NCBI GenBank assembly: GCA_007119615.1
Contig: SKPH01000001.1
Span: forward strand, 1 to 59,120
Source: Syntrophomonadaceae bacterium
GTDB taxonomy: Bacteria; Bacillota; Dethiobacteria; DTU022
Length of the DNA stretch: 59,120 nt
Reading direction: 5' to 3'
Made by a program: the position numbers and the translations under genes. Positions 1-59,120 of the stretch are shown here, in pieces (positions within the stretch are counted from its first letter, which is position 1; each line of letters begins with the position of its first letter). The notes below the pieces were generated by a model, which had not been told where the DNA came from, made no database searches, and saw only the letters and a program-made list of their open reading frames with translations.

Positions 1-33
1 CCCTGTTTCATCCTGTTTCATTTCACTCGCGCA

Positions 34-61
34 TTGACATGCGAACAAGTAGTGGTATAAT
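34..61 (+). promoter_or_regulatory. sigma-70-type promoter upstream of the PadR-family gene
   Basis: TTGACA at 34-39, a 16-nt spacer, then an extended -10 TGgTATAAT at 53-61. It lies about 40 nt upstream of the ATG at 103. Confidence 0.5.
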
Positions 62-102
62 GTCATTAGTGTTGTTATGTTTATAGTTGGGAGGTGCGCT
101 TA

Positions 103-489
103 ATGTGTGATGCAAACCAATGTGATTGTGAAAATCAGGGCTTGAAAATTGAAGGATTTATTGTTCCCTGTATCCTTTTTTTGCTAAGGGAACAGCCATC
201 ACACGGGTATGAGATCATGGAAAAGCTTGGCACCCTCGATTTTGTCGATATTACCCCTGATCCCAGTGTGATTTATCGCCACCTGCGGAGAATGGAGACA
301 GAGGGCAAGGTAAATTCACAGCTGGAACCTGGCAGCGGAGGCCCGGCCCGGAAAGTTTATTCGATCACCCCTGAAGGTGAAGATTACCTGCACATGTGGG
401 CGATGAAAATTCGCCGGCGTAAAGCTGCCTTGGATAAGTTTATTATTGCTTATGAGAAAGCTTATACGAAAAATGCTGATTCGAGCTGA
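103..489 (+). CDS. PadR-family transcriptional regulator with a Cys-rich N-terminus
   Basis: The ORF track gives 94-489. ATG 103 sits 8 nt after GGAGG (89-93). The winged-helix signature is PadR-like (PCILFLLREQPSHGYEIMEKL ... IYRHLRRMETEGKV ... RKVYSITPEG). The N-terminus reads MCDANQCDCEN. Confidence 0.8.
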   Translation: MCDANQCDCENQGLKIEGFIVPCILFLLREQPSHGYEIMEKLGTLDFVDITPDPSVIYRHLRRMETEGKVNSQLEPGSGGPARKVYSITPEGEDYLHMWAMKIRRRKAALDKFIIAYEKAYTKNADSS

Positions 490-518
490 CATCGGTATAA
501 AATACTGGAGGTGCTATA

Positions 519-821
519 ATGCAGCATTTGGATTTGAATAAGCTAAAAGAGTTCGCCGCTACAGGGTTAGTGAAAAAAGAGTTGGTGGTTACTGATAATT
601 TTAAACTGTTGTTAATTTGCTTTGAGCCTGGCCAGGCTGTAAATCCCTGCGTGATGAGTCGTAATACTGCCTTTTATATCATAGAAGGCAAAGGTGTGGT
701 TATTGAAGAAGGCGATGCGGCCGAAGTTTCGAAGGGCTCGATGATATTGATCGAACCAGAGATAGAAAGACAAATAAAAGCAGAGAGTAAAATGATCGTT
801 TTGGCCATACAATACAGCTGA
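519..821 (+). CDS. small cupin-domain protein
   Basis: A 100-aa ORF with a GGAGG RBS. Its size and beta-barrel-like pattern (FYIIEGKGVV...GSMILIEPEIERQIKA) are typical of single-domain cupins. Confidence 0.6.
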   Translation: MQHLDLNKLKEFAATGLVKKELVVTDNFKLLLICFEPGQAVNPCVMSRNTAFYIIEGKGVVIEEGDAAEVSKGSMILIEPEIERQIKAESKMIVLAIQYS

Positions 822-849
822 AATGTCTTGCCGGAGAGAAGGGATTAAT

Positions 850-1332
850 ATGACAACTATTATTGTAGTTTACGGACTTCTGGCAATTTGCTTGATCTGG
901 TCCCTATTGAAAAGCCGGCAGAAGACGAAACAGTCTTTTAAGGTTGCCGCCAAAGCGCTCTGGAAGATGGCTCCGGGTTTGCTGGTCATCGTTGGAGTGG
1001 TAGGATTAATTTTGGGTATATTGCCGCCTGAAACGATCACACAGCTTGTCGGCGAAGAAGCCGGCTTTCTGGCGACTACCATTGCTGCTGTACTGGGTGC
1101 GGTTACTTTGATTCCGGCTTTAATCTCGTTTCCCCTGGCCGCATCGCTGCTCAGGTCGGGGGCAACGGTAACTACCATAGCCGCATTTATCACCACCCTG
1201 GTGATGGTTGGCTTTGTCACCGCGCCGATGGAAATTAAAGCCCTGGGTAGAAAGTTTACCCTGTTGCGAAATGGTTTAAGTTTAGTTGCCGCCCTGGTTA
1301 TAGCCGGATTGATGGGAGTGATTTTAGGATGA
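850..1332 (+). CDS. permease half (DUF318/ArsP-like family), subunit 1
   Basis: A polytopic hydrophobic ORF. The track start is 823, but ATG 850 has the better RBS (AGAAGGGA). The ATGA overlap with the next ORF indicates translational coupling. Confidence 0.55.
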   Translation: MTTIIVVYGLLAICLIWSLLKSRQKTKQSFKVAAKALWKMAPGLLVIVGVVGLILGILPPETITQLVGEEAGFLATTIAAVLGAVTLIPALISFPLAASLLRSGATVTTIAAFITTLVMVGFVTAPMEIKALGRKFTLLRNGLSLVAALVIAGLMGVILG

Positions 1333-1844
1333 GCCCGATAAATAAATTCAAAGCGCCGCTGCTGTTGGTCTTAGTCTACCTTGCTATGGCGTTTTTGTGG
1401 CCTGATATTTCCGAGCGTTCTAGAAGTGTTGCTTTTGATTACCTGCGGGAGATGATTCTGATCATTCCTCCGGTATTTGTTCTGATGGGCTTGCTTGAAG
1501 TATGGGTGCCCAAGGAAATGATTAAGAAACTGATTGGTACCGGCTCTGGTTTAAAAGGGTTTTTCTTTTCCTTCTTGATGGGCACTTTGCCCACTGGCCC
1601 GTTGTACATTGCTTTTCCCATGGCGGGTACACTGCTGCAAAAAGGAGCGAAGATTTCTAATATAGTGATCTTCCTGGGTGCCTGGGCAGCTATCAAAATC
1701 CCCCAGTTGATAGTAGAAGCAGAATTTCTCGGACTTCCTTTCACAGCACTGCGTTTTGGGTTAACCCTGATTGCAGTAATTGTAATCGGTCTTGTTTTGG
1801 AAAGGGTAATTAAGCCCGAAGAGCTGCCGAAGCTACAAGAGTAA
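1329..1844 (+). CDS. permease half (DUF318/ArsP-like family), subunit 2
   Basis: A 171-aa polytopic membrane ORF that overlaps the previous stop by 4 nt. The pair together has the size of a full-length permease. Confidence 0.55.
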   Translation: MSPINKFKAPLLLVLVYLAMAFLWPDISERSRSVAFDYLREMILIIPPVFVLMGLLEVWVPKEMIKKLIGTGSGLKGFFFSFLMGTLPTGPLYIAFPMAGTLLQKGAKISNIVIFLGAWAAIKIPQLIVEAEFLGLPFTALRFGLTLIAVIVIGLVLERVIKPEELPKLQE

Positions 1845-1921
1845 AATGAAAAAAACAGGGGACGGTTCTTTGATTGACAGCACTCCACCGATGTCATAAA
1901 CTACCGGTGGGGTGATTATTT

Positions 1922-2683
1922 ATGCCGAGGACAGCGCGAAGAAAAAGCGAGACCGACATCTACCATATTATGATCAGAGGTATCAATCGGCAGAATATAT
2001 TTGTAGACGATGAAGACAATAAAAGGTTAATCGACACGCTTGCCAGATACCGGCGAGAAGTTGAATATGAACTATATGCCTACTGTTTGATGGGCAATCA
2101 TCTTCATTTGTTAATCAAGGAAGGGAATGAAGCGCTGTCAAATACCATGCGGCGAATTGGGGCTAGTTATGTTTACTGGTATAACTGGCAGTATGACAGA
2201 AAAGGGCACTTGTTCCAGGACCGCTTTAAAAGTGAACCAGTTGAAGAGGACTCCTATTTTCTCACAGTTTTAAGATACATCCATCAGAATCCGCTAAAAG
2301 CAGGAATAACTAATAATATTGAGCATTATAAATGGAGTAGCTATCAGGAATACATAAAGGAAGCGCAGATCGTTGCTGTAGATTTTGTCCTGGCTATGTT
2401 TGCTGAGAATAGGGATACAGCGATTGAAGAGTTTAGAGACTTTAATCTTGCTGTAAACAATGACCAATGTCTGGATATTACTCCGGAAAAGAAAACTATG
2501 TCCGACAAAATAATCAGGCAGCAGGTGTCGGATAAATACAAACTAGAGTTAGCATCACTACATAGTGAAGGATTAGAAACCCAGGCTGAAGTTTTAAAAT
2601 ATCTCAAGGGGTTGGATGGGATTTCACTGAGGCAGTTGTCCAGATTAACCGGGTTTACAGTAAGTAGGATTTACAAAGCTTAG
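1922..2683 (+). CDS. REP-associated / IS200-like tyrosine (Y1, HUH) transposase with a C-terminal helix-turn-helix region
   Basis: An HUH motif in GNHLHLLIKEG and a catalytic-Tyr region LRYIHQNPLKAG. The ~250-aa length is typical of the IS200-like 'transposase and inactivated derivatives' family. The C-terminus (LRQLSRLTGFTVSRIYKA) looks HTH-like. Confidence 0.8.
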   Translation: MPRTARRKSETDIYHIMIRGINRQNIFVDDEDNKRLIDTLARYRREVEYELYAYCLMGNHLHLLIKEGNEALSNTMRRIGASYVYWYNWQYDRKGHLFQDRFKSEPVEEDSYFLTVLRYIHQNPLKAGITNNIEHYKWSSYQEYIKEAQIVAVDFVLAMFAENRDTAIEEFRDFNLAVNNDQCLDITPEKKTMSDKIIRQQVSDKYKLELASLHSEGLETQAEVLKYLKGLDGISLRQLSRLTGFTVSRIYKA

Positions 2684-2688
2684 AACAG

Positions 2689-2808
2689 AGAACCGTCCCC
2701 TGTTTCCCCGCCCTTTTCCGAACAGAGAACCGTCCCTTGTTTCCGCCCCGTCCCTTGTTTCCGCCCGTCCCCTGTTTCCGAGAACCGTCCCCTGTTTCCG
2801 CCTGTTTG
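2689..2808 (+). repeat. degenerate tandem array (about 5 units) of a 17-20-bp REP-like unit, (AGAA)CCGTCCCYTGTTTCCG
   Basis: Units read by eye at about 2689-2709, 2725-2745, 2746-2763, 2764-2780 and 2781-2800, plus a partial CCTGTTTG at 2801-2808. Confidence 0.8.
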
Positions 2809-2874
2809 AAAAAGGGAATCCCTTTAGAACTGTTGAATAAATACCCAGAGAACCTCATTCACCTGCGAAACTTC

Positions 2875-4074
2875 ATGAATAAAACAACCCGATCAACAAC
2901 TGCCACCACTTTTAGAGGAGATGCGATCTTGATAGTTCGAAAAAAATTTGCGATTTCTGTTTTGATTTTTGGGTTATTTTTGATTGTATATGCCCCACTA
3001 CAGGCAGAAGCGGCCATGGTTTTAACGGAAGACAATATATCCATCGGCCAGGAGGAGTTGATCGATGACGATCTCTATCTTTTTGGCGATACTGTGGTGA
3101 TCAGTGGTTCAGTTTTGGGAGACGCTGTAATTTTTGCCCGTGATGTTGTGATTGATGGATCAATAGAAGGCAGCCTGCTGGCCTTTTCCCAGGCAGTGAG
3201 AATTTCCGGGACTGTAGATGGTTCGATACGCGGAGCTTCCAACACAGTTTTCTTAACCGGTTCGACCGGTAGAGACCTGATGATGGCAGCGAATATGATC
3301 GATGTCAGCGGGATAATTAATCAGGACTATCTGGCAGCAGCCAGATCGAGCACTGTTACCGGTTCTGTGGGTAGGAATATCAGGGCAACGATGAACCGCT
3401 TTGAAGTCGATGCGCCGGTTGGCGGTGATATCTTTACCGTTGTCAGCGAGTTTTCATTCGGTCCCCGGGCGGTGGTTGAAGGTAATGTAAGCTATATTTC
3501 GCGGGAAGATGCAGAAGTCGACCAGCAGGCAGTGATTATCGGAAATATTGAAAGATCAGATCCCCCGGTAGATGAACGGGCAGTAGAACCCTGGCGCAGG
3601 GTTTGGAGGTTCATTCGCCCGATCCTTTCCCTGATGTTCCTGGCATTACTCATGGCTTTAATCTTTCCCGGCCTCACGGTTGGAACAGCCGGAACGATCA
3701 AGGAACAACCCCTTCTGAGCCTGGGGGTAGGAGCGCTCTTTATTTTTGTCTGGCCCTTCATTGCAGTGTTCCTGCTGCTTACCGTCATCGGCATACCGGC
3801 AGGCATCACCTCTATGCTGCTTTATGCAGCCCTTCTATATATCAGCAGGGTTTTCGCCGGCTATTTCCTGGCTGACTTAATATTTGGCCGGAATAAAAAT
3901 ATCCATCCGGTATGGGTTGCCTTAACCGGAGCGCTTATTCTGACTTTGCTGATTAAAATACCATATATTGGATGGGCGGTTAATCTGGCAGCTGTTTGGT
4001 TCGCTTCAGGAGCATTTTTTGTCTACCTGAAAACCGGCACTGAAAAAGAAAAATATAGATCTGAATCAGAATAA
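2875..4074 (+). CDS. membrane protein: N-terminal signal/anchor, bactofilin-like beta-helical repeat region, C-terminal multi-TM domain
   Basis: The ORF track starts at 2737, inside the repeat array, so ATG 2875 (MNKTTRS...) is preferred. It precedes a hydrophobic anchor (FAISVLIFGLFLIVYAPLQAEA). Repeated G-x-V-x-G-S/D-hydrophobic segments follow, then about 5 TM helices. Confidence 0.6.
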   Translation: MNKTTRSTTATTFRGDAILIVRKKFAISVLIFGLFLIVYAPLQAEAAMVLTEDNISIGQEELIDDDLYLFGDTVVISGSVLGDAVIFARDVVIDGSIEGSLLAFSQAVRISGTVDGSIRGASNTVFLTGSTGRDLMMAANMIDVSGIINQDYLAAARSSTVTGSVGRNIRATMNRFEVDAPVGGDIFTVVSEFSFGPRAVVEGNVSYISREDAEVDQQAVIIGNIERSDPPVDERAVEPWRRVWRFIRPILSLMFLALLMALIFPGLTVGTAGTIKEQPLLSLGVGALFIFVWPFIAVFLLLTVIGIPAGITSMLLYAALLYISRVFAGYFLADLIFGRNKNIHPVWVALTGALILTLLIKIPYIGWAVNLAAVWFASGAFFVYLKTGTEKEKYRSESE

Positions 4075-4140
4075 GCATTTGCTGCTTCGGGCTTTGCTTC
4101 ACAGCTTAATTAATCTGACCTGGTGATTGGAGGTAATTAA

Positions 4141-6255
4141 ATGAATCCTTCCAACGGTAATCAGCACTCTCATTCAGGGGAAAAAAGTAAAGGGAATAAT
4201 GGTCACCCGGATCACGATAGTCATTTGCGCCATGATGACCATGCAGAACACGATCTACAAAGTCCTAAGGGTCAAGATGGCCATGATAAGCACGCCGGAC
4301 ATAGTCCTGATATGTTCCGTGAAAAATTCTGGTTGTCCCTTGTTCTGACCCTTCCAGTTGTTTTCTGGTCCGAACATATTCAAATCTTGCTCGGTTACCG
4401 TGCCCCGGAGTTTTTCGGTTCGGACTGGATTCCTCCGGTACTGGGTACGGTAATCTTTTTTTACGGTGGATGGGTATTTATACAGGGCGCCTGGCGGGAA
4501 CTTAAAGATAGGCTGCCGGGGATGATGACCCTCATCTCCCTGGCCATTGCGGTCGCTTTCCTGTTTTCATGGGTTGTGCAGCTTCAGATTATCGAAGCGG
4601 AAGCCCTTTGGTGGGAACTGGCTACCCTGGTTACGATTATGCTGTTAGGCCACTGGATCGAGATGCGTTCGATCGTTCAGGCCCAGGGTGCCTTACAGGA
4701 ACTGGCTAAACTTCTCCCGGATACCGCTATACGCATTACAGAACAGGATGGAGAAGAGGAGGTAGCGGTCAGCGAACTGAAAAAAGGCGATGTCGTTCTG
4801 GTTCGACCGGGTGAGAGTGTTCCTGTAGACGGTGTTCTGAAAAAGGGCAAAAGCGATATCAACGAAGCAATGATTACCGGCGAGTCGAAGCCGGTTAAAA
4901 AGACAGAAGGGGACGATGTAATTGCCGGAACGATAAACGGTGAAGGTTCCCTCCGGATTGAAGTTACAGGTACCGGTGAAGACACCAAGTTATCCGGGAT
5001 TATGAGACTGGTGGAGGAAGCACAGACTTCGAAATCCAGGGCGCAACATCTGGCTGACCGCGCCGCTCAACTCCTTACCGGAGTAGCCATTGTAGCCGGT
5101 GTAATCACCCTTATTGTTTGGCAGTTTATCGGCATGCCGATTGATTTTACCATCGTTCGCGTCGTAACTGTTCTTGTCATTGCCTGCCCTCATGCCCTCG
5201 GTCTTGCCGTTCCCCTGGTAGTAGCCATTTCAACGACGCTGGGAGCCACGAACGGACTTTTGGTAAGGGATCGGCGTGGTCTCGAGGAAGCGCGGAACCT
5301 GGATACGGTAATTTTCGATAAAACAGGAACACTGACCCTTGGTGAATTCAGGGTTGTCGGTATGTCCACAGTAGAAAGTATCTCGGAAGAAGAAGCACTG
5401 CGCATTGCTGCGGGAGTCGAGTCCGATTCCGAGCATCCTATTGCCAGGGGTATTTTAAAAACTGCAGAGGACCGTGAAATTGAAATTCCCAGTTCCGATG
5501 AGTTCAGGGCGATATCCGGTAAAGGTGTGGCTGCCTCAATTGAAGGTGTCGAATATCATATGGGAGGGCCTGCGCTCCTGAAAGCGGAAAACGCGGAAGT
5601 GCCTGCAGCGCTCGCTGATGCTTCAAAAAGCGCTGCCGAACGGGGGCAGGCAACAGTATATCTGCTTCGTGATGGTTCTGTGATCGCATTGTTTGCCGTG
5701 GCCGATGCCATTCGAGAAGAGAGCCGTGAGGCTGTCCGGGAACTGCAGGCACGTGGGATCGAAGTGGCTATGCTTACCGGTGATGCGCAGGCTGTTGCAG
5801 AAGCGGTTGCCGAGGAGTTAGGGATAGATACGGTTTTTGCCGAAGTACTTCCCGAGGATAAGGCTTCAAAAGTCAGGAAACTTCAATCTGATGGGAAAAA
5901 AGTGGCCATGGTAGGAGATGGTGTAAATGACGCTCCTGCTCTTGCTACCGCTGATATCGGGATCGCTATCGGTGCAGGAACCGACGTAGCTGTGGAGGCG
6001 GGGCATATTGTGCTGGTAAGATCCGATCCCCGCGATATTCCCCGTATTGTTACTCTTTCTCGGGCCACCTATGGAAAGATGGTCCAGAATTTGTGGTGGG
6101 CTGCCGGTTATAACATTGTTGCAATTCCCCTGGCCGCAGGGGTGCTGGCCGCCTGGGGCATCCTTCTCACGCCTGCTGTCGGTGCCGTACTGATGTCGGC
6201 CAGTACGGTTATTGTGGCTATAAACGCACAATTGCTACGCCGGATAGTTATTTAG
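4141..6255 (+). CDS. copB: CopB-type (P1B-3) copper-translocating P-type ATPase
   Basis: Motifs present: DKTGTLT, TGES (ITGESKP) and GDGVNDAP. The transmembrane metal motif is CPH (IACPHALGLAVP) rather than CPC. The N-terminus is His-rich (HSHSGEKSKGNNGHPDHDSHLRHDDHAEHD) and there is no CxxC domain. Confidence 0.85.
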   Translation: MNPSNGNQHSHSGEKSKGNNGHPDHDSHLRHDDHAEHDLQSPKGQDGHDKHAGHSPDMFREKFWLSLVLTLPVVFWSEHIQILLGYRAPEFFGSDWIPPVLGTVIFFYGGWVFIQGAWRELKDRLPGMMTLISLAIAVAFLFSWVVQLQIIEAEALWWELATLVTIMLLGHWIEMRSIVQAQGALQELAKLLPDTAIRITEQDGEEEVAVSELKKGDVVLVRPGESVPVDGVLKKGKSDINEAMITGESKPVKKTEGDDVIAGTINGEGSLRIEVTGTGEDTKLSGIMRLVEEAQTSKSRAQHLADRAAQLLTGVAIVAGVITLIVWQFIGMPIDFTIVRVVTVLVIACPHALGLAVPLVVAISTTLGATNGLLVRDRRGLEEARNLDTVIFDKTGTLTLGEFRVVGMSTVESISEEEALRIAAGVESDSEHPIARGILKTAEDREIEIPSSDEFRAISGKGVAASIEGVEYHMGGPALLKAENAEVPAALADASKSAAERGQATVYLLRDGSVIALFAVADAIREESREAVRELQARGIEVAMLTGDAQAVAEAVAEELGIDTVFAEVLPEDKASKVRKLQSDGKKVAMVGDGVNDAPALATADIGIAIGAGTDVAVEAGHIVLVRSDPRDIPRIVTLSRATYGKMVQNLWWAAGYNIVAIPLAAGVLAAWGILLTPAVGAVLMSASTVIVAINAQLLRRIVI

Positions 6256-6429
6256 ACGGGTGAAATAATTGTGATATTCTATGTGTTTTGCCCGCCTTTT
6301 ACCGGACATGGAGGACAATGAGCAGAATTCTAACCGGCCGGTTGATATAGAACTGGAGTATAGATAAAATTTTAAAAGTCGCTAACTTCAACTAATCGAT
6401 ATTTTTTCAGACTTGTTCAGAATGATTAA

Positions 6430-7623
6430 ATGGAGGTTCTGTTGACCAGGGTAAAAGTATCAATTCTTTCCATCTCTTTGTTAATAATTATGGCCGGAGC
6501 AGCTGTAGCTCCCGTTCTTGCTGATATTAGTCTGTATTTTAGGGATGTTCACCCCCAGTTAGTAAAAATGATTATGACCCTCCCGGCATTGATGATTATT
6601 CCTTTTTCTTTTCTTACCGGATTTCTGGCCAAAAGATACAGGAAAAAGCATCTTGCTCTGTGGGGATTAATCGGCTACTTGATTGGTGGGGTGGGAAGCG
6701 GGTTTGCCGACAATATATTTTCTATATTATTACTCCGGGCTTTACTGGGAGCCAGTGTCGGTGTTTTATCGCCCCTGGCAATCGGCTTGATTGCCGATTT
6801 ATTCTCGGGTGCGGAAAGAACAAAGATGATGGGTTATTCTGCTGCTTCCAACAATCTTGGCGGGGCGCTGGCTACAGTAGCAGCAGGCATACTGGCCGTA
6901 TTCCACTGGAGATATGCTTTTTTAATTTATGGGCTTTCTTTTCTAGTTTTTATGCTGGTTTACTTCTTCTTACCGAAAGATGCCGGATGGGACAAACCCG
7001 AAGATGTATATGTTGATGTGCAGATGAAAAAGTCAGGTAAGGGAACTCTTAAATGGGCTTCATTTACATTTTTCATGATTATCATTTTCTTTAGTATTCC
7101 TACGCACCTTGATTTTTTTATATTTGCGGAAAACCTGGGAACATCTGCAACAACAGGTATTTTAATGGGGCTCTTAACGGGAATATCTTTACTGACTGGA
7201 GTAATTTTTCAAAAGTTGGTAGCCATACTCCGCGACAAAACAGCGATAATCTCTTTTCTTTTTTTATTGGCGGGGTTTTTATTCCTGAGTATTTTTTCTA
7301 ACATCTATGCCATAGGCGCCGCCATTGTTTTCGCCGGCCTGTCAATAGGGTTACTAATTCCTCTGATCATGGACTCTGTTACCAAGGAAGTCAGACCCGG
7401 GGATACGATTTTCGCCCTTGCCGTAATCAATTTTTCTCTTTACCTCGGTCAGTTTATATCACCATTAATCCCGGGATTGCTTGAGAGCCTGTTAAGCATT
7501 GATTCAACACGGTTTCCTTTTTATGTTTCAGCGATCATGTCTTTTTTGGCCGTCCTTGGCCTATGGTTTTTCAGGAAGCCCAAATTTACTCCCTCCTCGT
7601 ACCTTTACGAAAATCAGAAGTAA
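6430..7623 (+). CDS. MFS transporter
   Basis: A 397-aa ORF with about 12 hydrophobic segments and an MFS-like loop motif (GFLAKRYRKKH). Confidence 0.75.
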   Translation: MEVLLTRVKVSILSISLLIIMAGAAVAPVLADISLYFRDVHPQLVKMIMTLPALMIIPFSFLTGFLAKRYRKKHLALWGLIGYLIGGVGSGFADNIFSILLLRALLGASVGVLSPLAIGLIADLFSGAERTKMMGYSAASNNLGGALATVAAGILAVFHWRYAFLIYGLSFLVFMLVYFFLPKDAGWDKPEDVYVDVQMKKSGKGTLKWASFTFFMIIIFFSIPTHLDFFIFAENLGTSATTGILMGLLTGISLLTGVIFQKLVAILRDKTAIISFLFLLAGFLFLSIFSNIYAIGAAIVFAGLSIGLLIPLIMDSVTKEVRPGDTIFALAVINFSLYLGQFISPLIPGLLESLLSIDSTRFPFYVSAIMSFLAVLGLWFFRKPKFTPSSYLYENQK

Positions 7624-7648
7624 CAGTCACTCGGCATAATAACAGCTA

Positions 7649-10216
7649 CTAGGGTCCCATGGAAACCACCAGCCGGACCTCGCGACCTCTTGCTACGATT
7701 GATCCGGGGGCGGGCGATTGACCGATAACTCTGCCAATTTGAACGTCGCTGCTGTGTCGTTGCTCCACCTGGCCGACTTTGAGACCTGCCTGTGTAATTT
7801 TTAGTTCGGCTATAGCTTGGAATGAGCCGATAACATTCGGGACCTGGACAGGATCTCCGGGAGCAGGGGGTGCCCCGTTTCGCTCTCGGACGGGCTGCCC
7901 GAAAAGGCTGAATCCCGTATCTTCATCTTCACCTAACAGCATTTCTCCGGCATCCTGCGGCCCCCTGCCCGGGCCCCCCCTGGGTGATTCCCAGCGGTGG
8001 TCAGTTACGATAAAAGGAGGCCTCCTATAACCATCTTCCAGGTGCATATTACAAGCCCCGGAAGGAGCCTGATCTGCTATGAAGTAATCGCTGATAACAG
8101 TTCCTGCTTCCTGACAAAATTCAGTAGGCCGCAGACCCGACCTGCTGCACACCGATAGCCTGACAATCCCTTCCGGTTGTTCAAATTCTTCGATCTCCAG
8201 GGTCTCGAATGCTTCCAGGAATACTTCGCGCAAAAAAGCGGTTGAGTAACGCCAGCCTTGTTCAATCGCACCCATCCTCGGTTCATCGTAACCCATCCAG
8301 AAAGAGGCGACCAGGTTTGGTGTATAGGCAACCAGGTATACATCTCTCCAATCATCGGTTGTGCCGGTTTTAGCGGCCACCGGGCGATCAATTTGCAAAG
8401 CCCGGCCCAGGTAACCGGTTACAAAACCCTGCAGGATATCGTTGATCAGAAACGCAGATTGCGGACTTAAAATCTGTTCCGGTTCTGCCTCGTACTCATA
8501 AATAATATTTCCCCTGCTATCAACGATTTTTTCGATGGTATGCAGGTCAACCTTCTGTCCCTGGTTGGCAAAAACTCCGTAAGCCTGGGCCATGTCGATA
8601 GCGCTTACCCCGCGGGTAAAGCCGCCCAGGGTCAGGCTTAAGTTTTCTTTCTCCTGGGGAACCATCGTTGATATACCCATTCTTTCCGCGTATCCGGCGC
8701 CAACTTCGGGGCCGAGAACTTCGAAGGCGCGAACTGCCGGTACATTATAAGAATAAATAAGCGCTCTTCGCACCGGGATCATTCCCCGGAAGGCGTAGTC
8801 AAAGTTTTCCGGAAACCAGTCCTCCCGCGGTCCGATATAAGGGGAGTCATCAAGGGTTGAACCGGCGCCCGCCAGGGTTCCCTCTTCGAAGGCAGGACCA
8901 TAAGTTATTACCGGCTTGATTGCCGAACCGGGCTGGCGCAGGGAACTGAAGCGCAGCACTTCGTCCACATTCTTACGATATTCACGGCCCCCGCCCAGAG
9001 CTTTGATTTGACCGGTAGCCGGATCGGCAACAACAATTGCCGCCTGGGGTTGCGGGACGCCTTCTTCATCGATAAGTTCCTGCAATTGGGCCTGCGATAG
9101 ATCATCGTCGGGAGGGAGACCCGATATTGCTTCCCTGACCCTGGTTATATCTACGTATACAGTAGAAGGATAAAGTTCGGTCCGTCCGAGAACATCCTGC
9201 ACATGGATTTGCATCGTCGGCTCCAGGGTGGTGTAGACACGTAAGCCACCGGTATAGATAGCCTGGTATGCTTCAGCTGGGGAGTCAATGGATAGGCTTG
9301 AACTGATAACCCTAATTAATTCATTGTGGATTACGTAGTCGATAAAGTGAGGATAAGGATACTCGGGGCTGCGTAACTCGGCATAATTGAACTGTTGGTT
9401 AAGGGCCTGCCTGTATTGAGACTCTGAAATAAATTCAAGCCTCGCCATGTTCATCAACACCATACGCATCCGGTCTTCCGCTGCGGATCTATTGTCGATA
9501 GGGTTGTAGTAATTAGGTGAACGCACCGCCCCGGCCAGCATTGCCGCTTCTGCTACTCTTAATTCACCGGCACTCTTTCCGAAATAGGTTTGCGCCGCAG
9601 CTTCCACTCCGTAGGCTGTGTTGCCAAAGTAAATCCTGTTTAGATACATTTCCATGATTTCTTCTTTGCTGTATTCATCCTCAAGTTGAATAGCCAGCCA
9701 GATCTCCTGCACTTTACGTTCATAGGTGGTCTCTGTGGTTAAAAATGCGTTTTGGGCCAACTGTTGGGAAATGGTGCTTGCTCCCTGTACAATGGCTCCG
9801 GCCCGAAAATTAATATAGGCCGCCCGGATGCTGCCGATAATATCAAAACCAAAATGCTGGTAGAAACGTTCATCTTCAATCGCGATAAAGGCCTGCTGAA
9901 CATGCAGGGGTATCTCTTCCAAACTGATTTCAATCCGGTGTTGATCATCGTGCAGGGGAGTAATTTCTTCACCGTTGCTGTCATAGATATAAGATGTTTC
10001 TACTGTTTCCAGACGCGATGGGTCGAGGGGTGGAGCCTCATTAATATAGCCGACCACTACTGACGCAGCAGCGCCGCCGGCAACAAGAAACATCAGAAAT
10101 AAAACTAGGATAGCAATTTTGATTGCACGGAGCTTTTTGGATGGTTTTTTTTTGGTTTTTTTTAATTGATGGTCCTTTTTTTCAATTGGAACTTTAGGAG
10201 CCTTTTTTTTCGCCAA
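7649..10216 (-). CDS. class A penicillin-binding protein (PBP1A-type transglycosylase/transpeptidase) with a C-terminal PASTA domain
   Basis: GT51 motifs AIEDERFYQHFGFD and GASTISQQLAQN. Transpeptidase motifs SAIKP (SxxK), YSYN (SxN) and KTGT. C-terminal PASTA-like VPNVIGSFQAIAELKITQAGLKVG...VRLVVSMGP. TTG start with AAGGAG upstream. Confidence 0.9.
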   Translation of the reverse strand: MAKKKAPKVPIEKKDHQLKKTKKKPSKKLRAIKIAILVLFLMFLVAGGAAASVVVGYINEAPPLDPSRLETVETSYIYDSNGEEITPLHDDQHRIEISLEEIPLHVQQAFIAIEDERFYQHFGFDIIGSIRAAYINFRAGAIVQGASTISQQLAQNAFLTTETTYERKVQEIWLAIQLEDEYSKEEIMEMYLNRIYFGNTAYGVEAAAQTYFGKSAGELRVAEAAMLAGAVRSPNYYNPIDNRSAAEDRMRMVLMNMARLEFISESQYRQALNQQFNYAELRSPEYPYPHFIDYVIHNELIRVISSSLSIDSPAEAYQAIYTGGLRVYTTLEPTMQIHVQDVLGRTELYPSTVYVDITRVREAISGLPPDDDLSQAQLQELIDEEGVPQPQAAIVVADPATGQIKALGGGREYRKNVDEVLRFSSLRQPGSAIKPVITYGPAFEEGTLAGAGSTLDDSPYIGPREDWFPENFDYAFRGMIPVRRALIYSYNVPAVRAFEVLGPEVGAGYAERMGISTMVPQEKENLSLTLGGFTRGVSAIDMAQAYGVFANQGQKVDLHTIEKIVDSRGNIIYEYEAEPEQILSPQSAFLINDILQGFVTGYLGRALQIDRPVAAKTGTTDDWRDVYLVAYTPNLVASFWMGYDEPRMGAIEQGWRYSTAFLREVFLEAFETLEIEEFEQPEGIVRLSVCSRSGLRPTEFCQEAGTVISDYFIADQAPSGACNMHLEDGYRRPPFIVTDHRWESPRGGPGRGPQDAGEMLLGEDEDTGFSLFGQPVRERNGAPPAPGDPVQVPNVIGSFQAIAELKITQAGLKVGQVEQRHSSDVQIGRVIGQSPAPGSIVARGREVRLVVSMGP

Positions 10217-10506
10217 CCCGGTTCCACACTCCTTGGAAAAGTTTAATCGCTGAAAACTTTCACCATTTCTTGCTCCGGTTGAGTGACTCGCTGCTCAAGT
10301 AACATTATGTTTTCGTAAGTAGGAATTTCATGGTTGCGTACTGCTATTTATAATCGGAGTCGATCAAACAGGCAAAGTAAAAATGCTTTAGTACATTCCT
10401 TATTCAAATTTTGCAATGGCAGCAAATTTTTCAGGCGCATTATTATGTAACCATGGATATATTATAACAGTTATTCAGGATATCTCAAGATAAGAAAACC
10501 TACCTG

Positions 10507-10522
10507 CCGAAGTGTTGGTTCC
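10507..10522 (+). promoter_or_regulatory. partial copy ('box 1' only) of the conserved catabolic-operon upstream element
   Basis: CCGAAGTGTTGGTTCC compared with CCGAAGGTGTTAGCTCC in copies A and B. It lies in the AT-rich divergent region, 361 nt upstream of the thiolase ATG. Confidence 0.3.
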
Positions 10523-10883
10523 TAAACATTAAAAGTGCAATTTTAATTTTTATTTAAATAGATATAATATAAATTATTGGCAGGTAATTATCGTTTAATG
10601 TGGAAATTTTAATCTTAATATGTGATTATAGTTTTTGCCAGGGCAGAAAATTTGCTAGTAAGTTTCGCTTGAAGTCGTTGCTTTTTACTGATCTTGATGG
10701 TAGCATTAAGCTTAATATTAAGAATGTTTTATTAACTAAGTATCTATCCTTGTTTTTATTTTACCTGCATGGCATCCAGCTTAAACCGTTTTTATGCGGC
10801 CAATATAAAGTAGTGGGCTCAAGAGTATATTAACAAAAAAACATTAGGACAGGAGGGAATGCCCTGTTTCAAGGGGTAAAATT

Positions 10884-12065
10884 ATGCGTAAACCAGTCGT
10901 TGTAAGTGTGGTAAGAACTATAGCCGGTAGGTATGGCGGAAGTTTAAGTAGTTTTAGCGCTCCCGAATTGGGAGCGAAAGTAGTTGAGGAGGTAATTAAG
11001 AGAGCGGGAATTTCGGGTGAAGAAGTTGATGAATTAATATTTGGCTGTGGATGGCAGGCCGGAATAGGACCGAATGTTGCCCGGCAAGCCACAGTCCTTG
11101 GCGGCTTACCGGTTGATGTGCCGGCCTATACGATCAACATGCGTTGCGCTTCAAGTTTGCAGGCAGCTATACTGGGGGCCAGGTCAATTCTTTCCGGTGA
11201 CTCTGATACTGTAGTGGTTGGCGGCACAGAGTCTGCCTCCAATGTGCCTTACATTCTTGACAAAGCGCGCTGGGGCGCTCGGATGGGTGATATGACCGCC
11301 TATGACGGGCTTCACAAGGATGGGTTCATGTGTTCGCTGGCTGGAATGTTGATGGGCGGAACAGCCGAGCTGTTGGCTGAAAAATACGATATTGGCCGCG
11401 AAGAACAGGACAGCTTTGCCCTCGAAAGTCATCAGAAAGCAGCGAAAGCAGTTGAAGAAGGTAAATTTAATGATGAAATTTTACCGCTGGAAGTAGCAGA
11501 GAAAAAGCAGACTATAACAGTTGATCAGGAAGAGCTGCCCCGGGCGGATGCTTCAATGGAAAAAATGGCTAAACTTCCTCCGGTTTTTAAAAAGGATGGA
11601 ACGGTAACCGCCGGCAACAGTTGTGCCCTTTCCGACAATGCTTCAGCCATGGTAATTATGTCTGAAGAGAAAGCCAAAGAGCTGGGACTGACCCCCCTTG
11701 CTGCAATTCGTGGCTATGCTGCGGGAGGAGTAGATCCCAGGTATATGGGTATCGGACCGGTTAAAGCCGTTCCCCTGGCCCTGGAAAAAGCAGGAGTCGA
11801 CCTCGACGATATAGATTTAATTGAACTAAATGAAGCTTTCGCAGTTCAGTATCTGGCGGTTGAGAGAGAGATGAAATGGAATCGGGATAAAGTAAATGTT
11901 CGCGGTGGAGCTATAGCCCTCGGTCACCCTGTTGGGGCTACCGGTACCAAGCTGATCACCACCCTGCTTCATACCATGAAAACAGAAAACAAGGATCTGG
12001 GTCTGGTCAGCGCCTGTGTTGGTGGAGGACAGGGTGTAGCTTTAGTTTTTGAGCGATTGAGCTAA
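10884..12065 (+). CDS. acetyl-CoA C-acetyltransferase (biosynthetic/degradative thiolase II type)
   Basis: Active-site Cys context [10 protein letters not shown], plus [15 protein letters not shown] and the C-terminal CVGGGQG. Confidence 0.9.
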
Positions 12066-12112
12066 ATCTGCTTTTTGCATATGGAAAAAAGAGTTGTTAC
12101 AACCCGCTGTAG

Positions 12113-12169
12113 TTAAGGCGTGCCCAAAAAGGGGTAAGTCCAATGGTTGAAATTGGAGTTCCGCCTTAA
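12113..12169 (+). other. intercistronic nested stem-loop between the thiolase and hbd genes
   Basis: An 8-bp outer stem (TTAAGGCG 12113-12120 with CGCCTTAA 12162-12169). A 6-bp inner stem (TCCAAT 12139-12144 with ATTGGA 12152-12157) closes a 7-nt loop. No T-tract follows. Confidence 0.4.
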
Positions 12170-12245
12170 GATGCGGTCCTGGAAAAGATGTGGGTAAAAT
12201 TTTGCTGTACTATTATCTGGTAATTAAGAAAAGGAGGCTCAATAA

Positions 12246-13133
12246 ATGGAAGAAGTAAAGAAAAGTTTTGTTTTAGGAGCCGGCATAATGGGAACCGGAA
12301 TAGCCCAGTTGATGGCTCAGAAAGGAATTGAGGTAACTTTATCCGATGTTGACAAGGCGGTTACCGAACGCAGTCTTGAGAATATTCAAAAGGGCTTAAA
12401 CAAGCGGGTTGAGAAAGGGAAAATGACTGAAAATGAAGTCCAGGATATTCTTGGGCGTATCAAATCCTCTGTGGGTTTGAACGAAGCTGCTGATGCTGAT
12501 TTTGTAATTGAAGCCATCATTGAAGATGTTGGGATAAAGCAGAAAACTTTTGCTGATTTGGAAGGGATTGTACGGGACGGCGTGATTCTGGCCTCCAATA
12601 CTACGGCTTGCTCTATATCAGAAATTACCTCTTCAATGAAAGATCCCGGAAGAGTGGTTGGCATGCACTTTTTTAACCCTGCAGTTGTTATGAAACTGGT
12701 TGAGATTATGCCCGGTTTAGCCACCCGCCCGGAGACAGTGGATCTGACTTATAAATTAGCGGAATTCCTTGGAAAGGAACCTGTAGTTACGGCCAAAGAA
12801 GGTATCGCCGGTATAGCAAGCCGGGTTTTAGCAGCCCTGTTGAATGAAGCAGTATGGGTACTGGATGAAGGGATCGGGACGGTAGATGAAATTGACAAGG
12901 CCCTTAAAATGGGCTCGAATCAACCAATGGGTCCCCTTGAGCTCATTGATCTGATCGGGATCGATACTCATTTAGCGAAGACCAGGACTCTATACCAAAA
13001 ATTAGGCGATCCACGGTACCGTCCATGTTATCTTCTGGAAAAAATGGTGCATGCCGGTTATCTCGGACGCAAGTCCAAGAAAGGCTTCTACGATTATACA
13101 GGCGAAGCTCCTGTTCCCATGAAATTGAAATAA
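12246..13133 (+). CDS. hbd: 3-hydroxybutyryl-CoA (3-hydroxyacyl-CoA) dehydrogenase
   Basis: Rossmann motif [24 protein letters not shown], and the C-terminal dimerisation domain [15 protein letters not shown]. Confidence 0.9.
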
Positions 13134-13152
13134 ACTACATGAGGTGAAGAAA

Positions 13153-14307
13153 ATGAACTTTAGTCTAACTTCCGAGCAAGAAACTGTTCAAAAAAGTGTT
13201 CGTGACTTCGTAGCCAAGGAGATAACCCCCTTTGCCAAGGAATGGGACCAGGAAGAGAAGTTCCCCTGGGATGTATGGAAGAAAATGGGTGAGGTAGAGA
13301 TCATCAGTACCGCTGTGCCTGAAGAATATGATGGGTGCGGAATGGATCATATAACCCATGCTATAGTTGCTGAAGAACTTGGTTACGGATGCAGTTCCAT
13401 TCGGGGCACCTACTCGGTTCAGATATCTCTGGTGACCAAGACCATTTTAGCCTGGGGCAATGAAGACCAGAAGCAAAAATATGTTCCCCGTCTGGCGACA
13501 GGTGAAATAATGGGTTGTTACGGCTTGACCGAACCGAACTCCGGCAGCGATGCGGCCAGCCTGTCTACTACTGCCAGGGAAGACGGCGACCATTATATCC
13601 TCAAAGGGAACAAGATGTGGATTACCAATGCAAATGTTGCAGATGTGGCGATCATTTTTGCTAAAACTGATCCTGACGCAGGGGCGAGAGGAATTACCGC
13701 TTTCCTGGTTGATAAAGATACTCCCGGTTATTCCACACAGGAAATCCACGAAAAACTTGGCCTGCGCGCTTCCGATACGGGTGAAATAATCCTGGATAAT
13801 GTCAGGGTTCCCAAGGAAAATATGCTTGGTCCTATTGGGAAAGGTTTTCGTGTTGCCCTTTCCGCTCTCGACAATGCGCGCTTTACAGTAGCCGCAGGAT
13901 GCGTAGGTTCTGCCCAGTCAGCCCTGGATACTTCCAAAAGTTATGCTAAAGAAAGAATTCAGTTTGATAAACCTCTGGCCGGGCATCAATTAGTACAACA
14001 GTTGATTACCAATATGACCGTGGATGTCGAATGTGGAAGATTGTTGGTTTACCGGGCCGGTTACTTAAAAGATGAAGGCGTACCCAATACCCGGGAAACT
14101 TCAATGGCGAAATATTACTGCAGCGAGATGGTAAACCGTGTTGCCTACAATGCCATTCAGGTTCTGGGCGGCTACGGATTCTCCGCTGAATATCCTGTTG
14201 AGAGGATCTACCGGGATGCCAGAATCAACACTCTCTATGAGGGGACTTCTCAGATTCAGCAGCTTATTCTGGGCAATATCGAACTGGGCATCCCTGCTTT
14301 TAAGTAA
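13153..14307 (+). CDS. acyl-CoA dehydrogenase, glutaryl-CoA-dehydrogenase-like
   Basis: The track start is GTG 13144, but ATG 13153 lies 5 nt after GAGGTGA. ACAD motifs: GCYGLTEPNSGSDAASL and YEGTSQIQ. The features LDNARF, AGYLKDEG and the C-terminal GIPAF resemble my recollection of GCDH sequences more than butyryl-CoA dehydrogenases. Confidence 0.6.
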   Translation: MNFSLTSEQETVQKSVRDFVAKEITPFAKEWDQEEKFPWDVWKKMGEVEIISTAVPEEYDGCGMDHITHAIVAEELGYGCSSIRGTYSVQISLVTKTILAWGNEDQKQKYVPRLATGEIMGCYGLTEPNSGSDAASLSTTAREDGDHYILKGNKMWITNANVADVAIIFAKTDPDAGARGITAFLVDKDTPGYSTQEIHEKLGLRASDTGEIILDNVRVPKENMLGPIGKGFRVALSALDNARFTVAAGCVGSAQSALDTSKSYAKERIQFDKPLAGHQLVQQLITNMTVDVECGRLLVYRAGYLKDEGVPNTRETSMAKYYCSEMVNRVAYNAIQVLGGYGFSAEYPVERIYRDARINTLYEGTSQIQQLILGNIELGIPAFK

Positions 14308-14340
14308 CGTTACAGGTACATATCCAATCACATAACATTG

Positions 14341-15135
14341 ATGGGAGAGATGCCGGTGTATGATTATCTGAAATATGAAAAAGAAGCGCCTCTGGCGGTT
14401 ATAACCATTAACCGTCCGGAGGTTAGAAATGCCCTTTCCAACGCCCTGGTAGAAGAACTGGCAGAGGCCTTTTCGCAGGTAAACAAGGATCCGGAGATAA
14501 GAGCCCTGATCATAACCGGCGAAGGGGATAAGGCTTTTATGGCCGGCGCCGATATTAAGGAGCTTGAAGAAAGGGATTTTATCAAGGGTCGGGAACAGAC
14601 CAGGCGCCGTCAGGAAGTATTTAACATGCTCTGGGAAATGTCTATTCCTGTAATAGCCGCTATCAACGGTTATGCCCTGGGGGCGGGCCTGGAATTGGCC
14701 ATTGCCTGCACTTTACGACTGGCTTCAAAGAGCGCCCAAATGGGCTCACCAGAGATCAACCTGGGAATAATTCCCGGGGATGGAGCGACTCAACGCCTTC
14801 CGCGGCTGGTAGGTTTCGGAAGAGGCATGGAGATGGTACTGACAGGCGGTATGATTGATGCTGATGAAGCATACCGCATCGGACTGGTAAACAAACTGGC
14901 GGAGCCGGAAAACCTGATTGAGGAAGCAAAGAAAATGGCCAAAAAGTTGGCTGCGAAATCACCGCTTGCACTCCAGTATGGCAAAGAGGCGGTAAACCGA
15001 TCGCTTGAAATGGGACTTTATGAAGGTATGGCCCATGAATCTTATCTTCATGCTTTAGCCTGTGCAACGGAAGATAAAAAGGAAGGCGTAAAAGCTTTTA
15101 TTGAGAAAAGAAAGCCTCAGTACCAAGGCAAATGA
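14341..15135 (+). CDS. enoyl-CoA hydratase (crotonase family)
   Basis: FMAGADIKEL and INGYALGAGLELAIAC. The start is uncertain: TTG 14338, ATG 14341, ATG 14350 and GTG 14356 are all possible. Confidence 0.85.
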   Translation: MGEMPVYDYLKYEKEAPLAVITINRPEVRNALSNALVEELAEAFSQVNKDPEIRALIITGEGDKAFMAGADIKELEERDFIKGREQTRRRQEVFNMLWEMSIPVIAAINGYALGAGLELAIACTLRLASKSAQMGSPEINLGIIPGDGATQRLPRLVGFGRGMEMVLTGGMIDADEAYRIGLVNKLAEPENLIEEAKKMAKKLAAKSPLALQYGKEAVNRSLEMGLYEGMAHESYLHALACATEDKKEGVKAFIEKRKPQYQGK

Positions 15136-15293
15136 TTGTTGGTTGATGATTACTGAAAGAGGTCCTGCCGCTATAGGTGCACTATTTCGGCATGGCCTCT
15201 TCTTTGTTGCCCAATTATAATGGATCAATCGGGCCGGCAACTTATCCAACTGCTTCATTAGCTATTAATATTGCCATCTGCGGGCGGATTCAT

Positions 15294-15353
15294 TCTAAAG
15301 GATTAATCCATATTTTACTCTTTTTTCACCTTGCTTCCATGCTTTTAAGTGAT
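15294..15353 (+). promoter_or_regulatory. copy C (diverged) of the conserved upstream element, 101 nt before bamB
   Basis: TTTTACTCTTTTTTCACCTTGCTTCCATGCTTTTAAGTGAT aligns with copy A, TTTCACTCTTTTTAACCTTGATTCCATGCTTTTTAGGGAT. The 5' box is weak (TCTAAAGGATTAATCC). Confidence 0.5.
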
Positions 15354-15454
15354 TCTTTTATTAAGAAATTCCTGTAAACTGGTAAAGTAGAGGTAGTCTG
15401 ACAGGAGCAGGCAGCAATGTTTGAGGTTAATTTATAGCTAAGAGGTGTTGAAAA

Positions 15455-17446
15455 ATGAGATACGCAGAGACAGGTTATAATTTAGAAATTGACTTATCCA
15501 GCGGAAATATTGAAAAGGTAGAAACTGATCCGGCAATTACAGCGCTCCACCTGGGAGGTCTGGGCACTAACGCCAAGATTTTATGGGACACTGTTCCTCC
15601 TGAAGCCGATCCCTTTTCTCCCGAAAACCGGCTGATATTCGGTACCGGTCTCTTATGCGGCACACCAGCTGTAGGAGCGAATCGAACAATTGTTACCACC
15701 TACTCTCCTCAGACTCTGTTAATGGCATATTCAATGATGGGAGGATTCTGGGCTCCTGAGTTAAAGCATGCCGGATATGACAAGGTAATTTTGAGCGGGA
15801 AGTCCCCCAGCCTGGTTTATTTGTGGATAAACAACGACAAAGTGGAGCTACGTGATGCTTCACATCTGCAGGGCAAAGGAACGGTCGAAACTGAAGCGCT
15901 GATCCGGGAAGAACTGCAGGAACCGAACGCTCAGGTGATGTCAATTGGCCTGGCAGGAGAAAACAGGATTTATTATTCTTCAATTGAGCACAGCAGGTCC
16001 AGTGCCAGCAGAGGCGGCATGGGAGCTGTTATGGGAGACAAAAAAGTTAAAGCGATAGCGGTTCGGGGGACAAAGGATCTCAACATTGCCCGGCCGGTCG
16101 AGTTTATTGAACACTGTAATGATGTTCTCAATTATATTCAATGGCGGGCCGATAATCCAGTTCAACATGTCCCGCCCATTTTAGCCGGACTTGGTTCGCC
16201 GCAGGAGATGGCGATACACGATGAACAGTGGCATACCACGGCTTTTTCCTGGGGAAATGCCCGCTATAGGAGAAAAGACTTTTGGACCGAGGAAGTTGAA
16301 AAAGAATGGTCCGAGATTCAGGATGGAGCGGTACAGCGGTTGATCAGCTGCTACAATTGTCCGATGAAGTGCGGCGCAATAATTGCCTATCCTACCCTGG
16401 AACTCTCTAAATATATGATGAAATGCTATTCAAAGTTAACTTATGTGATGGGGGCAATGGCTGATAACCTGGAATTCGGTTTCAGAATTGCCGGTTTAGC
16501 CCAGGGTTACGGTGTGGATGCCTACACTGCGCCTCAGGTTATGGCTTTTGCCGTAGAACTTTATGAGCAGGGGATATTAACTGATCAGGATCTGCCTGAG
16601 TTTCCGCCTGATAATGAGGGAAGGTTTTTCTATCTTCTCGAAAAAATTGTCCGGCGGGAGGGAATTGGCGATGTCCTGGCCAATGGAGTTTACTGGGCTG
16701 CGCGTGAGATAGGCAATGGAGCGGAAGCCTACGACAGCAATACCATTAAAAAACATGAGCAGATCCCGATTAAACTTGGGATGCTGAATCCTATATTTTT
16801 CCTGATGCTTTCCACCGGTGAGAAGATCAATATTACCCAGATTGAAGGGCAGCTGCCCCAGGCGCCTTTCCCGGACAGAGAGGACAGGGAGGAGTTTGTA
16901 AAGGACTGGATTCAGGCCCCCAGTGATACAATTAAAGAATTTTTCCTGAATTGGGAACTGCGCGGGGATAATGCATTTCCTTTTTATCCCGATTTCCAAA
17001 CAGCCTGTGAACTGGTTGAGTGGCAGGAGACAATGCATTATATCGATGATTCCACCGGAATATGCGCAGGGTTATCATCTTTTCCGATCAAACCTCCGTA
17101 TCATATCAATAATCTGCCCGGTTTAATTTCGGCGGCCACCGGCCTTGATATTGACAGGGATGAACTTTGGAACAAAATAGTCAGAAGAAACCGCAGCCTG
17201 ATGAGAGCTATTAATTCAAGAAGAGGCTTGAGAAGAAGTGATGACAAACCTCCGCAGGATCATTGGAAAAAAAGATTTCCCGAGCATGAAGCCAAACTTT
17301 TAGATGAATATTATAAATTTAAAGGGTGGAATAATGATGGTATTCCCACGAAAGAGTCTCTGGAAGAATTAGGTCTTGGGTATGTTGGTGAAGACTTAGA
17401 AAAGCGAGGGATTTATAATAATGGGCAAAGTGAAGAAAAAAGTTAA
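15455..17446 (+). CDS. bamB: class II benzoyl-CoA reductase active-site subunit BamB (tungsten bis-pterin, aldehyde:ferredoxin-oxidoreductase family)
   Basis: A 663-aa AOR-family protein with the [4Fe-4S] motif CYNCPMKCG. It is the first gene of a cluster colinear with the described bamBCDEFGHI organisation. Confidence 0.85.
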   Translation: MRYAETGYNLEIDLSSGNIEKVETDPAITALHLGGLGTNAKILWDTVPPEADPFSPENRLIFGTGLLCGTPAVGANRTIVTTYSPQTLLMAYSMMGGFWAPELKHAGYDKVILSGKSPSLVYLWINNDKVELRDASHLQGKGTVETEALIREELQEPNAQVMSIGLAGENRIYYSSIEHSRSSASRGGMGAVMGDKKVKAIAVRGTKDLNIARPVEFIEHCNDVLNYIQWRADNPVQHVPPILAGLGSPQEMAIHDEQWHTTAFSWGNARYRRKDFWTEEVEKEWSEIQDGAVQRLISCYNCPMKCGAIIAYPTLELSKYMMKCYSKLTYVMGAMADNLEFGFRIAGLAQGYGVDAYTAPQVMAFAVELYEQGILTDQDLPEFPPDNEGRFFYLLEKIVRREGIGDVLANGVYWAAREIGNGAEAYDSNTIKKHEQIPIKLGMLNPIFFLMLSTGEKINITQIEGQLPQAPFPDREDREEFVKDWIQAPSDTIKEFFLNWELRGDNAFPFYPDFQTACELVEWQETMHYIDDSTGICAGLSSFPIKPPYHINNLPGLISAATGLDIDRDELWNKIVRRNRSLMRAINSRRGLRRSDDKPPQDHWKKRFPEHEAKLLDEYYKFKGWNNDGIPTKESLEELGLGYVGEDLEKRGIYNNGQSEEKS

Positions 17447-17960
17447 GGTAATCAGGATTGATACTGATAAATGTAACGGCTGCCGGGCCTGTGAGATGAT
17501 CTGTTCGGCTTTCCACGCTTCGGATAAATATAGTGTAATTAATCCATCCAGGTCCCGGATCAGGATGATTCGCGAGCCGATGCGCGACGTCTACCTCCCC
17601 GTATACGCCGGCGAGTATACTGCAGCCGAATGTATGGGTAGAGATAAATATGTTGTCGATGGAAAAGAATATGAGGAATGCGCATTTTGCAGAGCATCCT
17701 GTCCATCCAGAGATGCTTTTAAGGAACCTGATTCCGGACTTCCGCTAAAATGTGATATGTGCGAAGATGATCCTGAACAGGAAGAGCCGCTGTGTGTTAA
17801 GTGGTGTCTGGCTGATGCCCTGACTTATGAAGAGCGGGAAGAAGAGGTTGAGGAAGAAGTGATCCTCGAAGAGATGGAAACTGGATTAAAATCACTGATA
17901 GATAAATACGGACTTGATGACTTAATTGATAGCATTGCCCGAATGTCACGGAAGGAATAA
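17421..17960 (+). CDS. bamC: BamC, poly-[4Fe-4S] ferredoxin-like subunit
   Basis: CNGCRACEMIC, CAFCRASCP and CDMCED...CVKWC cluster motifs. The gene overlaps the end of bamB by 26 nt. RBS GAGGGA lies 9 nt upstream. Confidence 0.8.
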   Translation: MGKVKKKVKVIRIDTDKCNGCRACEMICSAFHASDKYSVINPSRSRIRMIREPMRDVYLPVYAGEYTAAECMGRDKYVVDGKEYEECAFCRASCPSRDAFKEPDSGLPLKCDMCEDDPEQEEPLCVKWCLADALTYEEREEEVEEEVILEEMETGLKSLIDKYGLDDLIDSIARMSRKE

Positions 17961-17993
17961 ATATCTTAAGTTGAAAGAAGGGATTACAAACTC

Positions 17994-19145
17994 GTGGATA
18001 TTGAAACCCCGATCAATGAAGTCATAGAAGAAATAAAAGAGTTCGGTGGAGACGCCGTTAAGTTCTGCTACCAATGCGGAAAATGCGATACTGTATGTCC
18101 CTGGAATAAGGTAACAAATTTTAGCATTCGGAAGTTGATCCGGGAGGCTACATTTGGAATACCGGAAGTAGAGCTTGAGGAAGTCTGGCGCTGCACTACC
18201 TGTGGGAAGTGCCCCCAGGAATGCCCAAGGGACGTCAGGCAGATTGACGACGTGGTAGCTATGCGCAGAATTGCCACGGAATACGGAGTTTCTTCAACTC
18301 TTCTCAAGCCTGTCCGCTCAGCGAGCGCATGCCTGGCTGCGGAAGGCAACCCTCTTGTCCAGGAACGCTCTAAAAGGGCGGATTGGACGGAGGGCCTGGA
18401 TGTAAAACCTTTTACGGAGGAAATGGAAATTCTTTATTTTCCCTGCTGCTACGTCTGTTACGATAAGAGATTAAAAGAAGTTGCCACTGCTACAGTCAGG
18501 ATATTGAATAAAGCCGGGGTTGAATTCGGAATCCTGGGAACTCAGGAGAACTGTTGCGGGGAAAGTATCCGCAAAACAGGCAATGAGGAAATATTTAAGA
18601 GCCTGGCCAGGGAAAATATTAAAACTTTTATTGACAACGGGGTCAAGAAAATCCTGGTTTCTTCTCCACATTGCTATCACACGCTAAAAAATGAATACCC
18701 CGAATTCAAAGCGAACTTTGAAGTGGTTCATATTACCCAGTATTTACACGAGCTCATTAGTGAGGGCAGACTTCAGGTCAGTAAAGGTTACGAGAAGAAA
18801 GTTACTTACCATGACCCCTGTTACCTGGGGCGGCATAATGGAATTTACGATGAGCCGCGGGAAGTTTTAGGTAAGATCCCCGGCCTGGAATTAAGCGAGA
18901 TGGCTGAAATACGGGAAGAGGGCCTCTGCTGTGGAATGGGCGGAGGCAGGATCTGGATTGATACCAAAATGGATGAACGTTTCTCCAATATAAGGGTTGA
19001 AGAAGCGGTTGCAATGGGGGCTGAAGTGCTGGTAACTTCCTGCCCGTACTGTATCGATGCTCTTGAAGAGAGCAGATCGGGCCTGAACTATGAGGATGCA
19101 ATCCAGGTTAAAGATATAACGGAGATCCTTCAGGAAGTTCTTTAG
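17994..19145 (+). CDS. bamD: BamD, HdrD-like subunit (two 4Fe-4S motifs plus two CCG domains)
   Basis: CYQCGKCDTVCP and CTTCGKCPQECP. CCG motifs at ENCCGES and GLCCGMGGG, with CPYC near the C-terminus. Confidence 0.85.
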   Translation: MDIETPINEVIEEIKEFGGDAVKFCYQCGKCDTVCPWNKVTNFSIRKLIREATFGIPEVELEEVWRCTTCGKCPQECPRDVRQIDDVVAMRRIATEYGVSSTLLKPVRSASACLAAEGNPLVQERSKRADWTEGLDVKPFTEEMEILYFPCCYVCYDKRLKEVATATVRILNKAGVEFGILGTQENCCGESIRKTGNEEIFKSLARENIKTFIDNGVKKILVSSPHCYHTLKNEYPEFKANFEVVHITQYLHELISEGRLQVSKGYEKKVTYHDPCYLGRHNGIYDEPREVLGKIPGLELSEMAEIREEGLCCGMGGGRIWIDTKMDERFSNIRVEEAVAMGAEVLVTSCPYCIDALEESRSGLNYEDAIQVKDITEILQEVL

Positions 19146-19215
19146 AGTCTGAAGAAATTAGTTTGCTGAAATTGAACAGAGGGTTCGAACATAAAACCTG
19201 ATGAGGTGATCGTAA

Positions 19216-22200
19216 GTGGAAAATGAACTGGAAATAAACAGAGCACAACTTCTCAAAAGCCTTGCTGGAGATAATTTTGGGGATGTCATGGTTGTAGGTG
19301 GAGGAGTAAGCGGTATCCAGGCTTCATTGGATCTTGCCACCGCCGGTTTTAAAGTTTATCTGGTTGACAGTGCACCCGCGATTGGGGGCCACATGGCTCA
19401 GCTGGATAAAACTTTTCCAACTAATGATTGCTCGATGTGAATACTCTCACCCAAACTGGTCGAGGTCGACCGGCACACCAACATCGAGGTCCTTTCATAT
19501 ACTGAAGTTGATAGCGTGGAAGGAGAAGCGGGGAACTTCAGGGTAGGTCTGAGGAGAAAGCCCAGATATGTATTGGAGGACAAATGTACGGGCTGTACTG
19601 TCTGTGTAGAATACTGTCCTGCAAAATATCCTGATAAATTTAATCAGGATTTATCGAAGAATAAAGCAATCCATATCTACTACTCTCAGGCGATCCCTCT
19701 GATCACTTATATTGACGAAAGCTGCCTCTATTTGAAAGAGAAGAAATGCCGTATTTGTGAGGCGGTATGTAAGAATGAGGCGATAGATTTTAGCCAGACC
19801 GAGAAGAAGATGGAAATAAAAGTCGGGGCGGTTGTTCTTGCTCCGGGGTATGAACCCTTCGACCCCGGCGCGAGAGAGGATTACGGCTACGGAAAATTTA
19901 AGAATGTGATTACCAGCATGGATTACGAACGGCTGACCGATTCAACCGGTCCATACGAAGGCCAGGTTCTTCGTCCATCAGATTTGAAGCATCCCCAAAA
20001 AGTAGCCTGGATTCAGTGTGTCGGTTCCCGCCAGGTTAATCCACCGGGCGGCAACAGCTACTGTTCCTCGGTATGCTGTACTTATACACAGAAACAGGTC
20101 ATCTTGACCAAAGAGCACAGTCCTGATGCTGAATGCACGGTTTTCCATAATGATATCCGTTCTTATGGGAAAGATTTCGAGCGCTTTTACCAGAGGGCTG
20201 AAGATCTTCCCGGGGTGCAATTTATCAGGAGTTATGTATCAGTGGTAAAAGAAGATCCTGAAACTAAAAATGTTACACTCAAGTATGCTACTAACGACGA
20301 TGGCGTCAGGGAAGAAGAATTCGACCTGGTTGTATTGTCGGTCGGATTGAACCCTCCCGCTGATTTTAAGGGCCTGGCAGATAAATTTGGCATCGAACTC
20401 AATGAGCATGGATTTTGTAAAACCGATCCCGGTAATCCGATGCAGACATCCCGCCCAGGGTTGCTGATTAGCGGAGCATTCCAGGGACCCGTGGATATCC
20501 CCGAATCGGTTGTGTCCGCAAGCGGGGCCGGTTCTCAGTGTGGTGAGCTACTCAATTACAGGCGGGGCGATCTTTCTACAGAGAGGATATACCCGCCGGA
20601 AAGGGACGTTTCTCTGGAGGAACCCAGGATCGGTGTTTTCGTGTGCCACTGCGGTGCTAATATCGGCAGGGTGGTTGATGTCCCTTCCACTGTTGATTAT
20701 TGCTTAACGCTGCCTAATGTTGTCTACGCCCAGGAACAGCTCTTCTCCTGCGCAACCAACTCTGCCGAGGAGATAACTGAAAAGATCAAGGAACAAGGAC
20801 TTAACCGGGTAATTGTCGCCGCCTGCTCCCCCAGGACTCTGGAAATGTTATTCAGGGACACCCTTCGCCAGGCGGGACTGAATCAATATTATTATGAAAT
20901 GGCCAATATCAGGGAACATTGTTCCTGGGTCCACCCCAAAGAGAAGGATGAAGCAACTCAAAAATCTAAAGATATTATCCGCATGGCTGTTGCCAGGACC
21001 CGATTCCTGGAACCGTTAACAGAAATTGATCTGCCGGTCGACAAGCGGGCCTTAGTGGTCGGTGGCGGCCTTGCCGGTATGACCTGTGCGCTATCCATTG
21101 CTGCGCAGGGCCATGAAGTTTACCTGGTGGAAAAGGATCCCGAACTGGGAGGTACGGCGCGAAAAATTCATGATACCCTGGATGGAACGGATGTCCAGGC
21201 TTATTTGCGCGAAGTCATCGGGAAGATCTATAAAAACCCCCTGGTTCATGTTTATACCGATGCGAATATTACCGAAAATACAGGCTATATTGGAAATTTC
21301 ATAACCCGACTGAAGGTGGGCGATAGAACTGCAGAGCTTAAGCATGGAGCAACTGTTATCGCTACGGGGGCTGATATTTATACACCCACCGAGTATCTCT
21401 ATGGAGAAGATGACAGGGTTTTGACGCACCTCGAGTTGGAGGAAAAGATCGCAGAAGAAGATGAAAAAGTGATCAATTCGCAAAGCCTGGTCATGATCCA
21501 ATGTGTGGGCTGCCGGAATGAAGAAAGAAATTACTGCAGCCGGATTTGCTGTAATGAGTCTGTAAAAAATGCCCTTAAATTAAAAGAGAAAAACCCGCAG
21601 ATGGATATATATATTCTTTTCCGCGACATGAGAACTTATGGTTATAATGAGGATTATTACCGGCTGGCCTCAGAAAAAGATGTCAAATTTATTCGCTACG
21701 AGCCGGATGAAGAGCCCCTTGTGGAGGCTGCCGAGGGAGAAGATCGACCTGTCTTGAGGGTCACCCTGCCGGATTATGTTTTAGGCAAAAAGCTGGAAAT
21801 TGATGCTGATATCGTTACCCTGGCTGCGGCCGTTATTCCATCTGCAGGGACCAGGGAAATTGAGAGTATATTCAAAGTCGGTCTGAACCAGGATGGTTTC
21901 TTTAAAGAAGCTCATGTCAAATTAAGACCGGTAGAGTTTGCTGCTGAAGGTATTTATCTTTGCGGGCTGGCGCATTATCCGAAACTTATCTCGGAGACGA
22001 TCAGCCAGGCCTACGGAGCAGCAGGCCGGGTATTGACCCTGCTTTCAAACGATACCGTTACCGCTTCGGGTTCTATTTGCGAAGTGGAGGAAAATAGCTG
22101 TATCTCCTGTGGAGCATGCATCGCAGCCTGTTCCTACGGCGCTATAGAGTTTCGTGAAACTGAACTGGGGATTAAAGCTTTTGTCAACCCCGTCCTCTGC

Positions 22201-22341
22201 AAGGGAGACGGACTCTGTAACGCAATGTGCCCGACAGGTGCAATTCAACTCAAACATTTTACCGATGAAGAGCTATTGAGCCAAATTGATGCGGCAACTT
22301 CAGAAGAAGAGGTTGTTGATGAAGTTGAAACAGTGGTTTAA
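19216..22341 (+). CDS. bamE: BamE, HdrA-like FAD/FeS subunit; selenoprotein with in-frame UGA at 19438-19440
   Basis: ORFs 19216-19440 and 19516-22341 share one frame with no other stop between them. The joined sequence reads ...FPTNDCSM-U-ILSPKLVEVD..., the HdrA CSMC(I/L) site. FAD motif VVGGGVSGIQASLDLA. C-terminal 2x[4Fe-4S] motifs CISCGACIAAC and CKGDGLCNAMCP. Confidence 0.85.
19438..19473 (+). other. UGA(Sec) codon plus SECIS-like hairpin in bamE
   Basis: TGA at 19438-19440. The hairpin CTGGTCGAGGTCGACCGG (19456-19473) has a 6-7-bp stem and a G-G-U-containing apical loop. It begins 15 nt after the UGA. Confidence 0.6.
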
Positions 22342-22401
22342 GATTTTCGAATCCCCGGGCTTTAGACCGATCGGAATGATTAACTTGGGAGGTGTAAGCG
22401 G

Positions 22402-23169
22402 ATGAGTGCCGGAACAACATTTAAGCCAAAAGTTATCGGCTTTGTATGCCAGTGGTGAGGATACGGAGCTGCTGACCTGGCTGGAGTTTCCAGACTACAA
22501 TATACAACTGAAATCAGGCTTATTCGCGTCATGTGCACCGGTAGAATTGACCTCGCACATGTAATCAGGGCTTTTACAAACGGAACCGATGGTGTGTTTA
22601 TCGGTGGATGCAGATTGAATGAATGTAATTATATAACTCACGGAAATTTTTATGCTTTGAATATGGTTCTTCTTTGTAAAAAAATGATGGAACATATTGG
22701 GATAAATCCAGAGAGATTAAGGATCGAGTTCATGTCATCCGGTGAAGGGAACCTGTTTGCCGAGGTCGTCGATCATTTCGTTAAGACAGTAAAGGATATT
22801 GGTCCTCTCGGCAAAAGCGAAGGACTTGATGAAAATGGGTTAAAAGTAAATCTTGAAGCAATAACCGGTTTAATCCCCTATATCAGGCTGGTAGAAAGCG
22901 AGAGATTAAAAGGGCATTTTACTACACTGGAGGAATATCAAGAATTTTACTCCAGTGTGGAGTTTGACAGGCTATTTAAAGAGCTGATCGCAGACAAACT
23001 GGCGATCAGCAGGATTATCTTACTCTTACGGGAAAAAGCCCTCTCTACAGGAGAAATTTCTGAGGTTTTAGGTTTATCCCCCTCAGAAATATCCAAGCAC
23101 CTGAGTAACTCGGCAAAGCTTGGTTTGGTCAGGTATGATGAAAGCCGGAAACGTTTTGCTTCAGTTTAA
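22402..23169 (+). CDS. bamF: BamF, MvhD-like subunit; selenoprotein with in-frame UGA at 22456-22458; C-terminal winged-helix-like tail
   Basis: ATG 22402 follows GGGAGG and is in frame with ORF 22531-23169. It translates as MSAGTTFKPKVIGFVCQW-U-GYGAADLAGVSRLQY..., the MvhD CxWC-x-Y-x-GAD-x-AG signature with Sec in place of the second Cys. Confidence 0.8.
22456..22493 (+). other. UGA(Sec) codon plus candidate SECIS hairpin in bamF
   Basis: TGA at 22456-22458. The hairpin CTGGAGTTTCCAG (22481-22493) has a 5-bp stem and a GUU loop. It begins 22 nt after the UGA. Confidence 0.45.
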
Positions 23170-23217
23170 AGCTGAAGAGCAGGCCGCAGGGTAAAGGAGG
23201 AGCAGAGGATAAAAGTT

Positions 23218-23670
23218 ATGGATAATGCCAGAATTGATCAGATCTTGGAGAAATATAACGGCGAGGCCAGTTCACTCATTCAGGTATTGCTGGAAGTGCA
23301 GAGCGAAAACCGCTGGCTTCCCGGTCAGGCCCTGGAGAGGATCAGTGAAGGATTACAGGTACCCTTAGCCAGGATTCAGCATATTGCTACTTTCTATAAA
23401 GCATTTAGCCTGGTTCCTAAAGGACGTCATGAAATTCATATCTGCATGGGTACTGCCTGTCACGTTCGTGGCGCTCAGAATGTCCTCGATAAGGTTCAGG
23501 AACTGACCGGAATTAACCCCGGCGAAACTGACCTGGATTTGAAATTCAGCCTGGAGACCGTAAACTGCCTCGGCTGCTGTGCATTAGGGCCGGTGATGGA
23601 GATAGACGGGCAGATTCATGGAAAGATAACACCGTCTGAAACAGCGGACGCGTTGCAAAAATATGAGTGA
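23218..23670 (+). CDS. bamG: BamG, NuoE/HoxE-like [2Fe-2S] subunit
   Basis: Thioredoxin-like 2Fe-2S motif: CMGTACHVRG ... CLGCCALGP. Confidence 0.85.
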   Translation: MDNARIDQILEKYNGEASSLIQVLLEVQSENRWLPGQALERISEGLQVPLARIQHIATFYKAFSLVPKGRHEIHICMGTACHVRGAQNVLDKVQELTGINPGETDLDLKFSLETVNCLGCCALGPVMEIDGQIHGKITPSETADALQKYE

Positions 23671-23692
23671 AGGAAGGTTGTGAAGTAAGACC

Positions 23693-25615
23693 ATGGCACG
23701 GATAAAATCATCTGCCGAACTGGAAGAGCTCAGAGAGGGTATCTTGTCGCAAAGAGACCCTGATAAACGGACTATTACACTCTGTTCCGGGTCTGCTTGC
23801 CACGCAACCGGCAGCAAATTGGTTGCCGCCAGCATTGAAGAAGAGATAAAAAAACAGGGTTTAACCGATCAGGTTAATATCAGGAAAACCGGCTGCCATG
23901 GATTCTGCGAGAGAGGCCCGATTATTGTTATCCAGCCGGACGAAATATGCTACCTGGAAATAAAGCCTGAAGATGTTCCTGAGATTGTCTCCGAAACGAT
24001 CAGAGATCAGAAGATCATAGAGAGGCTGCTATATACCGATCCCAAAACAGATCAGGAAATTATCCATGAATCTGAAATTCCATTCTACAAGAATCAGCAG
24101 CGCCTCCTTTTCGGCGCCAACATTAAAATCGATCCCAAGAGCATTGATGACTACCTCGCGATAGGAGGTTATTCCGCGTTATCCAAAGTGCTGTTTCAGA
24201 TGACACCGGAAGAGGTCCTGGAAGAAGTAAAAAAATCCAACCTCAGGGGAAGAGGAGGCGGAGGTTTTCCGGCAGGCGCAAAATGGGAGGGATCCCGCAA
24301 TGACCCCGAGGAGACAAAGTATGTGATCGTCAATGCGGATGAAGGAGATCCCGGGGCGTATATGGATCGGAGCCTGCTCGAAGGAAACCCACACTCCGTC
24401 CTTGAAGGACTGGCTATCGGAGCTTATACAATCGGGGCCAGAGAAGGCTATATTTACGTTCGGCAGGAATACCCGCTGGCAGTTGAAAATATTAACCTGG
24501 CAATCAGCCAGGCTGAAGAATATGGTCTCCTGGGGGAGAATATCCTCGGCTCAGGATTTGATTTCACAGTTACAGTACACCAGGGCGCCGGCGCATTTGT
24601 CTGTGGTGAATCGAGTGCCTTGATGACGGCTTTGGAAGGCAGGGCGGGAGAGCCGAGGCCAAAGTATATTCGTTCCAACATCAAGGGGCTGTGGGAAAAA
24701 CCGACGGTGTTGAATAATGTTGAGACCTGGGCTAATGTTCCGCTGATCATTAATAATGGCGCTGACTGGTTTACCCGGTACGGAACAGAAACAAGCAAGG
24801 GCACAAAAATTTTCTCCCTGGTGGGTAAAATTAATAATACCGGTCTTGTGGAAGTGCCGATGGGCATGACCTTAAGAGATATTATCTATAAAATCGGCGG
24901 TGGAATACACAGGGACAAGGAGTTCAAAGCCGTTCAAACCGGAGGGCCCTCCGGGGGGTGCCTTCCTGAAAACTTGTTGGATCTGGAAGTTGGTTTTGAC
25001 GAACTGACTCAGGCCGGCTCAATGATGGGGTCCGGCGGGATGATTGTAATGGATGAAGATACCTGTATGGTTGACGTTGCCAGGTACTTTCTGGACTTTC
25101 TTGCCGACGAATCGTGCGGCAAATGTGTTCCCTGCCGTGAAGGTGTTAAACAGATGCTTCATATTTTGACGGATATCACCCGGGGGAAGGGAAAAGAAGA
25201 CGATATTGAGCTTTTGGAGGAGTTAGCCGAGGTAGCCAAAGAATCTGCACTCTGCGCCCTGGGCCAGACTGCTCCCAATCCATTTCTAAGTACGTTGAAA
25301 TATTTTAAAGCTGAGTACGAGGCGCACATTATGGAAAAGAGATGCCCTGCTCTATATTGTAAAGAACTGATCGAATATTATATTGATCCGGAGAAGTGCC
25401 GGGCCTGTATGATTTGTCTTAAGCAGTGTCCATCAGATGCGATTATAGGTGAAAAGAAAAAGGTGCATATAATTGATCAAGAGAAGTGCACAAAGTGTAA
25501 TACATGTTTCGAAGTCTGCCCTTCCCGCTTTGGTGCAGTGAAGAAGATCTCCGGCGAACCGGTTCCGCCTCCAATTCCCGAAGAAGAAAGAATTATAGCC
25601 AGGGGGAGCAAATGA
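23693..25615 (+). CDS. bamH: BamH, NuoF/HoxF-like NAD(P)H- and FMN-binding FeS subunit
   Basis: GRGGGGFPAGAKW, ESCGKCVPCREG (N3 cluster) and C-terminal ferredoxin motifs CRACMICLKQCP and CTKCNTCFEVCP. Confidence 0.85.
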   Translation: MARIKSSAELEELREGILSQRDPDKRTITLCSGSACHATGSKLVAASIEEEIKKQGLTDQVNIRKTGCHGFCERGPIIVIQPDEICYLEIKPEDVPEIVSETIRDQKIIERLLYTDPKTDQEIIHESEIPFYKNQQRLLFGANIKIDPKSIDDYLAIGGYSALSKVLFQMTPEEVLEEVKKSNLRGRGGGGFPAGAKWEGSRNDPEETKYVIVNADEGDPGAYMDRSLLEGNPHSVLEGLAIGAYTIGAREGYIYVRQEYPLAVENINLAISQAEEYGLLGENILGSGFDFTVTVHQGAGAFVCGESSALMTALEGRAGEPRPKYIRSNIKGLWEKPTVLNNVETWANVPLIINNGADWFTRYGTETSKGTKIFSLVGKINNTGLVEVPMGMTLRDIIYKIGGGIHRDKEFKAVQTGGPSGGCLPENLLDLEVGFDELTQAGSMMGSGGMIVMDEDTCMVDVARYFLDFLADESCGKCVPCREGVKQMLHILTDITRGKGKEDDIELLEELAEVAKESALCALGQTAPNPFLSTLKYFKAEYEAHIMEKRCPALYCKELIEYYIDPEKCRACMICLKQCPSDAIIGEKKKVHIIDQEKCTKCNTCFEVCPSRFGAVKKISGEPVPPPIPEEERIIARGSK

Positions 25616-26229
25616 AGATGAGTAAAATTACTTTGAATATTGACGGAACAGAGATTGAAGCAAGCGAAGGCATGACCATACTGGAGGCAGCTCAGAGCGT
25701 GGGAATAGATATTCCGACCCTTTGTCACCATGAAAAATTGGAGCCTTACGGTGGTTGCCGGATATGCACGGTGGAAGCGGAGGTAAGAGGGCGGACAAAA
25801 CTCGTCGCAGCCTGCGTATATCCGGTAGAAAAGAATCTGACGGTAAAAACAAGGTCTGATAAAGTTGATAGAATTCGCAAGATGGTCCTACAGCTTTTGC
25901 TTTCACATGCTCCGGATTCCGAACAATTGGTGGATTTGGCTAAAGAGTACGGTGCAGACAAAGATCGTTTTGAGAAAGAGGCTTCATTTTGCATTCATTG
26001 CGGTTTATGTGTCCGGTACTGCGCCGAGGTGAAAAAGAAGAACGCTGTTGGATTTATTAACAGGGGTTCAAAACGGGAGATAAACTTTGTTCCCGAGATA
26101 GCTGCCAGGGAGTGCTGGAACTGCAAAGAATGTTTCCCGCTCTGCCCTACAGCGGCGCTCCAGGCAGCTTACGTTTTTACAGAATCCCTGGTAAATTCCT
26201 CACCCCCCTATGAAACTGATTCAGAATGA
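25612..26229 (+). CDS. bamI: BamI, NuoG N-terminal-like [2Fe-2S]/[4Fe-4S] subunit
   Basis: The start is reassigned to ATG 25612, which forms an ATGA overlap with the bamH stop. The track start at 25504 lies inside bamH. Motifs: CHHEKLEPYGGCRICTVE, CIHCGLCVRYC and CKECFPLCP. Confidence 0.8.
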   Translation: MKMSKITLNIDGTEIEASEGMTILEAAQSVGIDIPTLCHHEKLEPYGGCRICTVEAEVRGRTKLVAACVYPVEKNLTVKTRSDKVDRIRKMVLQLLLSHAPDSEQLVDLAKEYGADKDRFEKEASFCIHCGLCVRYCAEVKKKNAVGFINRGSKREINFVPEIAARECWNCKECFPLCPTAALQAAYVFTESLVNSSPPYETDSE

Positions 26230-26297
26230 TGCAGTGCCGTCCGGTTCTGCTGTACAGGGAAGTCTTGATCGAATTCTTTAGCGCCTTTTGACGATTG

Positions 26298-28208
26298 TCA
26301 TTCCTGAAAGGCCAGTTCGATCAAATAAACTCCTGAGGAAAATTTCTTTTCTTTAATATGCCCAATTTGTTCCAAGAGATAGAGGACGTGTTTATTCTCC
26401 GGCAGTATATCGGCTTTAAAGCCAACCAACCCCTGTCTTTTTGCGATATAAGCCAGATAGGAAAGCAATTGAGTGCCTAACCCTTTATGTTGATAGTCAT
26501 CTTTAATAACCAGGGCAACCTGGGCCGTGAGAGTTCCTTCAGCCACCACGAATTGTCCGACCCCGATAACAACTTCAGCGCCTTCCTGCTCAACTGTTGC
26601 CAGGATTACCATTTCCTTCGTATAGTCGATTGCTATAAATATATCCTGAAGCAGTTCGTGCGGCATATCTTCGCGCCGGGAGAGAAAGCGGTTATATTTC
26701 GTTTCATCGGAGAGGTCATAAAAGAAGTCTTTTAATAAAGGTTCATCGCTGATTTTAACCGGCCTCAGACAAAACTTCAGTCCCGTTTTTGTGGTTCTGA
26801 GAGTTTCAAGTTCAGCGGGGTACTCACCTTTTTCTCCCGGTATAAAGGCCTGATCCCGGTAAATAAGAGCAGCATTTTTTGCTTCTTCAATCAACCATGG
26901 CTGATAATCAGGATGAGCGATTGATATTAAAGCCATGGCTCTTTCCCTGACATTTTTTCCGTGCAGGTATGCTATCCCGTATTCTGTAACCACGTAATGG
27001 ATATCGCCGCGGGTCAGAGTGACTCCGGCTCCTTCTTTAAGAAAGGGGACAATCCTTGATATCGTTCCGCCTTCGCTGGTTGAAGGCAGGGTAAGAATCG
27101 TCTTTCCGCCTTTTGCCAGAACAGCGCCGCGCATAAAATCTGCCTGCCCGCCAATTCCGCTGAAAAAAAACTTACCCAGGGATTCTGCTGTGGCCTGTCC
27201 GGTAAGGTCTATTTCGAGAGCAGTGTTAATCGCTACCATATTTTTGTTCCCGGCGATGTTAATAGGATTATTGGTGTAATCAATTGTTTTAAATTCTATA
27301 CCTGGGTTGTTATCGATATAACGGTATGTCTCCCTGCTTCCCATGCAAAAAGAAGCTACGGTTTTACCCTTATTGGCAGTCTTTTTGGTGTTGTTAACTA
27401 CACCCTTCTTAATAAGTTCTATGATCCCGTCGCTGAGCAGCTCCGTATGAATACCAAGATTTTTTTTTGAGTCGAGATTTGCCAGAATTGCATTAGGTAA
27501 ACTTCCGTAACCGACCTGAATAGTGTTCCCGTCTTCAATAATCCGGGAAACAAACCGGCCGATATTGATTACGGCGTCGGATGTTGTATCGGAAGCTTTA
27601 TATTCCAGAATGGGCTCATCGTAAGGGATTATGAAGTCTACATCTTTAATATTGATGAATGTATCTCCGTGTGTCCTCGGCATATGCGTGTTAACCTGCG
27701 CAATAACCAGCGAGGCATTTTCAACTGCTGTTTTGGTAATATCAACGCTTACGCCCAGGCTGAGGTAACCATGTATATCAGGCAGCGATGTCTGGATAAG
27801 GGCAACATCAACCGGTACCAGTCTCCGCCGAAACAAATCGGGTATCCCTGAAGCAAAGATCGGTGTGTAGTCTGCAACTCCTTTGTTTACAATTTCCCTG
27901 GTGTTTTCTACGATGAAGAATGAATTGTGCCTGAAATTCTTTTTAAATTTTTGATCGGCATATGGGGCAACGCCGAGAGTCCAAACGTGTAAGATTTCCG
28001 CGTCGAAAAAAGCTTTCGGATTGGATTCCACAAATTTTATGAGAGCCTGAACAAGATACTGAGGTTCGCCGCAGCCGGTACCGATAAAAATCCTATCGCC
28101 GGCATGGATGTGGCTGAATATATTATCTTCTGATTGATACTTTTTCGGATATTTATCTTTTGTTGCCTCCACTTGAGTTTTTCGTTGTTTGGGGCCTGTC
28201 CCGCTCAT
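26298..28208 (-). CDS. fusion protein: acetyl-CoA hydrolase/transferase (family I CoA-transferase, 4-hydroxybutyrate-CoA-transferase-like) N-terminal ~450 aa plus a C-terminal GNAT acyltransferase domain
   Basis: CoA-transferase motifs GIHTELLSDG and SGIGGQADFMRGA. The C-terminal GNAT acyl-CoA-binding motif is YQHKGLGTQLLSYLAYIAKRQG. Confidence 0.75.
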   Translation of the reverse strand: MSGTGPKQRKTQVEATKDKYPKKYQSEDNIFSHIHAGDRIFIGTGCGEPQYLVQALIKFVESNPKAFFDAEILHVWTLGVAPYADQKFKKNFRHNSFFIVENTREIVNKGVADYTPIFASGIPDLFRRRLVPVDVALIQTSLPDIHGYLSLGVSVDITKTAVENASLVIAQVNTHMPRTHGDTFINIKDVDFIIPYDEPILEYKASDTTSDAVINIGRFVSRIIEDGNTIQVGYGSLPNAILANLDSKKNLGIHTELLSDGIIELIKKGVVNNTKKTANKGKTVASFCMGSRETYRYIDNNPGIEFKTIDYTNNPINIAGNKNMVAINTALEIDLTGQATAESLGKFFFSGIGGQADFMRGAVLAKGGKTILTLPSTSEGGTISRIVPFLKEGAGVTLTRGDIHYVVTEYGIAYLHGKNVRERAMALISIAHPDYQPWLIEEAKNAALIYRDQAFIPGEKGEYPAELETLRTTKTGLKFCLRPVKISDEPLLKDFFYDLSDETKYNRFLSRREDMPHELLQDIFIAIDYTKEMVILATVEQEGAEVVIGVGQFVVAEGTLTAQVALVIKDDYQHKGLGTQLLSYLAYIAKRQGLVGFKADILPENKHVLYLLEQIGHIKEKKFSSGVYLIELAFQE

Positions 28209-28396
28209 CCATTTTCACTCCCTGTAAACGATAGCCCGATACAATCTAAAATTATTCAACATTTATATTTTACCATAAGCACAGCCGGAAGATACAACCT
28301 AATGCCCGGCTGGCTGGCAATCTTTTTCGGGGGTTTTCAAAGGGGTAAGTTATCAAGTATACTGTTCTCAGCACTGCTATTAAGTGAGGTGGAGTA

Positions 28397-28801
28397 ATGG
28401 CAAATCGGGATGCAGATTATTCAGAGCAACTGAGGGAGCGTTACCGTGAGGATCTTTTCCCTCAGTCGCTTGGAATCAAACTCGAAGATGTGCGGGCGGG
28501 CTATGCCCGGGTAAGTATGGAGATCGCTCCCGAGATGCATAATTTTAACGGTGTAACCCACGGCGGGGCCCTGTTTACCCTGGCCGATACAGCTTTCGGG
28601 CTTGCTTCAAATACCCGCGGTACAGCTCTGGCCCTTCATATCAGTATCAACTATGTAAAAGCAACTGTCAGCGGTGACAGGTTAACCGCTGTGGCGGAGG
28701 AGGAACATCTGACCCGTTCAACAGGGATTTACCGCATGACTGTTTTCCGCGATGCTGAAAAAATTGCCCTGTTAAGAGGGACTGTGTTTCGTAAAGACTG
28801 A
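28397..28801 (+). CDS. PaaI-family hotdog-fold acyl-CoA thioesterase
   Basis: A 134-aa ORF with FNGVTHGGALFTLADTAFGLA, typical of PaaI/4HBT-II thioesterases. Confidence 0.75.
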   Translation: MANRDADYSEQLRERYREDLFPQSLGIKLEDVRAGYARVSMEIAPEMHNFNGVTHGGALFTLADTAFGLASNTRGTALALHISINYVKATVSGDRLTAVAEEEHLTRSTGIYRMTVFRDAEKIALLRGTVFRKD

Positions 28802-28942
28802 ATAAACCAGGTCTAACCGGTCCCACCTCTGTTAAAATTACGGCTTATTGATTGTTGAGTTTACTGTATTCAGTTACGGTAATGGCTGTAGTAAACATTT
28901 AACCGGAAAATAACAGGGTTTATAAAGGAGAGAACCGCACTA

Positions 28943-29470
28943 ATGATCCTTGAATTCAATGGAAAGAAACCGCAGGTTGCACCGGGGGCCTTTATCGCCC
29001 CGACTGCCGCTTTAATCGGCGATGTAGTGGTGGAGGAAGGGGCCAGTATCTGGTTTGGAGCGGTGCTGAGAGGCGATTTTGGCCGCATTACAGTAGGCAA
29101 GGGCACCAGCATCCAGGATAATGTAGTTGTGCATACTATGGCCGGAGGCGAGACGATAATCGATGAGCAGGTTACTGTGGCACACGGATCCGTACTGCAC
29201 AACTGCACTGTTCGCCGGGGCGCTATTGTCGGCTTGAATGCCGTACTTCTCGATTTTTGTGAAATCGGAGAACAGGCGATGGTAGCGGCAGGCAGCGTGG
29301 TTACAGACAACATGAAAATTCCGGCCAGGCACCTGGCTGCCGGCGCACCGGCCAGGATTAAAAAAGCGATTGCCGGTGCATCGCTGGTGTGGGTGGAAAC
29401 CAGCGCCGCCTATTATAAGGAAATGGCCGATAGTTACCTGGAGCAGGGTATAGGCAGAATCGAGAGCTGA
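28943..29470 (+). CDS. left-handed beta-helix (hexapeptide) protein, gamma-carbonic-anhydrase/PaaY-like
   Basis: A 175-aa ORF with hexapeptide repeats. The His pattern (VVHTM...VAHGSVLHNC) is typical of the gamma-CA/PaaY family. Confidence 0.7.
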   Translation: MILEFNGKKPQVAPGAFIAPTAALIGDVVVEEGASIWFGAVLRGDFGRITVGKGTSIQDNVVVHTMAGGETIIDEQVTVAHGSVLHNCTVRRGAIVGLNAVLLDFCEIGEQAMVAAGSVVTDNMKIPARHLAAGAPARIKKAIAGASLVWVETSAAYYKEMADSYLEQGIGRIES

Positions 29471-29505
29471 TGATCTTTTCCTGAAGCACAGCTTCTTGAT
29501 GGCCG

Positions 29506-29526
29506 GGCAAATGTTTGCCTTTTATT
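29506..29526 (+). terminator. weak intrinsic terminator after the PaaY-like gene
   Basis: GGCAAATGTTTGCC hairpin followed by TTTTATT. Confidence 0.4.
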
Positions 29527-29761
29527 AAAAAGTAAAGAAATTTATTGGAGGATTGAATAATGTGATTTATGATATTATTAAGCTACGGGCTGTGGATAGA
29601 TTGAGAAAAGACATCTCTGTCACCAGGTATGTAACTGCAAGATATCAGGCTGAAATGGAAATTTGCAACTAAGGAGAAATTCACTATTGCCGCAGGCATA
29701 TTTTTTATTTTTTTGCCATTGATACTTAAATTTTATAATTATGAAGGGAAGTGTTTTGAAG

Positions 29762-30184
29762 ATGGTTAAAATACTACTGGCTACCGATGGTTCGGAACAT
29801 TCTATGAAAACAGTTGATAAATCCATTGAGCTTGCCCGGAAACTGGAAGCCGAAGTAACAGCTCTTTATGTAATCGAAGGAAATCCCCAGATCGGCTATG
29901 ATCTCTTTGCCGCCTATAAAACGACCGAGGATGAATTGGAAAAGCTGGGTAAAGCGATCCTGGAAAAAGCAGCACAGCCTTTTCAGGAACAGGGGATCGC
30001 TGTTAATACGAGGCTTGAAAAAGGGCACCCTTCAGAGATCATTTGTGGAATTGCCGAAAAAGAGAATTTTGATTACGTTATTCTCGGAAGCAGGGGCCTG
30101 GGTGGCGTGAGGGAAATGCTGCTCGGCAGTGTCAGCAATGCTGTGGCCCACTGCATTAAAACTAGTATAATTATAATTAAGTAA
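29762..30184 (+). CDS. universal stress protein (UspA family)
   Basis: ILLATDGSEHS ... GSRGLGGVREMLLGSVS. The track start is 29741, but ATG 29762 is preferred. It follows GAAGGGAAG, and the candidate -10 TATAAT (29734-29739) abuts 29741. Confidence 0.8.
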   Translation: MVKILLATDGSEHSMKTVDKSIELARKLEAEVTALYVIEGNPQIGYDLFAAYKTTEDELEKLGKAILEKAAQPFQEQGIAVNTRLEKGHPSEIICGIAEKENFDYVILGSRGLGGVREMLLGSVSNAVAHCIKTSIIIIK

Positions 30185-30233
30185 GTTAATTGACGGTTTG
30201 CGATATCAAGTTTCACTGCTTTTTTGAAAATCA

Positions 30234-30273
30234 AAACACGGGTGCAATCCTTATAAGGATTGCACCCGTGTTT
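30234..30273. terminator. bidirectional intrinsic terminator between the convergent usp and HAD/ECH genes
   Basis: A perfect 20+20-nt palindrome, AAACACGGGTGCAATCCTTA / TAAGGATTGCACCCGTGTTT. It is flanked by an A-rich run on the left and TTTC on the right. Confidence 0.8.
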
Positions 30274-30342
30274 CAATAAGGTGTCTAACCTGTTCCGGTA
30301 AGGCTAATAGTTTGTTAAAACTCTCCGCTTTATCTTTGGAAA

Positions 30343-32370
30343 CTACTTCTTATATTCAGGAGGTCTTTTTTCCATAAAGGCGGCAATACCTTCGCTGGCC
30401 GCTTCCGTGGTGGCGGCATTTCCGAAAGCTCTGTAGCCAACTTCAAGAGCTTCTTCGAATGAGGGTTTGACTGCCGCTTCGCTGATTGCAACGGATATTA
30501 TTTCAACAATTTCTCTGCTCAGGGGAAGCTTTCCGGCCATTGGAGCCTCCAGAGGTTCGAGTGGGGTGATCTCCACTGGCTTATCGGTAATGTTTGGAAG
30601 AGGTTTGCCTGCCAACCCATGGACTTCCACGATGGCAAGTTTAATCAGCTCCAGGTAATCGCCGGCCAGGCCGGATAAAACACCGAGATCCAGGGCTTCC
30701 TTGGCCGTCATCCTGGCCGCCTGACGGTTCATATCATGGAACAGATCGGAGCCCGAAGGCCACCTGCGGTAAGGGACAACCAAACCGCCGCTACCGGGTA
30801 CAATACCCAGAGTTACCTCGGGAAGCTGGAACCAGGCTTGCTCAACAGCTACAAGTTTATGGCAGCGCATTGCCAGTTCAAAACCGCCTCCCAGGGCAAA
30901 CCCGTTAATGGCTGCTACTACCGGTTTGGGACAATTGTCCAGGTAACGCAGCAGTAGTGAATAGTCCCTGGTATACTGTATTGAAGCCTCTGCATCGCCC
31001 AATAACTTGGGAAATTTTCCGATATCCGCACCGGCGCAGAAAGCCTGGTTACCGTACCCCGTAATAACGAATCCTTTTATCTCCGGATCGGATTCGTATT
31101 CCTTTAGAACATCCAGGATCTCCAGGTTTACCTCGTCATTTAAGGAGTTCAATACCTGCGGGCGCCGGATAGTGATGATTTTTACGCCGTCCATTTCATC
31201 GACGAGAATATTTCTTTTGAAGTCCTGGTAGCTTTTATAGTCTTTTTCCATTCCCGGCATGCCGGGGCGGTCTTTCTGAAAGCCTGAGATAATGCTTTTT
31301 ACCTTGGTTTCTCCCAGGTCTTTCATTATATCCATGGGACCTTTCCGGAAGCCCAGGGCAATCTGCGAGCCGAGGTTTAAATCCTCCAAAGTCCCGATTC
31401 CCCGGTTGATAATATCAAAAGATTGTGAAAAGAGCACTCCCAACAGGCGGCTACGCACCGTTTCGGCCGTTTGCGGATCTAGATCCACCTTTTGGCCCGG
31501 TTTGAGGGTGACCCATCTTTCAACTGAACGCAGGATATCAGCCGGACGGTAATGTTCTCCTTCCTCCATTTGGAGAGTGTTCGTTTCTACTATAATCGGA
31601 TTGCCATTGGTCAGGTTTAAGACGAAGAAGGGTCCGGCAAAAACAAATTCCCGGGCAACCTGGTCAATTTGTGGAGCAGTAGCTTGATCCAGCAAAAGGG
31701 CGGCATCGTTGCACCAATTGTCGAAGATGCGGTCAAAGACAAAGCAGATCCTGTCCAGGGTAATGATCGGAACTTTACCGGTCATGCCGAACATCCAGGC
31801 CAGATAGTCAATAATTGAACGATCCGCCATTTCCCAGGCAATAATTTCTACGGCAGGGTTGCGCCATGCCGGTGCAAAAAAGTGTGTAATTGATGTCCTG
31901 GCCGGGAGCCGGGCTTCGGCAAAAATTCGCCCGGCAGGAATGGAGCTGGTATTTGAAGTGATAATGGTGTTGTCACTGACCTGCTCTTCAATTTGATGCA
32001 CAATCTTTTTCTTGATGTCAAGGTTTTCCGTGGCGGCCTCAATGACCAGGTCTGCATTTTTAATCGCCGAATAATCAGTGGTATAAATAATGTTGGCTTC
32101 TATTTTTTCGGCTTTATCCGGTTTTAATTTTTTCCTGTCAACTGCCTTCTTAATATACCCCTGGATTACTGTTTGAGCATTTTCCAGTTGCTTCTCATTT
32201 ATATCGACTAATACCAATCTGATCCCAGGCAAAGAACTTTTAAAATAGTAACCTATATCGGGGCCGATTGTGCCGGCGCCGACAATCGCGATCTCCTGCG
32301 GCAAAGGCCGGTCAGGGCTGTGCAGTAACGGGTTCAGATATTCAGGGTAGAGAACCGAATTCATGACCAT
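30343..32370 (-). CDS. bifunctional 3-hydroxyacyl-CoA dehydrogenase (N-terminal) / enoyl-CoA hydratase (C-terminal)
   Basis: N-terminal Rossmann motif IAIVGAGTIGPDIG. C-terminal crotonase motifs FCAGADIGKF and INGFALGGGFELAMRC. The start is uncertain (32409 TTG, 32370 ATG or 32364 ATG); the AAGGAG RBS favours 32364-32370. Confidence 0.85.
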   Translation of the reverse strand: MVMNSVLYPEYLNPLLHSPDRPLPQEIAIVGAGTIGPDIGYYFKSSLPGIRLVLVDINEKQLENAQTVIQGYIKKAVDRKKLKPDKAEKIEANIIYTTDYSAIKNADLVIEAATENLDIKKKIVHQIEEQVSDNTIITSNTSSIPAGRIFAEARLPARTSITHFFAPAWRNPAVEIIAWEMADRSIIDYLAWMFGMTGKVPIITLDRICFVFDRIFDNWCNDAALLLDQATAPQIDQVAREFVFAGPFFVLNLTNGNPIIVETNTLQMEEGEHYRPADILRSVERWVTLKPGQKVDLDPQTAETVRSRLLGVLFSQSFDIINRGIGTLEDLNLGSQIALGFRKGPMDIMKDLGETKVKSIISGFQKDRPGMPGMEKDYKSYQDFKRNILVDEMDGVKIITIRRPQVLNSLNDEVNLEILDVLKEYESDPEIKGFVITGYGNQAFCAGADIGKFPKLLGDAEASIQYTRDYSLLLRYLDNCPKPVVAAINGFALGGGFELAMRCHKLVAVEQAWFQLPEVTLGIVPGSGGLVVPYRRWPSGSDLFHDMNRQAARMTAKEALDLGVLSGLAGDYLELIKLAIVEVHGLAGKPLPNITDKPVEITPLEPLEAPMAGKLPLSREIVEIISVAISEAAVKPSFEEALEVGYRAFGNAATTEAASEGIAAFMEKRPPEYKK

Positions 32371-32409
32371 CGCTCCTTTTATCAGTAATATTTTTCGGGT
32401 TTCTACCAA

Positions 32410-33606
32410 TCAAGCAGAAACTTTAACGATCAACGCCGCTCCGGTGTCACCGGCTGCACAGCCTGTGAACAGTCCGTAGCCCCCGCCTCTAAGCACAAGT
32501 TCTTCGATCATTTCTATAATGCAGCGCCCGGCTGTCGGACCCTGGGGATGGCCGAAAACCAACGGGCTTCCGTAATTGTTAAAGGTCATCACATCGATAC
32601 CAAATTCGTTGGCCATATAGATATCATTGGCGGCAAAAGGATTATGGGTTTTAATTACCGCTATATCCTGAATACCCAGCCCGGCTTTTTCGAGTGCCAT
32701 TTTTGCTGCCGGCGCGGGAGCCATAGACATGTGAGCTTTCGGGGCCCGGCTGTAACCATAAGAGATTACCTGGATTTCAATATTTTTATCGGCGCTATAT
32801 TCTTTTGCCTGTTCCCTGGTAGTCACAATAACACCGCAATTTCCATCTGCGGGATGGGTTTGTGAGCCAAACGTATGAACTCCATCGGGAATTACAGGTT
32901 TGAGTCTGGCCAACCCCTCTTTCGATGTGGGAGCAATGCCTTCATCTGATTCGAGAACACCGGTTTCTTTTTTGCTGATTCTGAATTCGATCGGAAACAT
33001 ATAGCGTTTTTGGAATTCACGATCGTTTTGAAGCCCTTCCATATACTGTTCATAGCGTTTCAAGGCTACCTCGTCACATTGCTCTTTTGAAATATTCCCG
33101 GCCTTTTTAACCACGTTTTCCGCAGTCTGGATCATTGCCGTTCCTCCCCAGGGATCTTTGCCGAAATGATCCATTACCCAGTCCTCGGAGATAACCTGCC
33201 CCCCGGGCCCGGCAGGGTTGGGCCAAACCGTATGTGGGCCGTTTGAGGTTCGATCTGCCATCAGGCAAAAAGCCTTTGTATAATTTCCTGCTTCGATGCT
33301 GATAGCAGCCATATTAATGCAGGTTGTTGAGGTAGAACAGGCCTGGGATATATGTACTGCCGAGGTTCTTTCCGCCCCCATCATTGCTGCCGCCCACGGA
33401 GATGCATAAAAAGTACATGGTTGTCCGATTGTTTTTCCAAACACAAGGTAGTCAAAAATTCCGGGGTCGATTTTTTTCTCGGCAAGCCATCGTTTGGCCG
33501 TGGCTGCGCTCAATGTAATAGCATTTTCGTTGGCTAGGCTCCCCTGCCAGCGGGAAAAAGGCGAGCTGAAATAGCCACGGTAGGGAATGAATGCTTTTTC
33601 GTACAT
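32410..33606 (-). CDS. thiolase (acetyl-CoA C-acyltransferase), FadA-like
   Basis: ISQACSTSTTCI (nucleophilic Cys), GHPQGPTAGR and TGCAAGDTG. The start is moved to ATG 33606 because the track start (33624) is itself the AAGGAGG RBS. Confidence 0.85.
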   Translation of the reverse strand: MYEKAFIPYRGYFSSPFSRWQGSLANENAITLSAATAKRWLAEKKIDPGIFDYLVFGKTIGQPCTFYASPWAAAMMGAERTSAVHISQACSTSTTCINMAAISIEAGNYTKAFCLMADRTSNGPHTVWPNPAGPGGQVISEDWVMDHFGKDPWGGTAMIQTAENVVKKAGNISKEQCDEVALKRYEQYMEGLQNDREFQKRYMFPIEFRISKKETGVLESDEGIAPTSKEGLARLKPVIPDGVHTFGSQTHPADGNCGVIVTTREQAKEYSADKNIEIQVISYGYSRAPKAHMSMAPAPAAKMALEKAGLGIQDIAVIKTHNPFAANDIYMANEFGIDVMTFNNYGSPLVFGHPQGPTAGRCIIEMIEELVLRGGGYGLFTGCAAGDTGAALIVKVSA

Positions 33607-33912
33607 TTTATTACCTCCTTGCAAAATTTTTTTCTAACGACTTGAAAGATTTCGACATCGTAATAATTTATTCCTGCACGAGTTGCGATAAGTGTTTAGA
33701 ACAGAAGGCCAGACACTTGAAAATATAGAATTTAGTTAAAATTATATGGATATAATAAAATTAATTTAAAAATAATGAACGCTATATTGAATATAGAAAT
33801 AATTTATGATAAACTGAATTAATATCATTTTGAAATGTTTCCTGATTTTCCAAAAGCTCTATAATTTGGGAATGTTTTATTTGACACAGCTTATCCAGCT
33901 TAAATATGAAAA

Positions 33913-33966
33913 GAAGGTGGTAACTCCTAAAATTATTCTGGTGGAACGGGAAAAGGTAATGCTAGC
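33913..33966 (+). promoter_or_regulatory. copy E (partial) of the conserved upstream element, about 50 nt before dctP
   Basis: GAAGGTGGTAACTCC...TTCTGGTGGAA...AAGGTAATGCTAGC compared with copy D, GCAGGTGGTAACCC...TTCTGATGAAA...TAGGTGATAGC. Confidence 0.35.
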
Positions 33967-34015
33967 TGTTTCATGTAACTCAAAACTTACATCTGTAGAA
34001 GGAGAGGGTCAAGTA

Positions 34016-35146
34016 ATGAAACTAAAGTTAATGTTGCTGTTACTCGTTTTCGCATTGGTAATGGCTCCCGTAATTAGCGGTTGTGCACCGGCAGACGAGG
34101 TGGCCCCGGAACCGGAGCCGGATCCGAACGGAGAGCCGGATGAGGAGCCGGAAGAGGATGCCCAAAGTTTTACCTTTGAGTTTGCCACGTTCTGGCCGGC
34201 TGGAGATTTCCAGGTAGCTGAGGGGCATAAAGCCTGGGCCCAGGAAATTTCAGATCGCGTCTCCGCCGAAACCCCGCACACTGTCGATTTTGAGTGGCAC
34301 TATGCTCAGGCGCTTCTGGGAATGACGGAGCTTTATGAGGGCACAGCACAGGGTGTGGCCGATATAGCGACTACCTGCCCTGCTTATACGCCCGGCGTAT
34401 TCCCGTTAACTGAAGCTTTTGAGCTTCCCGGTTACAATAACGATAATGCCCTGGTTGCTTCGGTAACCATGCACGAAGGCTGGAAACAATCAGAATTGCT
34501 TCAGGAAGAGTATTCTGATGTGAAGATCTTGCACTTCTGGGCAACCGGTCCCGGCGATTTTATGACCACTGTTCCGGTTAGTTCAATGGAAGATCTTCAG
34601 GGGCTCGATATCAGGGCTGTTGGTGGTACAATTCCTTGGGTATCTGCTCTCGGAGCGAACCCGGTATCAATGGGTATGGGTGCTTCCTACGAAGCCATCG
34701 AAACAGGAGTTGTTGACGGGCTCCTGGCGCCGACTGATACCCTTCAGGGCTTCAGGTTGGCGGAAGTACTTAACTATGTCACAAAATCTCCGGGTGCCTA
34801 TAACATTATCTTCATGAAAGTTATGAACTGGGACTCCTGGAACTCCCTCCCAGCCTCGGTACAACAGATTTTCGACGAGGTAAACGAGAAATACGTGATT
34901 GAATACGGTCAGCTGAGAACGGACTATACCGTCCTTGGTCAGCAGTATGGAGTCGAAGAGCACGGAATGGAAGTAATCGAGCTTGATCCTGACGAATACC
35001 AACGGTGGGTAGATCTGATTGATCCGATCATGGAAGAGTGGGTCGAAAAGGCTAATACTGCAGGGTTGCCCGGTCAGGAAATGGTCGATATGGTCCGTGA
35101 TCTCGATGCCCAGTTTTCCGCACAGTATGGCGGCTACGGTAATTAA
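34016..35146 (+). CDS. TRAP transporter solute-binding lipoprotein (DctP family)
   Basis: ATG 34016 follows GGAGAGGG. Signal peptide plus lipobox MKLKLMLLLLVFALVMAPVISG-C, then an acidic Pro/Glu linker (PEPEPDPNGEPDEEPEED). The body is DctP-like. DctQ and DctM genes follow. Confidence 0.8.
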   Translation: MKLKLMLLLLVFALVMAPVISGCAPADEVAPEPEPDPNGEPDEEPEEDAQSFTFEFATFWPAGDFQVAEGHKAWAQEISDRVSAETPHTVDFEWHYAQALLGMTELYEGTAQGVADIATTCPAYTPGVFPLTEAFELPGYNNDNALVASVTMHEGWKQSELLQEEYSDVKILHFWATGPGDFMTTVPVSSMEDLQGLDIRAVGGTIPWVSALGANPVSMGMGASYEAIETGVVDGLLAPTDTLQGFRLAEVLNYVTKSPGAYNIIFMKVMNWDSWNSLPASVQQIFDEVNEKYVIEYGQLRTDYTVLGQQYGVEEHGMEVIELDPDEYQRWVDLIDPIMEEWVEKANTAGLPGQEMVDMVRDLDAQFSAQYGGYGN

Positions 35147-35306
35147 ATTTGCCGCTTGAAAAGTAACAGGTCGAGCTAGTTAGAGCTGTAAATTAAACTG
35201 GTGGAGGGGGCATCCGCTATCCCCGGGGAGTTTACCCGGTGAGGTGGGCGCCCTCTCTGATGGAAAACAGGAGTACTGAATACGCCAAAGACGGGGGAGG
35301 ATATAC

Positions 35307-35807
35307 TTGTTAGTTCTTTTTGAGCGATTTGTGCAAGGCCTAACCTGGCGGACAGCGCAGTTAGCCCAGGTAGCTATGGTCTTTGCAATGCTTATCATTG
35401 TAGCCAATGTAATCCTGCGTATTCCCTGGAAACCAATTGGAGGAACAGTAGAGCTTGTGGAGATGTCCGGAGCTGTGCTTTTGGCTCTGGGTGTGGCATA
35501 TACCGCGATCATGAAAGGTCATATTATGGTGGGGGTACTCGTGGAGCGCTTATCTCTGCGCGCCCAGGGAGTTGTAGAGATAGTGGTCAGTACCATTTCG
35601 CTTTATTTTTCATACCTATTGGCCCGGGAGATCTTAAATTACGCGATTAATATGATGCAACGAGGCTATGAGACCGGCCACCTTGGCATTCCGATCGCCC
35701 CTTCGATCTTTCTGGTTGCTTTTGGTTTTATTATGCTGGCGCTTGTACTTTTACTCGATTTAGTGAAAGCTTTAACTATAGTCAAAAAGGGGAGTGAAAG
35801 CGGATGA
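35307..35807 (+). CDS. TRAP transporter small permease (DctQ family)
   Basis: A 166-aa ORF with 4 TM segments, TTG start after GGGGGAGG, and a 4-nt overlap with the next gene. Confidence 0.8.
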   Translation: MLVLFERFVQGLTWRTAQLAQVAMVFAMLIIVANVILRIPWKPIGGTVELVEMSGAVLLALGVAYTAIMKGHIMVGVLVERLSLRAQGVVEIVVSTISLYFSYLLAREILNYAINMMQRGYETGHLGIPIAPSIFLVAFGFIMLALVLLLDLVKALTIVKKGSESG

Positions 35808-37111
35808 CCCCAATCCAGATTGGCCTGCTATCCATCGTTGTAATTTTTATCCTACTATTTGCCCGCATGCCTGTAGCTTATGTGATGCTCGTGGTGGGGA
35901 TGTCCGGTTTTTCGATTATCAGATCGCCTGAAGCGATGTTTTCCGTTTCTTCCCAGACCATGTACAATACCTTTGCTTCTTATTCCCTCCTTGTAGTGCC
36001 GATGTTTGTCTGGATGGGCTATATCGCCTTTTACTCCGGCTTAAGTTCGCGGATCTACGATGCGACCTACAAGGTGATGGGTAATTTAAGGGGGGGGTTG
36101 GCCCTGGCTACTATCGGAGCCTGCACCGCCTTCGGCGCTATCTGCGGTTCGACAACCGCTACCGCAGCGACCATGAGTGCCGTGGCTTTACCTGAAATGA
36201 AAAAATATAATTATAACCGTTCTTTTTCAACAGCAACGGTTGCCTCAGCGGCGATCCTGGGGGTAATGATTCCGCCCAGCGTTATTTTTATCCTTTACGG
36301 GATCTCTGCCCAGGAGTCTATCCGCCAGCTCTTCATGGCAGGAATTTTTCCCGGACTTCTTCTAATGGCCCTCTTTATGCTGGCTGCCTACCTACAGGCA
36401 GTATACAAACCTGCTTACGGCCCCGCAGGGCCCCAGGTGCCGTGGGGCGAGAAAATCAGCGCGGTGATGAGCGGAGGGGTTGAAGTAATTATCATCTTTG
36501 TAGCGGTTATGGGAGGGCTTTTTGCCGGTTTTTTTACCCCTACCGAGGCCGGAGGAGTGGGGGCTTTCGCTACCCTGGTTGTTGCCCTGGGCAGACGCCA
36601 GCTGAGCTGGCAGGGATTTCTTAACTCTCTGAGAGATTCAGTGCGCATATCGGCAATGATCATGTTTCTCGTGGCTGCTGCGTCAATCTATGGCCGTTTT
36701 TTGGCCGTTACCGGACTTCCGACAGGACTGGCCAGGTGGGCGGTAGAACTTCCCCTGGCGCCGGTGGCTATTATGGCTATTATCCTGTTTATATATCTGG
36801 TCCTGGGTTTTTTTGTAGACGCCCTGGCTTTGATTTTACTTACCGTACCGATTTTTTATCCGGTGGCGGTAGAACTGGGTTTTGATCCGATCTGGTTTGG
36901 GGTTATTATTGTGCTGGCCCTGGGGATGGGGGTGATTACACCACCGGTAGGTGCCAATGTTTATGTTGTCGCCGGTGTTGACCGGGAAACCCCGGTAATG
37001 GAAATTTTCCGGGGAGTGGGATGGTACCTGGTGGCTATTATTGTCTGTATCATTCTGTTAACCCTTTTCCCGATCATAGCGCTGTTTTTGCCAAACATGA
37101 TATTTGCTTAA
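35804..37111 (+). CDS. TRAP transporter large permease (DctM family)
   Basis: A 435-aa polytopic ORF with typical DctM length and motifs (GxxGxxFAGFFTPTEAGGVGA). Confidence 0.85.
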   Translation: MTPIQIGLLSIVVIFILLFARMPVAYVMLVVGMSGFSIIRSPEAMFSVSSQTMYNTFASYSLLVVPMFVWMGYIAFYSGLSSRIYDATYKVMGNLRGGLALATIGACTAFGAICGSTTATAATMSAVALPEMKKYNYNRSFSTATVASAAILGVMIPPSVIFILYGISAQESIRQLFMAGIFPGLLLMALFMLAAYLQAVYKPAYGPAGPQVPWGEKISAVMSGGVEVIIIFVAVMGGLFAGFFTPTEAGGVGAFATLVVALGRRQLSWQGFLNSLRDSVRISAMIMFLVAAASIYGRFLAVTGLPTGLARWAVELPLAPVAIMAIILFIYLVLGFFVDALALILLTVPIFYPVAVELGFDPIWFGVIIVLALGMGVITPPVGANVYVVAGVDRETPVMEIFRGVGWYLVAIIVCIILLTLFPIIALFLPNMIFA

Positions 37112-37175
37112 ACCGGGATTTAGTAATGGGAGATAAGTTAAAGAGGATTTAAAGAAATCTCAAAGATGCAAATAC

Positions 37176-37206
37176 GCACAGGCCGGACTTTAATGCCGGC
37201 CTGTGC
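37176..37206. terminator. bidirectional intrinsic terminator between dctM and the response-regulator gene
   Basis: GCACAGGCCGG (37176-37186) pairs with CCGGCCTGTGC (37196-37206) around a 9-nt loop. TTGTTATT follows. Confidence 0.75.
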
Positions 37207-37209
37207 TTG

Positions 37210-37944
37210 TTATTCATGATCGGAATCTCTATGGCCTGTCTTGCCGAAATCCGTATTCTCAATTACGAATAAGCTCTCCGAGCTGTTCCGGCTTAATTTC
37301 ATTGCCAGGGAAATTGCCTGGGTTCTGTTTTTAACCTGAAGCTTTTGATAAATATTGCGCAGGTGGGTCTTGACCGTGTCGACTGCCAGATTGGTAGCCG
37401 CGGATATTTCTTTATTGGTCAACCCTTTGACTAATTGTCTGAGTATTTCCTGTTCCCTCGGAGTCAGCTCAACCCGCTTTTCTTCTTTATCCAGAGGTTT
37501 TATCTCGGTAAGTTTTTTGCTCAGCCGTGTATAGTCGTTAACGATCTGGCGAAAAACAGACTGGTCTATAATAGTTTCTCCACTATGAACTCTTTTGATT
37601 GTGTCTATAAGATTTTGTCTGCTGACATGTTTGAGGATATAGCCGGAAGCCCCGGACTGCAGGGCCAATCGGATCGATTCGGTATCTTCAAAAATTGTTA
37701 AGAAGATCACTTTGATTTCCGGTTTTTGGGCCAGGATCTGCTTTGCAGTTTCAATCCCGTTGACACCCTCCATATTGATATCCATTAAAATGATATCAGG
37801 TTCGGCAGAATGAGCTTTCTCAAGAGCTTCTGAGCTATTCCCTGCGCTGGCAACAATGGTAATTTCTTCGATGTTTTCAAGCATATTGGACAACCCTTCC
37901 CGAACCATGGGATGATCATCGACTATGAGAATCTTTATGGCCAC
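37210..37944 (-). CDS. NarL/LuxR-family response regulator (REC plus HTH_LuxR)
   Basis: ILIVDDHPMVREGL ... DIILMDINMEGVNGIE. The HTH is LTPREQEILRQLVKGLTNKEISAATNLAVDTVKTHLRNIYQKLQV. A tail of about 35 aa follows the HTH. Confidence 0.9.
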   Translation of the reverse strand: MAIKILIVDDHPMVREGLSNMLENIEEITIVASAGNSSEALEKAHSAEPDIILMDINMEGVNGIETAKQILAQKPEIKVIFLTIFEDTESIRLALQSGASGYILKHVSRQNLIDTIKRVHSGETIIDQSVFRQIVNDYTRLSKKLTEIKPLDKEEKRVELTPREQEILRQLVKGLTNKEISAATNLAVDTVKTHLRNIYQKLQVKNRTQAISLAMKLSRNSSESLFVIENTDFGKTGHRDSDHE

Positions 37945-37968
37945 GATAGGACTCCTTTCCGCATAATT

Positions 37969-39645
37969 TTATATCGGTATGGTTACGCTGATCCGTGTTC
38001 CTTCACCGGGTCGGGAATCAATTCTGCAGGCGCCTCCCAACAGCAGGGCTCGTTCCTGAATGCTGGCCAGGCCCAGGCGATTGTGAAGTTGCGGAGTATC
38101 GGCAGGTTCCGTATTTATTCCGGACCCGTTGTCTTCCACGGAAAGATTCACCTCATGGTCCTGAATATCAAGGCAGACTTTGACTTTGGTCGCGCTGGAG
38201 TGCTTTATTACATTTGTCAGCGCTTCCTGCAGGATCCTGAATAAAGCAACTTCTATATTCGAAGCCAATCTCTGATTTTCCCCATTAACCTTAAGTTCGA
38301 TAGGAAGATTATTCTTTTCGGAAATGTCAAAAACGTGAGTTTCAACAGCTGGAATCAACCCGTAATTGTCCAGAATAATCGGGCGCAGGTCGTACAGAAT
38401 ACGCCTTACTTCCTGGATTTGCTCACTTAATACATTCGTGATATCGGTGATTTCAGAATGCCATTTTTGCGATTCGGCCTTTTCGGCAGATGAGATTCGC
38501 TGTAGTCGGTACCAGATGGCTATCAGGGATTGGATTATGCCGTCATGCAGATCGGAAGCCAAACGCTTGCGCTCATCTTCCTGTGCTGTAGTCAGTTTAT
38601 CCACCAGCTGGTGCAGCAGTTGTTCTTTTTGGCCAAGTTTTTCGATTAAAGCCGCATTTTCCATGGCAACCGCGGTGGCGCGGGCAATGGCGAAAATAAT
38701 TTCTATTTCCTCGCTGTCGAAGCCGCCTGACTCCAGAGGCCGATCCAGCTGCATAATGCCGATGGTTTTTCCTTTACTAAGAATTGGGACCAGCAAAACC
38801 CAGCTGTATGCAAAATCCTCTATAATCTCCCTGGGGAGCATCCTGGATATGTTCTCCGGGGTTATCACTACCGGTTGCTCTGTTTTTATAGCCCGTTTGA
38901 TACCCGGGAAAAGTCTTGCGCCTTTTAAGGCTTTAAATTTTTTTTTCAATTCGGGATCATAACTTCCCACAGCGACTGCCGGAATCAGGGTCTGATCTAT
39001 CTCGTTCAGTAGGTATATACAGTTTTTTGCTGAAAAGAGGTCTGCTGTTAGCTGAGTAACGACATGAAGAACCTGTCTTAGATCTAAAGTGGAGCTGATG
39101 GTGTTAACTAACTCCAGCCAGACGGCAAGCTTTCTCAGGTGGCGATCTTTTTGTCTCCGGAAGAGTGACTCCTGGATGATGTCGGCCATATGGCGGCCCA
39201 AAGAGACTGCTTTGGCCAGCATATACTGCCCGCTCCGGTAGTCGGTGTTGAAGATACCGATTTCCATCGTACCGACAGGATCTCCGGCCTTTAAAAGGAC
39301 CGGAAAAGTGGTAGAAATGACTGGGGAAAGGGGCTCCAGCAACTTTTTCTTCTGCAGGTTTTCTTCATCAGACAGGTAATCTTTTAATTGAGAACATCTT
39401 TCCAGATGAGCGGTACCACCGGTATCCGCTTCTTCCCCGTTTTTTGAAGCATGCCAGCATACCACATCTTTGTCATCTCGAACCAGCATCAGGCTGGCCT
39501 GCCCGAAATCAAAATAGTCAACAGAAGTTTGCAGGGTATTTTGCAGGGAGGTTTTTACCTGCTTAATTGTTGTAAAGCCGGAGCTAACACGGCAGATCAA
39601 AATCAGTTCCGGCCTGGCCTTTGGGTCAGGTATGTGCTTTAGCAA
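37969..39645 (-). CDS. cytoplasmic sensor histidine kinase: GAF-like N-terminal sensory region, then HisKA_3 and HATPase_c
   Basis: No TM segments. H-box EDERKRLASDLHDGIIQSL, N-box EALTNVIKHS and G-box VEDNGSGI. TTG start after GGGTGG. Confidence 0.85.
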   Translation of the reverse strand: MLKHIPDPKARPELILICRVSSGFTTIKQVKTSLQNTLQTSVDYFDFGQASLMLVRDDKDVVCWHASKNGEEADTGGTAHLERCSQLKDYLSDEENLQKKKLLEPLSPVISTTFPVLLKAGDPVGTMEIGIFNTDYRSGQYMLAKAVSLGRHMADIIQESLFRRQKDRHLRKLAVWLELVNTISSTLDLRQVLHVVTQLTADLFSAKNCIYLLNEIDQTLIPAVAVGSYDPELKKKFKALKGARLFPGIKRAIKTEQPVVITPENISRMLPREIIEDFAYSWVLLVPILSKGKTIGIMQLDRPLESGGFDSEEIEIIFAIARATAVAMENAALIEKLGQKEQLLHQLVDKLTTAQEDERKRLASDLHDGIIQSLIAIWYRLQRISSAEKAESQKWHSEITDITNVLSEQIQEVRRILYDLRPIILDNYGLIPAVETHVFDISEKNNLPIELKVNGENQRLASNIEVALFRILQEALTNVIKHSSATKVKVCLDIQDHEVNLSVEDNGSGINTEPADTPQLHNRLGLASIQERALLLGGACRIDSRPGEGTRISVTIPI

Positions 39646-39695
39646 CGGTTAACCACCCTTTGTTGATATCATATTTCAGGCAAACTGGTTGTTTA

Positions 39696-39724
39696 ATTTT
39701 ACCAGTTTCTTTCAGAAACGTCAA
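39696..39724 (-). promoter_or_regulatory. candidate sigma-70 promoter of the kinase/regulator operon
   Basis: On the minus strand: TTGACG (39724-39719), a 17-nt spacer, then TAAAAT (39701-39696). It lies about 50 nt upstream of the TTG start at 39645. Confidence 0.45.
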
Positions 39725-39749
39725 CTTTGGGCATTACGAAAGTGCTCAT

Positions 39750-39808
39750 CCGAAGGTGTTAGCTCCCATTTCACTCTTTTTAACCTTGATTCCATGCTTT
39801 TTAGGGAT
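39750..39808 (+). promoter_or_regulatory. copy A of the conserved ~60-nt upstream element
   Basis: CCGAAGGTGTTAGCTCCCATTTCACTCTTTTTAACCTTGATTCCATGCTTTTTAGGGAT. It lies 192 nt upstream of the ATG at 40001 and is near-identical to copy B. Confidence 0.8.
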
Positions 39809-40000
39809 TTTATTATTGTCTGTCTTTGTTTAATATTTAGTTAATGGACTTGCACCCGGAGATAATTCTTTCAGCAAAATCCGGAGTGATGAAGTGGGTG
39901 CTTTTAAAGCCGGGAGTTTGGAGCAGGTTAAGTTATGTTTGCGTTTCAACCTGCATTTTTTGTCTTTCGAAAATGATCAAGCTGCCGGAGGGTGGGTGCG

Positions 40001-40804
40001 ATGACCTGGAAATCTTTTTATAAGACCGGAGAAAAGTTAGATTATCACTCTTTTGAGTGGCGCAACCATATTGACGACATGGTATTTGGTCCTGACAGCA
40101 GGGAATCAGAGCAGTTAAAAGAACTTCTAACCCGCTACCCGGTTCAAACAGCCCTCGATGTTGCCTGTGGGAACGGAGATACTGCGATTTTTCTGGCCGC
40201 AATGGGTAAAAATGTTACAGCGATGGATCAGGATATTTCTCGGATTAAAAGGGTTCATTTGAAAAGCATTCTGGCCGGAGTCCAACTTGAAACTGCCTGT
40301 GGTGATATGCGCGATCTTTCCAGTGTATACCGGCATAAATGTAACCTGATCATGTGTTTGCAAAATTCATTGTCTCGACTGATAGACGAAGCCGATATAT
40401 GGGGAACCCTTGCTCAGATGTATCTGGCGCTTGAACCCGGAGGACTGCTGGTGATTCAAATGTTTGATTACGATCGCCTTTTTCAGGAAAAAAGGCCTTC
40501 CTTTTCCGAAATTTGCGGCTATAACAGCGAGCTTGGAGTTAAAACTTTTTTTGAATATGAACGCAATAAATCAAATGCGAAATTTATTTTTGAAGTCTCC
40601 AGCCAATATTCTGCGGGAAGAAAAGCAGATCGGATCGTTTTCCCGGTGAGACCGATTTTTCAGAAAGAACTGGATATGTGGCTGGCTGAGCTGGGGTTCA
40701 GAAAACTTGATAATTGCGAAGAGGTTAAAGGCAGCTATATATCGGGAGAAACCTGGCAAACGGTGACGGCAGCTTTTCGGCCGGGTGTTACAGATAACCA
40801 CTAA
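40001..40804 (+). CDS. class I SAM-dependent methyltransferase
   Basis: Motif I LDVACGNGD. ATG 40001 lies 9 nt after GGAGG (the track start is GTG 39992). Confidence 0.75.
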   Translation: MTWKSFYKTGEKLDYHSFEWRNHIDDMVFGPDSRESEQLKELLTRYPVQTALDVACGNGDTAIFLAAMGKNVTAMDQDISRIKRVHLKSILAGVQLETACGDMRDLSSVYRHKCNLIMCLQNSLSRLIDEADIWGTLAQMYLALEPGGLLVIQMFDYDRLFQEKRPSFSEICGYNSELGVKTFFEYERNKSNAKFIFEVSSQYSAGRKADRIVFPVRPIFQKELDMWLAELGFRKLDNCEEVKGSYISGETWQTVTAAFRPGVTDNH

Positions 40805-40817
40805 AGGAGGAGTTTAG

Positions 40818-41564
40818 ATGCGTTTACAGGGAAAGGTTGTGATTGTTACCGGTGCAAGTAAAGGAATTGGTGAGGCAGTCTCCCTGGGCCTGGCCCGTGA
40901 AGGAGCTGATCTGGTCCTGGTAAGCCGCAAGATCAAAGCAGATGAGCAGGTCGTTCTGGAAGCAAAAAAAATGGGTCGCCGGGTACTGGTTAAGCAGGTT
41001 GATGTTGGTGATAACGACCAGGTAACTGAGATGGTTGACGAGACTATAGATACTTTTGGCCGGGTTGACGCACTGTTTAATAATGCCGGTATCAGTAAGC
41101 CGGCTATGCTTTGGAAAATGACTCCTGAGCAGTGGGAAGAGGTGCTTAGAATAAATCTAACCGGTACCTTTTACTGCATCCGGGCGGTGGCAAAGCCGAT
41201 GATAGAAAAACAATCAGGTTCGATTATTAATGTAACATCCTCTGCCGGTCTGCTTGGAACGATCGGGCAGGTTAATTATACAGCGGCCAAAGGAGGGGTT
41301 TACGCTATGGGCAGGTCTGCAGCCAAAGAACTGGCCCGTTATGGGATCAGAGTGAATACGATTGCACCGATGGCTGAAACCGAGATGACGCAGGTCATTG
41401 CCAATGATCCCAAGTTTAAGGCAAAGTACCTGGAGCGAATTCCACTGGGGCGTTTCGGCCTTCCGGAGGAAATTGCGCCGGCGGTTGTATTTTTAGTGTC
41501 GGATGAATCGAGTTATATCACCGGGCAGACTATCTGCATTGACGGCGGCCTGGTAATGCCTTAA
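40818..41564 (+). CDS. short-chain dehydrogenase/reductase (FabG / 3-hydroxyacyl-CoA dehydrogenase-like)
   Basis: VTGASKGIGEA, NNAGI and the catalytic YTAAKGG (YxxxK). Confidence 0.85.
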   Translation: MRLQGKVVIVTGASKGIGEAVSLGLAREGADLVLVSRKIKADEQVVLEAKKMGRRVLVKQVDVGDNDQVTEMVDETIDTFGRVDALFNNAGISKPAMLWKMTPEQWEEVLRINLTGTFYCIRAVAKPMIEKQSGSIINVTSSAGLLGTIGQVNYTAAKGGVYAMGRSAAKELARYGIRVNTIAPMAETEMTQVIANDPKFKAKYLERIPLGRFGLPEEIAPAVVFLVSDESSYITGQTICIDGGLVMP

Positions 41565-41610
41565 ACTTTATGTAAACTCGCACATGAAAACTATTTGAGG
41601 AGGGATGGTT

Positions 41611-42765
41611 ATGCCTAAAGATGTGGCAATCATCGGAGTGGGGCAAAGTGCTTTTGTCAGAGGTTATGAAGGCTCGATCCGGGAACTTTCATTCGAAGCT
41701 TACAGGGAAGCAATGCAGGATGCGGGTATTACTTCATCGGAGGTGGATGCCTCTATAGTCTGCTCCGCTCCCGAGTATGACAAACAGCGCAGCCCTTCAG
41801 GCCTGATTGCAGAGTACCTGGGATTGAATCCACAACCTACCTTTGCCATTGAGAGCGTCTGCTCGTCTAGCACAACCGGGATCAGAACGGCATATGCATT
41901 GATAAAAAGCGGTTTACATGATCTGGTTGCAGTGATCGGTTTTCAAAAAATGTCGGAGATTTCTTCTGCTGATTCCCAGGAGCGTATGGGCCGCGGCGCT
42001 GATATTATGTGGGAATCTCCTTTCGGCACGACGATGCCGGCATACTATGCCATGCATGCCCGGTCCCATTTCAACACTTTCGGCAGTACGGAGAAAGATC
42101 TTGCCCTGATCAGGGTAAAGGCGGCTAAGTATGGCCAGTTAAATGATAAAGCCGTTTACCGCAAGGATCTTGCCCTGGATCAGGTTTTGAACTCCGATTA
42201 TGTTACTACCCCTTTAAAAAGGTTTGATTGTTGCGCCAACGCTGACGGATCCTCCTGTATTATTTTAGCTTCTGCGGAAAAAGCCAGAGAACTTTCAGCC
42301 AAAACTGTATGGATTATGGGTCTGGGGTCGGCCACCGCATCTTTGAGCATGACCGGCCGGAATAGCTACGACGGACTGGAGAGTGTGCGCCTGGCTGCCC
42401 GGCAGGCATATGAAATGGCCTCTCTGACACCCGGGGATATTGATGTCGCCGAGGTGCACGACTGCTTTACTATTGCCGAACTGATGGCTTACGAAAACCT
42501 CGGGTTCGCAGAACCCGGCAGGGGAGTGGAGCTTATCCGGGACGGAGAAACTTACCTTGAAGGCAGGATTCCGGTAAATGTTGACGGAGGGCTTTTATCT
42601 AAAGGGCATCCGATCGGAGCTACCGGGGGCTCCCAGGTGAGGACTATTGTACTTCAGCTTCGCGGAGAGGCCGGAGAAATTCAGGTTCCGGGTGCGGAAA
42701 TTGGCCTGGTTCATAATGTTGGCGGCGTGGGTATATATGGAAATGTAATCATCCTGGGAAGCTGA
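41611..42765 (+). CDS. SCP-x/BbsB-type thiolase-like protein
   Basis: ESVCSSSTTG (nucleophilic Cys), GHPIGATGG and HNVGG. This clade normally partners with a DUF35 OB-fold protein. Confidence 0.75.
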   Translation: MPKDVAIIGVGQSAFVRGYEGSIRELSFEAYREAMQDAGITSSEVDASIVCSAPEYDKQRSPSGLIAEYLGLNPQPTFAIESVCSSSTTGIRTAYALIKSGLHDLVAVIGFQKMSEISSADSQERMGRGADIMWESPFGTTMPAYYAMHARSHFNTFGSTEKDLALIRVKAAKYGQLNDKAVYRKDLALDQVLNSDYVTTPLKRFDCCANADGSSCIILASAEKARELSAKTVWIMGLGSATASLSMTGRNSYDGLESVRLAARQAYEMASLTPGDIDVAEVHDCFTIAELMAYENLGFAEPGRGVELIRDGETYLEGRIPVNVDGGLLSKGHPIGATGGSQVRTIVLQLRGEAGEIQVPGAEIGLVHNVGGVGIYGNVIILGS

Positions 42766-42781
42766 AAGGGGCCGGACCTGT

Positions 42782-43648
42782 TTGAGGACACCAGTAGTTG
42801 ACTTTCATATTCATCCAATCTTTTACGACAAGTTTTATGTTGAAAGCGCGCTTAACTGGATCAAGGAGATGCACGCTGATAAAGATTGGGATCAGTTTTA
42901 TCAGACCTATTCCGATCCGGATTTCTTTGTAAACTACCTGAAGGAAAACGGTGTCGATTATGGTGTAGTGATGGCCGATATATGTCCGGCGGTAACCGGT
43001 GTATGTACCAACGAATATGTCCTCGATTTTTGCAACGGCAGGGATGCCCTGGTACCGTTTGCCAGTATTAACCCATATTTAACCGTCCAAACAGGAAGAG
43101 AGCTGCAGCGCTTGATTGGTGAAGGTTTCCGGGGAGTTAAACTCTATCCTACTTATCAGCATTATTTCCCCAACCAGCGCTTTCTCTACCCCCTGTACAG
43201 CCTGGCTGAAGAATTGAAAGTGCCGCTAATGGTCCATACCGGTTCTTCTGTGTTCAGAGGAGCAAAATTAAAGTACGGAGATCCTCTCTACCTTGATGAA
43301 GTTGCTGTTGATTTCCCGGGTTTAAAAATTATTCTGGTCCACAGCGGTAGGGGGTTCTGGTACGATCGCGCTTTTCTATTAACCCGGTTGCATGACAATG
43401 TCTACATGGAAGTCGCCGGGCTGCCTCCACAAAAATTATTGGAATATTTCCCAGAACTTGAAAGAATTACAGATAAGGTTATATTTGGTTCAGATTGGCC
43501 GGGCATAACAGATCTGAAAGGAAATATTGAATCAATCCGGCAGCTACCGCTGAGCGCAGAGGCTATAAAAAATATTCTTGGAGGCAATGCCGTCAGATTG
43601 CTGGGTTTGCCAACTGTGAATTATCGGAAAGACGACAGAATGTCTTAA
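42782..43648 (+). CDS. amidohydrolase-2 family metal-dependent hydrolase/(de)carboxylase
   Basis: N-terminal HxH (VVDFHIHP), LVHSGRG and FGSDWP, as in the ACMSD/LigW/LigI fold family. Confidence 0.7.
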   Translation: MRTPVVDFHIHPIFYDKFYVESALNWIKEMHADKDWDQFYQTYSDPDFFVNYLKENGVDYGVVMADICPAVTGVCTNEYVLDFCNGRDALVPFASINPYLTVQTGRELQRLIGEGFRGVKLYPTYQHYFPNQRFLYPLYSLAEELKVPLMVHTGSSVFRGAKLKYGDPLYLDEVAVDFPGLKIILVHSGRGFWYDRAFLLTRLHDNVYMEVAGLPPQKLLEYFPELERITDKVIFGSDWPGITDLKGNIESIRQLPLSAEAIKNILGGNAVRLLGLPTVNYRKDDRMS

Positions 43649-43981
43649 TAGAGAAAATAAAAAAGGAAATTATTTTTATTTGTAGAATTTGAAAGATTGA
43701 AACTTTAAGGGGTGGTTGTTAATAAAAGTTATGGAGATCAAGGCTTTGCAGGATATTGTTTGATTTATTGCTGCTTATTGATATATGCGCAGATTTGTAA
43801 AACGGCAGTATGGATGCTTCTCATTTTTCTTGAAAAACTCGAAAAATGTATTAATAAGGCAGCACCGGTAATTCTGCTTAGTCAACTACCGACCGGGCAT
43901 GGCCGGTTGGGGGTGTGCATGCACTGAAGCAATGTTGAATTAAGGCCCATGCAGTGTTTATAAACTGGAGGTGTCACCACG

Positions 43982-45013
43982 ATGGATAGTTTTGATCCCC
44001 TGAATATACTCGTAGCTTTACAACCCGGATTGGGAAGCCCGGTTGAGTACGAAGAACTGATTAAAGAGCGGTTTCCTGAGGAAGTGAGGACTGGAAAAAT
44101 AAAGATCAGGCTGATCCAGGATGGCTCCGCTTCATCTACCCCTGATGAATACCTTGATACGCATATTATAGGAGCCGGAGTAGTTGTGGAAAGGGTCCCG
44201 GAGATGAAAAATCTGCAGTGGGTAATGACGTTCAGCGCCGGAATTGATCACTGGGAAAAATGGGGCAAACTACCCGGGCATGTAGCGTTGACCAACCTTC
44301 CGGGGGGTTCGGGGATTCCGATTTCTGAATTTGTAATCGGTCTGATGCTGAATCTTGCAAAAAAATATAACCAGCTCTGGGATCAGCAGAAAGAGAGAAA
44401 GTTCATCCGTGTTCGCGGTGAAGAGCTTTATAAAAAAACCGTTGGCATTATCGGACTCGGGGGAATTGGCCGGCAGATTGCGAAGCGTGCCAAAGCGTTC
44501 GACATGAAAGTGATCGGGACGGATATCAACACTGCAGATATTCCCCACGTTGACGAAGTCTACTTAAGCAATGAGTCTGATCAAGTAATCCGTCAAAGCG
44601 ATTACCTGATTCTCGCCTGCCCGGAGACAGAAGAAACCCGGGGAATGATCAATGAGAGATCGCTCAGGTTGATGAAAAATACAGCTTACCTGATAAACTG
44701 CGCTCGCGGATCTCTGATCATAAAGGAAGATTTAATTAAAGCCCTGAATGAAGAGTGGATTGCAGGAGCGGCCAACGATACCCACTGGATTAAAAAGCCA
44801 CTTCCTTCTTACCTTCCTGCAGAAGACGAACTGTGGGCCTGTAAAAACATTCTGATTACCCCCCATATTTCCAGCTGGAGTGATCAGTATGCACCCAGGT
44901 TCGGCGGTGTGTTTGTTGATAATATTGAACGTTTTTTAAATAAAGAACCACTCTTAAACGTTGCACCCGGTTTTGAGGGCGATCCGCAATGGCTGAAAAA
45001 TGTTAATGCTTAA
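43982..45013 (+). CDS. D-isomer-specific 2-hydroxyacid dehydrogenase (NAD-binding)
   Basis: GIIGLGGIGRQIA (GxGxxGR), NCARGSLI (catalytic Arg) and TPHISS (catalytic His). Confidence 0.8.
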   Translation: MDSFDPLNILVALQPGLGSPVEYEELIKERFPEEVRTGKIKIRLIQDGSASSTPDEYLDTHIIGAGVVVERVPEMKNLQWVMTFSAGIDHWEKWGKLPGHVALTNLPGGSGIPISEFVIGLMLNLAKKYNQLWDQQKERKFIRVRGEELYKKTVGIIGLGGIGRQIAKRAKAFDMKVIGTDINTADIPHVDEVYLSNESDQVIRQSDYLILACPETEETRGMINERSLRLMKNTAYLINCARGSLIIKEDLIKALNEEWIAGAANDTHWIKKPLPSYLPAEDELWACKNILITPHISSWSDQYAPRFGGVFVDNIERFLNKEPLLNVAPGFEGDPQWLKNVNA

Positions 45014-45025
45014 AGGAGAAAATAT

Positions 45026-46180
45026 TTGAACCTATCAGAATTAACAGCACCATTCGAAAAGGCTCTTACAGAACCTGGAGAACAGGTCAGGCAATGGAAG
45101 GCAAAGCAGGGGGGCAGAGCCGTCGGATTTCTGATGACCGATGTTCCCGAGGAGTTGATCCACGCCGCCGGATTTTTCCCATATGGAATTGCCGGTGGAA
45201 ACGCGGAGATGGAAGCTGCTGATGCGCATCTGCAGCCCTGGATATGTTCTTATGCCCGTAACTGCCTTGCTCTGGCCTTGGGAGGAAAGCTGGACTTCCT
45301 GGATGGACTGATAGTTCCACAAAATTGTGATACCACCCGGATGTTTTCGGATCTATTGAACCATATCCGGCCTTTTCCGTACATGGATATTTTCCGCATG
45401 CCCAGGCAGGTCGGCCGTTCCAGCGCCGGCAGCTATCTGATTGGCGAGATGGAAAGACTTAAATACGGGCTTGAGCAGTATGCCGGAAAGCCGATCGATC
45501 ATAGTGATCTAAGAAGCAGCATTGCTCTCTATAATCGCAACAGGGAACTTTTGCGCAGGATTGCTGATATCCATGCTCAGAATCCCAACCTGATCAGCAG
45601 CCGGGATCTGTATACCCTGATCAATGGCTCCATGATTATGCCCAGGGAAGAGGTCGGCGAGTTGTTGACCGCGATTAGAGAGGTATTGGAAGGATTAACC
45701 GGAAGCGGCAATGCCGGAAACCAGGTCCGGCTGTTATTATCAGGAACACTGCTGGAACCATTGGAAATCCTCGATTTAATCGATCAGTGTGGGGGTACAG
45801 TCATCGGAGACGATTTTCAGAATGGGTTTCGCTATATTGAGAGTGATGTCGCAATTAAAGATGATCTTTTGGATGCCCTTGCCGAACGTCAGCTTAACCG
45901 TATTCCTTCTTCTGCATTTGATATCGAGCACAGGCAGAGAAGATATTATTTAACAGAAGTAGCTGAGGATAAAAATGCTTCCGGTGTTATTTTCCTGCAT
46001 CTTGGTTTTTGTGAACCTGAAAACTTTGACAGCTATGATAATTTGCAGGCTATGAAGAGGGCCGGTATTCCTGCCATCCGAATTGAAACCCAGTTTGGAC
46101 GATCAACCCTGGGGCAAATACGGACCAGGATTCAGGCCTTTATGGAGATGGTGGGAGGTGACGACAGTGGCTGCCGGTGA
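45026..46180 (+). CDS. 2-hydroxyacyl-CoA dehydratase / benzoyl-CoA reductase (BcrB/C, HgdA/B) family subunit
   Basis: A 384-aa ORF with conserved Cys contexts WICSYARNC, PQNCDTTRM and GFCEPENFD. It is adjacent to, and translationally coupled with, a paralogous subunit. Confidence 0.7.
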   Translation: MNLSELTAPFEKALTEPGEQVRQWKAKQGGRAVGFLMTDVPEELIHAAGFFPYGIAGGNAEMEAADAHLQPWICSYARNCLALALGGKLDFLDGLIVPQNCDTTRMFSDLLNHIRPFPYMDIFRMPRQVGRSSAGSYLIGEMERLKYGLEQYAGKPIDHSDLRSSIALYNRNRELLRRIADIHAQNPNLISSRDLYTLINGSMIMPREEVGELLTAIREVLEGLTGSGNAGNQVRLLLSGTLLEPLEILDLIDQCGGTVIGDDFQNGFRYIESDVAIKDDLLDALAERQLNRIPSSAFDIEHRQRRYYLTEVAEDKNASGVIFLHLGFCEPENFDSYDNLQAMKRAGIPAIRIETQFGRSTLGQIRTRIQAFMEMVGGDDSGCR

Positions 46181-47363
46181 GGTTTTTAAAACTGCCTCTT
46201 TAATGAAAGAATTGATGACCCGCTACAACGAGACCGGAAAAGAAGCAAAGGACAGCGGTATCCCGGTGGCCTGGGTCACAGCCGTTTCTCCGGTGGAAAT
46301 TATTTATGCCGCCGGGCTATTTCCGTATTATCCGGAGAATTTTGGTGCGGTTGCTGCTGCCAGGAAAGTTGCCGATAAATTATCAGCTTTTGCAGAAGCC
46401 AGGGGGTATGCCCGGGATCTATGCGGTTACGCCCGCTGCGGTATCGGTGATGCTTATGCTACAGAACATCCGGTTGGAGAAATATTGAGCCCTGATCTTT
46501 TATTCTGCTGCAATACCCAGTGTGGCAGCCTGCCTAAATGGTTTGAAGTAGCGGGGAGATTTTACAATGTGCCGTATTTTTTACTTGATGCGCCCAGGGT
46601 GGGACTTGAAACAGACCAGCTATGCAATAGCTATTATGTAGAACAACTTCATGAAATGATCGCATTTATTGAAAAACTGACCGGCAATCCTTTCGATTAT
46701 GACCGCCTGTCCGAAGTGCTGGCTCTTTCCAACGAAGCCTGCCGCCTGTGGAATGAGATTTTAGAGACTGCCGCCTTAAAACCGGCCCCCTTTGGTTTTT
46801 TTGACGCCAGTTTTCACATGGCGCCAATTGTAACTTTAAGGGGAACCCGGGAGGCCGTAGATTATTACCGGGCGTTAAAAGAAGAAATTGATGAAAGGAT
46901 AGAACAGGGAATAACAGCAATACCGGATGAGCGCTACAAAATATATTTTGATCACATTCCCTGCTGGCCCAGATTGCGCTGGTTTTCTGATTTATTCGCT
47001 TCACATGGGGCGCTGGTAGCGGTTTCACAATATACTCATTCCTGGGCATATTCCTTTGATCTGGAACGCCCCCTGGAAAGCCTGGCCGAAAACTATACCC
47101 ATGAATTTGTTAACCGCTGTTTCGATTATCGGGTGGAGAGAAAGATTAACCTGATGGAAAAATACGGGGTTGACGGTTTTGTATTATTTTCAAACCGCAG
47201 TTGTAAGCCCAATGCGATCGGTCTTTACGCAAAAAGCAAACTGATCAGAGAAAAAACAGGACTGCCGGGAGTTGTGTTTGAAGCGGATATGTCTGATCTG
47301 CGCTTTTTTTCTGAAGCACAGGTGCTGGCGAAACTGGAATCATTTTTTGAACAGCTGAAATAA
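46167..47363 (+). CDS. 2-hydroxyacyl-CoA dehydratase / benzoyl-CoA reductase family subunit (second subunit)
   Basis: GTG 46167 lies 6 nt after GGGAGGTG; the track start 46083 overlaps the preceding gene by about 100 nt. Cys contexts: DLCGYARCG, FCCNTQCGS and NRSCKPN. Confidence 0.7.
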   Translation: MAAGEVFKTASLMKELMTRYNETGKEAKDSGIPVAWVTAVSPVEIIYAAGLFPYYPENFGAVAAARKVADKLSAFAEARGYARDLCGYARCGIGDAYATEHPVGEILSPDLLFCCNTQCGSLPKWFEVAGRFYNVPYFLLDAPRVGLETDQLCNSYYVEQLHEMIAFIEKLTGNPFDYDRLSEVLALSNEACRLWNEILETAALKPAPFGFFDASFHMAPIVTLRGTREAVDYYRALKEEIDERIEQGITAIPDERYKIYFDHIPCWPRLRWFSDLFASHGALVAVSQYTHSWAYSFDLERPLESLAENYTHEFVNRCFDYRVERKINLMEKYGVDGFVLFSNRSCKPNAIGLYAKSKLIREKTGLPGVVFEADMSDLRFFSEAQVLAKLESFFEQLK

Positions 47364-47391
47364 GATCATACTAACGAGGAGAGGATTAACG

Positions 47392-49140
47392 TTGAAGAAA
47401 TTAATGACTGGAAACGAAGCTTTTGCCTACGGAGCATACCTGGGCGGAGTCCGCGTAGGGGCAGCTTATCCCGGCACTCCCAGTTCGGAGATTCTGGATA
47501 ATTTTTCTAAATATCCGGGTGTTTTCGCCGAATGGTCCCCCAACGAAAAGGTTTCCATGGATGTGGCTATTGGAGCGGCGTATGCGGGCACCAGGGCGAT
47601 GTGCGTGATGAAACATGTCGGTTTGAATGTTGCCGCAGATTCGTTCTTTTATGCCGTCTATACCGGGGTAAAGGGCGGCCTGGTGATAGTTTGTGCCGAC
47701 GACCCTGATATGCACAGTTCGCAAAATGAGCAGGACAACCGTAACTATGCCAAGTTTGCCAAATGCCCGATGCTCGAACCTTCCGACAGTGAAGAAGCCA
47801 AACAGTTTGTCGGTATGGCCCTGGATTTGAGCGAGCAATTTGAAACACCGGTTCTGGTCCGAAGCGTGACTCGTTTATCGCACTCATCTACTCCGGTGGA
47901 TGTTACAGAAGCGGTTCCAGCACCGCCTTCGGAAGAGCTGCCGTTGTTTGAACGCGATGCGCAGAGATATGTAATGGTTCCCTCCAATGCCCGGCGACGG
48001 CACCCGATCGTTGAAGAACGCCTGAAAAAACTTGCCGAGCATGCTGAATCGATGCCGATAAATTATATTGAACCCGGGAACGGGGAGCTTGGCATTGTCA
48101 GCGCCGGGGTAAACTATTATTATGCCAAAGAGGTCTTTCCCGATGCTACTTTCCTGAAGCTGGGAATGGTTTATCCTCTCCCTGAGAAGTTAATCCGGGA
48201 ATTTGCAGCAAAGGTAAAAACCGTTGTCGTAGTAGAGGAGCTCGATCCTTTCCTGGAAGAACAACTGCGGTTGATGGGTATCGAGGTCAAAGGCAAAGAT
48301 ATCTTCCCGCTGATTGGCGAATTTAGTCCTTCCCTGGTTCGCAGCTGTGCAGTTGAAGCCGGTTTGATCGAAGCCCCGGAGGCCCCTCCCGAGATTAAAA
48401 CAGAACTGGAGCGGCCGGTCCGGCCCCCGATGCTCTGTCCCGGCTGCGGCCACCGGGCCCTCTTTCATGTGCTTAAGGAAGCGGGTGTCCTGATCACCGG
48501 CGATATTGGCTGTTACACGCTGGGGTGGGCTCCCCCGCTCAGCGCTATGCATACTACAGGTTGCATGGGTGCAAGTATCGGTGTGGCTCACGGTATTGAC
48601 AAAGGTGGCGTAAAAGATGAAGTAGTTGCCGTCATCGGCGACTCGACATTTCTGCACTCGGGTATCCATCCGCTGATCGATGTTCTGTACAATCAGGGAG
48701 TTACTACCACCATTATTTCTGACAACAGCGCCACAGCGATGACCGGATTCCAGGAACACCCGGGTACCGGAATAACGATCCAGGATCAGACGACCACGGC
48801 GGTGGATCTGGAAAAATTGATCCGGGGCATAGGTTTTGAAAAAGTTGATGTCGTTGACTCCTACGACATTGAAAAAATGGCTGAAACACTGCAGGATCAT
48901 CTTAAAAGTGGAATGCCTTCGGTTATTATCGCCCGCCATCCCTGCGTGCTGAACACGAGAGTAAGAGAAAAGCCCCCGGAAGTTGATGTAGAACTGTGCC
49001 TGAACTGTGGTATTTGCCTGGATATCGGTTGTTCTCCACTTGTGCAGGAAGAGGATCACGTGCGAATCGATACCCTGCTGTGCAACGGATGCGGCCTTTG
49101 TGTGAAAGTTTGTCCCCAGGAAGCGATCATTTCGGAGTAA
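47392..49140 (+). CDS. iorA: indolepyruvate (arylpyruvate):ferredoxin oxidoreductase alpha subunit
   Basis: A 582-aa ORF with the TPP motif GDIGCYTLG...GDSTFLHSG and the C-terminal 2x[4Fe-4S] motifs CLNCGICLDIGCSP and CNGCGLCVKVCP. Confidence 0.85.
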   Translation: MKKLMTGNEAFAYGAYLGGVRVGAAYPGTPSSEILDNFSKYPGVFAEWSPNEKVSMDVAIGAAYAGTRAMCVMKHVGLNVAADSFFYAVYTGVKGGLVIVCADDPDMHSSQNEQDNRNYAKFAKCPMLEPSDSEEAKQFVGMALDLSEQFETPVLVRSVTRLSHSSTPVDVTEAVPAPPSEELPLFERDAQRYVMVPSNARRRHPIVEERLKKLAEHAESMPINYIEPGNGELGIVSAGVNYYYAKEVFPDATFLKLGMVYPLPEKLIREFAAKVKTVVVVEELDPFLEEQLRLMGIEVKGKDIFPLIGEFSPSLVRSCAVEAGLIEAPEAPPEIKTELERPVRPPMLCPGCGHRALFHVLKEAGVLITGDIGCYTLGWAPPLSAMHTTGCMGASIGVAHGIDKGGVKDEVVAVIGDSTFLHSGIHPLIDVLYNQGVTTTIISDNSATAMTGFQEHPGTGITIQDQTTTAVDLEKLIRGIGFEKVDVVDSYDIEKMAETLQDHLKSGMPSVIIARHPCVLNTRVREKPPEVDVELCLNCGICLDIGCSPLVQEEDHVRIDTLLCNGCGLCVKVCPQEAIISE

Positions 49141-49183
49141 GCCGGCGCGACTATTAAGTAAAAACAGAGAGGGAGGCTGAAAT

Positions 49184-49768
49184 ATGAAGAAAACAGACTT
49201 TTTAATGGCCGGGGTTGGCGGCCAGGGGACCATTCTGGCCAGTAATATATTGGCTGAGGTGGGGCTGCACCTGGGCTATGATGTAAAAAAAGCAGAAGTA
49301 CACGGAATGGCCCAGCGGGGCGGACAGGTAGACAGCCATGTCCGATGGGGAGAAAAAGTATACTCCCCATTGGTGGAGGAAAACAGCGTTGATTACATTG
49401 TAGGGTTTGAAATGCTGGAGGCTGCCCGCTTCCCGCATTTTATGAAAAAAGATGGCGTAGCTGTGGTTAACGATTACCGTATCAACCCACCCCTGGTAAA
49501 TCTGGGTAAAGCCAGCTATCCATCCAAGGAGGACATTGAGTCACTGCTCCTTACCAGGGCCGAAAAGGTGTATTGGATTGAAGGCACAAAGATTGCCGGG
49601 GAACTGGGCAACCCGGCCGTAGTCGGTGTGGTTCTGCTGGGGGCTCTGTCCAACCTGGTCGGAGGGGATAAAGAGGTATGGCTCGAGGTTATCGGGAAGA
49701 TGGTGCCGCCAAAGTTTGTTGATCTTAACCTTGAAGCTTTTGCAGCGGGCCGTCAGGTTACCGCTTAG
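49184..49768 (+). CDS. iorB: indolepyruvate:ferredoxin oxidoreductase beta subunit
   Basis: A 194-aa ORF with the gamma-domain motif GVGGQGTILAS, located immediately downstream of iorA. Confidence 0.85.
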   Translation: MKKTDFLMAGVGGQGTILASNILAEVGLHLGYDVKKAEVHGMAQRGGQVDSHVRWGEKVYSPLVEENSVDYIVGFEMLEAARFPHFMKKDGVAVVNDYRINPPLVNLGKASYPSKEDIESLLLTRAEKVYWIEGTKIAGELGNPAVVGVVLLGALSNLVGGDKEVWLEVIGKMVPPKFVDLNLEAFAAGRQVTA

Positions 49769-49801
49769 AAGGGACAAACATCTGAAAGAGGAGGGGATAC
49801 T

Positions 49802-51364
49802 GTGAATTTTGCTTCTTACGGCATTATAAACGCAAAGAAATATCCGGAAAAGGAGTTTCTGATTGAATGCTGTCCTTCCAGAAATGAACGAAGAGCTCTT
49901 TCCTGGAAAGAGTTTAATGAGCAAACCAACCGTGTGGCCAACTATTTGCAAAAACAGCTCGGAGTAAAAAAAGATGATTTTGTGTTGCACCTGCAGATGA
50001 ATAGTCTGGAGTGGATGGTTACCTATCATGCTATTTTGAGAGTGGGAGCAGTTGCGGTTCCACTTAATTTCCGCTTTGCTTCCTCAGATATTAAGTATGC
50101 AGCAGAGGCCAGCAATCCAAAAGTTTTTATTTTGAGTGAAGGGTTTCTGGAGAAAGTAGAGCCGATTCGGGAAGAGATGAAAACAATCAGCACTTATATC
50201 TGTATAGGCGATAATGTTCCTGCGGACATGATTCCCTACGCGGATGTTCTTAGCGATTCCAGTCCCGAAGATGTGCTCGTCGAAGTAGACGCTAGCGATC
50301 CGGCGGAATTGATGTTTACCTCGGGAACTACCGGCCCTCCCAAGCCTGTATGCCAGGCTCATGATACGCTATACCAGATCGGCATAGGTAATGCCCTGAC
50401 TTATGGAGAGGGGCACGAAACGGTTTACCTGGCTGCCCATCCCCTTTACCACAGCGGCAGCCTGTTTCTATCCTTCCCCTGTTACCTGGCGGGAGGCAAG
50501 ATTGTGATGCTTCTTGAACTTGATGATCCCAGGTATGTCCTCGATACCATCGTCAATGAAAAAATTAATAATGGTTGGGTTACGGTCCCGACTATGTCCG
50601 ATTCGATCAATGCGATTAAAAAAGGGGTCATCGATATAGATGAGTATGATTTTTCTCATGTTACCGGAAACATAGTAATCGGAGCTCAACCGGTTCCTTC
50701 GACTTTATTTAAGGATATGAAAAAGCTGTTGCCGTTTAGAACCGGTAATATTTATGGGATCACAGAAGGCGGCGGAGGCGGTACACTTAATCTTTACGAC
50801 GATGAAGTTTTAAAACGGCCCGGTTCTATTGGCAATCCGACTTTCAATGTTGCAGCCCGGGTTGTTGATGACCATGGCAACGATGTTCCGGTTGGAGAGG
50901 TCGGGGAATTGCTATTGAAAGGCCCTCGCAATATGAAAGAATATTTTAAAAATCCGGAGATGACCGCAAGAGCAATTCGGGATGGTTGGCTTTATACCGG
51001 GGACCTGGTGAAACAGGATGAAGACGGCTTTATCTATATCGCCGACCGGAAAAAAGATTTGATTATCAGGGGTGGAGAGAATATCTTCCCGGTGGAAATT
51101 GAAGATGTTTTGCGCCGCAACCCGAAGGTTGCCGATGTGGCGGTAATCGGATACCCGCATGAGCGTTACGTGGAGATTGCGATGGCCGTGGTACAGCTCT
51201 ATCCTGACGAAACAATGACAGAGCAGGAAGTGGTTGACTTCTGCAAGGAGCAGGGGCTGGCCAGGTATAAATGGCCGGAAAAAGTAGTTTTTGCTCCGGT
51301 AATGCGTAATGTTACCGGCAAAATTGACAAGCCCCGGCTGCGGGAAGAGTACATCGAAGGCTAA
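49802..51364 (+). CDS. AMP-forming acyl-/aryl-CoA ligase
   Basis: FTSGTTGPPKP (AMP-binding motif I), YGITEGGG, YTGDL and GGENIFPVEIE. GTG start after GAGGAGGGG. Confidence 0.85.
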   Translation: MNFASYGIINAKKYPEKEFLIECCPSRNERRALSWKEFNEQTNRVANYLQKQLGVKKDDFVLHLQMNSLEWMVTYHAILRVGAVAVPLNFRFASSDIKYAAEASNPKVFILSEGFLEKVEPIREEMKTISTYICIGDNVPADMIPYADVLSDSSPEDVLVEVDASDPAELMFTSGTTGPPKPVCQAHDTLYQIGIGNALTYGEGHETVYLAAHPLYHSGSLFLSFPCYLAGGKIVMLLELDDPRYVLDTIVNEKINNGWVTVPTMSDSINAIKKGVIDIDEYDFSHVTGNIVIGAQPVPSTLFKDMKKLLPFRTGNIYGITEGGGGGTLNLYDDEVLKRPGSIGNPTFNVAARVVDDHGNDVPVGEVGELLLKGPRNMKEYFKNPEMTARAIRDGWLYTGDLVKQDEDGFIYIADRKKDLIIRGGENIFPVEIEDVLRRNPKVADVAVIGYPHERYVEIAMAVVQLYPDETMTEQEVVDFCKEQGLARYKWPEKVVFAPVMRNVTGKIDKPRLREEYIEG

Positions 51365-51482
51365 CAACGGTTGAACCTGACCTGGAGTCTACATGTCACC
51401 CGACAGCAGTATATGGCTGGTAATCGAAGAGTGAGTTACCGGGAGCTGTAAATGGCAAAGGATCAGTTGAGGTGCCTTAACT

Positions 51483-52685
51483 TTGCGGATAGCGGAAGGC
51501 TGGAAAGTTGCGCTTGCAGGAGCCGGTGTGAATTTCTTTATGAGCATCCCCTATGCCTGGAGCATCATTGCATCCGGCCTGATTCAGCAATGGGGATGGA
51601 GCGCGGTTCAGGCAGCCTTCCCTTACACGGTTTTTTTAATCAGTTACTCATTATTTATGGCGCCGGTCGGAAGATGGCAGGACAGGGCGGGGCCGCGCCG
51701 GGTGATTGCTAAAGGTGGCTTAATTTTAGGAAGCGCATCTCTTATAAGCGCGTTTTTTATTAACCCGGTGGCGCTGGCGTTTCTGTGGGGAGGAGTTTAC
51801 GGGTTCGGAGCAGCCTGCTGCTATGCTTCCGCAACACCGGCGGCAATGAAATGGTTTCCGGCAGGAGAAAAAGGACTGGTCACCGGGGTAGTTGTAACCG
51901 GTGCGGGAATTTCAGCATTTGTGATGGCGCCCCTGATTTATTTCCTGACGGGTTACGGCATGAGAACCACTTTTGTGGTTCTCGGTTTTTTATTACTGGG
52001 TGGTATAACTCTACTTTCACGCTTAATTAATAATCCTCCCGGTCAGGTTTTCCGGCCGAAAGAGTTCCCCTTATCCGGACGATGGTACACTATCCTCCGG
52101 ATCCCTCAATTTGCCATGCTCTGGTTTATGTTCTGGGTCTCTACCGGCATTGGAGTGACCTTCGTGACTCACCTTGATACTATGGCCCGTGTTCAGGTAT
52201 CCTTTGGCCTTGGATACATCCTGGTGGCTCTTTTTGCTTTTTTTAATGCTGTTGGAAGAATGGCTGCCGGGGTGATAACTGATCGTATCGGGAGCACAAG
52301 GGCTATAACTCTTGATTTCAGTATCACACTGCTGGCCCTGTTCTTTCTTCTGCAGGCTAACTCTCCTTTATCGATGGGGCTAATAGTTTCGGGATTGGGT
52401 TTGACCTACGGGGGACTTTATACAATTTTTCCGGCAACCGTCGCCTCTTTTTTCGGAGAAAAAGATTTGGGGCTGGTTTACGGTTTAATTTTTACAGCAC
52501 TGGGAGCCGGGGGATTTTTCCCTTTAATAACGGGGCACCTTTTTGGTCGGCAGGGTGATTTTTCCGGAGCGTTTTTATTGCTGGTCATTTTTTGCGCAGC
52601 AGGTTTGGTGTTGTCGCTTTTCCTAAAAAAACCGGCTATCCGAAATGCGGTGGAAAATCCTGAGTCGCCTGTAAATCAGAAGTAA
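51483..52685 (+). CDS. MFS transporter (oxalate/formate-antiporter-like subfamily)
   Basis: A 400-aa ORF with about 12 TM segments. TTG start 8 nt after GAGGTG. Confidence 0.7.
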   Translation: MRIAEGWKVALAGAGVNFFMSIPYAWSIIASGLIQQWGWSAVQAAFPYTVFLISYSLFMAPVGRWQDRAGPRRVIAKGGLILGSASLISAFFINPVALAFLWGGVYGFGAACCYASATPAAMKWFPAGEKGLVTGVVVTGAGISAFVMAPLIYFLTGYGMRTTFVVLGFLLLGGITLLSRLINNPPGQVFRPKEFPLSGRWYTILRIPQFAMLWFMFWVSTGIGVTFVTHLDTMARVQVSFGLGYILVALFAFFNAVGRMAAGVITDRIGSTRAITLDFSITLLALFFLLQANSPLSMGLIVSGLGLTYGGLYTIFPATVASFFGEKDLGLVYGLIFTALGAGGFFPLITGHLFGRQGDFSGAFLLLVIFCAAGLVLSLFLKKPAIRNAVENPESPVNQK

Positions 52686-52840
52686 GAGATTTGAAGTTTG
52701 GAAAATACAAAATTAAAATCACCCATCGCTATGATCGATTTTTATCAAAGCATCCGGGGAAATTGGTTATTTTACGCCTGCGGTTACAGGTTACAGGATC
52801 AGGCAAACGTGTGAACAAGATCGTCTTTGATTATCGGGTA

Positions 52841-54412
52841 TTATGCACCGTACCTGTCACGCAGAACCCGGTGCAGGGTTTTGCCGGTTGCCGTAAGAGG
52901 CATTTCTTCTTCCTTGATAAAATCTATCGATTTAGGCCGTTTATAGCCGGCAATTTTATCCTTACAGAATGCAGCTATATCGCCGGCAAGTTCTTCACTT
53001 GGCTGAAATCCGTTATTGAGGACGATCACGGCTTTTACTGCTTCTCCCCACTTATCATCGGGGATCCCGATTACAGCAACATTCTTAACTGCAGGGTGAG
53101 CGGATACAGTATTTTCGACCTCGGAAGGATAAACATTTTCCCCGCCGGTGATAATCATATTTTGCTTTCGATCAACCAGGTAATAGTATCCTTCTTCGTC
53201 TCTCAGGGCCATATCTCCGGCAGAGCACCAGTTTCCGTGAAACGCTGCACTGGTTTTCTCCGGATCTTTCCAGTATTCTTTAAAAATGATTGGAGAACGG
53301 CTGTAAAGTTCCCCTACCTCCCCTTCGGGCACCTCATTCTTATTTTCATCGAGGAGTTTAATTCGATCTGTGCCATATATTTCCCGCCCAATCGAACCAA
53401 GCTTGGCAAATTGTTCTTCAGGCCTCAGATAGGTAACCAGGCCGGCTTCTGTTGACCCGTAGGCTTCCCAGAGTTCCGCTGACTTGAAATAATCCATAAT
53501 GGCCAGTTTTAGTTCTTTTCTGGCCGGGGCTGAAGAGATCAGCAGCTGCCTGATGCAGCTGACGTCGTATTTCTGTTTTATTTCGTCAGGCAGGCTGAGG
53601 ATCATAATATAGTGAGTCGGGACCAGGGAAGTATAGGTGATTTTGTATTCGGAGATAGTTTTTAGCAGATCTTCAGGGTCAAACGTAACCATGCTGTAGA
53701 CCATTGCCGGCGCACCCAGGATTGTGTAGGCGAAAGAGTAGTAGATCGAATTCACGTGGCACATCGGCATTACCAGCAGTATTTTATCATCAGTCCTGAC
53801 TCCCATATTCATATTGCTGAGCAGGTACTGGGCGGTATAACTTTCATGGGTTCTGACTGCGCCTTTCGGTTTGCCGGTAGTCCCGGAGGTATACATTATC
53901 GTCCAGGTATCAGATGCGTCAACCGGCACATCAGGCTCCCCGGGGGGGCTCTGGTCGATAAATTTTTCATAATCGATGAAACCTTCAGGTTCTTCTCCAT
54001 CTCCTATGGAGATAAAGTTATCTGCGGGGATGGTTTGTAAATTGTCACGTATACTGTTGACTCCTTCTGTAAAGGGGGCTTCAACTATGAAAGCTTTACA
54101 TTCTGCATGATTGACAATGTATTCATATTCCAGGGGTGTGAGGCGGAACATGATTGGTACGGCTACCTGACCGCCCTTGGCGCAGGCTGCGTAGATGTCC
54201 ATCCACTCTACCCTGTTGTAAGCAAGCACGGCGACCCGATCCCCATATCCTACGCCCATACTTTGCAGTCCATTGGCAATGCGGCATGCTCTATCGTTCC
54301 ATTCTCTGAATGTAAAACTCCTGGTTTTATCCTGGCAGCCCAATTGATCAGGATATTTTAATGCATTTGTTTTTAGGGCGGTTCCAATGTGCATCCACTT
54401 GCTGGTATTCAT
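52841..54412 (-). CDS. AMP-forming acyl-/aryl-CoA ligase (candidate benzoate-CoA ligase type)
   Basis: YTSGTTGKPKG, YGSTEAG, GDMALRDEEGYYYLVDRK and GGENVYPSEVE. Confidence 0.85.
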   Translation of the reverse strand: MNTSKWMHIGTALKTNALKYPDQLGCQDKTRSFTFREWNDRACRIANGLQSMGVGYGDRVAVLAYNRVEWMDIYAACAKGGQVAVPIMFRLTPLEYEYIVNHAECKAFIVEAPFTEGVNSIRDNLQTIPADNFISIGDGEEPEGFIDYEKFIDQSPPGEPDVPVDASDTWTIMYTSGTTGKPKGAVRTHESYTAQYLLSNMNMGVRTDDKILLVMPMCHVNSIYYSFAYTILGAPAMVYSMVTFDPEDLLKTISEYKITYTSLVPTHYIMILSLPDEIKQKYDVSCIRQLLISSAPARKELKLAIMDYFKSAELWEAYGSTEAGLVTYLRPEEQFAKLGSIGREIYGTDRIKLLDENKNEVPEGEVGELYSRSPIIFKEYWKDPEKTSAAFHGNWCSAGDMALRDEEGYYYLVDRKQNMIITGGENVYPSEVENTVSAHPAVKNVAVIGIPDDKWGEAVKAVIVLNNGFQPSEELAGDIAAFCKDKIAGYKRPKSIDFIKEEEMPLTATGKTLHRVLRDRYGA

Positions 54413-54524
54413 ATTTGTCCAGCTCCTGATTTAGATTTATAATGCCGGGAGTATTAATAGCTTCTATTTGACATCATTTTTATTCTTCATAATTTTGTAA
54501 TTACCTTCTCAAAATTGGTTTTAA

Positions 54525-54582
54525 TGCAGGTGGTAACCCTTTTATCACTCTTCTGATGAAAAAATCCCTCTTTTAGGTGATA
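54525..54582 (+). promoter_or_regulatory. copy D of the conserved upstream element, 94 nt before the second hbd-like gene
   Basis: TGCAGGTGGTAACCCTTTTATCACTCTTCTGATGAAAAAATCCCTCTTTTAGGTGATA. About 20 of its first 28 positions match copy B by eye, and the 3' box is CTCTTTTAGGTGAT. Confidence 0.55.
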
Positions 54583-54676
54583 GCAAAATTTAATCATATT
54601 TTATAATATTAAGTCAATGATGAAAAATCTTTATCTTCTGCGTGATCATTTTTTAATTTGAAGGGGGTAATAAACG

Positions 54677-55528
54677 GTGGCTATTTCAAAAATCGGCATA
54701 TTAGGAGCCGGGGCAATGGGCAGCGGTATAGCTCAGGTTGCCGCCCAGGCCGGGTACGAGGTTGTCCTTAGTGATACGGAGGAGTCGATCGTTGATCGGG
54801 CTTATTCCAAGATTGCGGCATTTATGGATAAAAGTATTGAAAAAGGCCGGTTAACAGCAGAGCAGAAGGATGAAAGTTTATCTTTAATTAACCGTACTAC
54901 CGGTATCTCTGCTTTTGAAGATGCGGATCTTGTTATTGAAGCAATCATTGAAGATCTTGAACTAAAGAAGAACGCCTTCAGCGAACTGGAGGAAGTTTGT
55001 AAGCCGGAAGCAATCTTTGCTTCCAATACATCTTCCATGTCAATTACCGTGCTGGCAGGCGCAACTAAGAGACCGGAACAATTTGCAGGAATGCATTTTT
55101 TCAACCCACCGGCACTGATGAAATTAGTGGAGATCATCAGGGGTTACTACTCCAGCGACGCGACAATCGGGACGCTGGATGCCGTGGCAAAAAAAATGGG
55201 CAAAGTAACTGTAGAGGTAAAGAAAGATTCTCCCGGTTTTGTAGTTAACCGGATCCTGATCGCCCAGTTTGCTGAAGCGATCCGCCTGTTGGAGGAAGGG
55301 GTTGCCACACCGGAAGATATCGATACGGCGATTAAAACAGGTCTGAATTATCCGATGGGACCTTTTGAACTGCAGGACTTTACCGGAGTGGATATCGCTT
55401 ATTTTGTGATGAATTATTTTTATGACGAATTCAAGGATCCGCGCTGGAATCCGCCGCAGGCGATTAAAGCTCTGATCCGGGCGGGGAGGCTGGGTAAGAA
55501 AAGCGGTGCAGGCTGGTATGACCACTAG
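54677..55528 (+). CDS. 3-hydroxyacyl-CoA dehydrogenase (second Hbd paralogue)
   Basis: GAGAMGSGIAQ, FFNPPALMKLVEI and PMGPFELQDFTGVDI. GTG start after GAAGGGGG. Confidence 0.85.
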   Translation: MAISKIGILGAGAMGSGIAQVAAQAGYEVVLSDTEESIVDRAYSKIAAFMDKSIEKGRLTAEQKDESLSLINRTTGISAFEDADLVIEAIIEDLELKKNAFSELEEVCKPEAIFASNTSSMSITVLAGATKRPEQFAGMHFFNPPALMKLVEIIRGYYSSDATIGTLDAVAKKMGKVTVEVKKDSPGFVVNRILIAQFAEAIRLLEEGVATPEDIDTAIKTGLNYPMGPFELQDFTGVDIAYFVMNYFYDEFKDPRWNPPQAIKALIRAGRLGKKSGAGWYDH

Positions 55529-55587
55529 ATCCGGATTTTATCTGCCGGGGATGATCTTGTTTCACCCGAAGGAGGATTAATATAACG

Positions 55588-56883
55588 ATGGCCTTTGTTG
55601 AACAGAAATGGGAAACAATGCCTCAGGAAAAACTGCAGGAAATTCAACTGGAGAAATTTAAAAAACAGGCCGGGCTTGTTTACGGGAATCCATTTATTAA
55701 AAAGCGCTTCGATGAAGCCGGTATCCATCCGGAAGAGATCACGGACTGGGAAGATATTAAAAAGGTTCCTTTCATCTTCAAAGATGATTTGAGGGAGAAT
55801 TATCCCACCGGACTGATCTCCGGCAACTGGGATGATGTCTATCGTATTCATATGACTTCCGGAACTACCGGGGTGCCGACCCCGATGGTTTACAGTAAAA
55901 ACGATCTCAATACCTGGGCCACATGTATGGCGAGAAACTTTGTTGCCGGGGGGCTGCGAAAAGATGATATAGTCCAACAGTCGCACGGGTTGGGCCTTTT
56001 TACCGGGGGACTCGGTTTTCATTACGGACTGGAGTTGGTCGGCGCCAAGGTTATCCCCACCGGAGCAGGCGGCACTGAGCGGCAGCTGCGGTTGATGCAG
56101 GAATGGGGAACAACCGTCTTTACCGGAACACCTTCCTACGCTGCTTATATGGCCGAATTTGCTCTTGATAACGGAATTGACCCGGTTAAAGATTTAAAGT
56201 TGCGTCTCGGGTTTCACGGTGGAGAACCCTGTTCTGATGAATTAAGGAACAGAATCAATAACCGTCTGGGCTACAGCGCTCATGGAGGAGGAATGAGGCG
56301 CTGCTACGGTCTTACCGAAATGGGCGGTCCGATAGCCATGGACTGTGAGTATGAAAGCGGGATTCATATCTGGGCCGATCATTACCTGGTCGAGGTACTC
56401 GATCCGGAAACGCATGAAAACGTTAAAGAGGGGCAGCCGGGGGAGCTTGTTCTCAGCAACCTCAGTTTTGAAGTAATGCCACTCTTGCGCTACCGTACAG
56501 GTGATAACGTCGTAGTCTCATTTGATACCTGTGAATGCGGCCGTACCCATCCGCGTATCACCAGATTTGTAGGCCGGTTGGATGATATGATTCTGGTCAG
56601 CGGAACGAATGTATTCCCCAGCCAGGTAGAGCTAATACTATTAAAGCATTCCGAACTCAGCGAAAACTGGCAGCTCGTGGTGGGAGAAAATAAGGGATTG
56701 CATACCCTGAAGGTAGAGATTGAACCTGTTGCCGGGGCCCGGGTGGAAAAAGCGTTTGTAACGGCGCTGGAAAAGGAGCTTCATAAGAGCCTCGAAAAAA
56801 AATGCTTCGTTGATATAAAGGCGGTGGGCAGTTTGCCCAGGTTTGAAGGAAAGGCTGTCCGGGTTATTGATCAGCGCACTTAA
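55588..56883 (+). CDS. paaK: phenylacetate-CoA ligase family protein (PaaK / coenzyme F390 synthetase-like)
   Basis: A 431-aa ORF, the short ANL-superfamily form. Motifs: MTSGTTGVPT, YGLTEMGGP, and the C-terminal domain RFVGRLDDMILVSGTNVFPSQVE. Confidence 0.75.
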   Translation: MAFVEQKWETMPQEKLQEIQLEKFKKQAGLVYGNPFIKKRFDEAGIHPEEITDWEDIKKVPFIFKDDLRENYPTGLISGNWDDVYRIHMTSGTTGVPTPMVYSKNDLNTWATCMARNFVAGGLRKDDIVQQSHGLGLFTGGLGFHYGLELVGAKVIPTGAGGTERQLRLMQEWGTTVFTGTPSYAAYMAEFALDNGIDPVKDLKLRLGFHGGEPCSDELRNRINNRLGYSAHGGGMRRCYGLTEMGGPIAMDCEYESGIHIWADHYLVEVLDPETHENVKEGQPGELVLSNLSFEVMPLLRYRTGDNVVVSFDTCECGRTHPRITRFVGRLDDMILVSGTNVFPSQVELILLKHSELSENWQLVVGENKGLHTLKVEIEPVAGARVEKAFVTALEKELHKSLEKKCFVDIKAVGSLPRFEGKAVRVIDQRT

Positions 56884-56979
56884 AATTTGTTTCGAATCTC
56901 CCGGTTATCTTCGATCTGTACGCCGGGGAACGCGGTCGTGATTTCTGCCAACCGCCTTCATGAATACCAGGGTGTTCAA

Positions 56980-57039
56980 CCGAAGGTGTTAGCTCTGTTT
57001 TCACCCTTTATTACTCTCGATTCCATGCTTTTAAGGGAT
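56980..57039 (+). promoter_or_regulatory. copy B of the conserved ~60-nt upstream element
   Basis: CCGAAGGTGTTAGCTCTGTTTTCACCCTTTATTACTCTCGATTCCATGCTTTTAAGGGAT. It lies 186 nt upstream of the ATG at 57226. Confidence 0.8.
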
Positions 57040-57225
57040 ACTCTTACAGGCTGATTTTGATTAAGCTTATAGTAAGCAGAATTGTATGCCCGGCCGATCC
57101 TTATACATTAATCCGGGCTGTGTGGAAAAGGGATTTGATATTGTGTGAAGAACTATTAAACAACTCTTTTTACGATTAATTTAAATGTCGCATTAGGATG
57201 ATTTGTGTTGGAGGAGGATGGGTAA

Positions 57226-57636
57226 ATGGGTTTTGAACAGTTTGGCAGGGTAAGTTTTACTTCTCAGACGAAAGTGGGAAATTTTGTTGAATGCCTGGAA
57301 AAGGAAGGGCTCTTTGCCACAAAATGCCGGGTTTGTGAGCAGTCCTATTTCCCGCCCCGGGCAGATTGTGCCAACTGCCTGAACAGTGATATGGACTGGC
57401 TCAAAGTAGAAGGTACCGGCAAACTGGTCAGCTTTACCAGGGCCTGCTTTGGGCCGACCGGCTTTGAAGAAGATGTTCCCTATGTCCTTGCGGTTGCCGA
57501 TTTCAATACAACAAAGGTGTTCGGCCGGTTTAAATCAGATTTTCCTGAAGATCAATTGAATATCGGGATGGATATCCAGGTTAAAACCATTACATTGCCC
57601 AATGGGCAGATCAGCTATGAATTTGTACCGGCGTAA
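57226..57636 (+). CDS. DUF35 Zn-ribbon/OB-fold protein (BbsA/ChsH-like partner of SCP-x thiolases)
   Basis: Zn-ribbon CRVCEQSYFPPRADCANC followed by an OB-fold-length C-terminus; 136 aa. Confidence 0.75.
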   Translation: MGFEQFGRVSFTSQTKVGNFVECLEKEGLFATKCRVCEQSYFPPRADCANCLNSDMDWLKVEGTGKLVSFTRACFGPTGFEEDVPYVLAVADFNTTKVFGRFKSDFPEDQLNIGMDIQVKTITLPNGQISYEFVPA

Positions 57637-57810
57637 ATGTTTTATTTTAACTTAATATTTATTTTATACCGGGGGAAGGAAATACCGGGATTGAGGGGGT
57701 GTGGAACTTAGAGGAATTGCAAGCCCGGAGATCAATCCGGGAAGAAGAAAATTGATTCTTGAAGCGTGAATTATTTGATTTTATTGCTCTATTCTGGAAG
57801 GAGGATAAGG

Positions 57811-58941
57811 ATGGATTTAAACAAATGGCCCCGCCAGGAAGGCCCGGTCGACCACGACCTTTACGGTGATGAACATTTTGGGACAGAGCCCCCCTGTGTA
57901 ATGTATGAAAAAAAACCGGTTCTCGATCCTGAAGGCAAGGAGGTGGAAGGACTTTATTCAGCATGGGTTATCTTAAATAACCCCAGTCAATATAACTCTT
58001 ACACCACTGAAATGGTGAAGGGTGTAATCGCCGGGATGCATAAGGCAGCCATGGATCGTTCCGTGGTTGCGGTAATTTTTACAGCAGTTGGAGACAGGGC
58101 TTTTTGCACCGGCGGAAATACCAAGGAGTATGCAGAATATTACAGTGGCAATCCTTCAGAGTACGGTTCTTACATGGATCTGTTTAACGGGATGGTTGAT
58201 TCCATCCTGATGTGTAAGAAACCGGTTATCTGCCGCGTAAACGGTATGAGAGTAGCAGGCGGGCAGGAGATCGGTATGGCCTGCGATCTTACAATATCTT
58301 CAGATCTGGCAATTTTCGGCCAGGCCGGTCCCAAACACGGATCCGCTCCCGTAGGTGGTTCAACTGACTTTCTCCCTCTCTACCTGTCGATGGAGCAGGC
58401 CATGTGGAGTTGCATCTCCTGTGAAATGTGGAGCGCATACAAAATGCAACGCGAAGGTCTTATCTCCAAGGCAGTACCGGTCCTCAAAGTTGATGGAAAG
58501 ATCGTGCGCAACCCCCTGATTGTTACCGATAAATATGTTGATAACGGAGAGATAGTTTATGGTGAAACAGTCAAAGGCGAAGCTGCAGCTAAGGCCAAAG
58601 AGATGCTTAAGTCATCTGAAACTGATTTCTCCCTTCTCGATAACGAAATTGACAAAGTTCTCTGGACCCTTGCCAACCTCTTCCCCAATTGCCTGATGAT
58701 GTCCATTGACGGAATTCGCCAGAAGAAGAAGTTTTTCTGGGATCAGGCCAAGTTGCCAAGTCGTCACTGGCTGGCTGCCAATATGCAGACAGAAGCCTAT
58801 CTGGGCTTTAATGCATTTAACACCAAGAAGCTAACCGGAAAAGATACTATTGATTTCATCAAGTACCGCCAGCTTCTTGCCGAAGCCAGGCCTTTCGATC
58901 AGGAACTGATCGATGCCGTTATGGGAGAGCGTATCGAGTAG
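57811..58941 (+). CDS. bamA: 6-oxocyclohex-1-ene-1-carbonyl-CoA hydrolase (ring-cleaving; BamA/Oah)
   Basis: ATG 57811 follows GGAAGGAGG. It is a ~376-aa extended crotonase (FCTGGNTKEY, VNGMRVAGGQEIGMACDL). It carries the peptides QYNSYTT and GQEIGM, which I recall as the conserved sites used for bamA marker-gene primers. Confidence 0.85.
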   Translation: MDLNKWPRQEGPVDHDLYGDEHFGTEPPCVMYEKKPVLDPEGKEVEGLYSAWVILNNPSQYNSYTTEMVKGVIAGMHKAAMDRSVVAVIFTAVGDRAFCTGGNTKEYAEYYSGNPSEYGSYMDLFNGMVDSILMCKKPVICRVNGMRVAGGQEIGMACDLTISSDLAIFGQAGPKHGSAPVGGSTDFLPLYLSMEQAMWSCISCEMWSAYKMQREGLISKAVPVLKVDGKIVRNPLIVTDKYVDNGEIVYGETVKGEAAAKAKEMLKSSETDFSLLDNEIDKVLWTLANLFPNCLMMSIDGIRQKKKFFWDQAKLPSRHWLAANMQTEAYLGFNAFNTKKLTGKDTIDFIKYRQLLAEARPFDQELIDAVMGERIE

Positions 58942-58994
58942 AGAGTCACTGTCTCCTGATTTAAAAAAACAGGTTTCGAAACGGTCGGTGTTTT

Positions 58995-59111
58995 CTGCCT
59001 GGTAGAAATCTATATCCTGTGCATCGGACAGGTGCCGACATTATTAGGATTAAACGGCAGGCTACAGGTTAGATTACCACAGGAAATGCCGACCATAGTT
59101 TCTACCGGCAG
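58995..59111. repeat. long imperfect inverted repeat at the window edge
   Basis: CTGCCTGGTAGAAA(T)CTAT...TCCTGTG (58995 onward) pairs with CACAGGA...ATAGTTTCTACCGGCAG (ending at 59111). Confidence 0.5.
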
Positions 59112-59120
59112 GTCTAATAA

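Follow-up and report, generated by a model that had tools for sequence, protein, structure and literature searches.

The window, a stretch of 59,120 nucleotides that represents the complete contig C38 of a metagenome-assembled genome of 1.06 Mb (~70% complete), carries several operons of anaerobic aromatic degradation, among them the bamB-I operon for a class II benzoyl-CoA reductase, an hbd2/ligase operon, and an operon with a ring-cleavage hydrolase gene of the oah/bamA type (TIGR03200 match, 584 bits). It also harbors a two-component system, a TRAP transporter with its dctP gene, and a thiolase/hbd/acd/ech operon. A preliminary description of this DNA had proposed that diverged copies of one upstream element precede bamB (copy C), hbd2 (copy D), dctP (copy E), and possibly the thiolase operon (copy F), and had read them, together with two reference copies (A and B), as the signature of a shared regulon. 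When re-read in the sequence, all four of the stretches that it quoted (C, D, E, and F) were found to be correct letter for letter, and the reference copies were located at positions 39750-39808 (A) and 56980-57039 (B). The features of the window, as revised by the present analysis, are listed in Table 1.

Table 1. Upstream elements, predicted promoters, and associated genes in the window, with the evidence for each assignment.
Feature	Position	Strand	Evidence or sequence
Proposed copy F, non-member (chance match)	10507..10522	+	Box-1 matrix, comparison with G001
Copy C, full-length element	15286..15359	+	Leave-out HMM, model R1, box-1 PWM, conservation in G001
Canonical box 1 of copy C	15296-15313	+	AAAGGATTAATCC
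Other parts of copy C			Upstream half-repeat GGATTCATTC; box 2 TTTACTCTT; box 3 TTCCATGCTTTTAAGTGAT
Predicted -10 region of bamB	15375..15388	+	TAAACT (15375-15380), second hexamer TAAAGT (15383-15388)
bamB-I operon (class II benzoyl-CoA reductase)	15455..26229	+	Pfam AFOR_N/AFOR_C, Fer4, CCG, Pyr_redox_2, Complex1_51K
Proposed copy E, non-member	33913..33966	+	Box-1-like match only (GAAGGTGGTAACTCCTAA)
Two-component system, divergent from copy A	37210..39645	-	Pfam
Response regulator (REC and GerE/LuxR-HTH only)	37210-37944	-	Pfam
Kinase, soluble (GAF, HisKA_3, HATPase)	37969-39645	-	Pfam
Predicted divergent kinase promoter, sigma-A type	39696..39724	-	TTGACG, 17 nt, TAAAAT
Copy A, including -10 hexamer TAATAT (39831-39836)	39742..39836	+	Leave-out HMM, 63.0 bits, E-value 1.4e-17
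Peripheral (aryl-acid) operon headed by copy A			Methyltransferase/SDR/thiolase-like
Copy D, diverged variant	54525..54581	+	Box 1' GGTGGTAACCC; box 2' TTTATCACTCTT; box 3' ATCCCTCTTTTAGGTGAT
Predicted -10 hexamer of the copy D promoter	54602..54607	+	Perfect TATAAT, 20 nt after box 3'
Operon of hbd2 (3-hydroxyacyl-CoA dehydrogenase) and PaaK-like aryl-CoA ligase	54677..56883	+	Pfam, NCBIfam
Copy B, including -10 hexamer TAAGCT (57062-57067)	56972..57067	+	Leave-out HMM, 59.1 bits, E-value 2.3e-16
Genes headed by copy B			ChsH2-like gene and oah (ring-cleavage hydrolase) gene

The distribution of the element was analyzed in 61 related genomes, which were scanned with a family model (R1; alignment A1). 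The scan yielded 39 strong matches (at least 29 bits) in 16 of the 61 relatives, and the next-best matches, with at most 17 bits, define the noise band of the model. The genome of the window was searched with a leave-out HMM of 25 copies, from which copies C and D and the counterpart of C in G001 had been excluded; G001 is a sister genome of the same genus that is syntenic with the window contig (~76% nucleotide identity). With this model, copies A, B, and C obtained 55-63 bits and copy D 10.8 bits, and all other sites in the genome remained at or below 7.3 bits (E-value of the best, 3.4). Searches with individual boxes single out the same three copies. Box 3 (TTCCATGCTTTTAAGKGAT), with up to three mismatches, has three matches in the window (A, B, and C) versus 0.04 expected, and when it is extended by two bases (GATTCC...GAT), only A, B, and C match at the same stringency across the entire 1.06-Mb assembly. 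Neither the right half of box 3 combined with a correctly spaced -10 hexamer nor box 2 combined with box 3 revealed further copies in this ~70% complete assembly. Among the 61 related genomes, the box-3 pattern occurs with two to four matches per genome in 19 genomes, whereas the reversed control produced two matches in total.

Alignment of the copies revealed a module much longer than the boxes that had been described previously, with a 75-nt consensus of nGTGTTCATCCnAAAGnGTTAACCCTTAATTCACTCTTTTTTAACCTTGCTTCCATGCTTTTAAGnGATTTTTTT. In the consensus of 27 copies, box 1 is palindromic (AAAGGGTTAACCCTT; family form GGGTTAACCC, also written AAAGGGTTAACCCTTAA or AAAGnGTTAACCCTTAA), and a degenerate repeat of the same box (GTGTTCATCC) is located 14 nt upstream of it. 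In copies A and B, this family palindrome takes the form of a lineage variant, GAAGGTGTTAGCTC. Box 2 of the family reads TTCACTCTT, and box 3 (TTCCATGCTTTTWAGNGAT) is almost invariant over 19 nt in both classes of Bacillota that carry the element, from Dethiobacteria to Desulfotomaculia. The conservation extends to a TAnnnT hexamer downstream of box 3, which in a set of 35 non-redundant copies follows the GAT of that box at a distance of 22 nt in 31 cases, copy A conforming to this spacing, and of 21 nt in three; the A at position 24 downstream of box 3 is invariant in all 35. If the hexamer is taken as positions -12 to -7 of a promoter, box 3 would occupy positions -53 to -35 relative to the predicted start, with box 2 near -70, the center of box 1 near -82, and the degenerate palindrome at about -96. 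The -35 position is filled by a run of T, and a -35 hexamer is absent from the element. The best reading of this anatomy is a module of about 95 bp, composed of a promoter and activator sites, located in front of the operons for anaerobic aromatic degradation in these Gram-positive bacteria. The element itself is of an ordinary kind among promoter elements, but in the literature that was searched it is apparently undescribed, as is any regulator of bam genes from a Gram-positive bacterium.

Other readings of the promoter were considered and discarded. The two candidates for a -35 hexamer, TTGCTT and TTCACT, have no acceptable -10 hexamer at 17 nt, and the TAnnnT hexamer at its constant position of +22 is the better fit. 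Box 3 does not make a sigma-54 promoter with ATGCTT as its -12 element, given that neither strand has a GG at 12 nt upstream and that the regulator has no AAA+ domain; likewise, the GG-N10-GC motif (-24/-12) was not found in register on either strand of copies A, B, C, and D.

Copy C, which had been counted among the weaker copies in the preliminary description, turned out to be a full-length member of the family. It scored 55.7 bits (E-value 2.5e-15, model positions 2-73) with the model from which it had been left out and 68.5 bits with model R1, and its canonical box 1, which forms the dyad-symmetric putative operator GGATTAATCC, is the top-ranked site in the genome (19.5 bits, 0.2 positions expected) when the PWM is trained on other genera. 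Copy C differs in appearance from copies A and B because the latter carry the lineage-specific variant GGTGTTAGCTC of GGGTTAACCC. The stretch originally quoted (15294-15353) ends 101 nt before the ATG of bamB (15455), and the hexamer TAAACT follows box 3 at a distance of 21 nt. The sequence CCTGTAAACT in the same promoter region is the positional homolog of CCTGTAAAGT in other copies upstream of bamB and is retained in G001, where the entire block matching positions 15284-15397 of the window is nearly unchanged, whereas the surrounding intergenic DNA has diverged. The same element is present upstream of the bamB orthologs of 12 genomes of the order (including that of the window) and also precedes bamB in Peptococcaceae BRH_c8a, a Desulfotomaculum MAG, Desulfoscipio geothermicus, and Sporotomaculum syntrophicum FB, which brings the total to at least 16 genomes from two classes of Bacillota, four of them Desulfotomaculia. 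The HMM score, the canonical box 1, and the conservation upstream of bamB therefore identify copy C as a full member of the family and as the predicted promoter of bamB.

The two-component system divergent from copy A consists of a kinase, for which no transmembrane segment was predicted, and a response regulator, whose closest relatives of known structure are VraR, NarL, and DevR (3c3w, E-value 7.5e-32). The N-terminal part of the kinase has a weak match to a second GAF domain (E-value 0.2). Full-length orthologs of the kinase with at least 60% identity are encoded in 14 of the 61 genomes, all of which (14/14) also possess the element, but in none of the 45 genomes that lack it; in two genomes, G024 (96% complete) and G056, the element is present and no kinase ortholog was detected. 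In 25 of 29 named loci, the element is oriented divergently from the kinase gene, at a distance of about 100-330 nt from its start. These loci span soda-lake 'Syntrophomonadaceae', Dethiobacter MAGs, and Desulfotomaculia, including Sporotomaculum syntrophicum FB and Desulfoscipio geothermicus. Both the kinase and the element are missing from four genomes (G047, G049, G054, and G055) that encode a BamB with as much as 85% identity. In G049, bamB is preceded by TGGCAC-N5-TTGCA, a sigma-54-type promoter, and in the other three by the inverted repeat CCTGGCAA...TTGCCAGG. Since the bamB-positive genomes without the system are also devoid of the element, the element tracks the two-component system and not bamB as such. 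This co-occurrence is supportive evidence rather than proof, because the genomes are related and the catabolic cluster probably moves as a unit. The recognition helix of the regulator (LAVDTVKTHLRNI) is invariant even where the identity of the whole protein drops to 53%, which fits a conserved operator. Only the A-type copies have a conserved CGTCAA motif upstream of them; on the minus strand, it supplies the TTGACG of the predicted kinase-gene promoter, for which autoregulation is plausible.

Based on these comparisons, we consider it probable that the element functions as a modular sigma-A promoter which depends on an activator, is placed before the operons of the benzoyl-CoA pathway, and is read by the adjacent NarL-type system. 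The soluble GAF/HisKA_3 kinase would phosphorylate the NarL-family regulator in response to an intracellular signal, with benzoyl-CoA, another aromatic acyl-CoA, or an aromatic acid as candidates. The phosphorylated regulator would bind to the dyad palindromes and presumably also to TTAAGnGAT, the right-hand portion of box 3 that is similar to a half-site of box 1, and the bound protein would bring RNA polymerase to promoters that have no -35 hexamer. Probably, the regulator would also control its own synthesis via the divergent kinase promoter.

Copy D is a special case. It ends about 95 nt before the GTG of hbd2 (54677), the left half of its box 1 is weak, and its box 3' lacks 2 nt of the canonical length. 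Nevertheless, the region from 54529 to 54620 stands out as a clear footprint in comparisons with G001 and with G004, a member of another genus (three genomes, two genera). Six genomes from three genera each contain a single instance of the corresponding variant (ATCACnCT...CCTCTTTTAGGTGAT), and its position is constant, namely between the ortholog of an AMP-ligase gene on the minus strand (52841-54412 in the window) and the operon with the paaK-like gene, with or without hbd2; in G004, G023, and G024, the element directly precedes the ligase gene, with no hbd2 in between. The hexamer TATAAT is found in five of the six D-type copies, and the sixth (G023) has TAATAC.

The scores of copy D might suggest that the hbd2/ligase operon has a promoter of its own, which resembles the element only superficially and is not under the control of the same regulator. 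With the leave-out HMM, copy D ranks fourth in the genome (E-value 0.27), but only boxes 1 and 2 were aligned; on model R1, it obtained 13 bits, which is within the noise band of the 61 genomes and below the scores of strong copies; and its box 1 is at chance level with the PWM (90 positions observed versus 71 expected). In addition, a promoter with a perfect TATAAT might need no activator. We nevertheless regard this reading as unlikely, given that boxes 1, 2, and 3 and the -10 hexamer are arranged in the same order as in the canonical element, with spacings that deviate by no more than 2 nt. The consensus sequences of the two types are colinear (box 1, box 2, box 3 minus 2 nt, and -10) with a z-score of 4.1-4.6, and none of 2000 shuffles reached the observed alignment score. 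Moreover, the D-type variant is confined to six genomes of a single family (f1), all of which also carry canonical copies, and 1-nt deletions in box 3 that are comparable to that of copy D occur in undoubted copies from Desulfotomaculia. Despite its noise-level score, copy D is accepted here as a conserved, diverged variant, as had been claimed; its relationship to the canonical element is derived from colinearity and from conservation in six genomes. This promoter probably relies less on the activator or is tuned in another way. The situation is different for copies E and F, neither of which gave an nhmmer match in the genome of the window even at an E-value of 1000. Copy F is a chance match (8.4 bits; 147 positions at or above this score versus 138 expected) in a region that is unalignable with G001, where synteny breaks, and is not conserved there. 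Copy E, which ends 49 nt before the ATG of dctP (34016), could be imagined as a genuine stand-alone box-1 operator of low affinity that brings the TRAP transporter into the regulon, since it is intergenic, on the correct strand, and inside the cluster, and ranks sixth among ~2.1 million positions if the PWM includes copies of its own genus. With the unbiased matrix, however, its 14.9 bits are reached or exceeded by seven positions in the genome versus 6.8 expected, and it has no box 2, box 3, or -10 hexamer at the right distance. Its right half is lost in G001 by a deletion of 5 nt (leaving a site of -6.1 bits), none of the strong copies in any relative precedes dctP, and a better-conserved, promoter-like block is present upstream of it at 33806-33857, all of which makes a functional operator at this site very unlikely.

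Two further explanations concern the element as a whole. It might be real but read by another regulator, with the adjacent two-component system as a mere passenger of the cluster; in that case, box 3 could belong to a second dedicated factor or to a global one. The conservation of box 3 over 19 nt across two classes is indeed unusual for the site of a response regulator, and the elements of G024 and G056 lack a detected kinase partner. We judge this explanation improbable in view of the strict co-occurrence in the kinase-positive genomes and the absence of the kinase from all element-negative genomes, the adjacency of element and kinase in most loci across classes, and the joint absence of both from other bamB-positive genomes; the 4-4-4 palindrome also suits a dimer of GerE domains and resembles the proposed TdiR box (see below). 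That the element acts as RNA, be it a leader, a riboswitch, or a small RNA, or that it is the relic of a mobile repeat, is extremely improbable, even though untranslated stretches of ~150 nt are present at copies A and B and one and the same contig carries several copies of the element. RNAalifold detected no conserved pairs in the 27 aligned copies, and Rfam had no matches within the window, which indicates that the element acts as DNA, i.e., as a promoter without a -35 hexamer but with upstream dyad sites. Also the arrangement of conserved boxes upstream of a fixed -10 hexamer speaks against an RNA, and the orthologous promoter positions across two classes do not fit transposition. A micro-ORF on the reverse strand, starting from ATGGAA in box 3, was rejected as well, because the T-run varies in length by 1 nt (an indel at alignment column 39), which breaks any such frame in 8 of the 27 copies, and because the B- and C-type copies have no gene on the minus strand that it could serve.

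The reading of the element as an activator-dependent promoter under the NarL-type system retains the notion of a shared regulon for the operons behind copies A, B, C, and D but not for the TRAP transporter (E) and the thiolase operon (F). Strong copies precede three kinds of operons: that of bamB, the operon divergent from the two-component system (~14 genomes), and the oah operon (~8 genomes); among all 39 strong copies in the 16 relatives, not one is located upstream of an ortholog of dctP or of the thiolase gene. The sequence evidence thus supports a putative regulon that comprises a peripheral pathway (A), ring reduction by the products of bamB-I (C), ring cleavage (B), and the hbd2/PaaK-like ligase operon (D). 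For the purpose of annotation, the TRAP transporter and the thiolase/hbd/acd/ech operon are not assignable to this regulon on sequence grounds.

In its most far-reaching form, the proposal would describe the first regulatory circuit for class II (bam) reductase genes in Gram-positive anaerobes, in which a GAF kinase senses an aromatic acyl-CoA, a NarL-type activator reads a tripartite operator, and D-like variants, in which the operator is degraded and the -10 hexamer perfect, set different thresholds for ligase and reductase; the chances that this entire combination is correct appear to us evenly balanced. The promoter module could serve to predict aromatic-degradation operons in uncultured Bacillota of soda lakes and the subsurface, and the kinase is a candidate sensor for metabolites of the benzoyl-CoA type. 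The existence of cultured carriers, Sporotomaculum syntrophicum FB and Desulfoscipio geothermicus, makes this reading directly testable.

The regulators described for the anaerobic benzoyl-CoA pathway are few and comprise BadM, BamVW of Geobacter metallireducens, BgeR, and BzdR (PMC6678401). They control the same pathway as the one in the window, including bam genes in Geobacter, but belong to other types of regulators. To our knowledge, Gram-positive bacteria are not represented among their hosts. BamW belongs to the sigma-54-dependent regulators, whereas the regulator in the window consists only of REC and GerE domains, and the element does not contain the -24/-12 motif GG-N10-GC. BgeR, BzdR, and BadM are one-component repressors, unlike the two-component system proposed here. 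A sigma-54-type promoter does precede bamB in G049, a relative without this two-component system.

With respect to the architecture of the kinase, the nearest system is DevS/DosT-DevR (DosR) of Mycobacterium tuberculosis, which also combines soluble GAF/HisKA_3 kinases with a regulator of the NarL family. The DosR regulon is autoregulated and involves multiple palindromic boxes upstream of weak promoters, but the sequence of the DosR operator and the spacing of its arms differ from those of the element described here. Moreover, DevS senses gas and redox state via heme and controls dormancy genes and not catabolism, as is proposed for the system in the window. The activation of sigma-70 catabolic promoters by NarL-type regulators that bind to several upstream boxes is exemplified by TodS/TodT and StyS/StyR of Pseudomonas. 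Their boxes are palindromes, accompanied by a promoter-proximal half-site. The consensus of the TodT/StyR box is ATAAACN4GTTTAT (quoted in PMC5874301). Unlike the kinase in the window, TodS and StyS are hybrid, double-sensor PAS kinases, and they differ further in their box sequence, their aerobic pathways, and their Gram-negative hosts.

By analogy, the closest functional counterpart is TdiS/TdiR of Azoarcus and Thauera, a likeness drawn from architecture and box. TdiS/TdiR (TutC1/TutB1) controls the bss/bbs toluene operons of these bacteria, and TdiR, a regulator of the NarL/FixJ type, activates several promoters of anaerobic aromatic degradation as well as its own (PMC5874301). The systems differ in that the sensor domains of TdiS are PAS and not GAF domains, and in that the hosts are Betaproteobacteria. 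TdiSR governs a peripheral pathway, whereas the element in the window precedes the genes of the central benzoyl-CoA reductase, and a counterpart of box 3 has not been described for TdiSR. The box proposed for TdiR (GGTGTTCGCACC) is a 12-bp palindrome with 4-4-4 geometry that is located upstream of the -35 region (PMC5874301); 9 of its 12 positions are shared with GGTGTTAGCTCC in copies A and B. In both cases, a NarL-type two-component system is encoded beside operons of anaerobic aromatic catabolism.

Directly upstream of the element copy of the peripheral operon (copy A) and divergent from it, a near-consensus promoter is predicted for the gene of the GAF/HisKA_3 kinase (see table). Among the compared element copies, the CGTCAA motif is kept only in those that face the kinase gene, which, together with this divergent promoter, suggests that the two-component system autoregulates. 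The operons behind copies A and B (oah) have long predicted 5' untranslated regions, whereas those of the bamB operon (copy C) and the hbd2/ligase operon (copy D) comprise only about 65 nt.

Predicted promoters and other features of the upstream regions in the window
Feature	Position	Strand	Details
Kinase-gene promoter, predicted, near-consensus	39696-39724	minus	TTGACG, 17 nt, TAAAAT
Tandem -10-like hexamers of the bamB promoter	15375-15388		TAAACT and TAAAGT, 8 nt apart
Conserved block upstream of dctP	33806-33857		contains TGATAAACT
Conserved sequence in the copy D intergenic region	54483-54497		ATTTTTATTCTTCA
5' untranslated region of the A operon, predicted	39837-39991		~150 nt
5' untranslated region of the B operon, predicted	57068-57225		~150 nt

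Both hexamers of the bamB promoter are kept in the syntenic same-genus genome G001, and the TAAAGT with its flank (GGTAAAGTAGAGGTA) is almost identical to the sole -10 region of the bamB copy in the related genome G059. In the intergenic region of copy D, ATTTTTATTCTTCA is kept in three genomes and may serve the divergently transcribed AMP-ligase gene (52841-54412) as its promoter or operator. Ahead of dctP, conservation with G001 is higher in the block at 33806-33857 than in the chance match termed copy E. The block includes a sequence (TGATAAACT) that resembles an extended -10 region; the actual promoter of dctP is probably this block, in which case copy E would fall within the 5' untranslated region.

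The bamB gene of the window (15455-17446) shares 84-85% identity with its homologs in G004, a different genus, and in genomes of another family (G041, G047, G054, G055, and G057), but only 73% with that of G001, a possible sign that bamB was exchanged laterally or replaced by a paralogue. For several orthologues (genome:contig G043:C3, G059:C26, G056:C11, and G038:C123), the match spans the full length but is reported to contain a single in-frame TAA, which could be either an alignment artefact at an indel site or a real interruption.

In relatives that possess bamB without the two-component system, the gene is preceded by other signals. Three of them (G047, G054, and G055; loci L130-L132) have the gene order bamHI-bamB and a conserved inverted repeat (CCTGGCAA...TTGCCAGG) upstream of bamB; in the fourth (L133, G049:C80), the gene is preceded by a textbook sigma-54 promoter (TGGCACCTTAATTGCA).

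Follow-up and report, generated by a model that had tools for sequence, protein, structure and literature searches.

The question raised by this locus is whether a run of ten genes forms a route that delivers benzoyl-CoA to a ring-degradation pathway. The window, a 59,120-nt stretch of DNA from a Syntrophomonadaceae bacterium, carries BamB-I-like genes at 15455-26229, and the first-pass annotation proposed that the run at 40001-51364 feeds them by funnelling aryl-C3 acids to benzoyl-CoA. Pfam and NCBIfam searches confirmed all ten genes on the + strand in the order and families given there: a methyltransferase, an SDR, an SCP-x thiolase, an amidohydrolase-2 enzyme (AH2), a D-2-hydroxyacid dehydrogenase (2HADH), a dehydratase-like pair, IorA, IorB and an AMP-forming CoA ligase. 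The gap at 43649-43981 is also real (333 bp, rather than 330 bp), and a PaaK-like ligase does lie near the run. The proposed function was partly supported: the dehydratase type of the pair, an activase gene in the genome and the conserved neighbourhood spoke for it, whereas its novelty, its hydratase and its oxidative IorAB branch were not supported. The run probably forms the middle of a more extensive conserved module, comprising ~30.3-58.9 kb of the window and an activase gene on contig C47.

The dehydratase-like pair (HGD-beta, 45026-46180; HGD-alpha, 46167-47363) matched the HGD-D family with 274 and 258 bits, respectively, and is the sole HGD-D pair of the genome. Homologues are ~400 aa long, and the true start therefore lies inside the listed ORF. 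The top solved match of both subunits was HadBC, the (R)-2-hydroxyisocaproyl-CoA dehydratase of Clostridioides difficile (PDB 3O3M), with 205 bits for HGD-alpha against HadB and 172 bits for HGD-beta against HadC; the class I reductases MbdON and BzdNO scored ~135-140 bits. The cysteine motifs of HadBC align and are conserved (CS..C, CDT and FCxPE in HGD-beta; DLCxYAR, CCN..C and NRSCK in HGD-alpha), and C86, C119 and C346 of HGD-alpha are invariant across the clade. The pair is thus closer to HadBC than to class I reductases, as first annotated. However, scores stayed far short of the HadBC equivalog cut-offs (255 bits where 750 are required, and 200 where 700 are), and the related Desulfococcus multivorans protein is only 34% identical; the substrate was therefore deduced from context alone. 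Unlike the HadBC system, the window locus has an aromatic genomic context and lacks a HadA CoA-transferase. The genome encodes one single-gene, stand-alone activase (TIGR00241, 296 bits), located outside the window on C47; the activase gene adjoins the pair in loci L048, L067, and L101. The D-isomer 2HADH (43982-45013; 2-Hacid_dh_C, 177 bits), whose nearest solved relative is a Haloferax D-2-hydroxyacid dehydrogenase, would act as a phenylpyruvate reductase that forms (R)-phenyllactate.

Conservation of the neighbourhood, a check named by the first-pass annotation, was confirmed. The core (2HADH, HadBC-like pair, IorAB, AMP ligase) was found together in 76 loci of anaerobic Firmicutes, usually alongside PaaK and a complete beta-oxidation set. 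With dozens of loci repeating this grouping, it is not due to chance. Synteny was counted in the 46 loci with full flanks, 33 of which contain 2HADH. Embedded in the cluster is either AH2 with SDR and SCP-x/DUF35, or ECH with HCDH and thiolase; the order in L048, for example, is 2HADH-ligase-activase-HGDbeta-HGDalpha-IorAB-PaaK-like-HCDH-thiolase-ECH-MFS. In a sample of 401 genomes of the phylum, an HGD-alpha homologue was present in all seven BamA-positive genomes. The window itself encodes the ring-opening hydrolase BamA/Oah of the benzoyl-CoA pathway (57766-58941, + strand; TIGR03200, 584 bits against a cut-off of 464); this is the crotonase near the window end, which is not a free side-chain hydratase.

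The first-pass annotation knew of no described operon with this gene combination. However, a cluster of equivalent function, in part orthologous, has been described in D. multivorans (Desulfobacteraceae proteogenomics, PMC5109826). Phenylacetate and phenylpyruvate specifically elicited its products (Dmul_24730-24900), and the organism also grew on phenyllactate; the route to benzoyl-CoA was left "unclear" and the genes were not joined into one, and a counterpart cluster occurs in Desulfobacula toluolica Tol2 (PMC5109826). Dmul_24730-24900 was located in genome G055, and the window proteins are 34-66% identical to its products (thiolase 66%, Hbd 56%, ligases 50-51%, IorB 42%). Both combine TRAP transport and two-component regulation with a pair of AMP ligases, a dehydratase and its activator, IorAB, a reductase for 2-oxoacids, and beta-oxidation enzymes (Hbd, thiolase and an HCDH-ECH fusion). 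The D. multivorans dehydratase is a single subunit, whereas that of the window has two, and its reductase belongs to the PanE/ApbA rather than the D-2-hydroxyacid dehydrogenase family. SDR, SCP-x/DUF35 and methyltransferase are absent from the D. multivorans cluster; an AH2 homologue (40% identity) lies ~30 kb off, beside a cinnamate cluster. The HCDH-ECH fusion of Dmul_24730-24900 is 99.7% identical to a cinnamate-induced paralogue, which implies a C6-C3 CoA ester intermediate.

No hydratase was found within 40001-51364. The SDR and SCP-x thiolase remain candidates for side-chain oxidation and thiolysis, as first proposed, but genes beyond this range, at 30343-33624, are among the hydratase, dehydrogenase and thiolase candidates with the strongest support. 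Judged by domain content, the HCDH-ECH fusion (30343-32409, − strand; Pfam 3HCDH_N and ECH_1) is a candidate cinnamoyl-CoA hydratase and 3-hydroxy-3-phenylpropionyl-CoA dehydrogenase; it shares the architecture of Dmul_24680 (cinnamate-induced) and Dmul_24740 (phenylacetate-induced), although identity is only 28%. Thiolase II (32410-33624, − strand) shares 65-66% identity with two D. multivorans enzymes, Dmul_24650, which cinnamate induces, and Dmul_24750, which phenylacetate induces, and its orthologues (67-73%) follow IorAB or HCDH in L044, L046, L048, L058, L065, L066, and L069. By orthology it is the top candidate for benzoylacetyl-CoA thiolase; because of its 65% identity to the cinnamate-induced enzyme, it is no worse a candidate than SDR/SCP-x. 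An Hbd-type 3-hydroxyacyl-CoA dehydrogenase (54677-55528, + strand; Pfam) is 56% identical to phenylacetate-induced Hbd5, and its gene lies between HGD-alpha and IorA in L040-L053.

Within the run, the SDR (40818-41564; adh_short_C2, 223 bits) is the alternative candidate to HCDH as 3-hydroxy-3-phenylpropionyl-CoA dehydrogenase. Across HGD loci, its presence tracks that of AH2 and SCP-x, and it hardly ever accompanies HCDH. The SCP-x-type thiolase (41605-42765; Thiolase_C_1) scored 421 bits with NF004720 (cut-off 420) and 174 bits, far under the cut-off, with the BbsB model, and is restricted to HGD-positive genomes (4/4). Its partner DUF35 (Zn-ribbon and OB fold; 57226-57636, + strand; Pfam OB_ChsH2_C and zf-ChsH2) is encoded immediately after SCP-x in relatives. 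AH2 (42782-43648; Amidohydro_2 metal enzyme, PF04909, 128 bits) has invariant HxH, H, H and D residues, and stays with 2HADH and HGD. It is nearly exclusive with crotonase ECH: 20 loci have AH2 only, 13 ECH only, and 1 both. A fold search did not discriminate AH2 subgroups, and, against a role in this module, homologues in Desulfobacterota sit among his and hem genes. AH2 occupies the position of the missing crotonase and may be an enoyl-CoA hydratase or a CouO-like beta-ketoacyl-CoA hydrolase. Assignment of SDR as Had and AH2 as Dch was ruled out by the canonical Had and Dch in genomes G002 and G003.

The module also includes transport and regulatory genes. The TRAP transporter DctPQM (33830-37111, + strand; Pfam DctP, DctQ, DctM) is syntenic in relatives, and a TRAP system lies within the D. 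multivorans module; it is probably an aromatic-acid uptake system. An MFS transporter gene (51483-52685, + strand; MFS_1) is syntenic in L006 and L048. Divergent from the operon, a GAF histidine kinase and a LuxR-type response regulator (37210-39645, − strand; Pfam) are kept beside the cluster in many loci. The methyltransferase (39992/40001-40804; class I, SAM-dependent; Pfam Methyltransf_25 and Methyltransf_11), which matched no NCBIfam model at cut-off, is conserved in position but only 32-60% identical in relatives. Upstream of the operon, repeat search and nhmmer revealed an element of ~100 bp (39735-39833, + strand), which has three copies (15280-15378, 39736-39833, and 56966-57064) and is common to the operon, the bamB operon, and the DUF35-bamA operon. 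The gap contains a motif, GGCAG-N7-TGCT (43804-43819, + strand), that resembles a sigma-54 -24/-12 promoter, occurs once in the window, and is conserved in most close relatives. Read from its sequence, it may be a sigma-54 promoter; the genome encodes rpoN and an enhancer-binding protein. The gap, initially named as a possible boundary between unrelated operons, thus probably holds its own promoter, and the genes probably form two transcription units.

IorA (47392-49140; TIGR03336, 689 bits against a cut-off of 651) and IorB (49184-49768; IorB models 227 bits, slightly under the cut-off of 237) are, by family assignment, an indolepyruvate/arylpyruvate:ferredoxin oxidoreductase. The PaaK-like phenylacetate-CoA ligase (55588-56883, + strand; NF041878 377 bits and TIGR02155 349 bits, both below equivalog cut-offs) is present in 18/46 loci. 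Reductive IOR action coupled to arylacetate activation is established for Methanococcus maripaludis and rumen bacteria, which make amino acids in this way. The first-pass annotation had phenylalanine-derived phenylpyruvate split between a cinnamoyl-CoA branch and a parallel oxidative IorAB branch to phenylacetyl-CoA. Textbook IOR chemistry runs in this direction, for phenylpyruvate the authors of the D. multivorans study interpreted IorA3B3 likewise (PMC5109826), and gene content is identical under either direction. Such a branch is nevertheless doubtful. Phenylacetyl-CoA would be a dead end, since no Pad enzymes were found (PadG had no match at cut-off in five cluster-carrying genomes), and PaaK, an AMP-forming enzyme, activates phenylacetate and does not release it. 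No gene is linked to the dehydratase more tightly than IorAB (IorA adjoins the pair in 39/46 loci), which would be odd for a competing branch, and D. multivorans and D. toluolica also produced IorAB when grown on phenylacetate (PMC5109826). Phenylacetyl-CoA has no oxidisable beta-carbon, yet phenylacetate induces beta-oxidation enzymes. Because of this, and because the PaaK-IorAB-dehydratase linkage is conserved, IorAB and PaaK more plausibly act reductively (phenylacetyl-CoA + CO2 to phenylpyruvate); the absence of an aminotransferase from every cluster also counts for this direction. No published proposal of this reductive role was found in the literature. D. gibsoniae has both an HGD-alpha orthologue (72%) and reported Pad genes; therefore, the two routes can coexist.

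It is rather unlikely that the run consists of two unrelated units, with methyltransferase, SDR, SCP-x, AH2 and DUF35 serving 3-hydroxypimeloyl-CoA oxidation and thiolysis in the lower benzoyl-CoA pathway and only 43982-51364 being peripheral. SDR, SCP-x and DUF35 lie immediately before BamA in L032, L037, L062, and L080 and could therefore serve the ring pathway; BamA-Dch-Had then follow in P. terephthalicicum, and the gap carries a promoter-like motif of its own but lacks the shared upstream element. However, G658 (100% complete) has the whole methyltransferase-to-HGD run without BamA, and SCP-x is missing in four BamA-positive genomes. Moreover, AH2, SDR and SCP-x substitute for ECH, HCDH and thiolase inside HGD loci, and AH2 stays with 2HADH and HGD where SDR/SCP-x lie elsewhere (L026, L062, L079, and L080). 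An aliphatic amino-acid module, with a dehydratase for 2-hydroxyisocaproyl-CoA or similar and IorAB as branched-chain 2-oxoacid oxidoreductase, is quite improbable: HadB and HadC are the top solved and NCBIfam matches and the ligases match generic fatty-acid ligase models only, but IorA exceeds the IOR equivalog cut-off, PaaK is adjacent, the promoter element is common to bam operons, the cluster accompanies BamA in 7/7 genomes, and D. multivorans makes the related proteins in response to aromatic acids. Still less probable is that the pair forms the catalytic core of an ATP-dependent class I BCR-type aryl-CoA reductase. The superfamily is the same, BcrC scored 182 bits against 200 for HadC, and some homologues with 44-45% identity are labelled 'bcr-type benzoyl-CoA reductase subunit B' by JGI. 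Class I BCR, however, needs two different ATPase subunits, whereas only one activase gene is present in the genome and in the loci with adjacent activase; HadB is clearly the better match for the alpha subunit (255 vs 167 bits; 205 vs 140), 2HADH adjoins the pair, and a class II reductase is already present.

The module would, in our view, more probably than otherwise convert phenylacetate, phenylpyruvate and phenyllactate to benzoyl-CoA by the following route, every step of which we infer. Acids taken up by the TRAP and MFS transporters would be activated by PaaK to phenylacetyl-CoA, which IorAB would carboxylate reductively to phenylpyruvate with reduced ferredoxin; phenylpyruvate taken up directly or derived from phenylalanine could also enter here. 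2HADH would then form (R)-phenyllactate, to be activated to (R)-phenyllactyl-CoA by an AMP ligase in place of the clostridial CoA-transferase. Two such ligases are encoded: Lig1 (49802-51364; AMP-binding, 246 bits), 50% identical to Dmul_24830, and Lig2 (52841-54412, − strand; AMP-binding, 274 bits), present in 37/46 loci and 51% identical to FadD4 of D. multivorans. Because many relatives encode Lig2 immediately upstream of HGD-beta, it is a candidate phenyllactate-CoA ligase. The HadBC/FldBC-like pair with its ATP-dependent activase, acting as a radical dehydratase, would yield cinnamoyl-CoA. Hydratase, dehydrogenase and thiolase would release benzoyl-CoA and acetyl-CoA; candidates are the set AH2, SDR and SCP-x/DUF35, the set formed by the HCDH-ECH fusion and thiolase of 30343-33624 together with Hbd, or both sets. 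Benzoyl-CoA would pass to BamB-I and BamA. Against this route, the activase is encoded outside the window, and two AMP-forming activations plus reduced ferredoxin are expensive for a strict anaerobe.

Clostridium sporogenes reportedly has a phenyllactate dehydratase system, FldAIBC with FldH and FldL, said to have been described by Dickert et al. in 2002 and Dodd et al. in 2017. Compared by gene content and chemistry, both systems pair a D-2-hydroxyacid dehydrogenase with an HGD-D dehydratase of two subunits, whose ATP-dependent activator is encoded by one gene, and both lead to cinnamoyl-CoA (here as a proposed product). The window cluster differs in having AMP ligases instead of an FldA-type CoA-transferase and in its linkage to IorAB, PaaK and the Bam ring pathway; its enoyl-CoA would undergo beta-oxidation to benzoyl-CoA, whereas that of the Fld system is reduced to phenylpropionate (Fld work cited in PMC13416013). 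CouO/HpeF of Rhodococcus is an amidohydrolase-superfamily aryl-beta-ketopropionyl-CoA hydrolase (PMC4737184, PMC9618137). By description, it shares with AH2 the superfamily, a phenylpropanoid beta-oxidation cluster, and a metal-ligand Asp; however, the window also has a thiolase, and AH2 replaces hydratase, not thiolase, in the gene pattern. Thauera and Aromatoleum use the anaerobic Pad pathway (PadJ, PadBCD, PadEFGHI), which likewise leads from phenylacetate, through an initial phenylacetate-CoA ligase, to benzoyl-CoA, but it oxidises the alpha-carbon via phenylglyoxylate and loses the carboxyl carbon as CO2, whereas the proposed route would first lengthen the side chain by one carbon. If true, this route may explain phenylacetate degradation by bacteria that lack the classical Pad enzymes.

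ORF listing and family scans of the window recovered all genes of the same-strand run at 40001-51364, in the order and with the families proposed in the first-pass annotation. On the plus strand, the run encodes a methyltransferase (MT; 40001-40804), an SDR (40818-41564), an SCP-x-type thiolase with a Thiolase_C_1 match (41605-42765), an amidohydrolase-2 enzyme (AH2; Amidohydro_2, PF04909; 42782-43648) and, following a gap of 333 bp, a D-2-hydroxyacid dehydrogenase (2HADH; 43982-45013) directly 5′ of two HGD-D proteins (PF06050; 45026-46180, 274 bits; 46167-47363, 258 bits), then IorA and IorB (47392-49768) and an AMP ligase (Lig1; 49802-51364). A GAF histidine kinase and a LuxR-type regulator are divergent from the run, and a TRAP transporter (DctPQM) lies in its surroundings. 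Its 3′ side carries genes for an MFS transporter, a second AMP ligase (Lig2, minus strand), an Hbd-type HCDH, a PaaK-like ligase, a DUF35 protein, and a 391-aa crotonase. BamB-I-like genes occupy 15.4-26.2 kb, and an HCDH-ECH fusion and a thiolase are encoded on the minus strand (30343-33624). A 254-aa plus-strand ORF without family match (52691-53455) overlaps Lig2 on the other strand and is probably not a real gene. The source MAG (1.06 Mb, ~70% complete) is of soda-lake or alkali sediment origin; the sequencing runs listed for it are DNA metagenomes, with none from RNA.

With curated models, IorA scored 689 bits against TIGR03336 (IOR equivalog cut-off 651) and IorB 227 bits, slightly under the cut-off of 237; the two-subunit IOR architecture is present. 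The PaaK-like ligase, which the first-pass annotation had placed near the run, is indeed located downstream and carries AMP-binding_C_2, although its scores are under the PaaK equivalog cut-offs (377/700 and 349/646 bits). SCP-x has a DUF35 partner, as in BbsAB-type thiolases; the DUF35 gene is 15 kb away in the window and directly adjoins SCP-x in relatives. SCP-x is not BbsB itself (174/750 bits). The 391-aa crotonase matched TIGR03200 (584 bits; cut-off 464), which identifies it as BamA/Oah and rules it out as a free side-chain hydratase.

The two HGD-D genes are paralogous and lie side by side, overlapping by 14 nt. In a comparison with solved structures, HadB (205 bits) and HadC (172 bits), the subunits of 2-hydroxyisocaproyl-CoA dehydratase, scored above the class I reductases MbdO/N and BzdO/N (133-140 and 135-137 bits). 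With NCBIfam models, the alpha subunit (HGD-alpha, 46167-47363) matched HadB at 255 bits vs 167 for BcrB; the preference of the beta subunit (HGD-beta, 45026-46180) for HadC was weak (200 bits vs 182 for BcrC). The pair misses equivalog level (HadB 255/750, HadC 200/700 bits), and because all scores are far under the cut-offs, it is a clade of its own. The Fe-S cysteine motifs of both subunits align with those of HadB and HadC ([4Fe-4S] ligands), and three cysteines are invariant throughout the HGD clade.

This pair is the sole HGD-D pair in the source genome. The sole stand-alone activase is a single gene (TIGR00241, 296 bits) located off-cluster on another contig (C47:1225-2016); in the orthologous loci L048 and L067 and in L101 from Desulfobacterales, a single activase gene adjoins the pair. 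Judged from gene content, this is the arrangement of a dehydratase and not that of a two-ATPase reductase. Two different ATPase subunits of class I benzoyl-CoA reductase (BcrA/D or BzdP/Q) were not found in the source genome. 2HADH, the predicted supplier of (R)-2-hydroxyacid, adjoins the pair. No CoA-transferase of the FldA/HadA/GctAB kind was found in the window or related loci, and AMP ligases are conserved where such an enzyme would be expected. The two HGD-D genes, with their HadBC-type cysteine motifs, single-gene activase, and adjacent 2HADH, support the dehydratase-like role proposed earlier, and we consider the pair a candidate dehydratase of (R)-2-hydroxyacyl-CoA to (E)-2-enoyl-CoA.

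Family III CoA-transferases were present in the source genome only on contigs C53 and C43. Near the one on C53 (C53:4761-13481; L002/L003), a gene codes for a protein of 1468 aa that contains two BcrAD_BadFG ATPase domains. Pfam revealed no HGD-D partner for it, and it looks like a separate activase-type system unrelated to the HGD-D pair. Directly 3′ of the C47 activase is a gene for a LarA-type nickel-dependent 2-hydroxyacid racemase (L001:3-1337, minus strand), truncated where the contig stops. Malate racemase and LarAH10 were the models it matched best, both under cut-off; the enzyme could convert L- and D-phenyllactate into each other.

Homologues of HGD-alpha (~400 aa) number in the hundreds, with identities of 72% in Desulfoscipio gibsoniae, 68% in Desulfosporosinus, and 61% in Pelotomaculum. 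A scan of species-representative genomes revealed 76 related loci, mostly in Dethiobacteria, "Syntrophomonadaceae" MAGs, and Peptococcaceae-type Firmicutes; the neighbourhood, whose conservation had been proposed as a check, thus recurs. Window genes were mapped onto these loci. Counting was confined to the 46 loci flanked by at least 6 kb in each direction; in these, we found IorA in 39, Lig2 in 37, 2HADH in 33, SCP-x in 29, Lig1 in 25, AH2 in 21, SDR in 20, DUF35 in 19, PaaK in 18, HCDH in 17, crotonase ECH in 14, and activase in 9. Aminotransferase was absent from all mapped clusters. The locus of a Thermincola MAG (L048) has the order 2HADH-ligase-activase-HGDbeta-HGDalpha-IorA-IorB-PaaK-like-HCDH-thiolase-ECH-MFS, a predicted full set for conversion of 2-oxoacid to 2-hydroxyacyl-CoA, enoyl-CoA, and 3-oxoacyl-CoA, followed by thiolysis. 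In Pelotomaculum terephthalicicum JT, malic-enzyme-like and UbiX-like flavoprotein genes replace 2HADH between AH2 and HGD-beta (L080:6634-8632).

The gap between AH2 and 2HADH (43649-43981) had been considered a possible boundary between two unrelated operons. It is retained in most relatives (~240-480 nt). A conserved block within it, GGCAGTATGGATGCTT at 43804-43819, has the form GGCAG-N7-TGCT, fits the −24/−12 spacing of sigma-54 promoters, and is unique in the window; the source genome encodes rpoN and an enhancer-binding protein. A second conserved block, GAAT..ATTGAAAC, lies ~110 nt upstream of this motif. No terminator-like hairpin was found in the gap, and in a scan for consensus promoters and terminators, hits were no more numerous than expected by chance. 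The persistence of the gap, its sigma-54-like motif, and the presence of rpoN and an enhancer-binding protein suggest that two transcription units are likely. That the two stay next to each other in relatives speaks for related functions, not unrelated ones.

Two alternative gene sets for hydration, oxidation, and thiolysis were found in HGD loci: AH2, SDR, and SCP-x/DUF35 vs crotonase ECH and HCDH. AH2 was accompanied by SDR in 19 of 21 loci, and the AH2/SDR/SCP-x set was nearly exclusive with ECH and with HCDH (one shared locus each); since the genomes counted are related, these numbers are not independent. Since the orthology-backed thiolase and fusion (30343-33624) and Hbd are also present, both sets are available in the window. 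Of the earlier scheme of hydration, SDR oxidation, and thiolysis, the SDR and thiolase are in place; the hydratase is missing, and the module reaches beyond the run. SDR, SCP-x, and DUF35 might instead be members of the ring pathway, as they adjoin BamA in four loci; in Pelotomaculum terephthalicicum JT, SDR-SCPx-DUF35-BamA-Dch-Had form a single run. However, canonical Had and Dch-like genes were present in five of five relatives tested, two with the SDR-SCPx-DUF35-BamA arrangement among them; SCP-x was missing from four BamA-positive genomes; and one 100%-complete genome (G658) has MT-SDR-SCPx-DUF35-AH2-2HADH-HGD yet is without BamA. The canonical Had and adjoining Dch-like gene in all five relatives also ruled out SDR as a substitute for Had and AH2 as a substitute for Dch.

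For side-chain hydration, our leading guess is AH2, because it is kept with 2HADH and HGD where SDR and SCP-x sit elsewhere, it replaces the missing crotonase, and there is a precedent in LigJ, whose AH2 fold is able to hydrate a double bond. The AH2 metal set (HxH, His, His, Asp) is intact, with H9, H11, H152, H187, and D238 invariant. The AF2 model is a confident TIM barrel (pLDDT 84) whose fold matches are AH2 enzymes, all scoring similarly (LigW, LigY, LigJ, LigI-like lactonases, other decarboxylases, and a Bordetella protein that is uncharacterised); the fold search did not separate decarboxylase, hydratase, C-C hydrolase, and lactonase subgroups. By analogy, a second option is a cleaving enzyme like CouO/HpeF of Rhodococcus, an amidohydrolase that cleaves aryl-β-ketopropionyl-CoA in hydroxycinnamate degradation (PMC4737184, PMC9618137). 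AH2 homologues in Desulfobacterota (42-57% identity) sit among housekeeping his and hem genes, which counts against a dedicated role and offered no hint of function. Desulfococcus multivorans encodes an AH2 homologue of 292 aa with 40% identity (L117:2334-3212); its gene is found ~4 kb upstream of the cluster for cinnamate/3-phenylpropanoate, and the protein table of PMC5109826 does not include it. The position of MT at the operon head is conserved, and its sequence diverges fast; no specific family was matched with NCBIfam or ESM Atlas, the latter giving only generic labels for both AH2 and MT.

The combination was not known to the first-pass annotation as a described operon; there is prior art in Desulfobacteraceae. 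D. multivorans is without PadB and PadEFGHI of the classical phenylacetate (Pad) route, as found earlier in Desulfobacula toluolica, and phenylacetate and phenylpyruvate are the substrates on which it specifically forms the products of Dmul_24730-24900 (Dörries et al. 2016, PMC5109826). Genes of this cluster code for Hbd5, an HCDH-ECH fusion and a thiolase, for a regulator and a TRAP transporter, and for two AMP ligases; also annotated in it are a "predicted R-phenyllactate dehydratase alpha", an "activator" and a "putative phenylpyruvate reductase", together with an ACT protein and IorB3A3; D. multivorans grows on phenyllactate, and the route to benzoyl-CoA was termed unclear (PMC5109826). 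We placed the cluster in the D. multivorans genome (G055) from coordinates and gene sizes. Identity to window counterparts was 66% for the thiolase, 56% for Hbd, 50-51% for the two ligases, 42% for IorB, 34% for the dehydratase, and 28% for the HCDH-ECH fusion; the activator was 39% identical to its counterpart in the source genome. The reductase is PanE/ApbA, another family than the window 2HADH, showing that the predicted function of this step is retained with the protein family swapped. The fusions of the phenylacetate cluster (L098:2050-4092) and the adjacent cinnamate/3-phenylpropanoate-induced cluster (L117:14113-16155) are 680 aa each and 99.7% identical, and the thiolases of the two clusters are 73% identical. 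The phenylacetate module therefore carries cinnamoyl-CoA beta-oxidation enzymes, and the sole sensible reading is that a C3 side chain is first built from the C2 one. At 99.7% identity, the published proteomics could hardly distinguish the two fusions.

These comparisons bear on the direction of IorAB, to which the first-pass annotation had assigned a parallel oxidative branch. When phenylacetate is the substrate, we consider the reductive direction more likely. AMP-forming PaaK and IorAB are core module genes, IorAB accompanies the dehydratase more closely than any other gene, and no PadG-type enzyme reached cut-off in five cluster-bearing genomes (best score 310/700 bits). In amino-acid synthesis, IOR is established to carboxylate arylacetyl-CoA reductively, reportedly through work of Allison in 1965 and Porat et al. 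in 2004. Phenylacetyl-CoA is not beta-oxidisable; nonetheless, two sulphate reducers respond to phenylacetate by inducing beta-oxidation enzymes and IorAB (PMC5109826). The expense of ATP and ferredoxin counts against the reductive route. A published catabolic route from phenylacetyl-CoA via phenylpyruvate to phenyllactyl-CoA was not found in the literature searched, most subscription journals being outside it; a 2026 benzene-degradation paper, by the group behind the Desulfobacula and Desulfococcus proteogenomics, draws phenylpyruvate to phenyllactyl-CoA, cinnamoyl-CoA, and benzoyl-CoA as a hypothesis only and, for phenylacetyl-CoA, still gives the Pad route alone as the known pathway.

In the route we propose, PaaK and IorAB would elongate the side chain first, phenylacetyl-CoA being reductively carboxylated to phenylpyruvate. 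Phenylpyruvate would be reduced, activated, and dehydrated by phenyllactyl-CoA dehydratase, and beta-oxidation would give benzoyl-CoA together with acetyl-CoA as the last stage. In the Firmicutes version, AH2 would be a new kind of cinnamoyl-CoA hydratase instead of crotonase. The joint proposal, that Pad-lacking strict anaerobes elongate phenylacetate in this way and that AH2 is a new enoyl-CoA hydratase in Firmicutes, is tentative, and we regard it as possible but rather doubtful as a whole. The main idea of funnelling aryl-C3 acids to benzoyl-CoA stands, corrected for the prior art, the missing hydratase and the identity of BamA, the module extent, and the probable direction of IorAB.

Several observations link the module to the ring pathway. 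A ~100-bp element 5′ of the operon (39736-39833) is repeated 5′ of bamB (15280-15378) and of DUF35-bamA (56966-57064); no copy lies within the 333-bp gap. In a 401-genome phylum sample, BamA was present in 7 genomes, all with an HGD-alpha homologue, which had at least 58% identity in 6; HGD-alpha orthologues at this level occurred in only ~9 genomes of the sample. The module is accessory, as six same-family genomes are without any of these genes. The 100%-complete relative without BamA (L118; G658:C12:19000-35512) carries RR/HK-MT-SDR-SCPx-DUF35-AH2-2HADH-HGD; by analogy with cinnamate-to-benzoate fermenters, its pathway may end at benzoyl-CoA or benzoate. Had and Dch were not found in the source MAG. 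The contig stops 180 bp past bamA (58941-59120), and relatives have Dch and Had after BamA; the apparent absence probably stems from the assembly.

The decay of protein and lignin releases phenylacetate as a major product. How strict anaerobes without Pad enzymes, sulphate reducers and syntrophs among them, convert it to benzoyl-CoA has been a question since the proteogenomics of Desulfobacula (2013) and Desulfococcus (2016). The cluster offers a testable answer, and together with its wide conservation gives a specific hypothesis that covers nearly all conserved genes. If true, complete aromatic oxidation would make use of a radical 2-hydroxyacyl-CoA dehydratase, which is known from amino-acid fermentation, a 2-oxoacid:ferredoxin oxidoreductase would fix CO2 in a catabolic role, and the amidohydrolase-2 superfamily might acquire a new activity. 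Annotation of aromatic-degradation potential in soda-lake, aquifer, and digester metagenomes would be improved.

Follow-up and report, generated by a model that had tools for sequence, protein, structure and literature searches.

Two adjacent genes of a Syntrophomonadaceae bacterium probably encode an oxygen-sensitive 2-hydroxyacyl-CoA dehydratase that belongs to the BCR-I/HAD family of radical [4Fe-4S] enzymes, and sequence and gene neighborhood point to an (R)-aryl-lactyl-CoA, for example phenyllactyl-CoA, as the most likely substrate. The pair lies in a 59,120-nt stretch of DNA (here, the window) and represents a distinct clade of predicted radical 2-hydroxyacyl-CoA dehydratases that is hard-wired to indolepyruvate:ferredoxin oxidoreductase (IorAB) and AMP-forming ligases and, in the studied lineage, is found only where the anaerobic benzoyl-CoA pathway is found too. 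In view of these ties, it seems that enzymes of the reductive Stickland type were taken over for complete oxidation, and aromatic C2/C3 acids (phenylalanine products, phenyllactate, and perhaps phenylacetate) seem to be oxidized in this way by sulfate-reducing and syntrophic Firmicutes. How phenylacetate and phenylpyruvate reach benzoyl-CoA without Pad enzymes is a question in the proteogenomic literature, for which the operon is a concrete candidate, and a testable one, as Desulfoscipio gibsoniae, which can be cultivated, has an ortholog. The absence of an activator gene beside the pair has an ordinary answer, and the interest lies in the operon setting.

Subunits, cysteine ligands, and nearest relatives

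The beta ORF (45026-46180, + strand) starts with TTG and encodes 384 aa. The alpha ORF, on the same strand, runs from 46083 or 46167 to 47363; the supported reading is 398 aa from GTG 46167, which has a ribosome-binding site, GGGAGGTGA, 7 nt upstream and is backed by homologues of 398-403 aa that aligned from residue 1. Read from this GTG, alpha shares 14 nt with the end of beta (stop codon 46178-46180), an overlap compatible with translational coupling. Pfam searches detected PF06050 (HGD-D) at full length in beta and alpha (E = 3e-81 and 2e-76), and the two proteins are distant paralogues (20% identity, E = 2e-8); the pair is thus predicted to be a heterodimer-type set of two paralogous PF06050 subunits. 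These results agree with a preliminary description of the locus, which had proposed two translationally coupled paralogues of 384 and ~398 aa from the 2-hydroxyacyl-CoA dehydratase/class I benzoyl-CoA reductase family and had listed the cysteine motifs WICSYARNC, PQNCDTTRM, DLCGYARCG, and FCCNTQCGS, all of which are present in the sequence.

Alignments showed that C74, C101, and C329 of beta are invariant in 80 homologues and that C86, C119, and C346 of alpha are invariant in 85. These residues align with the cluster ligands of HadB/HadC, BzdO/BzdN, and MbdO; the preliminary description had named the loss of cluster-ligating cysteines as an outcome that would speak against it, and three per subunit proved to be invariant instead. 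Each subunit is predicted to hold one [4Fe-4S]-type cluster through its three cysteines, and alpha has the NRSCK motif in common with HadB. BzdN carries an [8Fe-9S] double cubane ligated by Cys36/73/100/263/293/327, while HAD beta subunits carry a single cluster (PMC11971306). At the six BzdN ligand columns (C-C-C-C-C-C in BzdN itself), HadC reads P-C-C-A-C-C and the window beta reads M-C-C-Q-S-C, with M37, Q, and S in place of the three distal double-cubane cysteines; paralogues from the same lineage and a Desulfobacterales sister clade keep all six (C-C-C-C-C-C). With only three of the six, beta is not expected to hold an [8Fe-9S] cluster, and by its ligand pattern it is of the single-cluster, HadC-like type. 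DCCP proteins, homodimers with a six-cysteine [8Fe-9S] site per monomer, differ from the pair, which has two distinct subunits with three cysteines each; alpha scored only 33-54 bits against DCCP. The six-cysteine test offers a simple sequence rule for telling dehydratase-type from reductase-type members of an often misannotated family.

In NCBIfam profile searches, alpha scored 256 bits with HadB versus 167 with BcrB and 137 with BzdO, and beta scored 200 bits with HadC versus 182 with BcrC and 137 with BzdN. Against PDB sequences, the values were 205 (HadB), 140 (MbdO), and 133 bits (BzdO) for alpha and 172 (HadC), 137 (MbdN), and 135 bits (BzdN) for beta. Bcr, Bzd, and Mbd scores lay 30-120 bits under the Had scores for both subunits, and the Had scores did not reach equivalog-level subfamily membership (256 against a cut-off of 750 for HadB; 200 against 700 for HadC). 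The pair formed its own clade, mainly of Desulfotomaculia and Dethiobacteria, with 100/99 support in a maximum-likelihood tree that leaves out FldBC, HgdAB, LcdAB, and BcrBC; the relatives in the PDB are HadBC, BzdNO, MbdNO, and DCCP only. At its deep nodes, where this clade, HadB, Bzd/Mbd, and the sister clade part, the tree was a polytomy, so the dehydratase assignment rests on the profile scores and the cysteine test and not on topology. A HadB-seeded search returned the Had-like clade only, and a probable FldB (P0205) was placed in the HadB clade, outside that of the pair. Our literature search found no paper characterizing the clade. Alpha is 31% identical to HadB, a value that, like the widely missed equivalog cut-offs, counts against the dehydratase reading.

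Operon setting and genomic distribution

The features of the window that bear on the pair are as follows.

15455-26229, genes of BamB- to BamI-like architecture, on a domain-level basis
37210..39645, - strand, divergent two-component system of a GAF-HisKA_3 kinase and a LuxR-type response regulator (Pfam); conserved by the operon, including in D. gibsoniae
39750..39808, + strand, copy of a ~60-nt intergenic element, 85% identical to 56980-57039 (blastn of 56940-57110 against the window)
39992..40804, + strand, SAM-methyltransferase-domain protein, first operon gene (Pfam Methyltransf_25/11); conserved operon head in relatives
40818..41564, + strand, FabG-like SDR, candidate 3-hydroxy-3-arylpropionyl-CoA dehydrogenase (Pfam adh_short, NCBIfam); syntenic in L008 and L036-L064
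41605..42765, + strand, SCP2-type thiolase, candidate benzoylacetyl-CoA thiolase (Pfam Thiolase_C_1; NCBIfam PRK06064, 421 bits)
42782..43648, + strand, Amidohydrolase_2 family protein, candidate hydratase or decarboxylase (Pfam PF04909; no NCBIfam match)
43982..45013, + strand, D-isomer-specific 2-hydroxyacid dehydrogenase, candidate arylpyruvate reductase yielding the (R)-2-hydroxy acid (Pfam 2-Hacid_dh_C, 177 bits)
45026..46180, + strand, predicted dehydratase beta (HadC-like, 384 aa; PF06050; C74, C101, C329)
46167..47363, + strand, predicted dehydratase alpha, catalytic (HadB-like, 398 aa; PF06050; C86, C119, C346; NRSCK)
47392..49140, + strand, IorA, indolepyruvate:ferredoxin oxidoreductase alpha (TIGR03336, 689 bits, over the 650.9 cut-off)
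49184..49768, + strand, IorB (Pfam POR; NCBIfam IorB models, 227 bits)
49802..51364, + strand, AMP-forming acyl-CoA ligase (LIG), candidate aryl-lactate-CoA ligase (Pfam AMP-binding); syntenic in relatives
51483..52685, + strand, MFS transporter, last operon gene (Pfam MFS_1)
52841..54412, - strand, second AMP-forming acyl-CoA ligase (LIG2); directly upstream of beta in many relatives
55588..56883, + strand, PaaK-family (phenylacetate-CoA-ligase-like) ligase (Pfam AMP-binding_C_2; NCBIfam PaaK 377 and 349 bits, under the equivalog cut-offs)
57226..57627, + strand, DUF35/OB-fold protein, partner to the SCP2-type thiolase (60% identical to the DUF35 protein of L008 in tblastn)
57766-58941, Oah/BamA, equivalog level (584 bits, cut-off 464)

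The dehydrogenase gene lies 13 nt upstream of beta, and IorA starts 28 nt past the alpha stop codon. The dehydrogenase scored 187 bits with the NCBIfam D-2-hydroxyacid dehydrogenase model, under its equivalog cut-off; as a neighbor that could supply the substrate, it counts in favor of a dehydratase. The thiolase has a CSS nucleophile motif and an HDCF motif, and the gene for its DUF35 partner, displaced in the window, sits between the thiolase and Amidohydro_2 genes in relatives. Neither the operon nor the orthologous loci with Pfam annotation (L006-L009) contained a CoA-transferase (FldA/HadA/GctAB/Pct), and AMP-forming ligases are present in its place; this replacement concerns the pathway and says nothing of the enzyme fold. 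The preliminary description had claimed a class II benzoyl-CoA reductase context, which was upheld by the domain-level BamB-BamI architecture and by the equivalog match of Oah/BamA. Moreover, the operon has the ~60-nt element, ~185 nt upstream of its first gene, in common with the Oah operon, and the two copies are probably a shared regulator or promoter site. A PF00384 scan, run with PadB in view, gave several molybdopterin oxidoreductases of uncertain assignment in the source genome (G000) and its relatives.

The beta-alpha-IorA-IorB order is kept in nearly all orthologous loci, and no other feature of the clade is as well conserved. The D-2-hydroxyacid dehydrogenase gene adjoins the pair in most loci but not all, whereas IorAB does so almost always; this counts against the dehydratase reading, which does not fully explain the tight Ior coupling. 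In many genomes, the operon comes with PaaK-family ligases. Across 41 relatives, nine had both the ortholog and BamB, none the ortholog alone, two BamB alone, and 30 neither (Fisher p = 1.6e-7, not corrected for phylogeny). This restriction to BamB genomes and the element common to the Oah operon count in favor of a link to benzoyl-CoA. A family- and genus-level search around a "Desulfococcus sp." MAG yielded the six-cysteine sister clade and lone IorAB genes only. The orthologs in L062, L063, and L084 (67-75% alpha identity) are flanked by BzdPQ-like ATPase gene pairs of 256 + 291 aa, one member with a BzdQ-like N-terminal extension. Such pairs are a reductase-like trait, as is the beta-then-alpha order, which is that of bcrCB and bzdNO, not of hadBC; both observations count against a dehydratase.

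An activator ATPase in trans

A PF01869 scan of the whole source genome for BcrAD_BadFG ATPases gave matches on contigs C47 and C53 only and none on C38, the window contig, in keeping with the earlier statement that the 59-kb window has no activator ORF. The candidate activator is a stand-alone HgdC/HadI-type protein of 263 aa, encoded at C47:1225-2016. It scored 296 bits with TIGR00241, "acyl-CoA dehydratase activase" (cut-off 125), its best PDB matches were HadI (251 bits) and HgdC (223 bits), and its C129 and C168 align with C127 and C166 of HgdC, so that the bridging-cluster cysteines are kept. Of the explanations offered in the preliminary description, an activator encoded elsewhere is one that held. 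The gene has a lineage-wide position, lon-engB-activator, and is kept in ~34 of 40 relatives with or without the dehydratase operon; the protein is thus no dedicated partner of the pair, and its main clients may be other HGD-D pairs. Four or five HGD-D pairs occur in the congener G001. In a tree, the engB-linked activator clade groups (85/85 support) with activators inside related beta-alpha-ACT operons. A LarA-like racemase gene adjoins the activator in G000, G001, and G006 only, and the racemase was rejected as a dedicated partner; among the remaining relatives examined, 11 in all, a convergent membrane-protein gene comes after the activator, joined in most by a biotin-ligase-like gene, and from their sequences we take these two to be bioY and birA.

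The preliminary description had presented the lone pair as unusual; in this clade, an activator in trans is the rule. No activator lies within 10 kb in ~50 of ~60 orthologous loci, and all 14 other operon-bearing genomes checked have activator homologues elsewhere (49-65% identity). A single activator occurs in cis in the orthologous operons L075, L097, and L095. A dedicated gene just outside the window, together with tight clustering among characterized dehydratases, had also been envisaged; the activator found has a housekeeping-like position, and the pair has its own clade. With an activator encoded on another contig, the "orphan" status of the pair is ordinary: the "missing activator" is a matter of operon architecture, with the ATPase in trans, and no discovery in itself. 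We infer the pairing of the C47 ATPase with the dehydratase; the G000 assembly is ~70% complete, so other ATPases may be unassembled.

Proposed pathway, alternatives, and known systems

2-Hydroxyacyl-CoA dehydratases of this family use one-electron activation of an (R)-2-hydroxyacyl-CoA to remove water from it by syn-elimination. In the pathway that we propose, the adjacent D-2-hydroxyacid dehydrogenase would reduce an arylpyruvate to the (R)-aryl-lactate, and an AMP-forming ligase rather than a CoA-transferase would make the thioester. The alpha [4Fe-4S] cluster would then pass one electron into the thioester carbonyl, and the resulting ketyl radical would lose the alpha-hydroxyl group to give cinnamoyl-CoA. 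Beta-oxidation by the SDR, thiolase/DUF35, and hydratase of the same regulon could convert cinnamoyl-CoA to benzoyl-CoA and acetyl-CoA, and benzoyl-CoA would enter the class II (Bam) reductase pathway of the same window. The priming electron would come from an HgdC/HadI-type ATPase in trans, for which the C47 protein is the best candidate, with reduced ferredoxin from co-transcribed IorAB as a plausible electron source for the ATPase. The sequence phenylpyruvate to phenyllactyl-CoA to cinnamoyl-CoA to benzoyl-CoA has been put forward, as a hypothesis only, in a 2026 paper on benzene degradation.

An aliphatic or otherwise non-aromatic substrate is the main alternative on the side of dehydration: the pair would act on, for example, 2-hydroxyisocaproyl-, 2-hydroxyglutaryl-, or lactyl-CoA, and IorAB would be a broad 2-oxoacid:ferredoxin oxidoreductase of amino-acid catabolism. 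The closest characterized homologue, HadBC, has a leucine-derived substrate, both operon ligases match generic fatty-acyl-CoA ligase models, and ordinary beta-oxidation genes are also in the window. Nonetheless, we consider this unlikely, given that IorA passes an indolepyruvate-specific equivalog model, that PaaK-family ligases go with the operon in many genomes, that the operon is restricted to BamB genomes and has its regulatory element in common with the Oah operon, and that an analogue in Desulfococcus multivorans is induced by phenylpyruvate and phenylacetate. The preliminary description had also suggested a new substrate class, either a substituted aryl-CoA reductase or an aryl-lactyl-CoA dehydratase. 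The latter is the best supported here, while the former is disfavored because beta lacks three of the six class I double-cubane cysteines, all of which are kept by paralogues in the same lineage. It is very unlikely that the pair is the catalytic part of a class I-type, ATP-dependent reductase for a (substituted) aryl-CoA or enoyl-CoA whose BcrAD/BzdPQ-like heterodimeric ATPase is missing from the incomplete (~70%) assembly. Gene order, the ATPase pairs beside three orthologs, and the aromatic setting would suit such an enzyme; similarity to Bcr/Bzd/Mbd consistently under that to Had, the adjacent D-2-hydroxyacid dehydrogenase, and a class II reductase already encoded in the genome argue against it. 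The option that the cluster is primed directly by ferredoxin from IorAB, also raised earlier, draws on the conserved beta-alpha-IorA-IorB order, the 28-nt spacing, and the many loci with no ATPase within 10 kb, but it is most improbable, as well as unnecessary. HgdC/HadI-type ATPases were present in every genome checked, operons with the activator in cis exist, and we know of no HAD/BCR-I enzyme that can be primed in the absence of ATP, since the required potential is below that of ferredoxin.

The aryl-lactyl-CoA dehydratase that we favor might also serve a different flow of carbon. Tentatively, and with considerable doubt, we raise a carbon-elongation route in which the beta-alpha-IorAB-ligase unit degrades arylacetates in strict anaerobes without Pad alpha-oxidation enzymes. 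A PaaK-type ligase would form phenylacetyl-CoA; IorAB, running in reverse (reductive carboxylation with reduced ferredoxin), would yield phenylpyruvate; the D-2-hydroxyacid dehydrogenase, the second ligase, and the dehydratase would lead to cinnamoyl-CoA; and one round of beta-oxidation would give benzoyl-CoA and acetyl-CoA. If true, this route would explain why IorAB is welded to the dehydratase, why ligases stand in place of a CoA-transferase, why the operon has no aminotransferase, and why the IorAB-dehydratase module of D. multivorans is formed on phenylacetate. D. multivorans lacks PadB and PadEFGHI, and its route from phenylacetate to benzoyl-CoA was called "unclear" (PMC5109826). Our literature search found no paper proposing a reverse-Ior route.

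Among known systems, the class I reductases BzdNOPQ/MbdNOPQ/BcrCBAD resemble the pair in superfamily, in the N(C)-like then O(B)-like order, in the setting of aromatic catabolism, in the alpha cluster ligands (BzdO Cys95/128/380), and in the need for an ATP-driven electron activation module. They differ in having six cluster cysteines in the N/C-type subunit, against three in beta, and two ATPase subunit genes in the operon, where the window contig has no PF01869 match; they are also less similar to the pair than Had is. In Clostridium sporogenes, FldABC/FldI with FldH converts arylpyruvate to (R)-aryl-lactate, aryl-lactyl-CoA, and cinnamoyl-CoA (Dickert et al. 2002, as cited in PMC13416013). 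Fld matches the pair in proposed chemistry, in enzyme family, and in requiring an initiator ATPase; it differs in that its complex includes the CoA-transferase FldA and in that reduction of the enoyl-CoA yields arylpropionate, where the pathway of the pair would use ligases and a predicted beta-oxidation.

Phenylacetate and phenylpyruvate specifically elicit formation of the module Dmul_24730-24900 in D. multivorans, an organism that grows on phenyllactate (Doerries et al. 2016, PMC5109826). The module adjoins bam genes and comprises IorAB, a "phenylpyruvate reductase" (2-hydroxyacid dehydrogenase), a predicted "R-phenyllactate dehydratase" with activator, two ~520-aa ligases, Hbd, a 680-aa HCDH-ECH fusion, a thiolase, a TRAP transporter, and a two-component system (PMC5109826). 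The likeness lies in the listed enzyme functions and counts in favor of an aryl-lactyl-CoA substrate. Against it stands that the list gives the dehydratase as one 416-aa subunit; its activator is in cis, the gene order is different, and orthology of that protein to the two-subunit pair seems unlikely. The published reading, phenyllactate to phenylpyruvate and then an unresolved route (PMC5109826), also differs from the flow proposed here. HadBC/HadI of Clostridioides difficile (PDB 3O3M, 4EHT) is alike in its two PF06050 subunits with three cysteine ligands each, a beta without the distal double-cubane ligands, NRSCK in alpha, a HadI-like activator with two bridging cysteines, and a D-2-hydroxyacid dehydrogenase partner. 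In contrast to HadBC, the pair, 31% identical in alpha, falls in a separate clade and has the beta-alpha order and an activator outside the operon, and its operon has AMP-forming ligases and IorAB instead of a HadA-type CoA-transferase and AcdB/EtfBA. Furthermore, Had serves Stickland reduction, whereas the context of the pair is oxidative catabolism to benzoyl-CoA.

The dehydratase-type subunit pair

The two paralogous open reading frames set out for 45026-47363 in the preliminary description are real:

45026-46180, beta ORF, HadC-like, 384 aa
46167-47363, alpha ORF, HadB-like, 398 aa, counted from GTG 46167

In a profile search, PF06050 (HGD-D) spanned each product over its full length (E about 1e-80), and the two proteins are 20% identical. 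The alpha start codon, GTG 46167, is preceded by GGGAGGTGA, and the alpha start region overlaps the beta stop codon by 14 nt. Against NCBIfam models, alpha scored 256 bits with HadB, 167 with BcrB, and 137 with BzdO, and beta scored 200 with HadC, 182 with BcrC, and 137 with BzdN. The PDB comparison gave the same leaders, with HadB (205 bits), MbdO (140), and BzdO (133) for alpha and HadC (172), MbdN (137), and BzdN (135) for beta. These profile scores favor the dehydratase side. Alpha is 31% identical to HadB, and the clade of the pair is distinct in the tree (100/99 support), which does not settle the deep branching order.

BzdN of the class I benzoyl-CoA reductases holds an electron-storing [8Fe-9S] double cubane via Cys36/73/100/263/293/327, while HAD beta subunits carry a single cluster (PMC11971306). 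The corresponding positions are M-C-C-Q-S-C in the window beta and P-C-C-A-C-C in HadC. The full set of six double-cubane cysteines is absent from every member of the ortholog clade; beta's three proximal ligands and alpha's three ligands are invariant. Three further HGD-D pairs from this lineage, used as controls (G001 C27, G001 C22, and G009 C28), read C-C-C-C-C-C, as does a Desulfobacterales sister clade with beta-alpha-activator order and an alpha of 43 to 46% identity. Because of the scores, the cysteine test, and the adjacent D-2-hydroxyacid dehydrogenase gene, we place the pair on the dehydratase side. There is a small possibility that it is a reductase-type enzyme, as ATPase gene pairs adjoin some orthologs (L062, L063, and L084), but the incomplete cysteine set of beta and the lead of the Had scores over those of Bcr, Bzd, and Mbd speak against this. 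Thus, of the new substrate classes proposed earlier, an aryl-lactyl-CoA dehydratase is the best reading, whereas an aryl-CoA reductase is opposed by the six-cysteine test.

Other HGD-D systems were seen in relatives. The sister clade (L098 to L115, from Desulfobacterales, Syntrophobacteraceae, and related MAGs) keeps the beta-alpha-activator order and, judged from sequence, looks like an enzyme of the reductase or DCCP type that has one HgdC-like ATPase in place of a BcrAD pair. The congener G001 carries a BzdNOPQ-like cluster (C27:11289-15327, L122) in which two ATPase genes accompany a six-Cys beta-like gene and an alpha-like gene of 490 aa; one ATPase match has an in-frame TGA. Additional six-Cys HGD-D pairs are found on its contigs C22 and C47. 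Neither this cluster nor these pairs were found in the incomplete assembly of the window's genome, G000 (1.06 Mb, about 70% complete).

Supply of the activator ATPase

A scan of the entire assembly for PF01869 (BcrAD_BadFG) gave no match on the window contig, as the preliminary description had stated, and its first explanation, an activator encoded elsewhere, was borne out by an ATPase gene on another contig:

C47:1225-2016, stand-alone activator ATPase, 263 aa, from the PF01869 scan

The product matches TIGR00241, "acyl-CoA dehydratase activase," with 296 bits; its top solved relatives are HadI (251 bits), MbdQ (239), and HgdC (223), and the bridging-cluster ligands C127/C166 of HgdC align with its C129/C168. 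A 1,468-aa protein on contig C53 (about 8.8-13.5 kb; L002 and L003) has two BcrAD_BadFG ATPase domains. It belongs to another type, the fused "CoA-substrate-specific enzyme activase," and is kept in most relatives at about 1,450 aa.

About 34 of 40 relatives have an ortholog of the C47 ATPase (≥60% identity), and only 8 have a dehydratase ortholog, so the ATPase gene is not specific to the dehydratase operon. In all 14 relatives examined, the C47-type activator comes after engB, and lon lies farther upstream in every case where the flank is long enough. After the activator, 11 of the 14 have a convergent membrane-protein gene, in most followed by a biotin-ligase-like gene; from their sequences, these are read as bioY and birA. 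In the activator tree, the engB-linked clade joins activators located inside related beta-alpha-activator operons with moderate support (85/85). The C47 ATPase is a candidate partner of the pair in G000.

The lon-engB-activator position is conserved across the family (C47:3-2750, L001, in G000). Only in G000, G001, and G006 does a homologue of the LarA-type 2-hydroxyacid racemase lie directly downstream of the activator. This nickel-pincer homologue, which reached 427 bits against the LarAH6 model for malate racemase (under the model's cutoff), could allow use of L-2-hydroxy acids.

The tblastn mapping covered 82 loci of named genomes, with an alpha identity of ≥57% defining orthologs. The order beta-alpha-IorA-IorB is almost always kept; genes for a D-2-hydroxyacid dehydrogenase and for AMP-forming ligases usually accompany it, and an SDR-thiolase-DUF35-Amidohydro_2 module often lies upstream. 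About 50 of the loci lack an ATPase gene within 10 kb. A single cis activator directly precedes beta in L075 (a Thermincola MAG) and L097 and follows alpha in L095, and a pair of ATPase genes is present in L062, L063, and L084. ATPase homologues of 49 to 65% identity were found in all 14 operon-bearing genomes searched; 12 of these have no operon activator, and their homologues sit elsewhere in the genome. One of the genomes with the same operon core and no cis activator is that of the cultivable Desulfoscipio gibsoniae. Since about 50 loci have no cis ATPase and homologues lie elsewhere in 12 genomes, a trans-encoded activator is both right and normal for the clade, and the orphan state is not the oddity it had seemed.

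Within this one ortholog clade, ATPase supply takes three forms: no cis gene, a single HgdC-like gene, or two genes whose products have 256 and 291 aa. The larger protein of the pair has a BzdQ-like N-terminal extension (KKEYWRWEESNW...). The paired genes lie at L062:912-2595, in L063, and at L084:5263-6928, with L060 and L086 listed alongside for ATPase supply; in L084, an M24 peptidase/creatinase-like gene separates them from beta.

The operon and its link to benzoyl-CoA

The operon spans 39992-52685 in the order methyltransferase, SDR, SCP2-type thiolase, Amidohydro_2, D-2-hydroxyacid dehydrogenase, beta, alpha, IorA, IorB, ligase, and MFS transporter. Close by are a second ligase, a PaaK-like ligase, an HCDH-ECH fusion, a thiolase, a TRAP transporter, and a two-component system. 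Two features concern the thiolase module:

42782-43648, Amidohydrolase_2 protein, which many relatives keep in their SDR-thiolase-DUF35 module
57226-57627, DUF35 (zf-ChsH2/OB) partner of the SCP2-type thiolase, 133 aa

The former matched no NCBIfam model, and both a hydratase and a decarboxylase are possible. The DUF35 gene is displaced, heading the Oah operon here and lying beside the thiolase gene in L008, L048, and L052. A 333-nt AT-rich gap (43649-43981) separates the Amidohydro_2 and D-2-hydroxyacid dehydrogenase genes and may hold an internal promoter for the dehydrogenase-dehydratase-Ior unit.

The class II benzoyl-CoA reductase context noted earlier is real, with a BamB- to BamI-like set at 15455-26229 and an equivalog-level Oah/BamA gene at 57766-58941. 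The DUF35-Oah operon is preceded by a 60-nt element, of which an 85% identical copy lies about 185 nt ahead of the gene that opens the dehydratase operon. In a set of 41 relatives, the dehydratase ortholog and BamB occur together in 9, the ortholog alone in none, BamB alone in 2, and neither in 30 (Fisher p = 1.6e-7, not corrected for kinship). The shared element and this co-occurrence tie the operon to the benzoyl-CoA pathway.

The operon is best read as an arylpyruvate-to-benzoyl-CoA route. Arylpyruvate would be reduced to (R)-aryl-lactate and converted to aryl-lactyl-CoA, which the pair would dehydrate to cinnamoyl-CoA, the precursor of benzoyl-CoA and acetyl-CoA. As the operon has no CoA-transferase, acyl-CoA dehydrogenase, or Etf gene, oxidation rather than reduction is the probable fate of the enoyl-CoA product. 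Simple phenylalanine catabolism does not account for the near-obligate linkage of IorAB and the dehydratase. IorAB could provide reduced ferredoxin for activation; we consider it unlikely that Ior runs in reverse, elongating arylacetates to arylpyruvates from which two carbons are then removed to give aroyl-CoA. The pair represents a new clade of dehydratase-type HAD enzymes, without a characterised member, and its catabolic setting, linked to ligases and Ior, is unusual.

Comparison with known systems

A 2026 paper offers phenyllactyl-CoA to cinnamoyl-CoA to benzoyl-CoA as a hypothesis only. D. gibsoniae, whose operon is L006, grows on phenylacetate, and pad genes have been reported for it. 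Desulfococcus multivorans grows on phenyllactate and lacks PadB and PadEFGHI, and its route to benzoyl-CoA was called unclear (PMC5109826). Specifically on phenylacetate and phenylpyruvate, it forms a module of IorAB, a "putative phenylpyruvate reductase," a "predicted R-phenyllactate dehydratase" with activator, two ligases, Hbd, an HCDH-ECH fusion, a thiolase, a TRAP transporter, and a two-component system (PMC5109826). By description, not by sequence, the window encodes the same set of functions, but the D. multivorans dehydratase is given as one subunit of 416 aa, whereas that of the window has two.

Follow-up and report, generated by a model that had tools for sequence, protein, structure and literature searches.

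A Conserved Upstream Element of Benzoyl-CoA Pathway Operons in Bacillota: A Candidate Regulon Promoter Associated With a Two-Component System

Genes and Upstream Elements of the Locus

In the window (the whole stretch of DNA analyzed here, 59,120 nt long), copies of a conserved intergenic element precede three operons, whose contents were assigned with Pfam and NCBIfam. The first encodes a methyltransferase, an SDR protein, a thiolase and an amidohydrolase (copy A, 39741–39839), the second a DUF35 protein and the 6-oxocyclohex-1-ene-1-carbonyl-CoA hydrolase BamA/Oah (TIGR03200, 584 bits; copy B, 56971–57071), and the third begins with a BamB-like gene of the AFOR family followed by genes for BamC-I-like electron-transfer subunits (copy C, 15285–15388). 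All three copies are on the plus strand, in promoter position. Divergently from copy A, the minus strand encodes a soluble sensor histidine kinase (37969–39645) and a response regulator of the NarL/LuxR family (37210–37944).

Elsewhere in the window, a gene for an IS200-like Y1 transposase (253 aa) precedes an ORF of 445 aa that has no Pfam match (1922–4074); they may represent an element of the IS200/IS605 type at the edge of the catabolic island. Inside the bamB-I cluster, the protein in the BamF position (22531–23169) combines an MvhD/FlpD domain with a C-terminal match to the ArsR-type HTH_5 family (E = 4e-8), an unusual pairing.

The original prediction described two near-identical elements of about 60 nt, at 39750–39808 and 56980–57039, and re-reading of the window returned exactly the letters first quoted. 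The details given for this pair also hold: the first 16 nt and GATTCCATGCTTTT are the same in both copies, a 1-nt indel separates them, and the first start codon follows at 192 nt (copy A) and 186 nt (copy B). Both copies are thus real, but the similarity is longer than 60 nt (~39741–39839 and ~56971–57071), and the flanks, described as unrelated, are so only in part, as the similarity continues for ~30 nt further in the 3' direction, up to a predicted -10 box. In a BLASTN comparison of copy A with the window, copy B was matched with 78.5% identity over 93 nt (E = 2.5e-16), the alignable region being ~93–125 nt long, and nhmmer gave E-values of 1e-36 to 1e-41 for the two copies. Their resemblance is far beyond chance.

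The number of copies was also underestimated, since the window contains a third and possibly a degenerate fourth. Copy C, whose similarity to the others extends over ~15285–15382 and which is located 101 nt upstream of the bamB-like gene, was matched by copy A at 15312–15362 (84% identity over 51 nt, E = 8e-10) and by nhmmer with E = 7e-7 for a two-copy profile and 1e-19 for the family profile. The possible fourth copy (54526–54606, plus strand) is located upstream of an operon encoding a 3-hydroxyacyl-CoA dehydrogenase (3HCDH) and a PaaK-like ligase, and its match (E = 0.11) covers the box I part only. It reads GGTGGTAACCCTTTTATCACTCTT ... CTCTTTTAGGTGAT, followed after 20 nt, rather than 22 nt, by TATAAT, and retains, besides CTCTTTTAGGTGAT, the box I-like GGTGGTAACCCTTTTATCAC. 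BLASTN of copy A against the window revealed no copy beyond these three, perhaps four, on either strand.

Distribution of the Element Across Genomes

Scanning of 185,579 species genomes with the pattern YGNTTCCATGCTTTTWAGNGAT returned 47 loci. The whole element of ~100 nt is present in 38 of them (nhmmer 58–90 bits), while the other nine match the pattern only (15–20 bits), close to the chance expectation. The extended copies come from ~22 MAGs labelled Dethiobacteria, Syntrophomonadaceae, Bacillota or Peptococcaceae, plus two labelled Desulfovibrio, and all 38 reside in loci of the Bacillota type. Every copy with downstream sequence is located 60–330 nt upstream of a benzoyl-CoA pathway operon and has the same orientation. 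These operons are of the types (MTase)/SDR/thiolase/amidohydrolase (type A), DUF35-bamA-dch-had (type B), bamB-bamC and following genes (type C) and ECH/had/.../bamA (type D). The original prediction had named random placement, or a lack of conservation in related genomes, as evidence that would count against it; the genome scan that it proposed instead yielded 38 more copies, all of those with downstream sequence being co-oriented with a pathway operon. The element is 75–95% identical across copies, and the flanks cannot be aligned. The window itself matches a contig of a soda-lake-type MAG (GCA_007124665.1).

The near-invariance of TTCCATGCTTTTWAGnGAT in the 38 scan copies is partly built in, as the same pattern was used for finding them. 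To avoid selecting on the element, ten loci were picked by orthology of the kinase alone (45–56% identity). Eight of the ten have diverged copies that adjoin benzoyl-CoA operons, and in these copies the block relaxes to TTyCAynCTTTnnnGCGAT. Diverged copies were found in the isolate Desulfotomaculum copahuensis (L052; LYVF01000069, ~9828–9904, minus strand, with GGCGAT-22-TATAAT), in a Moorellales MAG (L053) and in loci L056 and L057, two copies each in L055, L060 and L061, and in L058 a copy with a triplicated box module. They stand ahead of operons for a class-I-type reductase (HGD-D and BcrAD), bamB, or SDR/thiolase/bamA, and they keep (G/A)GCGAT or GTGAT followed, after 22 nt, by TATAAT, TACAAT or TATCAT, the sole exception being a relic copy in L060 (GCGAT-22-TATGCG). 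No copy was found in L054, a locus with no aromatic genes at all. Locus L059 has benzoyl-CoA genes and no detectable copy, only a box-I-like AAAGAATTAGCT.

In the Desulfotomaculum-like loci L052, L056, L057 and L061, the kinase/regulator pair and the element occur at an operon with HGD-D and BcrAD/BadFG, coding for an ATP-dependent reductase of the class I type and not for BamB. The presence of the element at such operons indicates that the regulatory module either predates the type of reductase or does not depend on it.

Lineage-specific variants are common to the copies of one genome, such as AGTTAACAC in both JAUSPO copies and TGTTAGCTC in copies A and B of the window. Two variable core positions (C..C versus A/T..G) are likewise the same within a genome, and identity between operon types within a genome is 0.83, versus 0.80 for the same operon type between genomes. 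Such lineage-tracking variants would fit sites that follow a co-evolving trans-acting factor.

Two same-orientation copies occur 1.25 kb apart on one MAG contig (L010, 3219–3316 and 1968–2067, minus strand), the upstream one with a mutated core (CTACTTCCATACTTTTGGGTGAT). Loci L014, L037, L051 and L061 come from MAGs labelled Desulfovibrio, Desulfovibrionaceae or Spirochaetia, yet their genes and element are typical of the Bacillota group, which suggests mis-binning or recent transfer.

Promoter Architecture

A TAnnnT hexamer is located exactly 22 nt past the conserved ...AAGsGAT in 42 of the 44 copies. Eleven different hexamers occur at this position, all with T1, A2 and T6, and the near-consensus forms TATAAT, TACAAT and TATCAT are those of the copies that had been retrieved without the search pattern. 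In copy A the predicted -10 hexamer is TAATAT (39831–39836), 22 nt past ...GGGAT, and in copy B it is TAAGCT (57062–57067) at the family-wide offset of 22, with TATAGT (57068–57073, offset 28) as an alternative candidate. The two exceptions to the spacing are copy C and the copy in L015, with TG-TAAACT at 21 nt. In both of these bamB promoters (15360–15388 in the window) a 7-nt insertion (TAAACTG) creates two candidate -10 boxes: the TG-preceded TAAACT at 21 nt (15375–15380 in copy C) and, past the insertion, TAAAGT at 29 nt (15383–15388). In the window (57061–57070) and in the copies of the soda-lake clade, the -10 region forms a perfect 10-bp palindrome, TTAAGCTTAA. The motif TTAAGC occurs both here and in the upstream boxes, and the palindrome could serve as an additional binding site that overlaps the -10 box.

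No -35-like hexamer is present 16–18 nt upstream of the TAnnnT box, a position usually occupied by a T-run or unrelated sequence, and a promoter scan found no sigma-70-type pair on the plus strand at copies A, B or C. For the divergent kinase/regulator operon it did detect a canonical pair, on the minus strand (39696–39724; TTGACG, 17 nt, TG-n-TAAAAT), indicating that this lineage uses standard sigma-A promoters. The -35 hexamer of this divergent promoter also accounts for the "GTCAA" box upstream of all A-type copies. The element had been said to match no recognizable promoter class; its -10 box calls for a revision of this statement, the best reading being that of a promoter lacking a -35 element. 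The TTGmTT motif was considered as a -35 element and rejected, being 39 nt from the -10 box and thus too far away. By-eye comparison with the consensus sequences of sigma-D, sigma-B and sigma-54 promoters gave no fit, and the GG-N10-GC (-24/-12) signature of sigma-54 is not in the element consensus.

All promoter coordinates assume that TAnnnT occupies positions -12 to -7, the start site and the box positions being derived from this one predicted -10 hexamer. With this assumption, transcription from copy A is predicted to start at ~39843, giving a 5'UTR of ~150 nt, and the conserved block extends over ~65 bp, from ~-100 to -35. It comprises three TTAA-centred units spaced by about two helical turns, near -83.5, -61.5 and -41.5 relative to the predicted start. 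In copy A they are box I, a dyad at 39754–39767 with its TTAG centre at 39760.5 (~-82.5), box II (TTAA, 39780–39783, -61.5) and box III (TTTA, 39800–39803, -41.5); the conserved block TTCCATGCTTTTTAGGGAT occupies 39790–39808. Copy B has box I at 56984–56997 (centre 56990.5, ~-83.5) and box III (TTAA) at 57031–57034. Box I of copy C is a perfect dyad, AAGGATTAATCC, inside 15298–15311.

The dyad originally noticed in the 5' box is real, as the relatives show AAGGGTTAACCCTT or AAGGATTAATCCTT in this distal unit. Self-comparison of the PWM revealed the dyad GGGTTAACCC centred at -83.5 (-87 to -80), direct repeats TTAACCCTTATTTCAC and TTAACCTTGCTTCCAT 22 bp apart, and direct repeats CACTCTTTTTTAACC and CATGCTTTTAAGG 20–22 bp apart. 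Units II and III are only half-site-like, without clear dyad symmetry. These proximal units are the most conserved part of the element (TTTTAACCTTGmTTCCATGCTTTTAAGsGAT), above the palindromic box I, and part of this block may be due to a second factor or to direct contacts with the polymerase. It seems distinctly improbable, in our judgment, that the near-invariant stretch from -75 to -35 is a recognition module of its own, serving a second benzoyl-CoA-responsive factor or an unusual holoenzyme contact, and not a set of secondary regulator sites. If it were, it would define a new composite promoter class for anaerobic aromatic degradation across several classes of Bacillota, and the GAF kinase would be the first sensor of the benzoyl-CoA type in Gram-positive anaerobes.

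Upstream of the bamB-like gene in L058 (2698–2870, minus strand), three tandem repeats of the box module GTTAATCC-N-TCATCCAAGTTTyACCTAG precede the usual ...CATGCTTTTAAGTGAT-22-TATAAT. This triplication suggests that the box module may be a self-contained binding unit open to multiplication.

RNA Structure, Coding Potential and Mobility

A 5'-leader RNA was among the functions first proposed, and a cis-acting RNA (leader, riboswitch, or binding site for an sRNA or protein) could act either in a long 5'UTR or in read-through transcripts. The element is strictly strand-specific and located 100–250 nt upstream of start codons, as such an RNA would be. In B-type loci the ligase gene upstream has its stop codon ~5 nt ahead of the copy and no terminator intervenes, so that the element would be included in read-through transcripts. 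The folding analyses speak against this explanation. RNAalifold predicted 0 base pairs on either strand for 32 non-identical copies, the z-scores of single-sequence folding (+1.8 to -1.2) were no better than those of shuffles, and the first 70 nt of the predicted 5'UTRs had a mean folding z of -0.15. Rfam gave no match at the gathering score across the window and, at a permissive E-value around copy A, chance-level matches only (E > 2). In register, the box I dyad shows complementarity in 73% of cells, versus 35–59% in slid registers, and its covariation is not above that of column shuffles (222–252 of 500 shuffles); a complementary yet non-covarying dyad is, at the level of sequence, the signature of a conserved palindromic protein site and not of a helix. 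In addition, the invariant -10 box is located downstream of the element, which would thus probably not be transcribed from its own promoter, and the A-type copies abut the -35 hexamer of the divergent promoter, leaving no room for an upstream promoter on the same strand. A role as RNA is therefore given very little credence here.

Two structures suggested by individual copies were also rejected. A GCTT..AAGC or CCTT..AAGG hairpin with a T-run could resemble a terminator; the positions that covary in it (TTGmTT with AAGsGAT) do not form Watson-Crick pairs and track lineage, and no terminator was called. A long-range stem GGGTG...CACCC around box I shifts its register between clades and is absent from the RNAalifold result.

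The presence of several copies per genome, and the local duplication of the element in L010 or its box module in L058, could point to a dispersed repeat, to a MITE- or REP-like remnant of a mobile element or, in the conserved core, to a short ORF. Against a repeat, only three or four copies occur in 59 kb, each at the place of a promoter and in the orientation of its operon. Orthologous positions are kept across genera, and neither terminal inverted repeats nor target duplications were seen. As for coding, the original prediction held that the element is non-coding, and this is borne out by 1-nt indels inside the conserved core that break the frame between copy families, by the varying stop positions of the candidate frames, and by the lack of a Shine-Dalgarno sequence ahead of either candidate ATG. 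The two frames picked out by eye, MLL(R/S)D... on the plus strand and ME.RLK...LTP.DE (~24 aa) on the minus strand, are both broken by such indels and have no ribosome-binding site. An origin as repeat or ORF is effectively refuted.

The Adjacent Two-Component System

The kinase comprises an N-terminal region of ~185 aa, a GAF domain, HisKA_3 and HATPase_c, with no transmembrane segment. The regulator consists of a receiver domain and a GerE helix-turn-helix and is the candidate activator. The best matches of the kinase core among proteins of solved structure are VraS and DesK, and those of the regulator are VraR, NarL and DesR, with DevR among the nearest (E = 7.5e-32). Neither protein reached an NCBIfam equivalog cut-off, which indicates that the pair is not orthologous to any named system. 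The orthologue group of the kinase is discrete, extending from 100% down to 45% identity, with a gap thereafter to 30%.

The pair is divergent from an A-type copy in 17 of the 18 loci with upstream sequence. This conserved divergent synteny, together with the co-occurrence of pair and element, makes the adjacent LuxR/NarL-type regulator, one of the two binding proteins originally suggested, the best candidate. The other, PadR, shows no link to the element, and its gene (94–489) is located 39 kb away, beside an ArsP-type permease. The element is thus probably switched on by the adjoining two-component regulator.

Relative to the start predicted for the kinase promoter, box I is located at ~-71.5, which makes autoregulation of the pair possible. 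In L060 the kinase gene and a sigma-54 activator gene are separated by 130 nt, and this interval contains a copy (9863–9951, minus strand) that faces the 3' end of a convergent gene and combines intact boxes with a decayed -10 box (TATGCG). This relic may be kept for kinase autoregulation, an idea with which it is compatible.

The same promoter region might have another reader. This could be an unlinked activator or repressor that responds to benzoyl-CoA, or else an alternative sigma factor recognizing the block TTCCATGCTTTTAAGsGAT. The stretch from -75 to -35 is more informative than typical secondary sites of NarL-family regulators and shows no clear dyad symmetry. Within one genome, box I of copy C (GATTAATCC) is unlike that of copies A and B (TGTTAGCTC), which counts against a single regulator, as one protein would have to bind both versions. 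Moreover, L059 contains the kinase/regulator pair and bam genes without the full element, and sigma-54 activators are encoded nearby in L059 and L060. An alternative sigma factor of the sigma-70 family is nevertheless difficult to reconcile with the spacing, as the 22 nt that separate the block from the -10 box are too many for a -35 element. A sigma-54-dependent mechanism would require the GG-N10-GC signature missing from the consensus, and the adjacent regulator comprises no domains other than receiver and GerE. Across loci, no regulator besides the kinase/regulator pair is syntenic with the element, the PadR of the window being distant and unrelated. We consider such another reader unlikely, and the adjoining NarL-type regulator is retained below as the putative binding protein.

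Comparison With Known Regulatory Systems

The closest parallel in promoter layout is provided by DevR/DosR, whose promoters contain a minimum of two tandem boxes, a dyad primary site with weaker neighbours in helical phase, at -42.5 and -63.5 (PMC3177182). Up to ~80 bp are protected in these promoters, binding is cooperative, the -35 element is suboptimal, and some of them are divergent (PMC3177182; PMC13486717). In the cryo-EM structure of the DevR activation complex the proximal box is at ~-43.5 (PMC13486717). The geometry of the element appears to mirror this arrangement, although here it is read from sequence, with a predicted start site. The protein pair is likewise similar to DevS/DosT-DevR of Mycobacterium tuberculosis in comprising a soluble GAF-containing HisKA_3 kinase and a NarL-family regulator. 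The differences are also clear: the box sequence (AAGGGTTAACCCTT) is unrelated in detail, the hosts are Bacillota, the regulon serves aromatic catabolism rather than dormancy, conservation is higher in the proximal units than in the dyad, unlike in the secondary sites of DevR, and the kinase has one recognizable GAF domain and, in contrast to DevS/DosT, no evidence of haem.

NarX/NarL, DesK/DesR and VraS/VraR (LiaS/LiaR) belong to the same protein families and are HisKA_3 two-component systems. Regulators of the NarL, DesR and VraR type use multiple adjacent sites upstream of or overlapping the -35 region, as DesR does on the des promoter. NarX, DesK and VraS are membrane sensors, whereas the kinase described here is soluble and contains a GAF domain.

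The described regulators of the benzoyl-CoA pathway, BzdR, BadR/BadM, BamVW and BgeR, all come from Proteobacteria or Geobacter, and BamVW of Geobacter is a two-component system encoded beside the bam genes (PMC6678401). The system proposed here would have the same role as BzdR/PN of Azoarcus, BadR/BadM of Rhodopseudomonas and BamVW/BgeR of Geobacter, i.e., pathway-specific control of bzd, bad or bam operons. BzdR, BadM and BgeR are one-component repressors, and BamW is a sigma-54-dependent activator. Unlike BamW, the regulator in the window has a GerE helix-turn-helix and no AAA+ domain. For the benzoyl-CoA pathway in Bacillota, a literature search retrieved neither a regulator nor a promoter motif, and nothing on this regulation in Gram-positive, spore-forming or soda-lake anaerobes. 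As judged from its sequence, the element is not part of any named regulon, and its box sequence is its own.

Proposed Mechanism and Significance

The strand specificity of the element and its position ahead of catabolic operons support one of the functions first suggested for it, that of an operator or upstream activating sequence of an aromatic-catabolism regulon. Most likely, it is a common control region, consisting of regulator boxes and a -10 box, ahead of each operon of anaerobic aromatic degradation in this group. The DNA-level architecture is probably that of a shared, activator-dependent sigma-A promoter, extending from ~-100 to -7, of the benzoyl-CoA regulon in Dethiobacteria-, Desulfotomaculia- and Moorellia-like Bacillota.

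In the proposed mechanism, the soluble GAF/HisKA_3 kinase would sense an intracellular signal of aromatic-acid catabolism, for which benzoyl-CoA or a related thioester is a guess, and phosphorylate the NarL-type regulator. Dimers of the latter would first bind the box I dyad and then spread cooperatively onto the phased proximal units. The unit at ~-41.5 could stand in for the missing -35 contact and recruit RNA polymerase (the sigma-A holoenzyme), so that the regulator would act by activation rather than repression.

The element is ordinary in kind, a regulon promoter with activator boxes, and is useful to specialists rather than surprising. It provides a sequence signature that marks members of the regulon in MAGs, covering operons of both class-I-type and class II benzoyl-CoA reductases, ring-hydrolysis genes and lower-pathway genes, and it comes with a concrete candidate sensor/regulator pair. 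The prediction is testable in a cultured organism that carries the element, Desulfotomaculum copahuensis. For anaerobic Bacillota, the element would offer a compact inducible promoter and sensor module.
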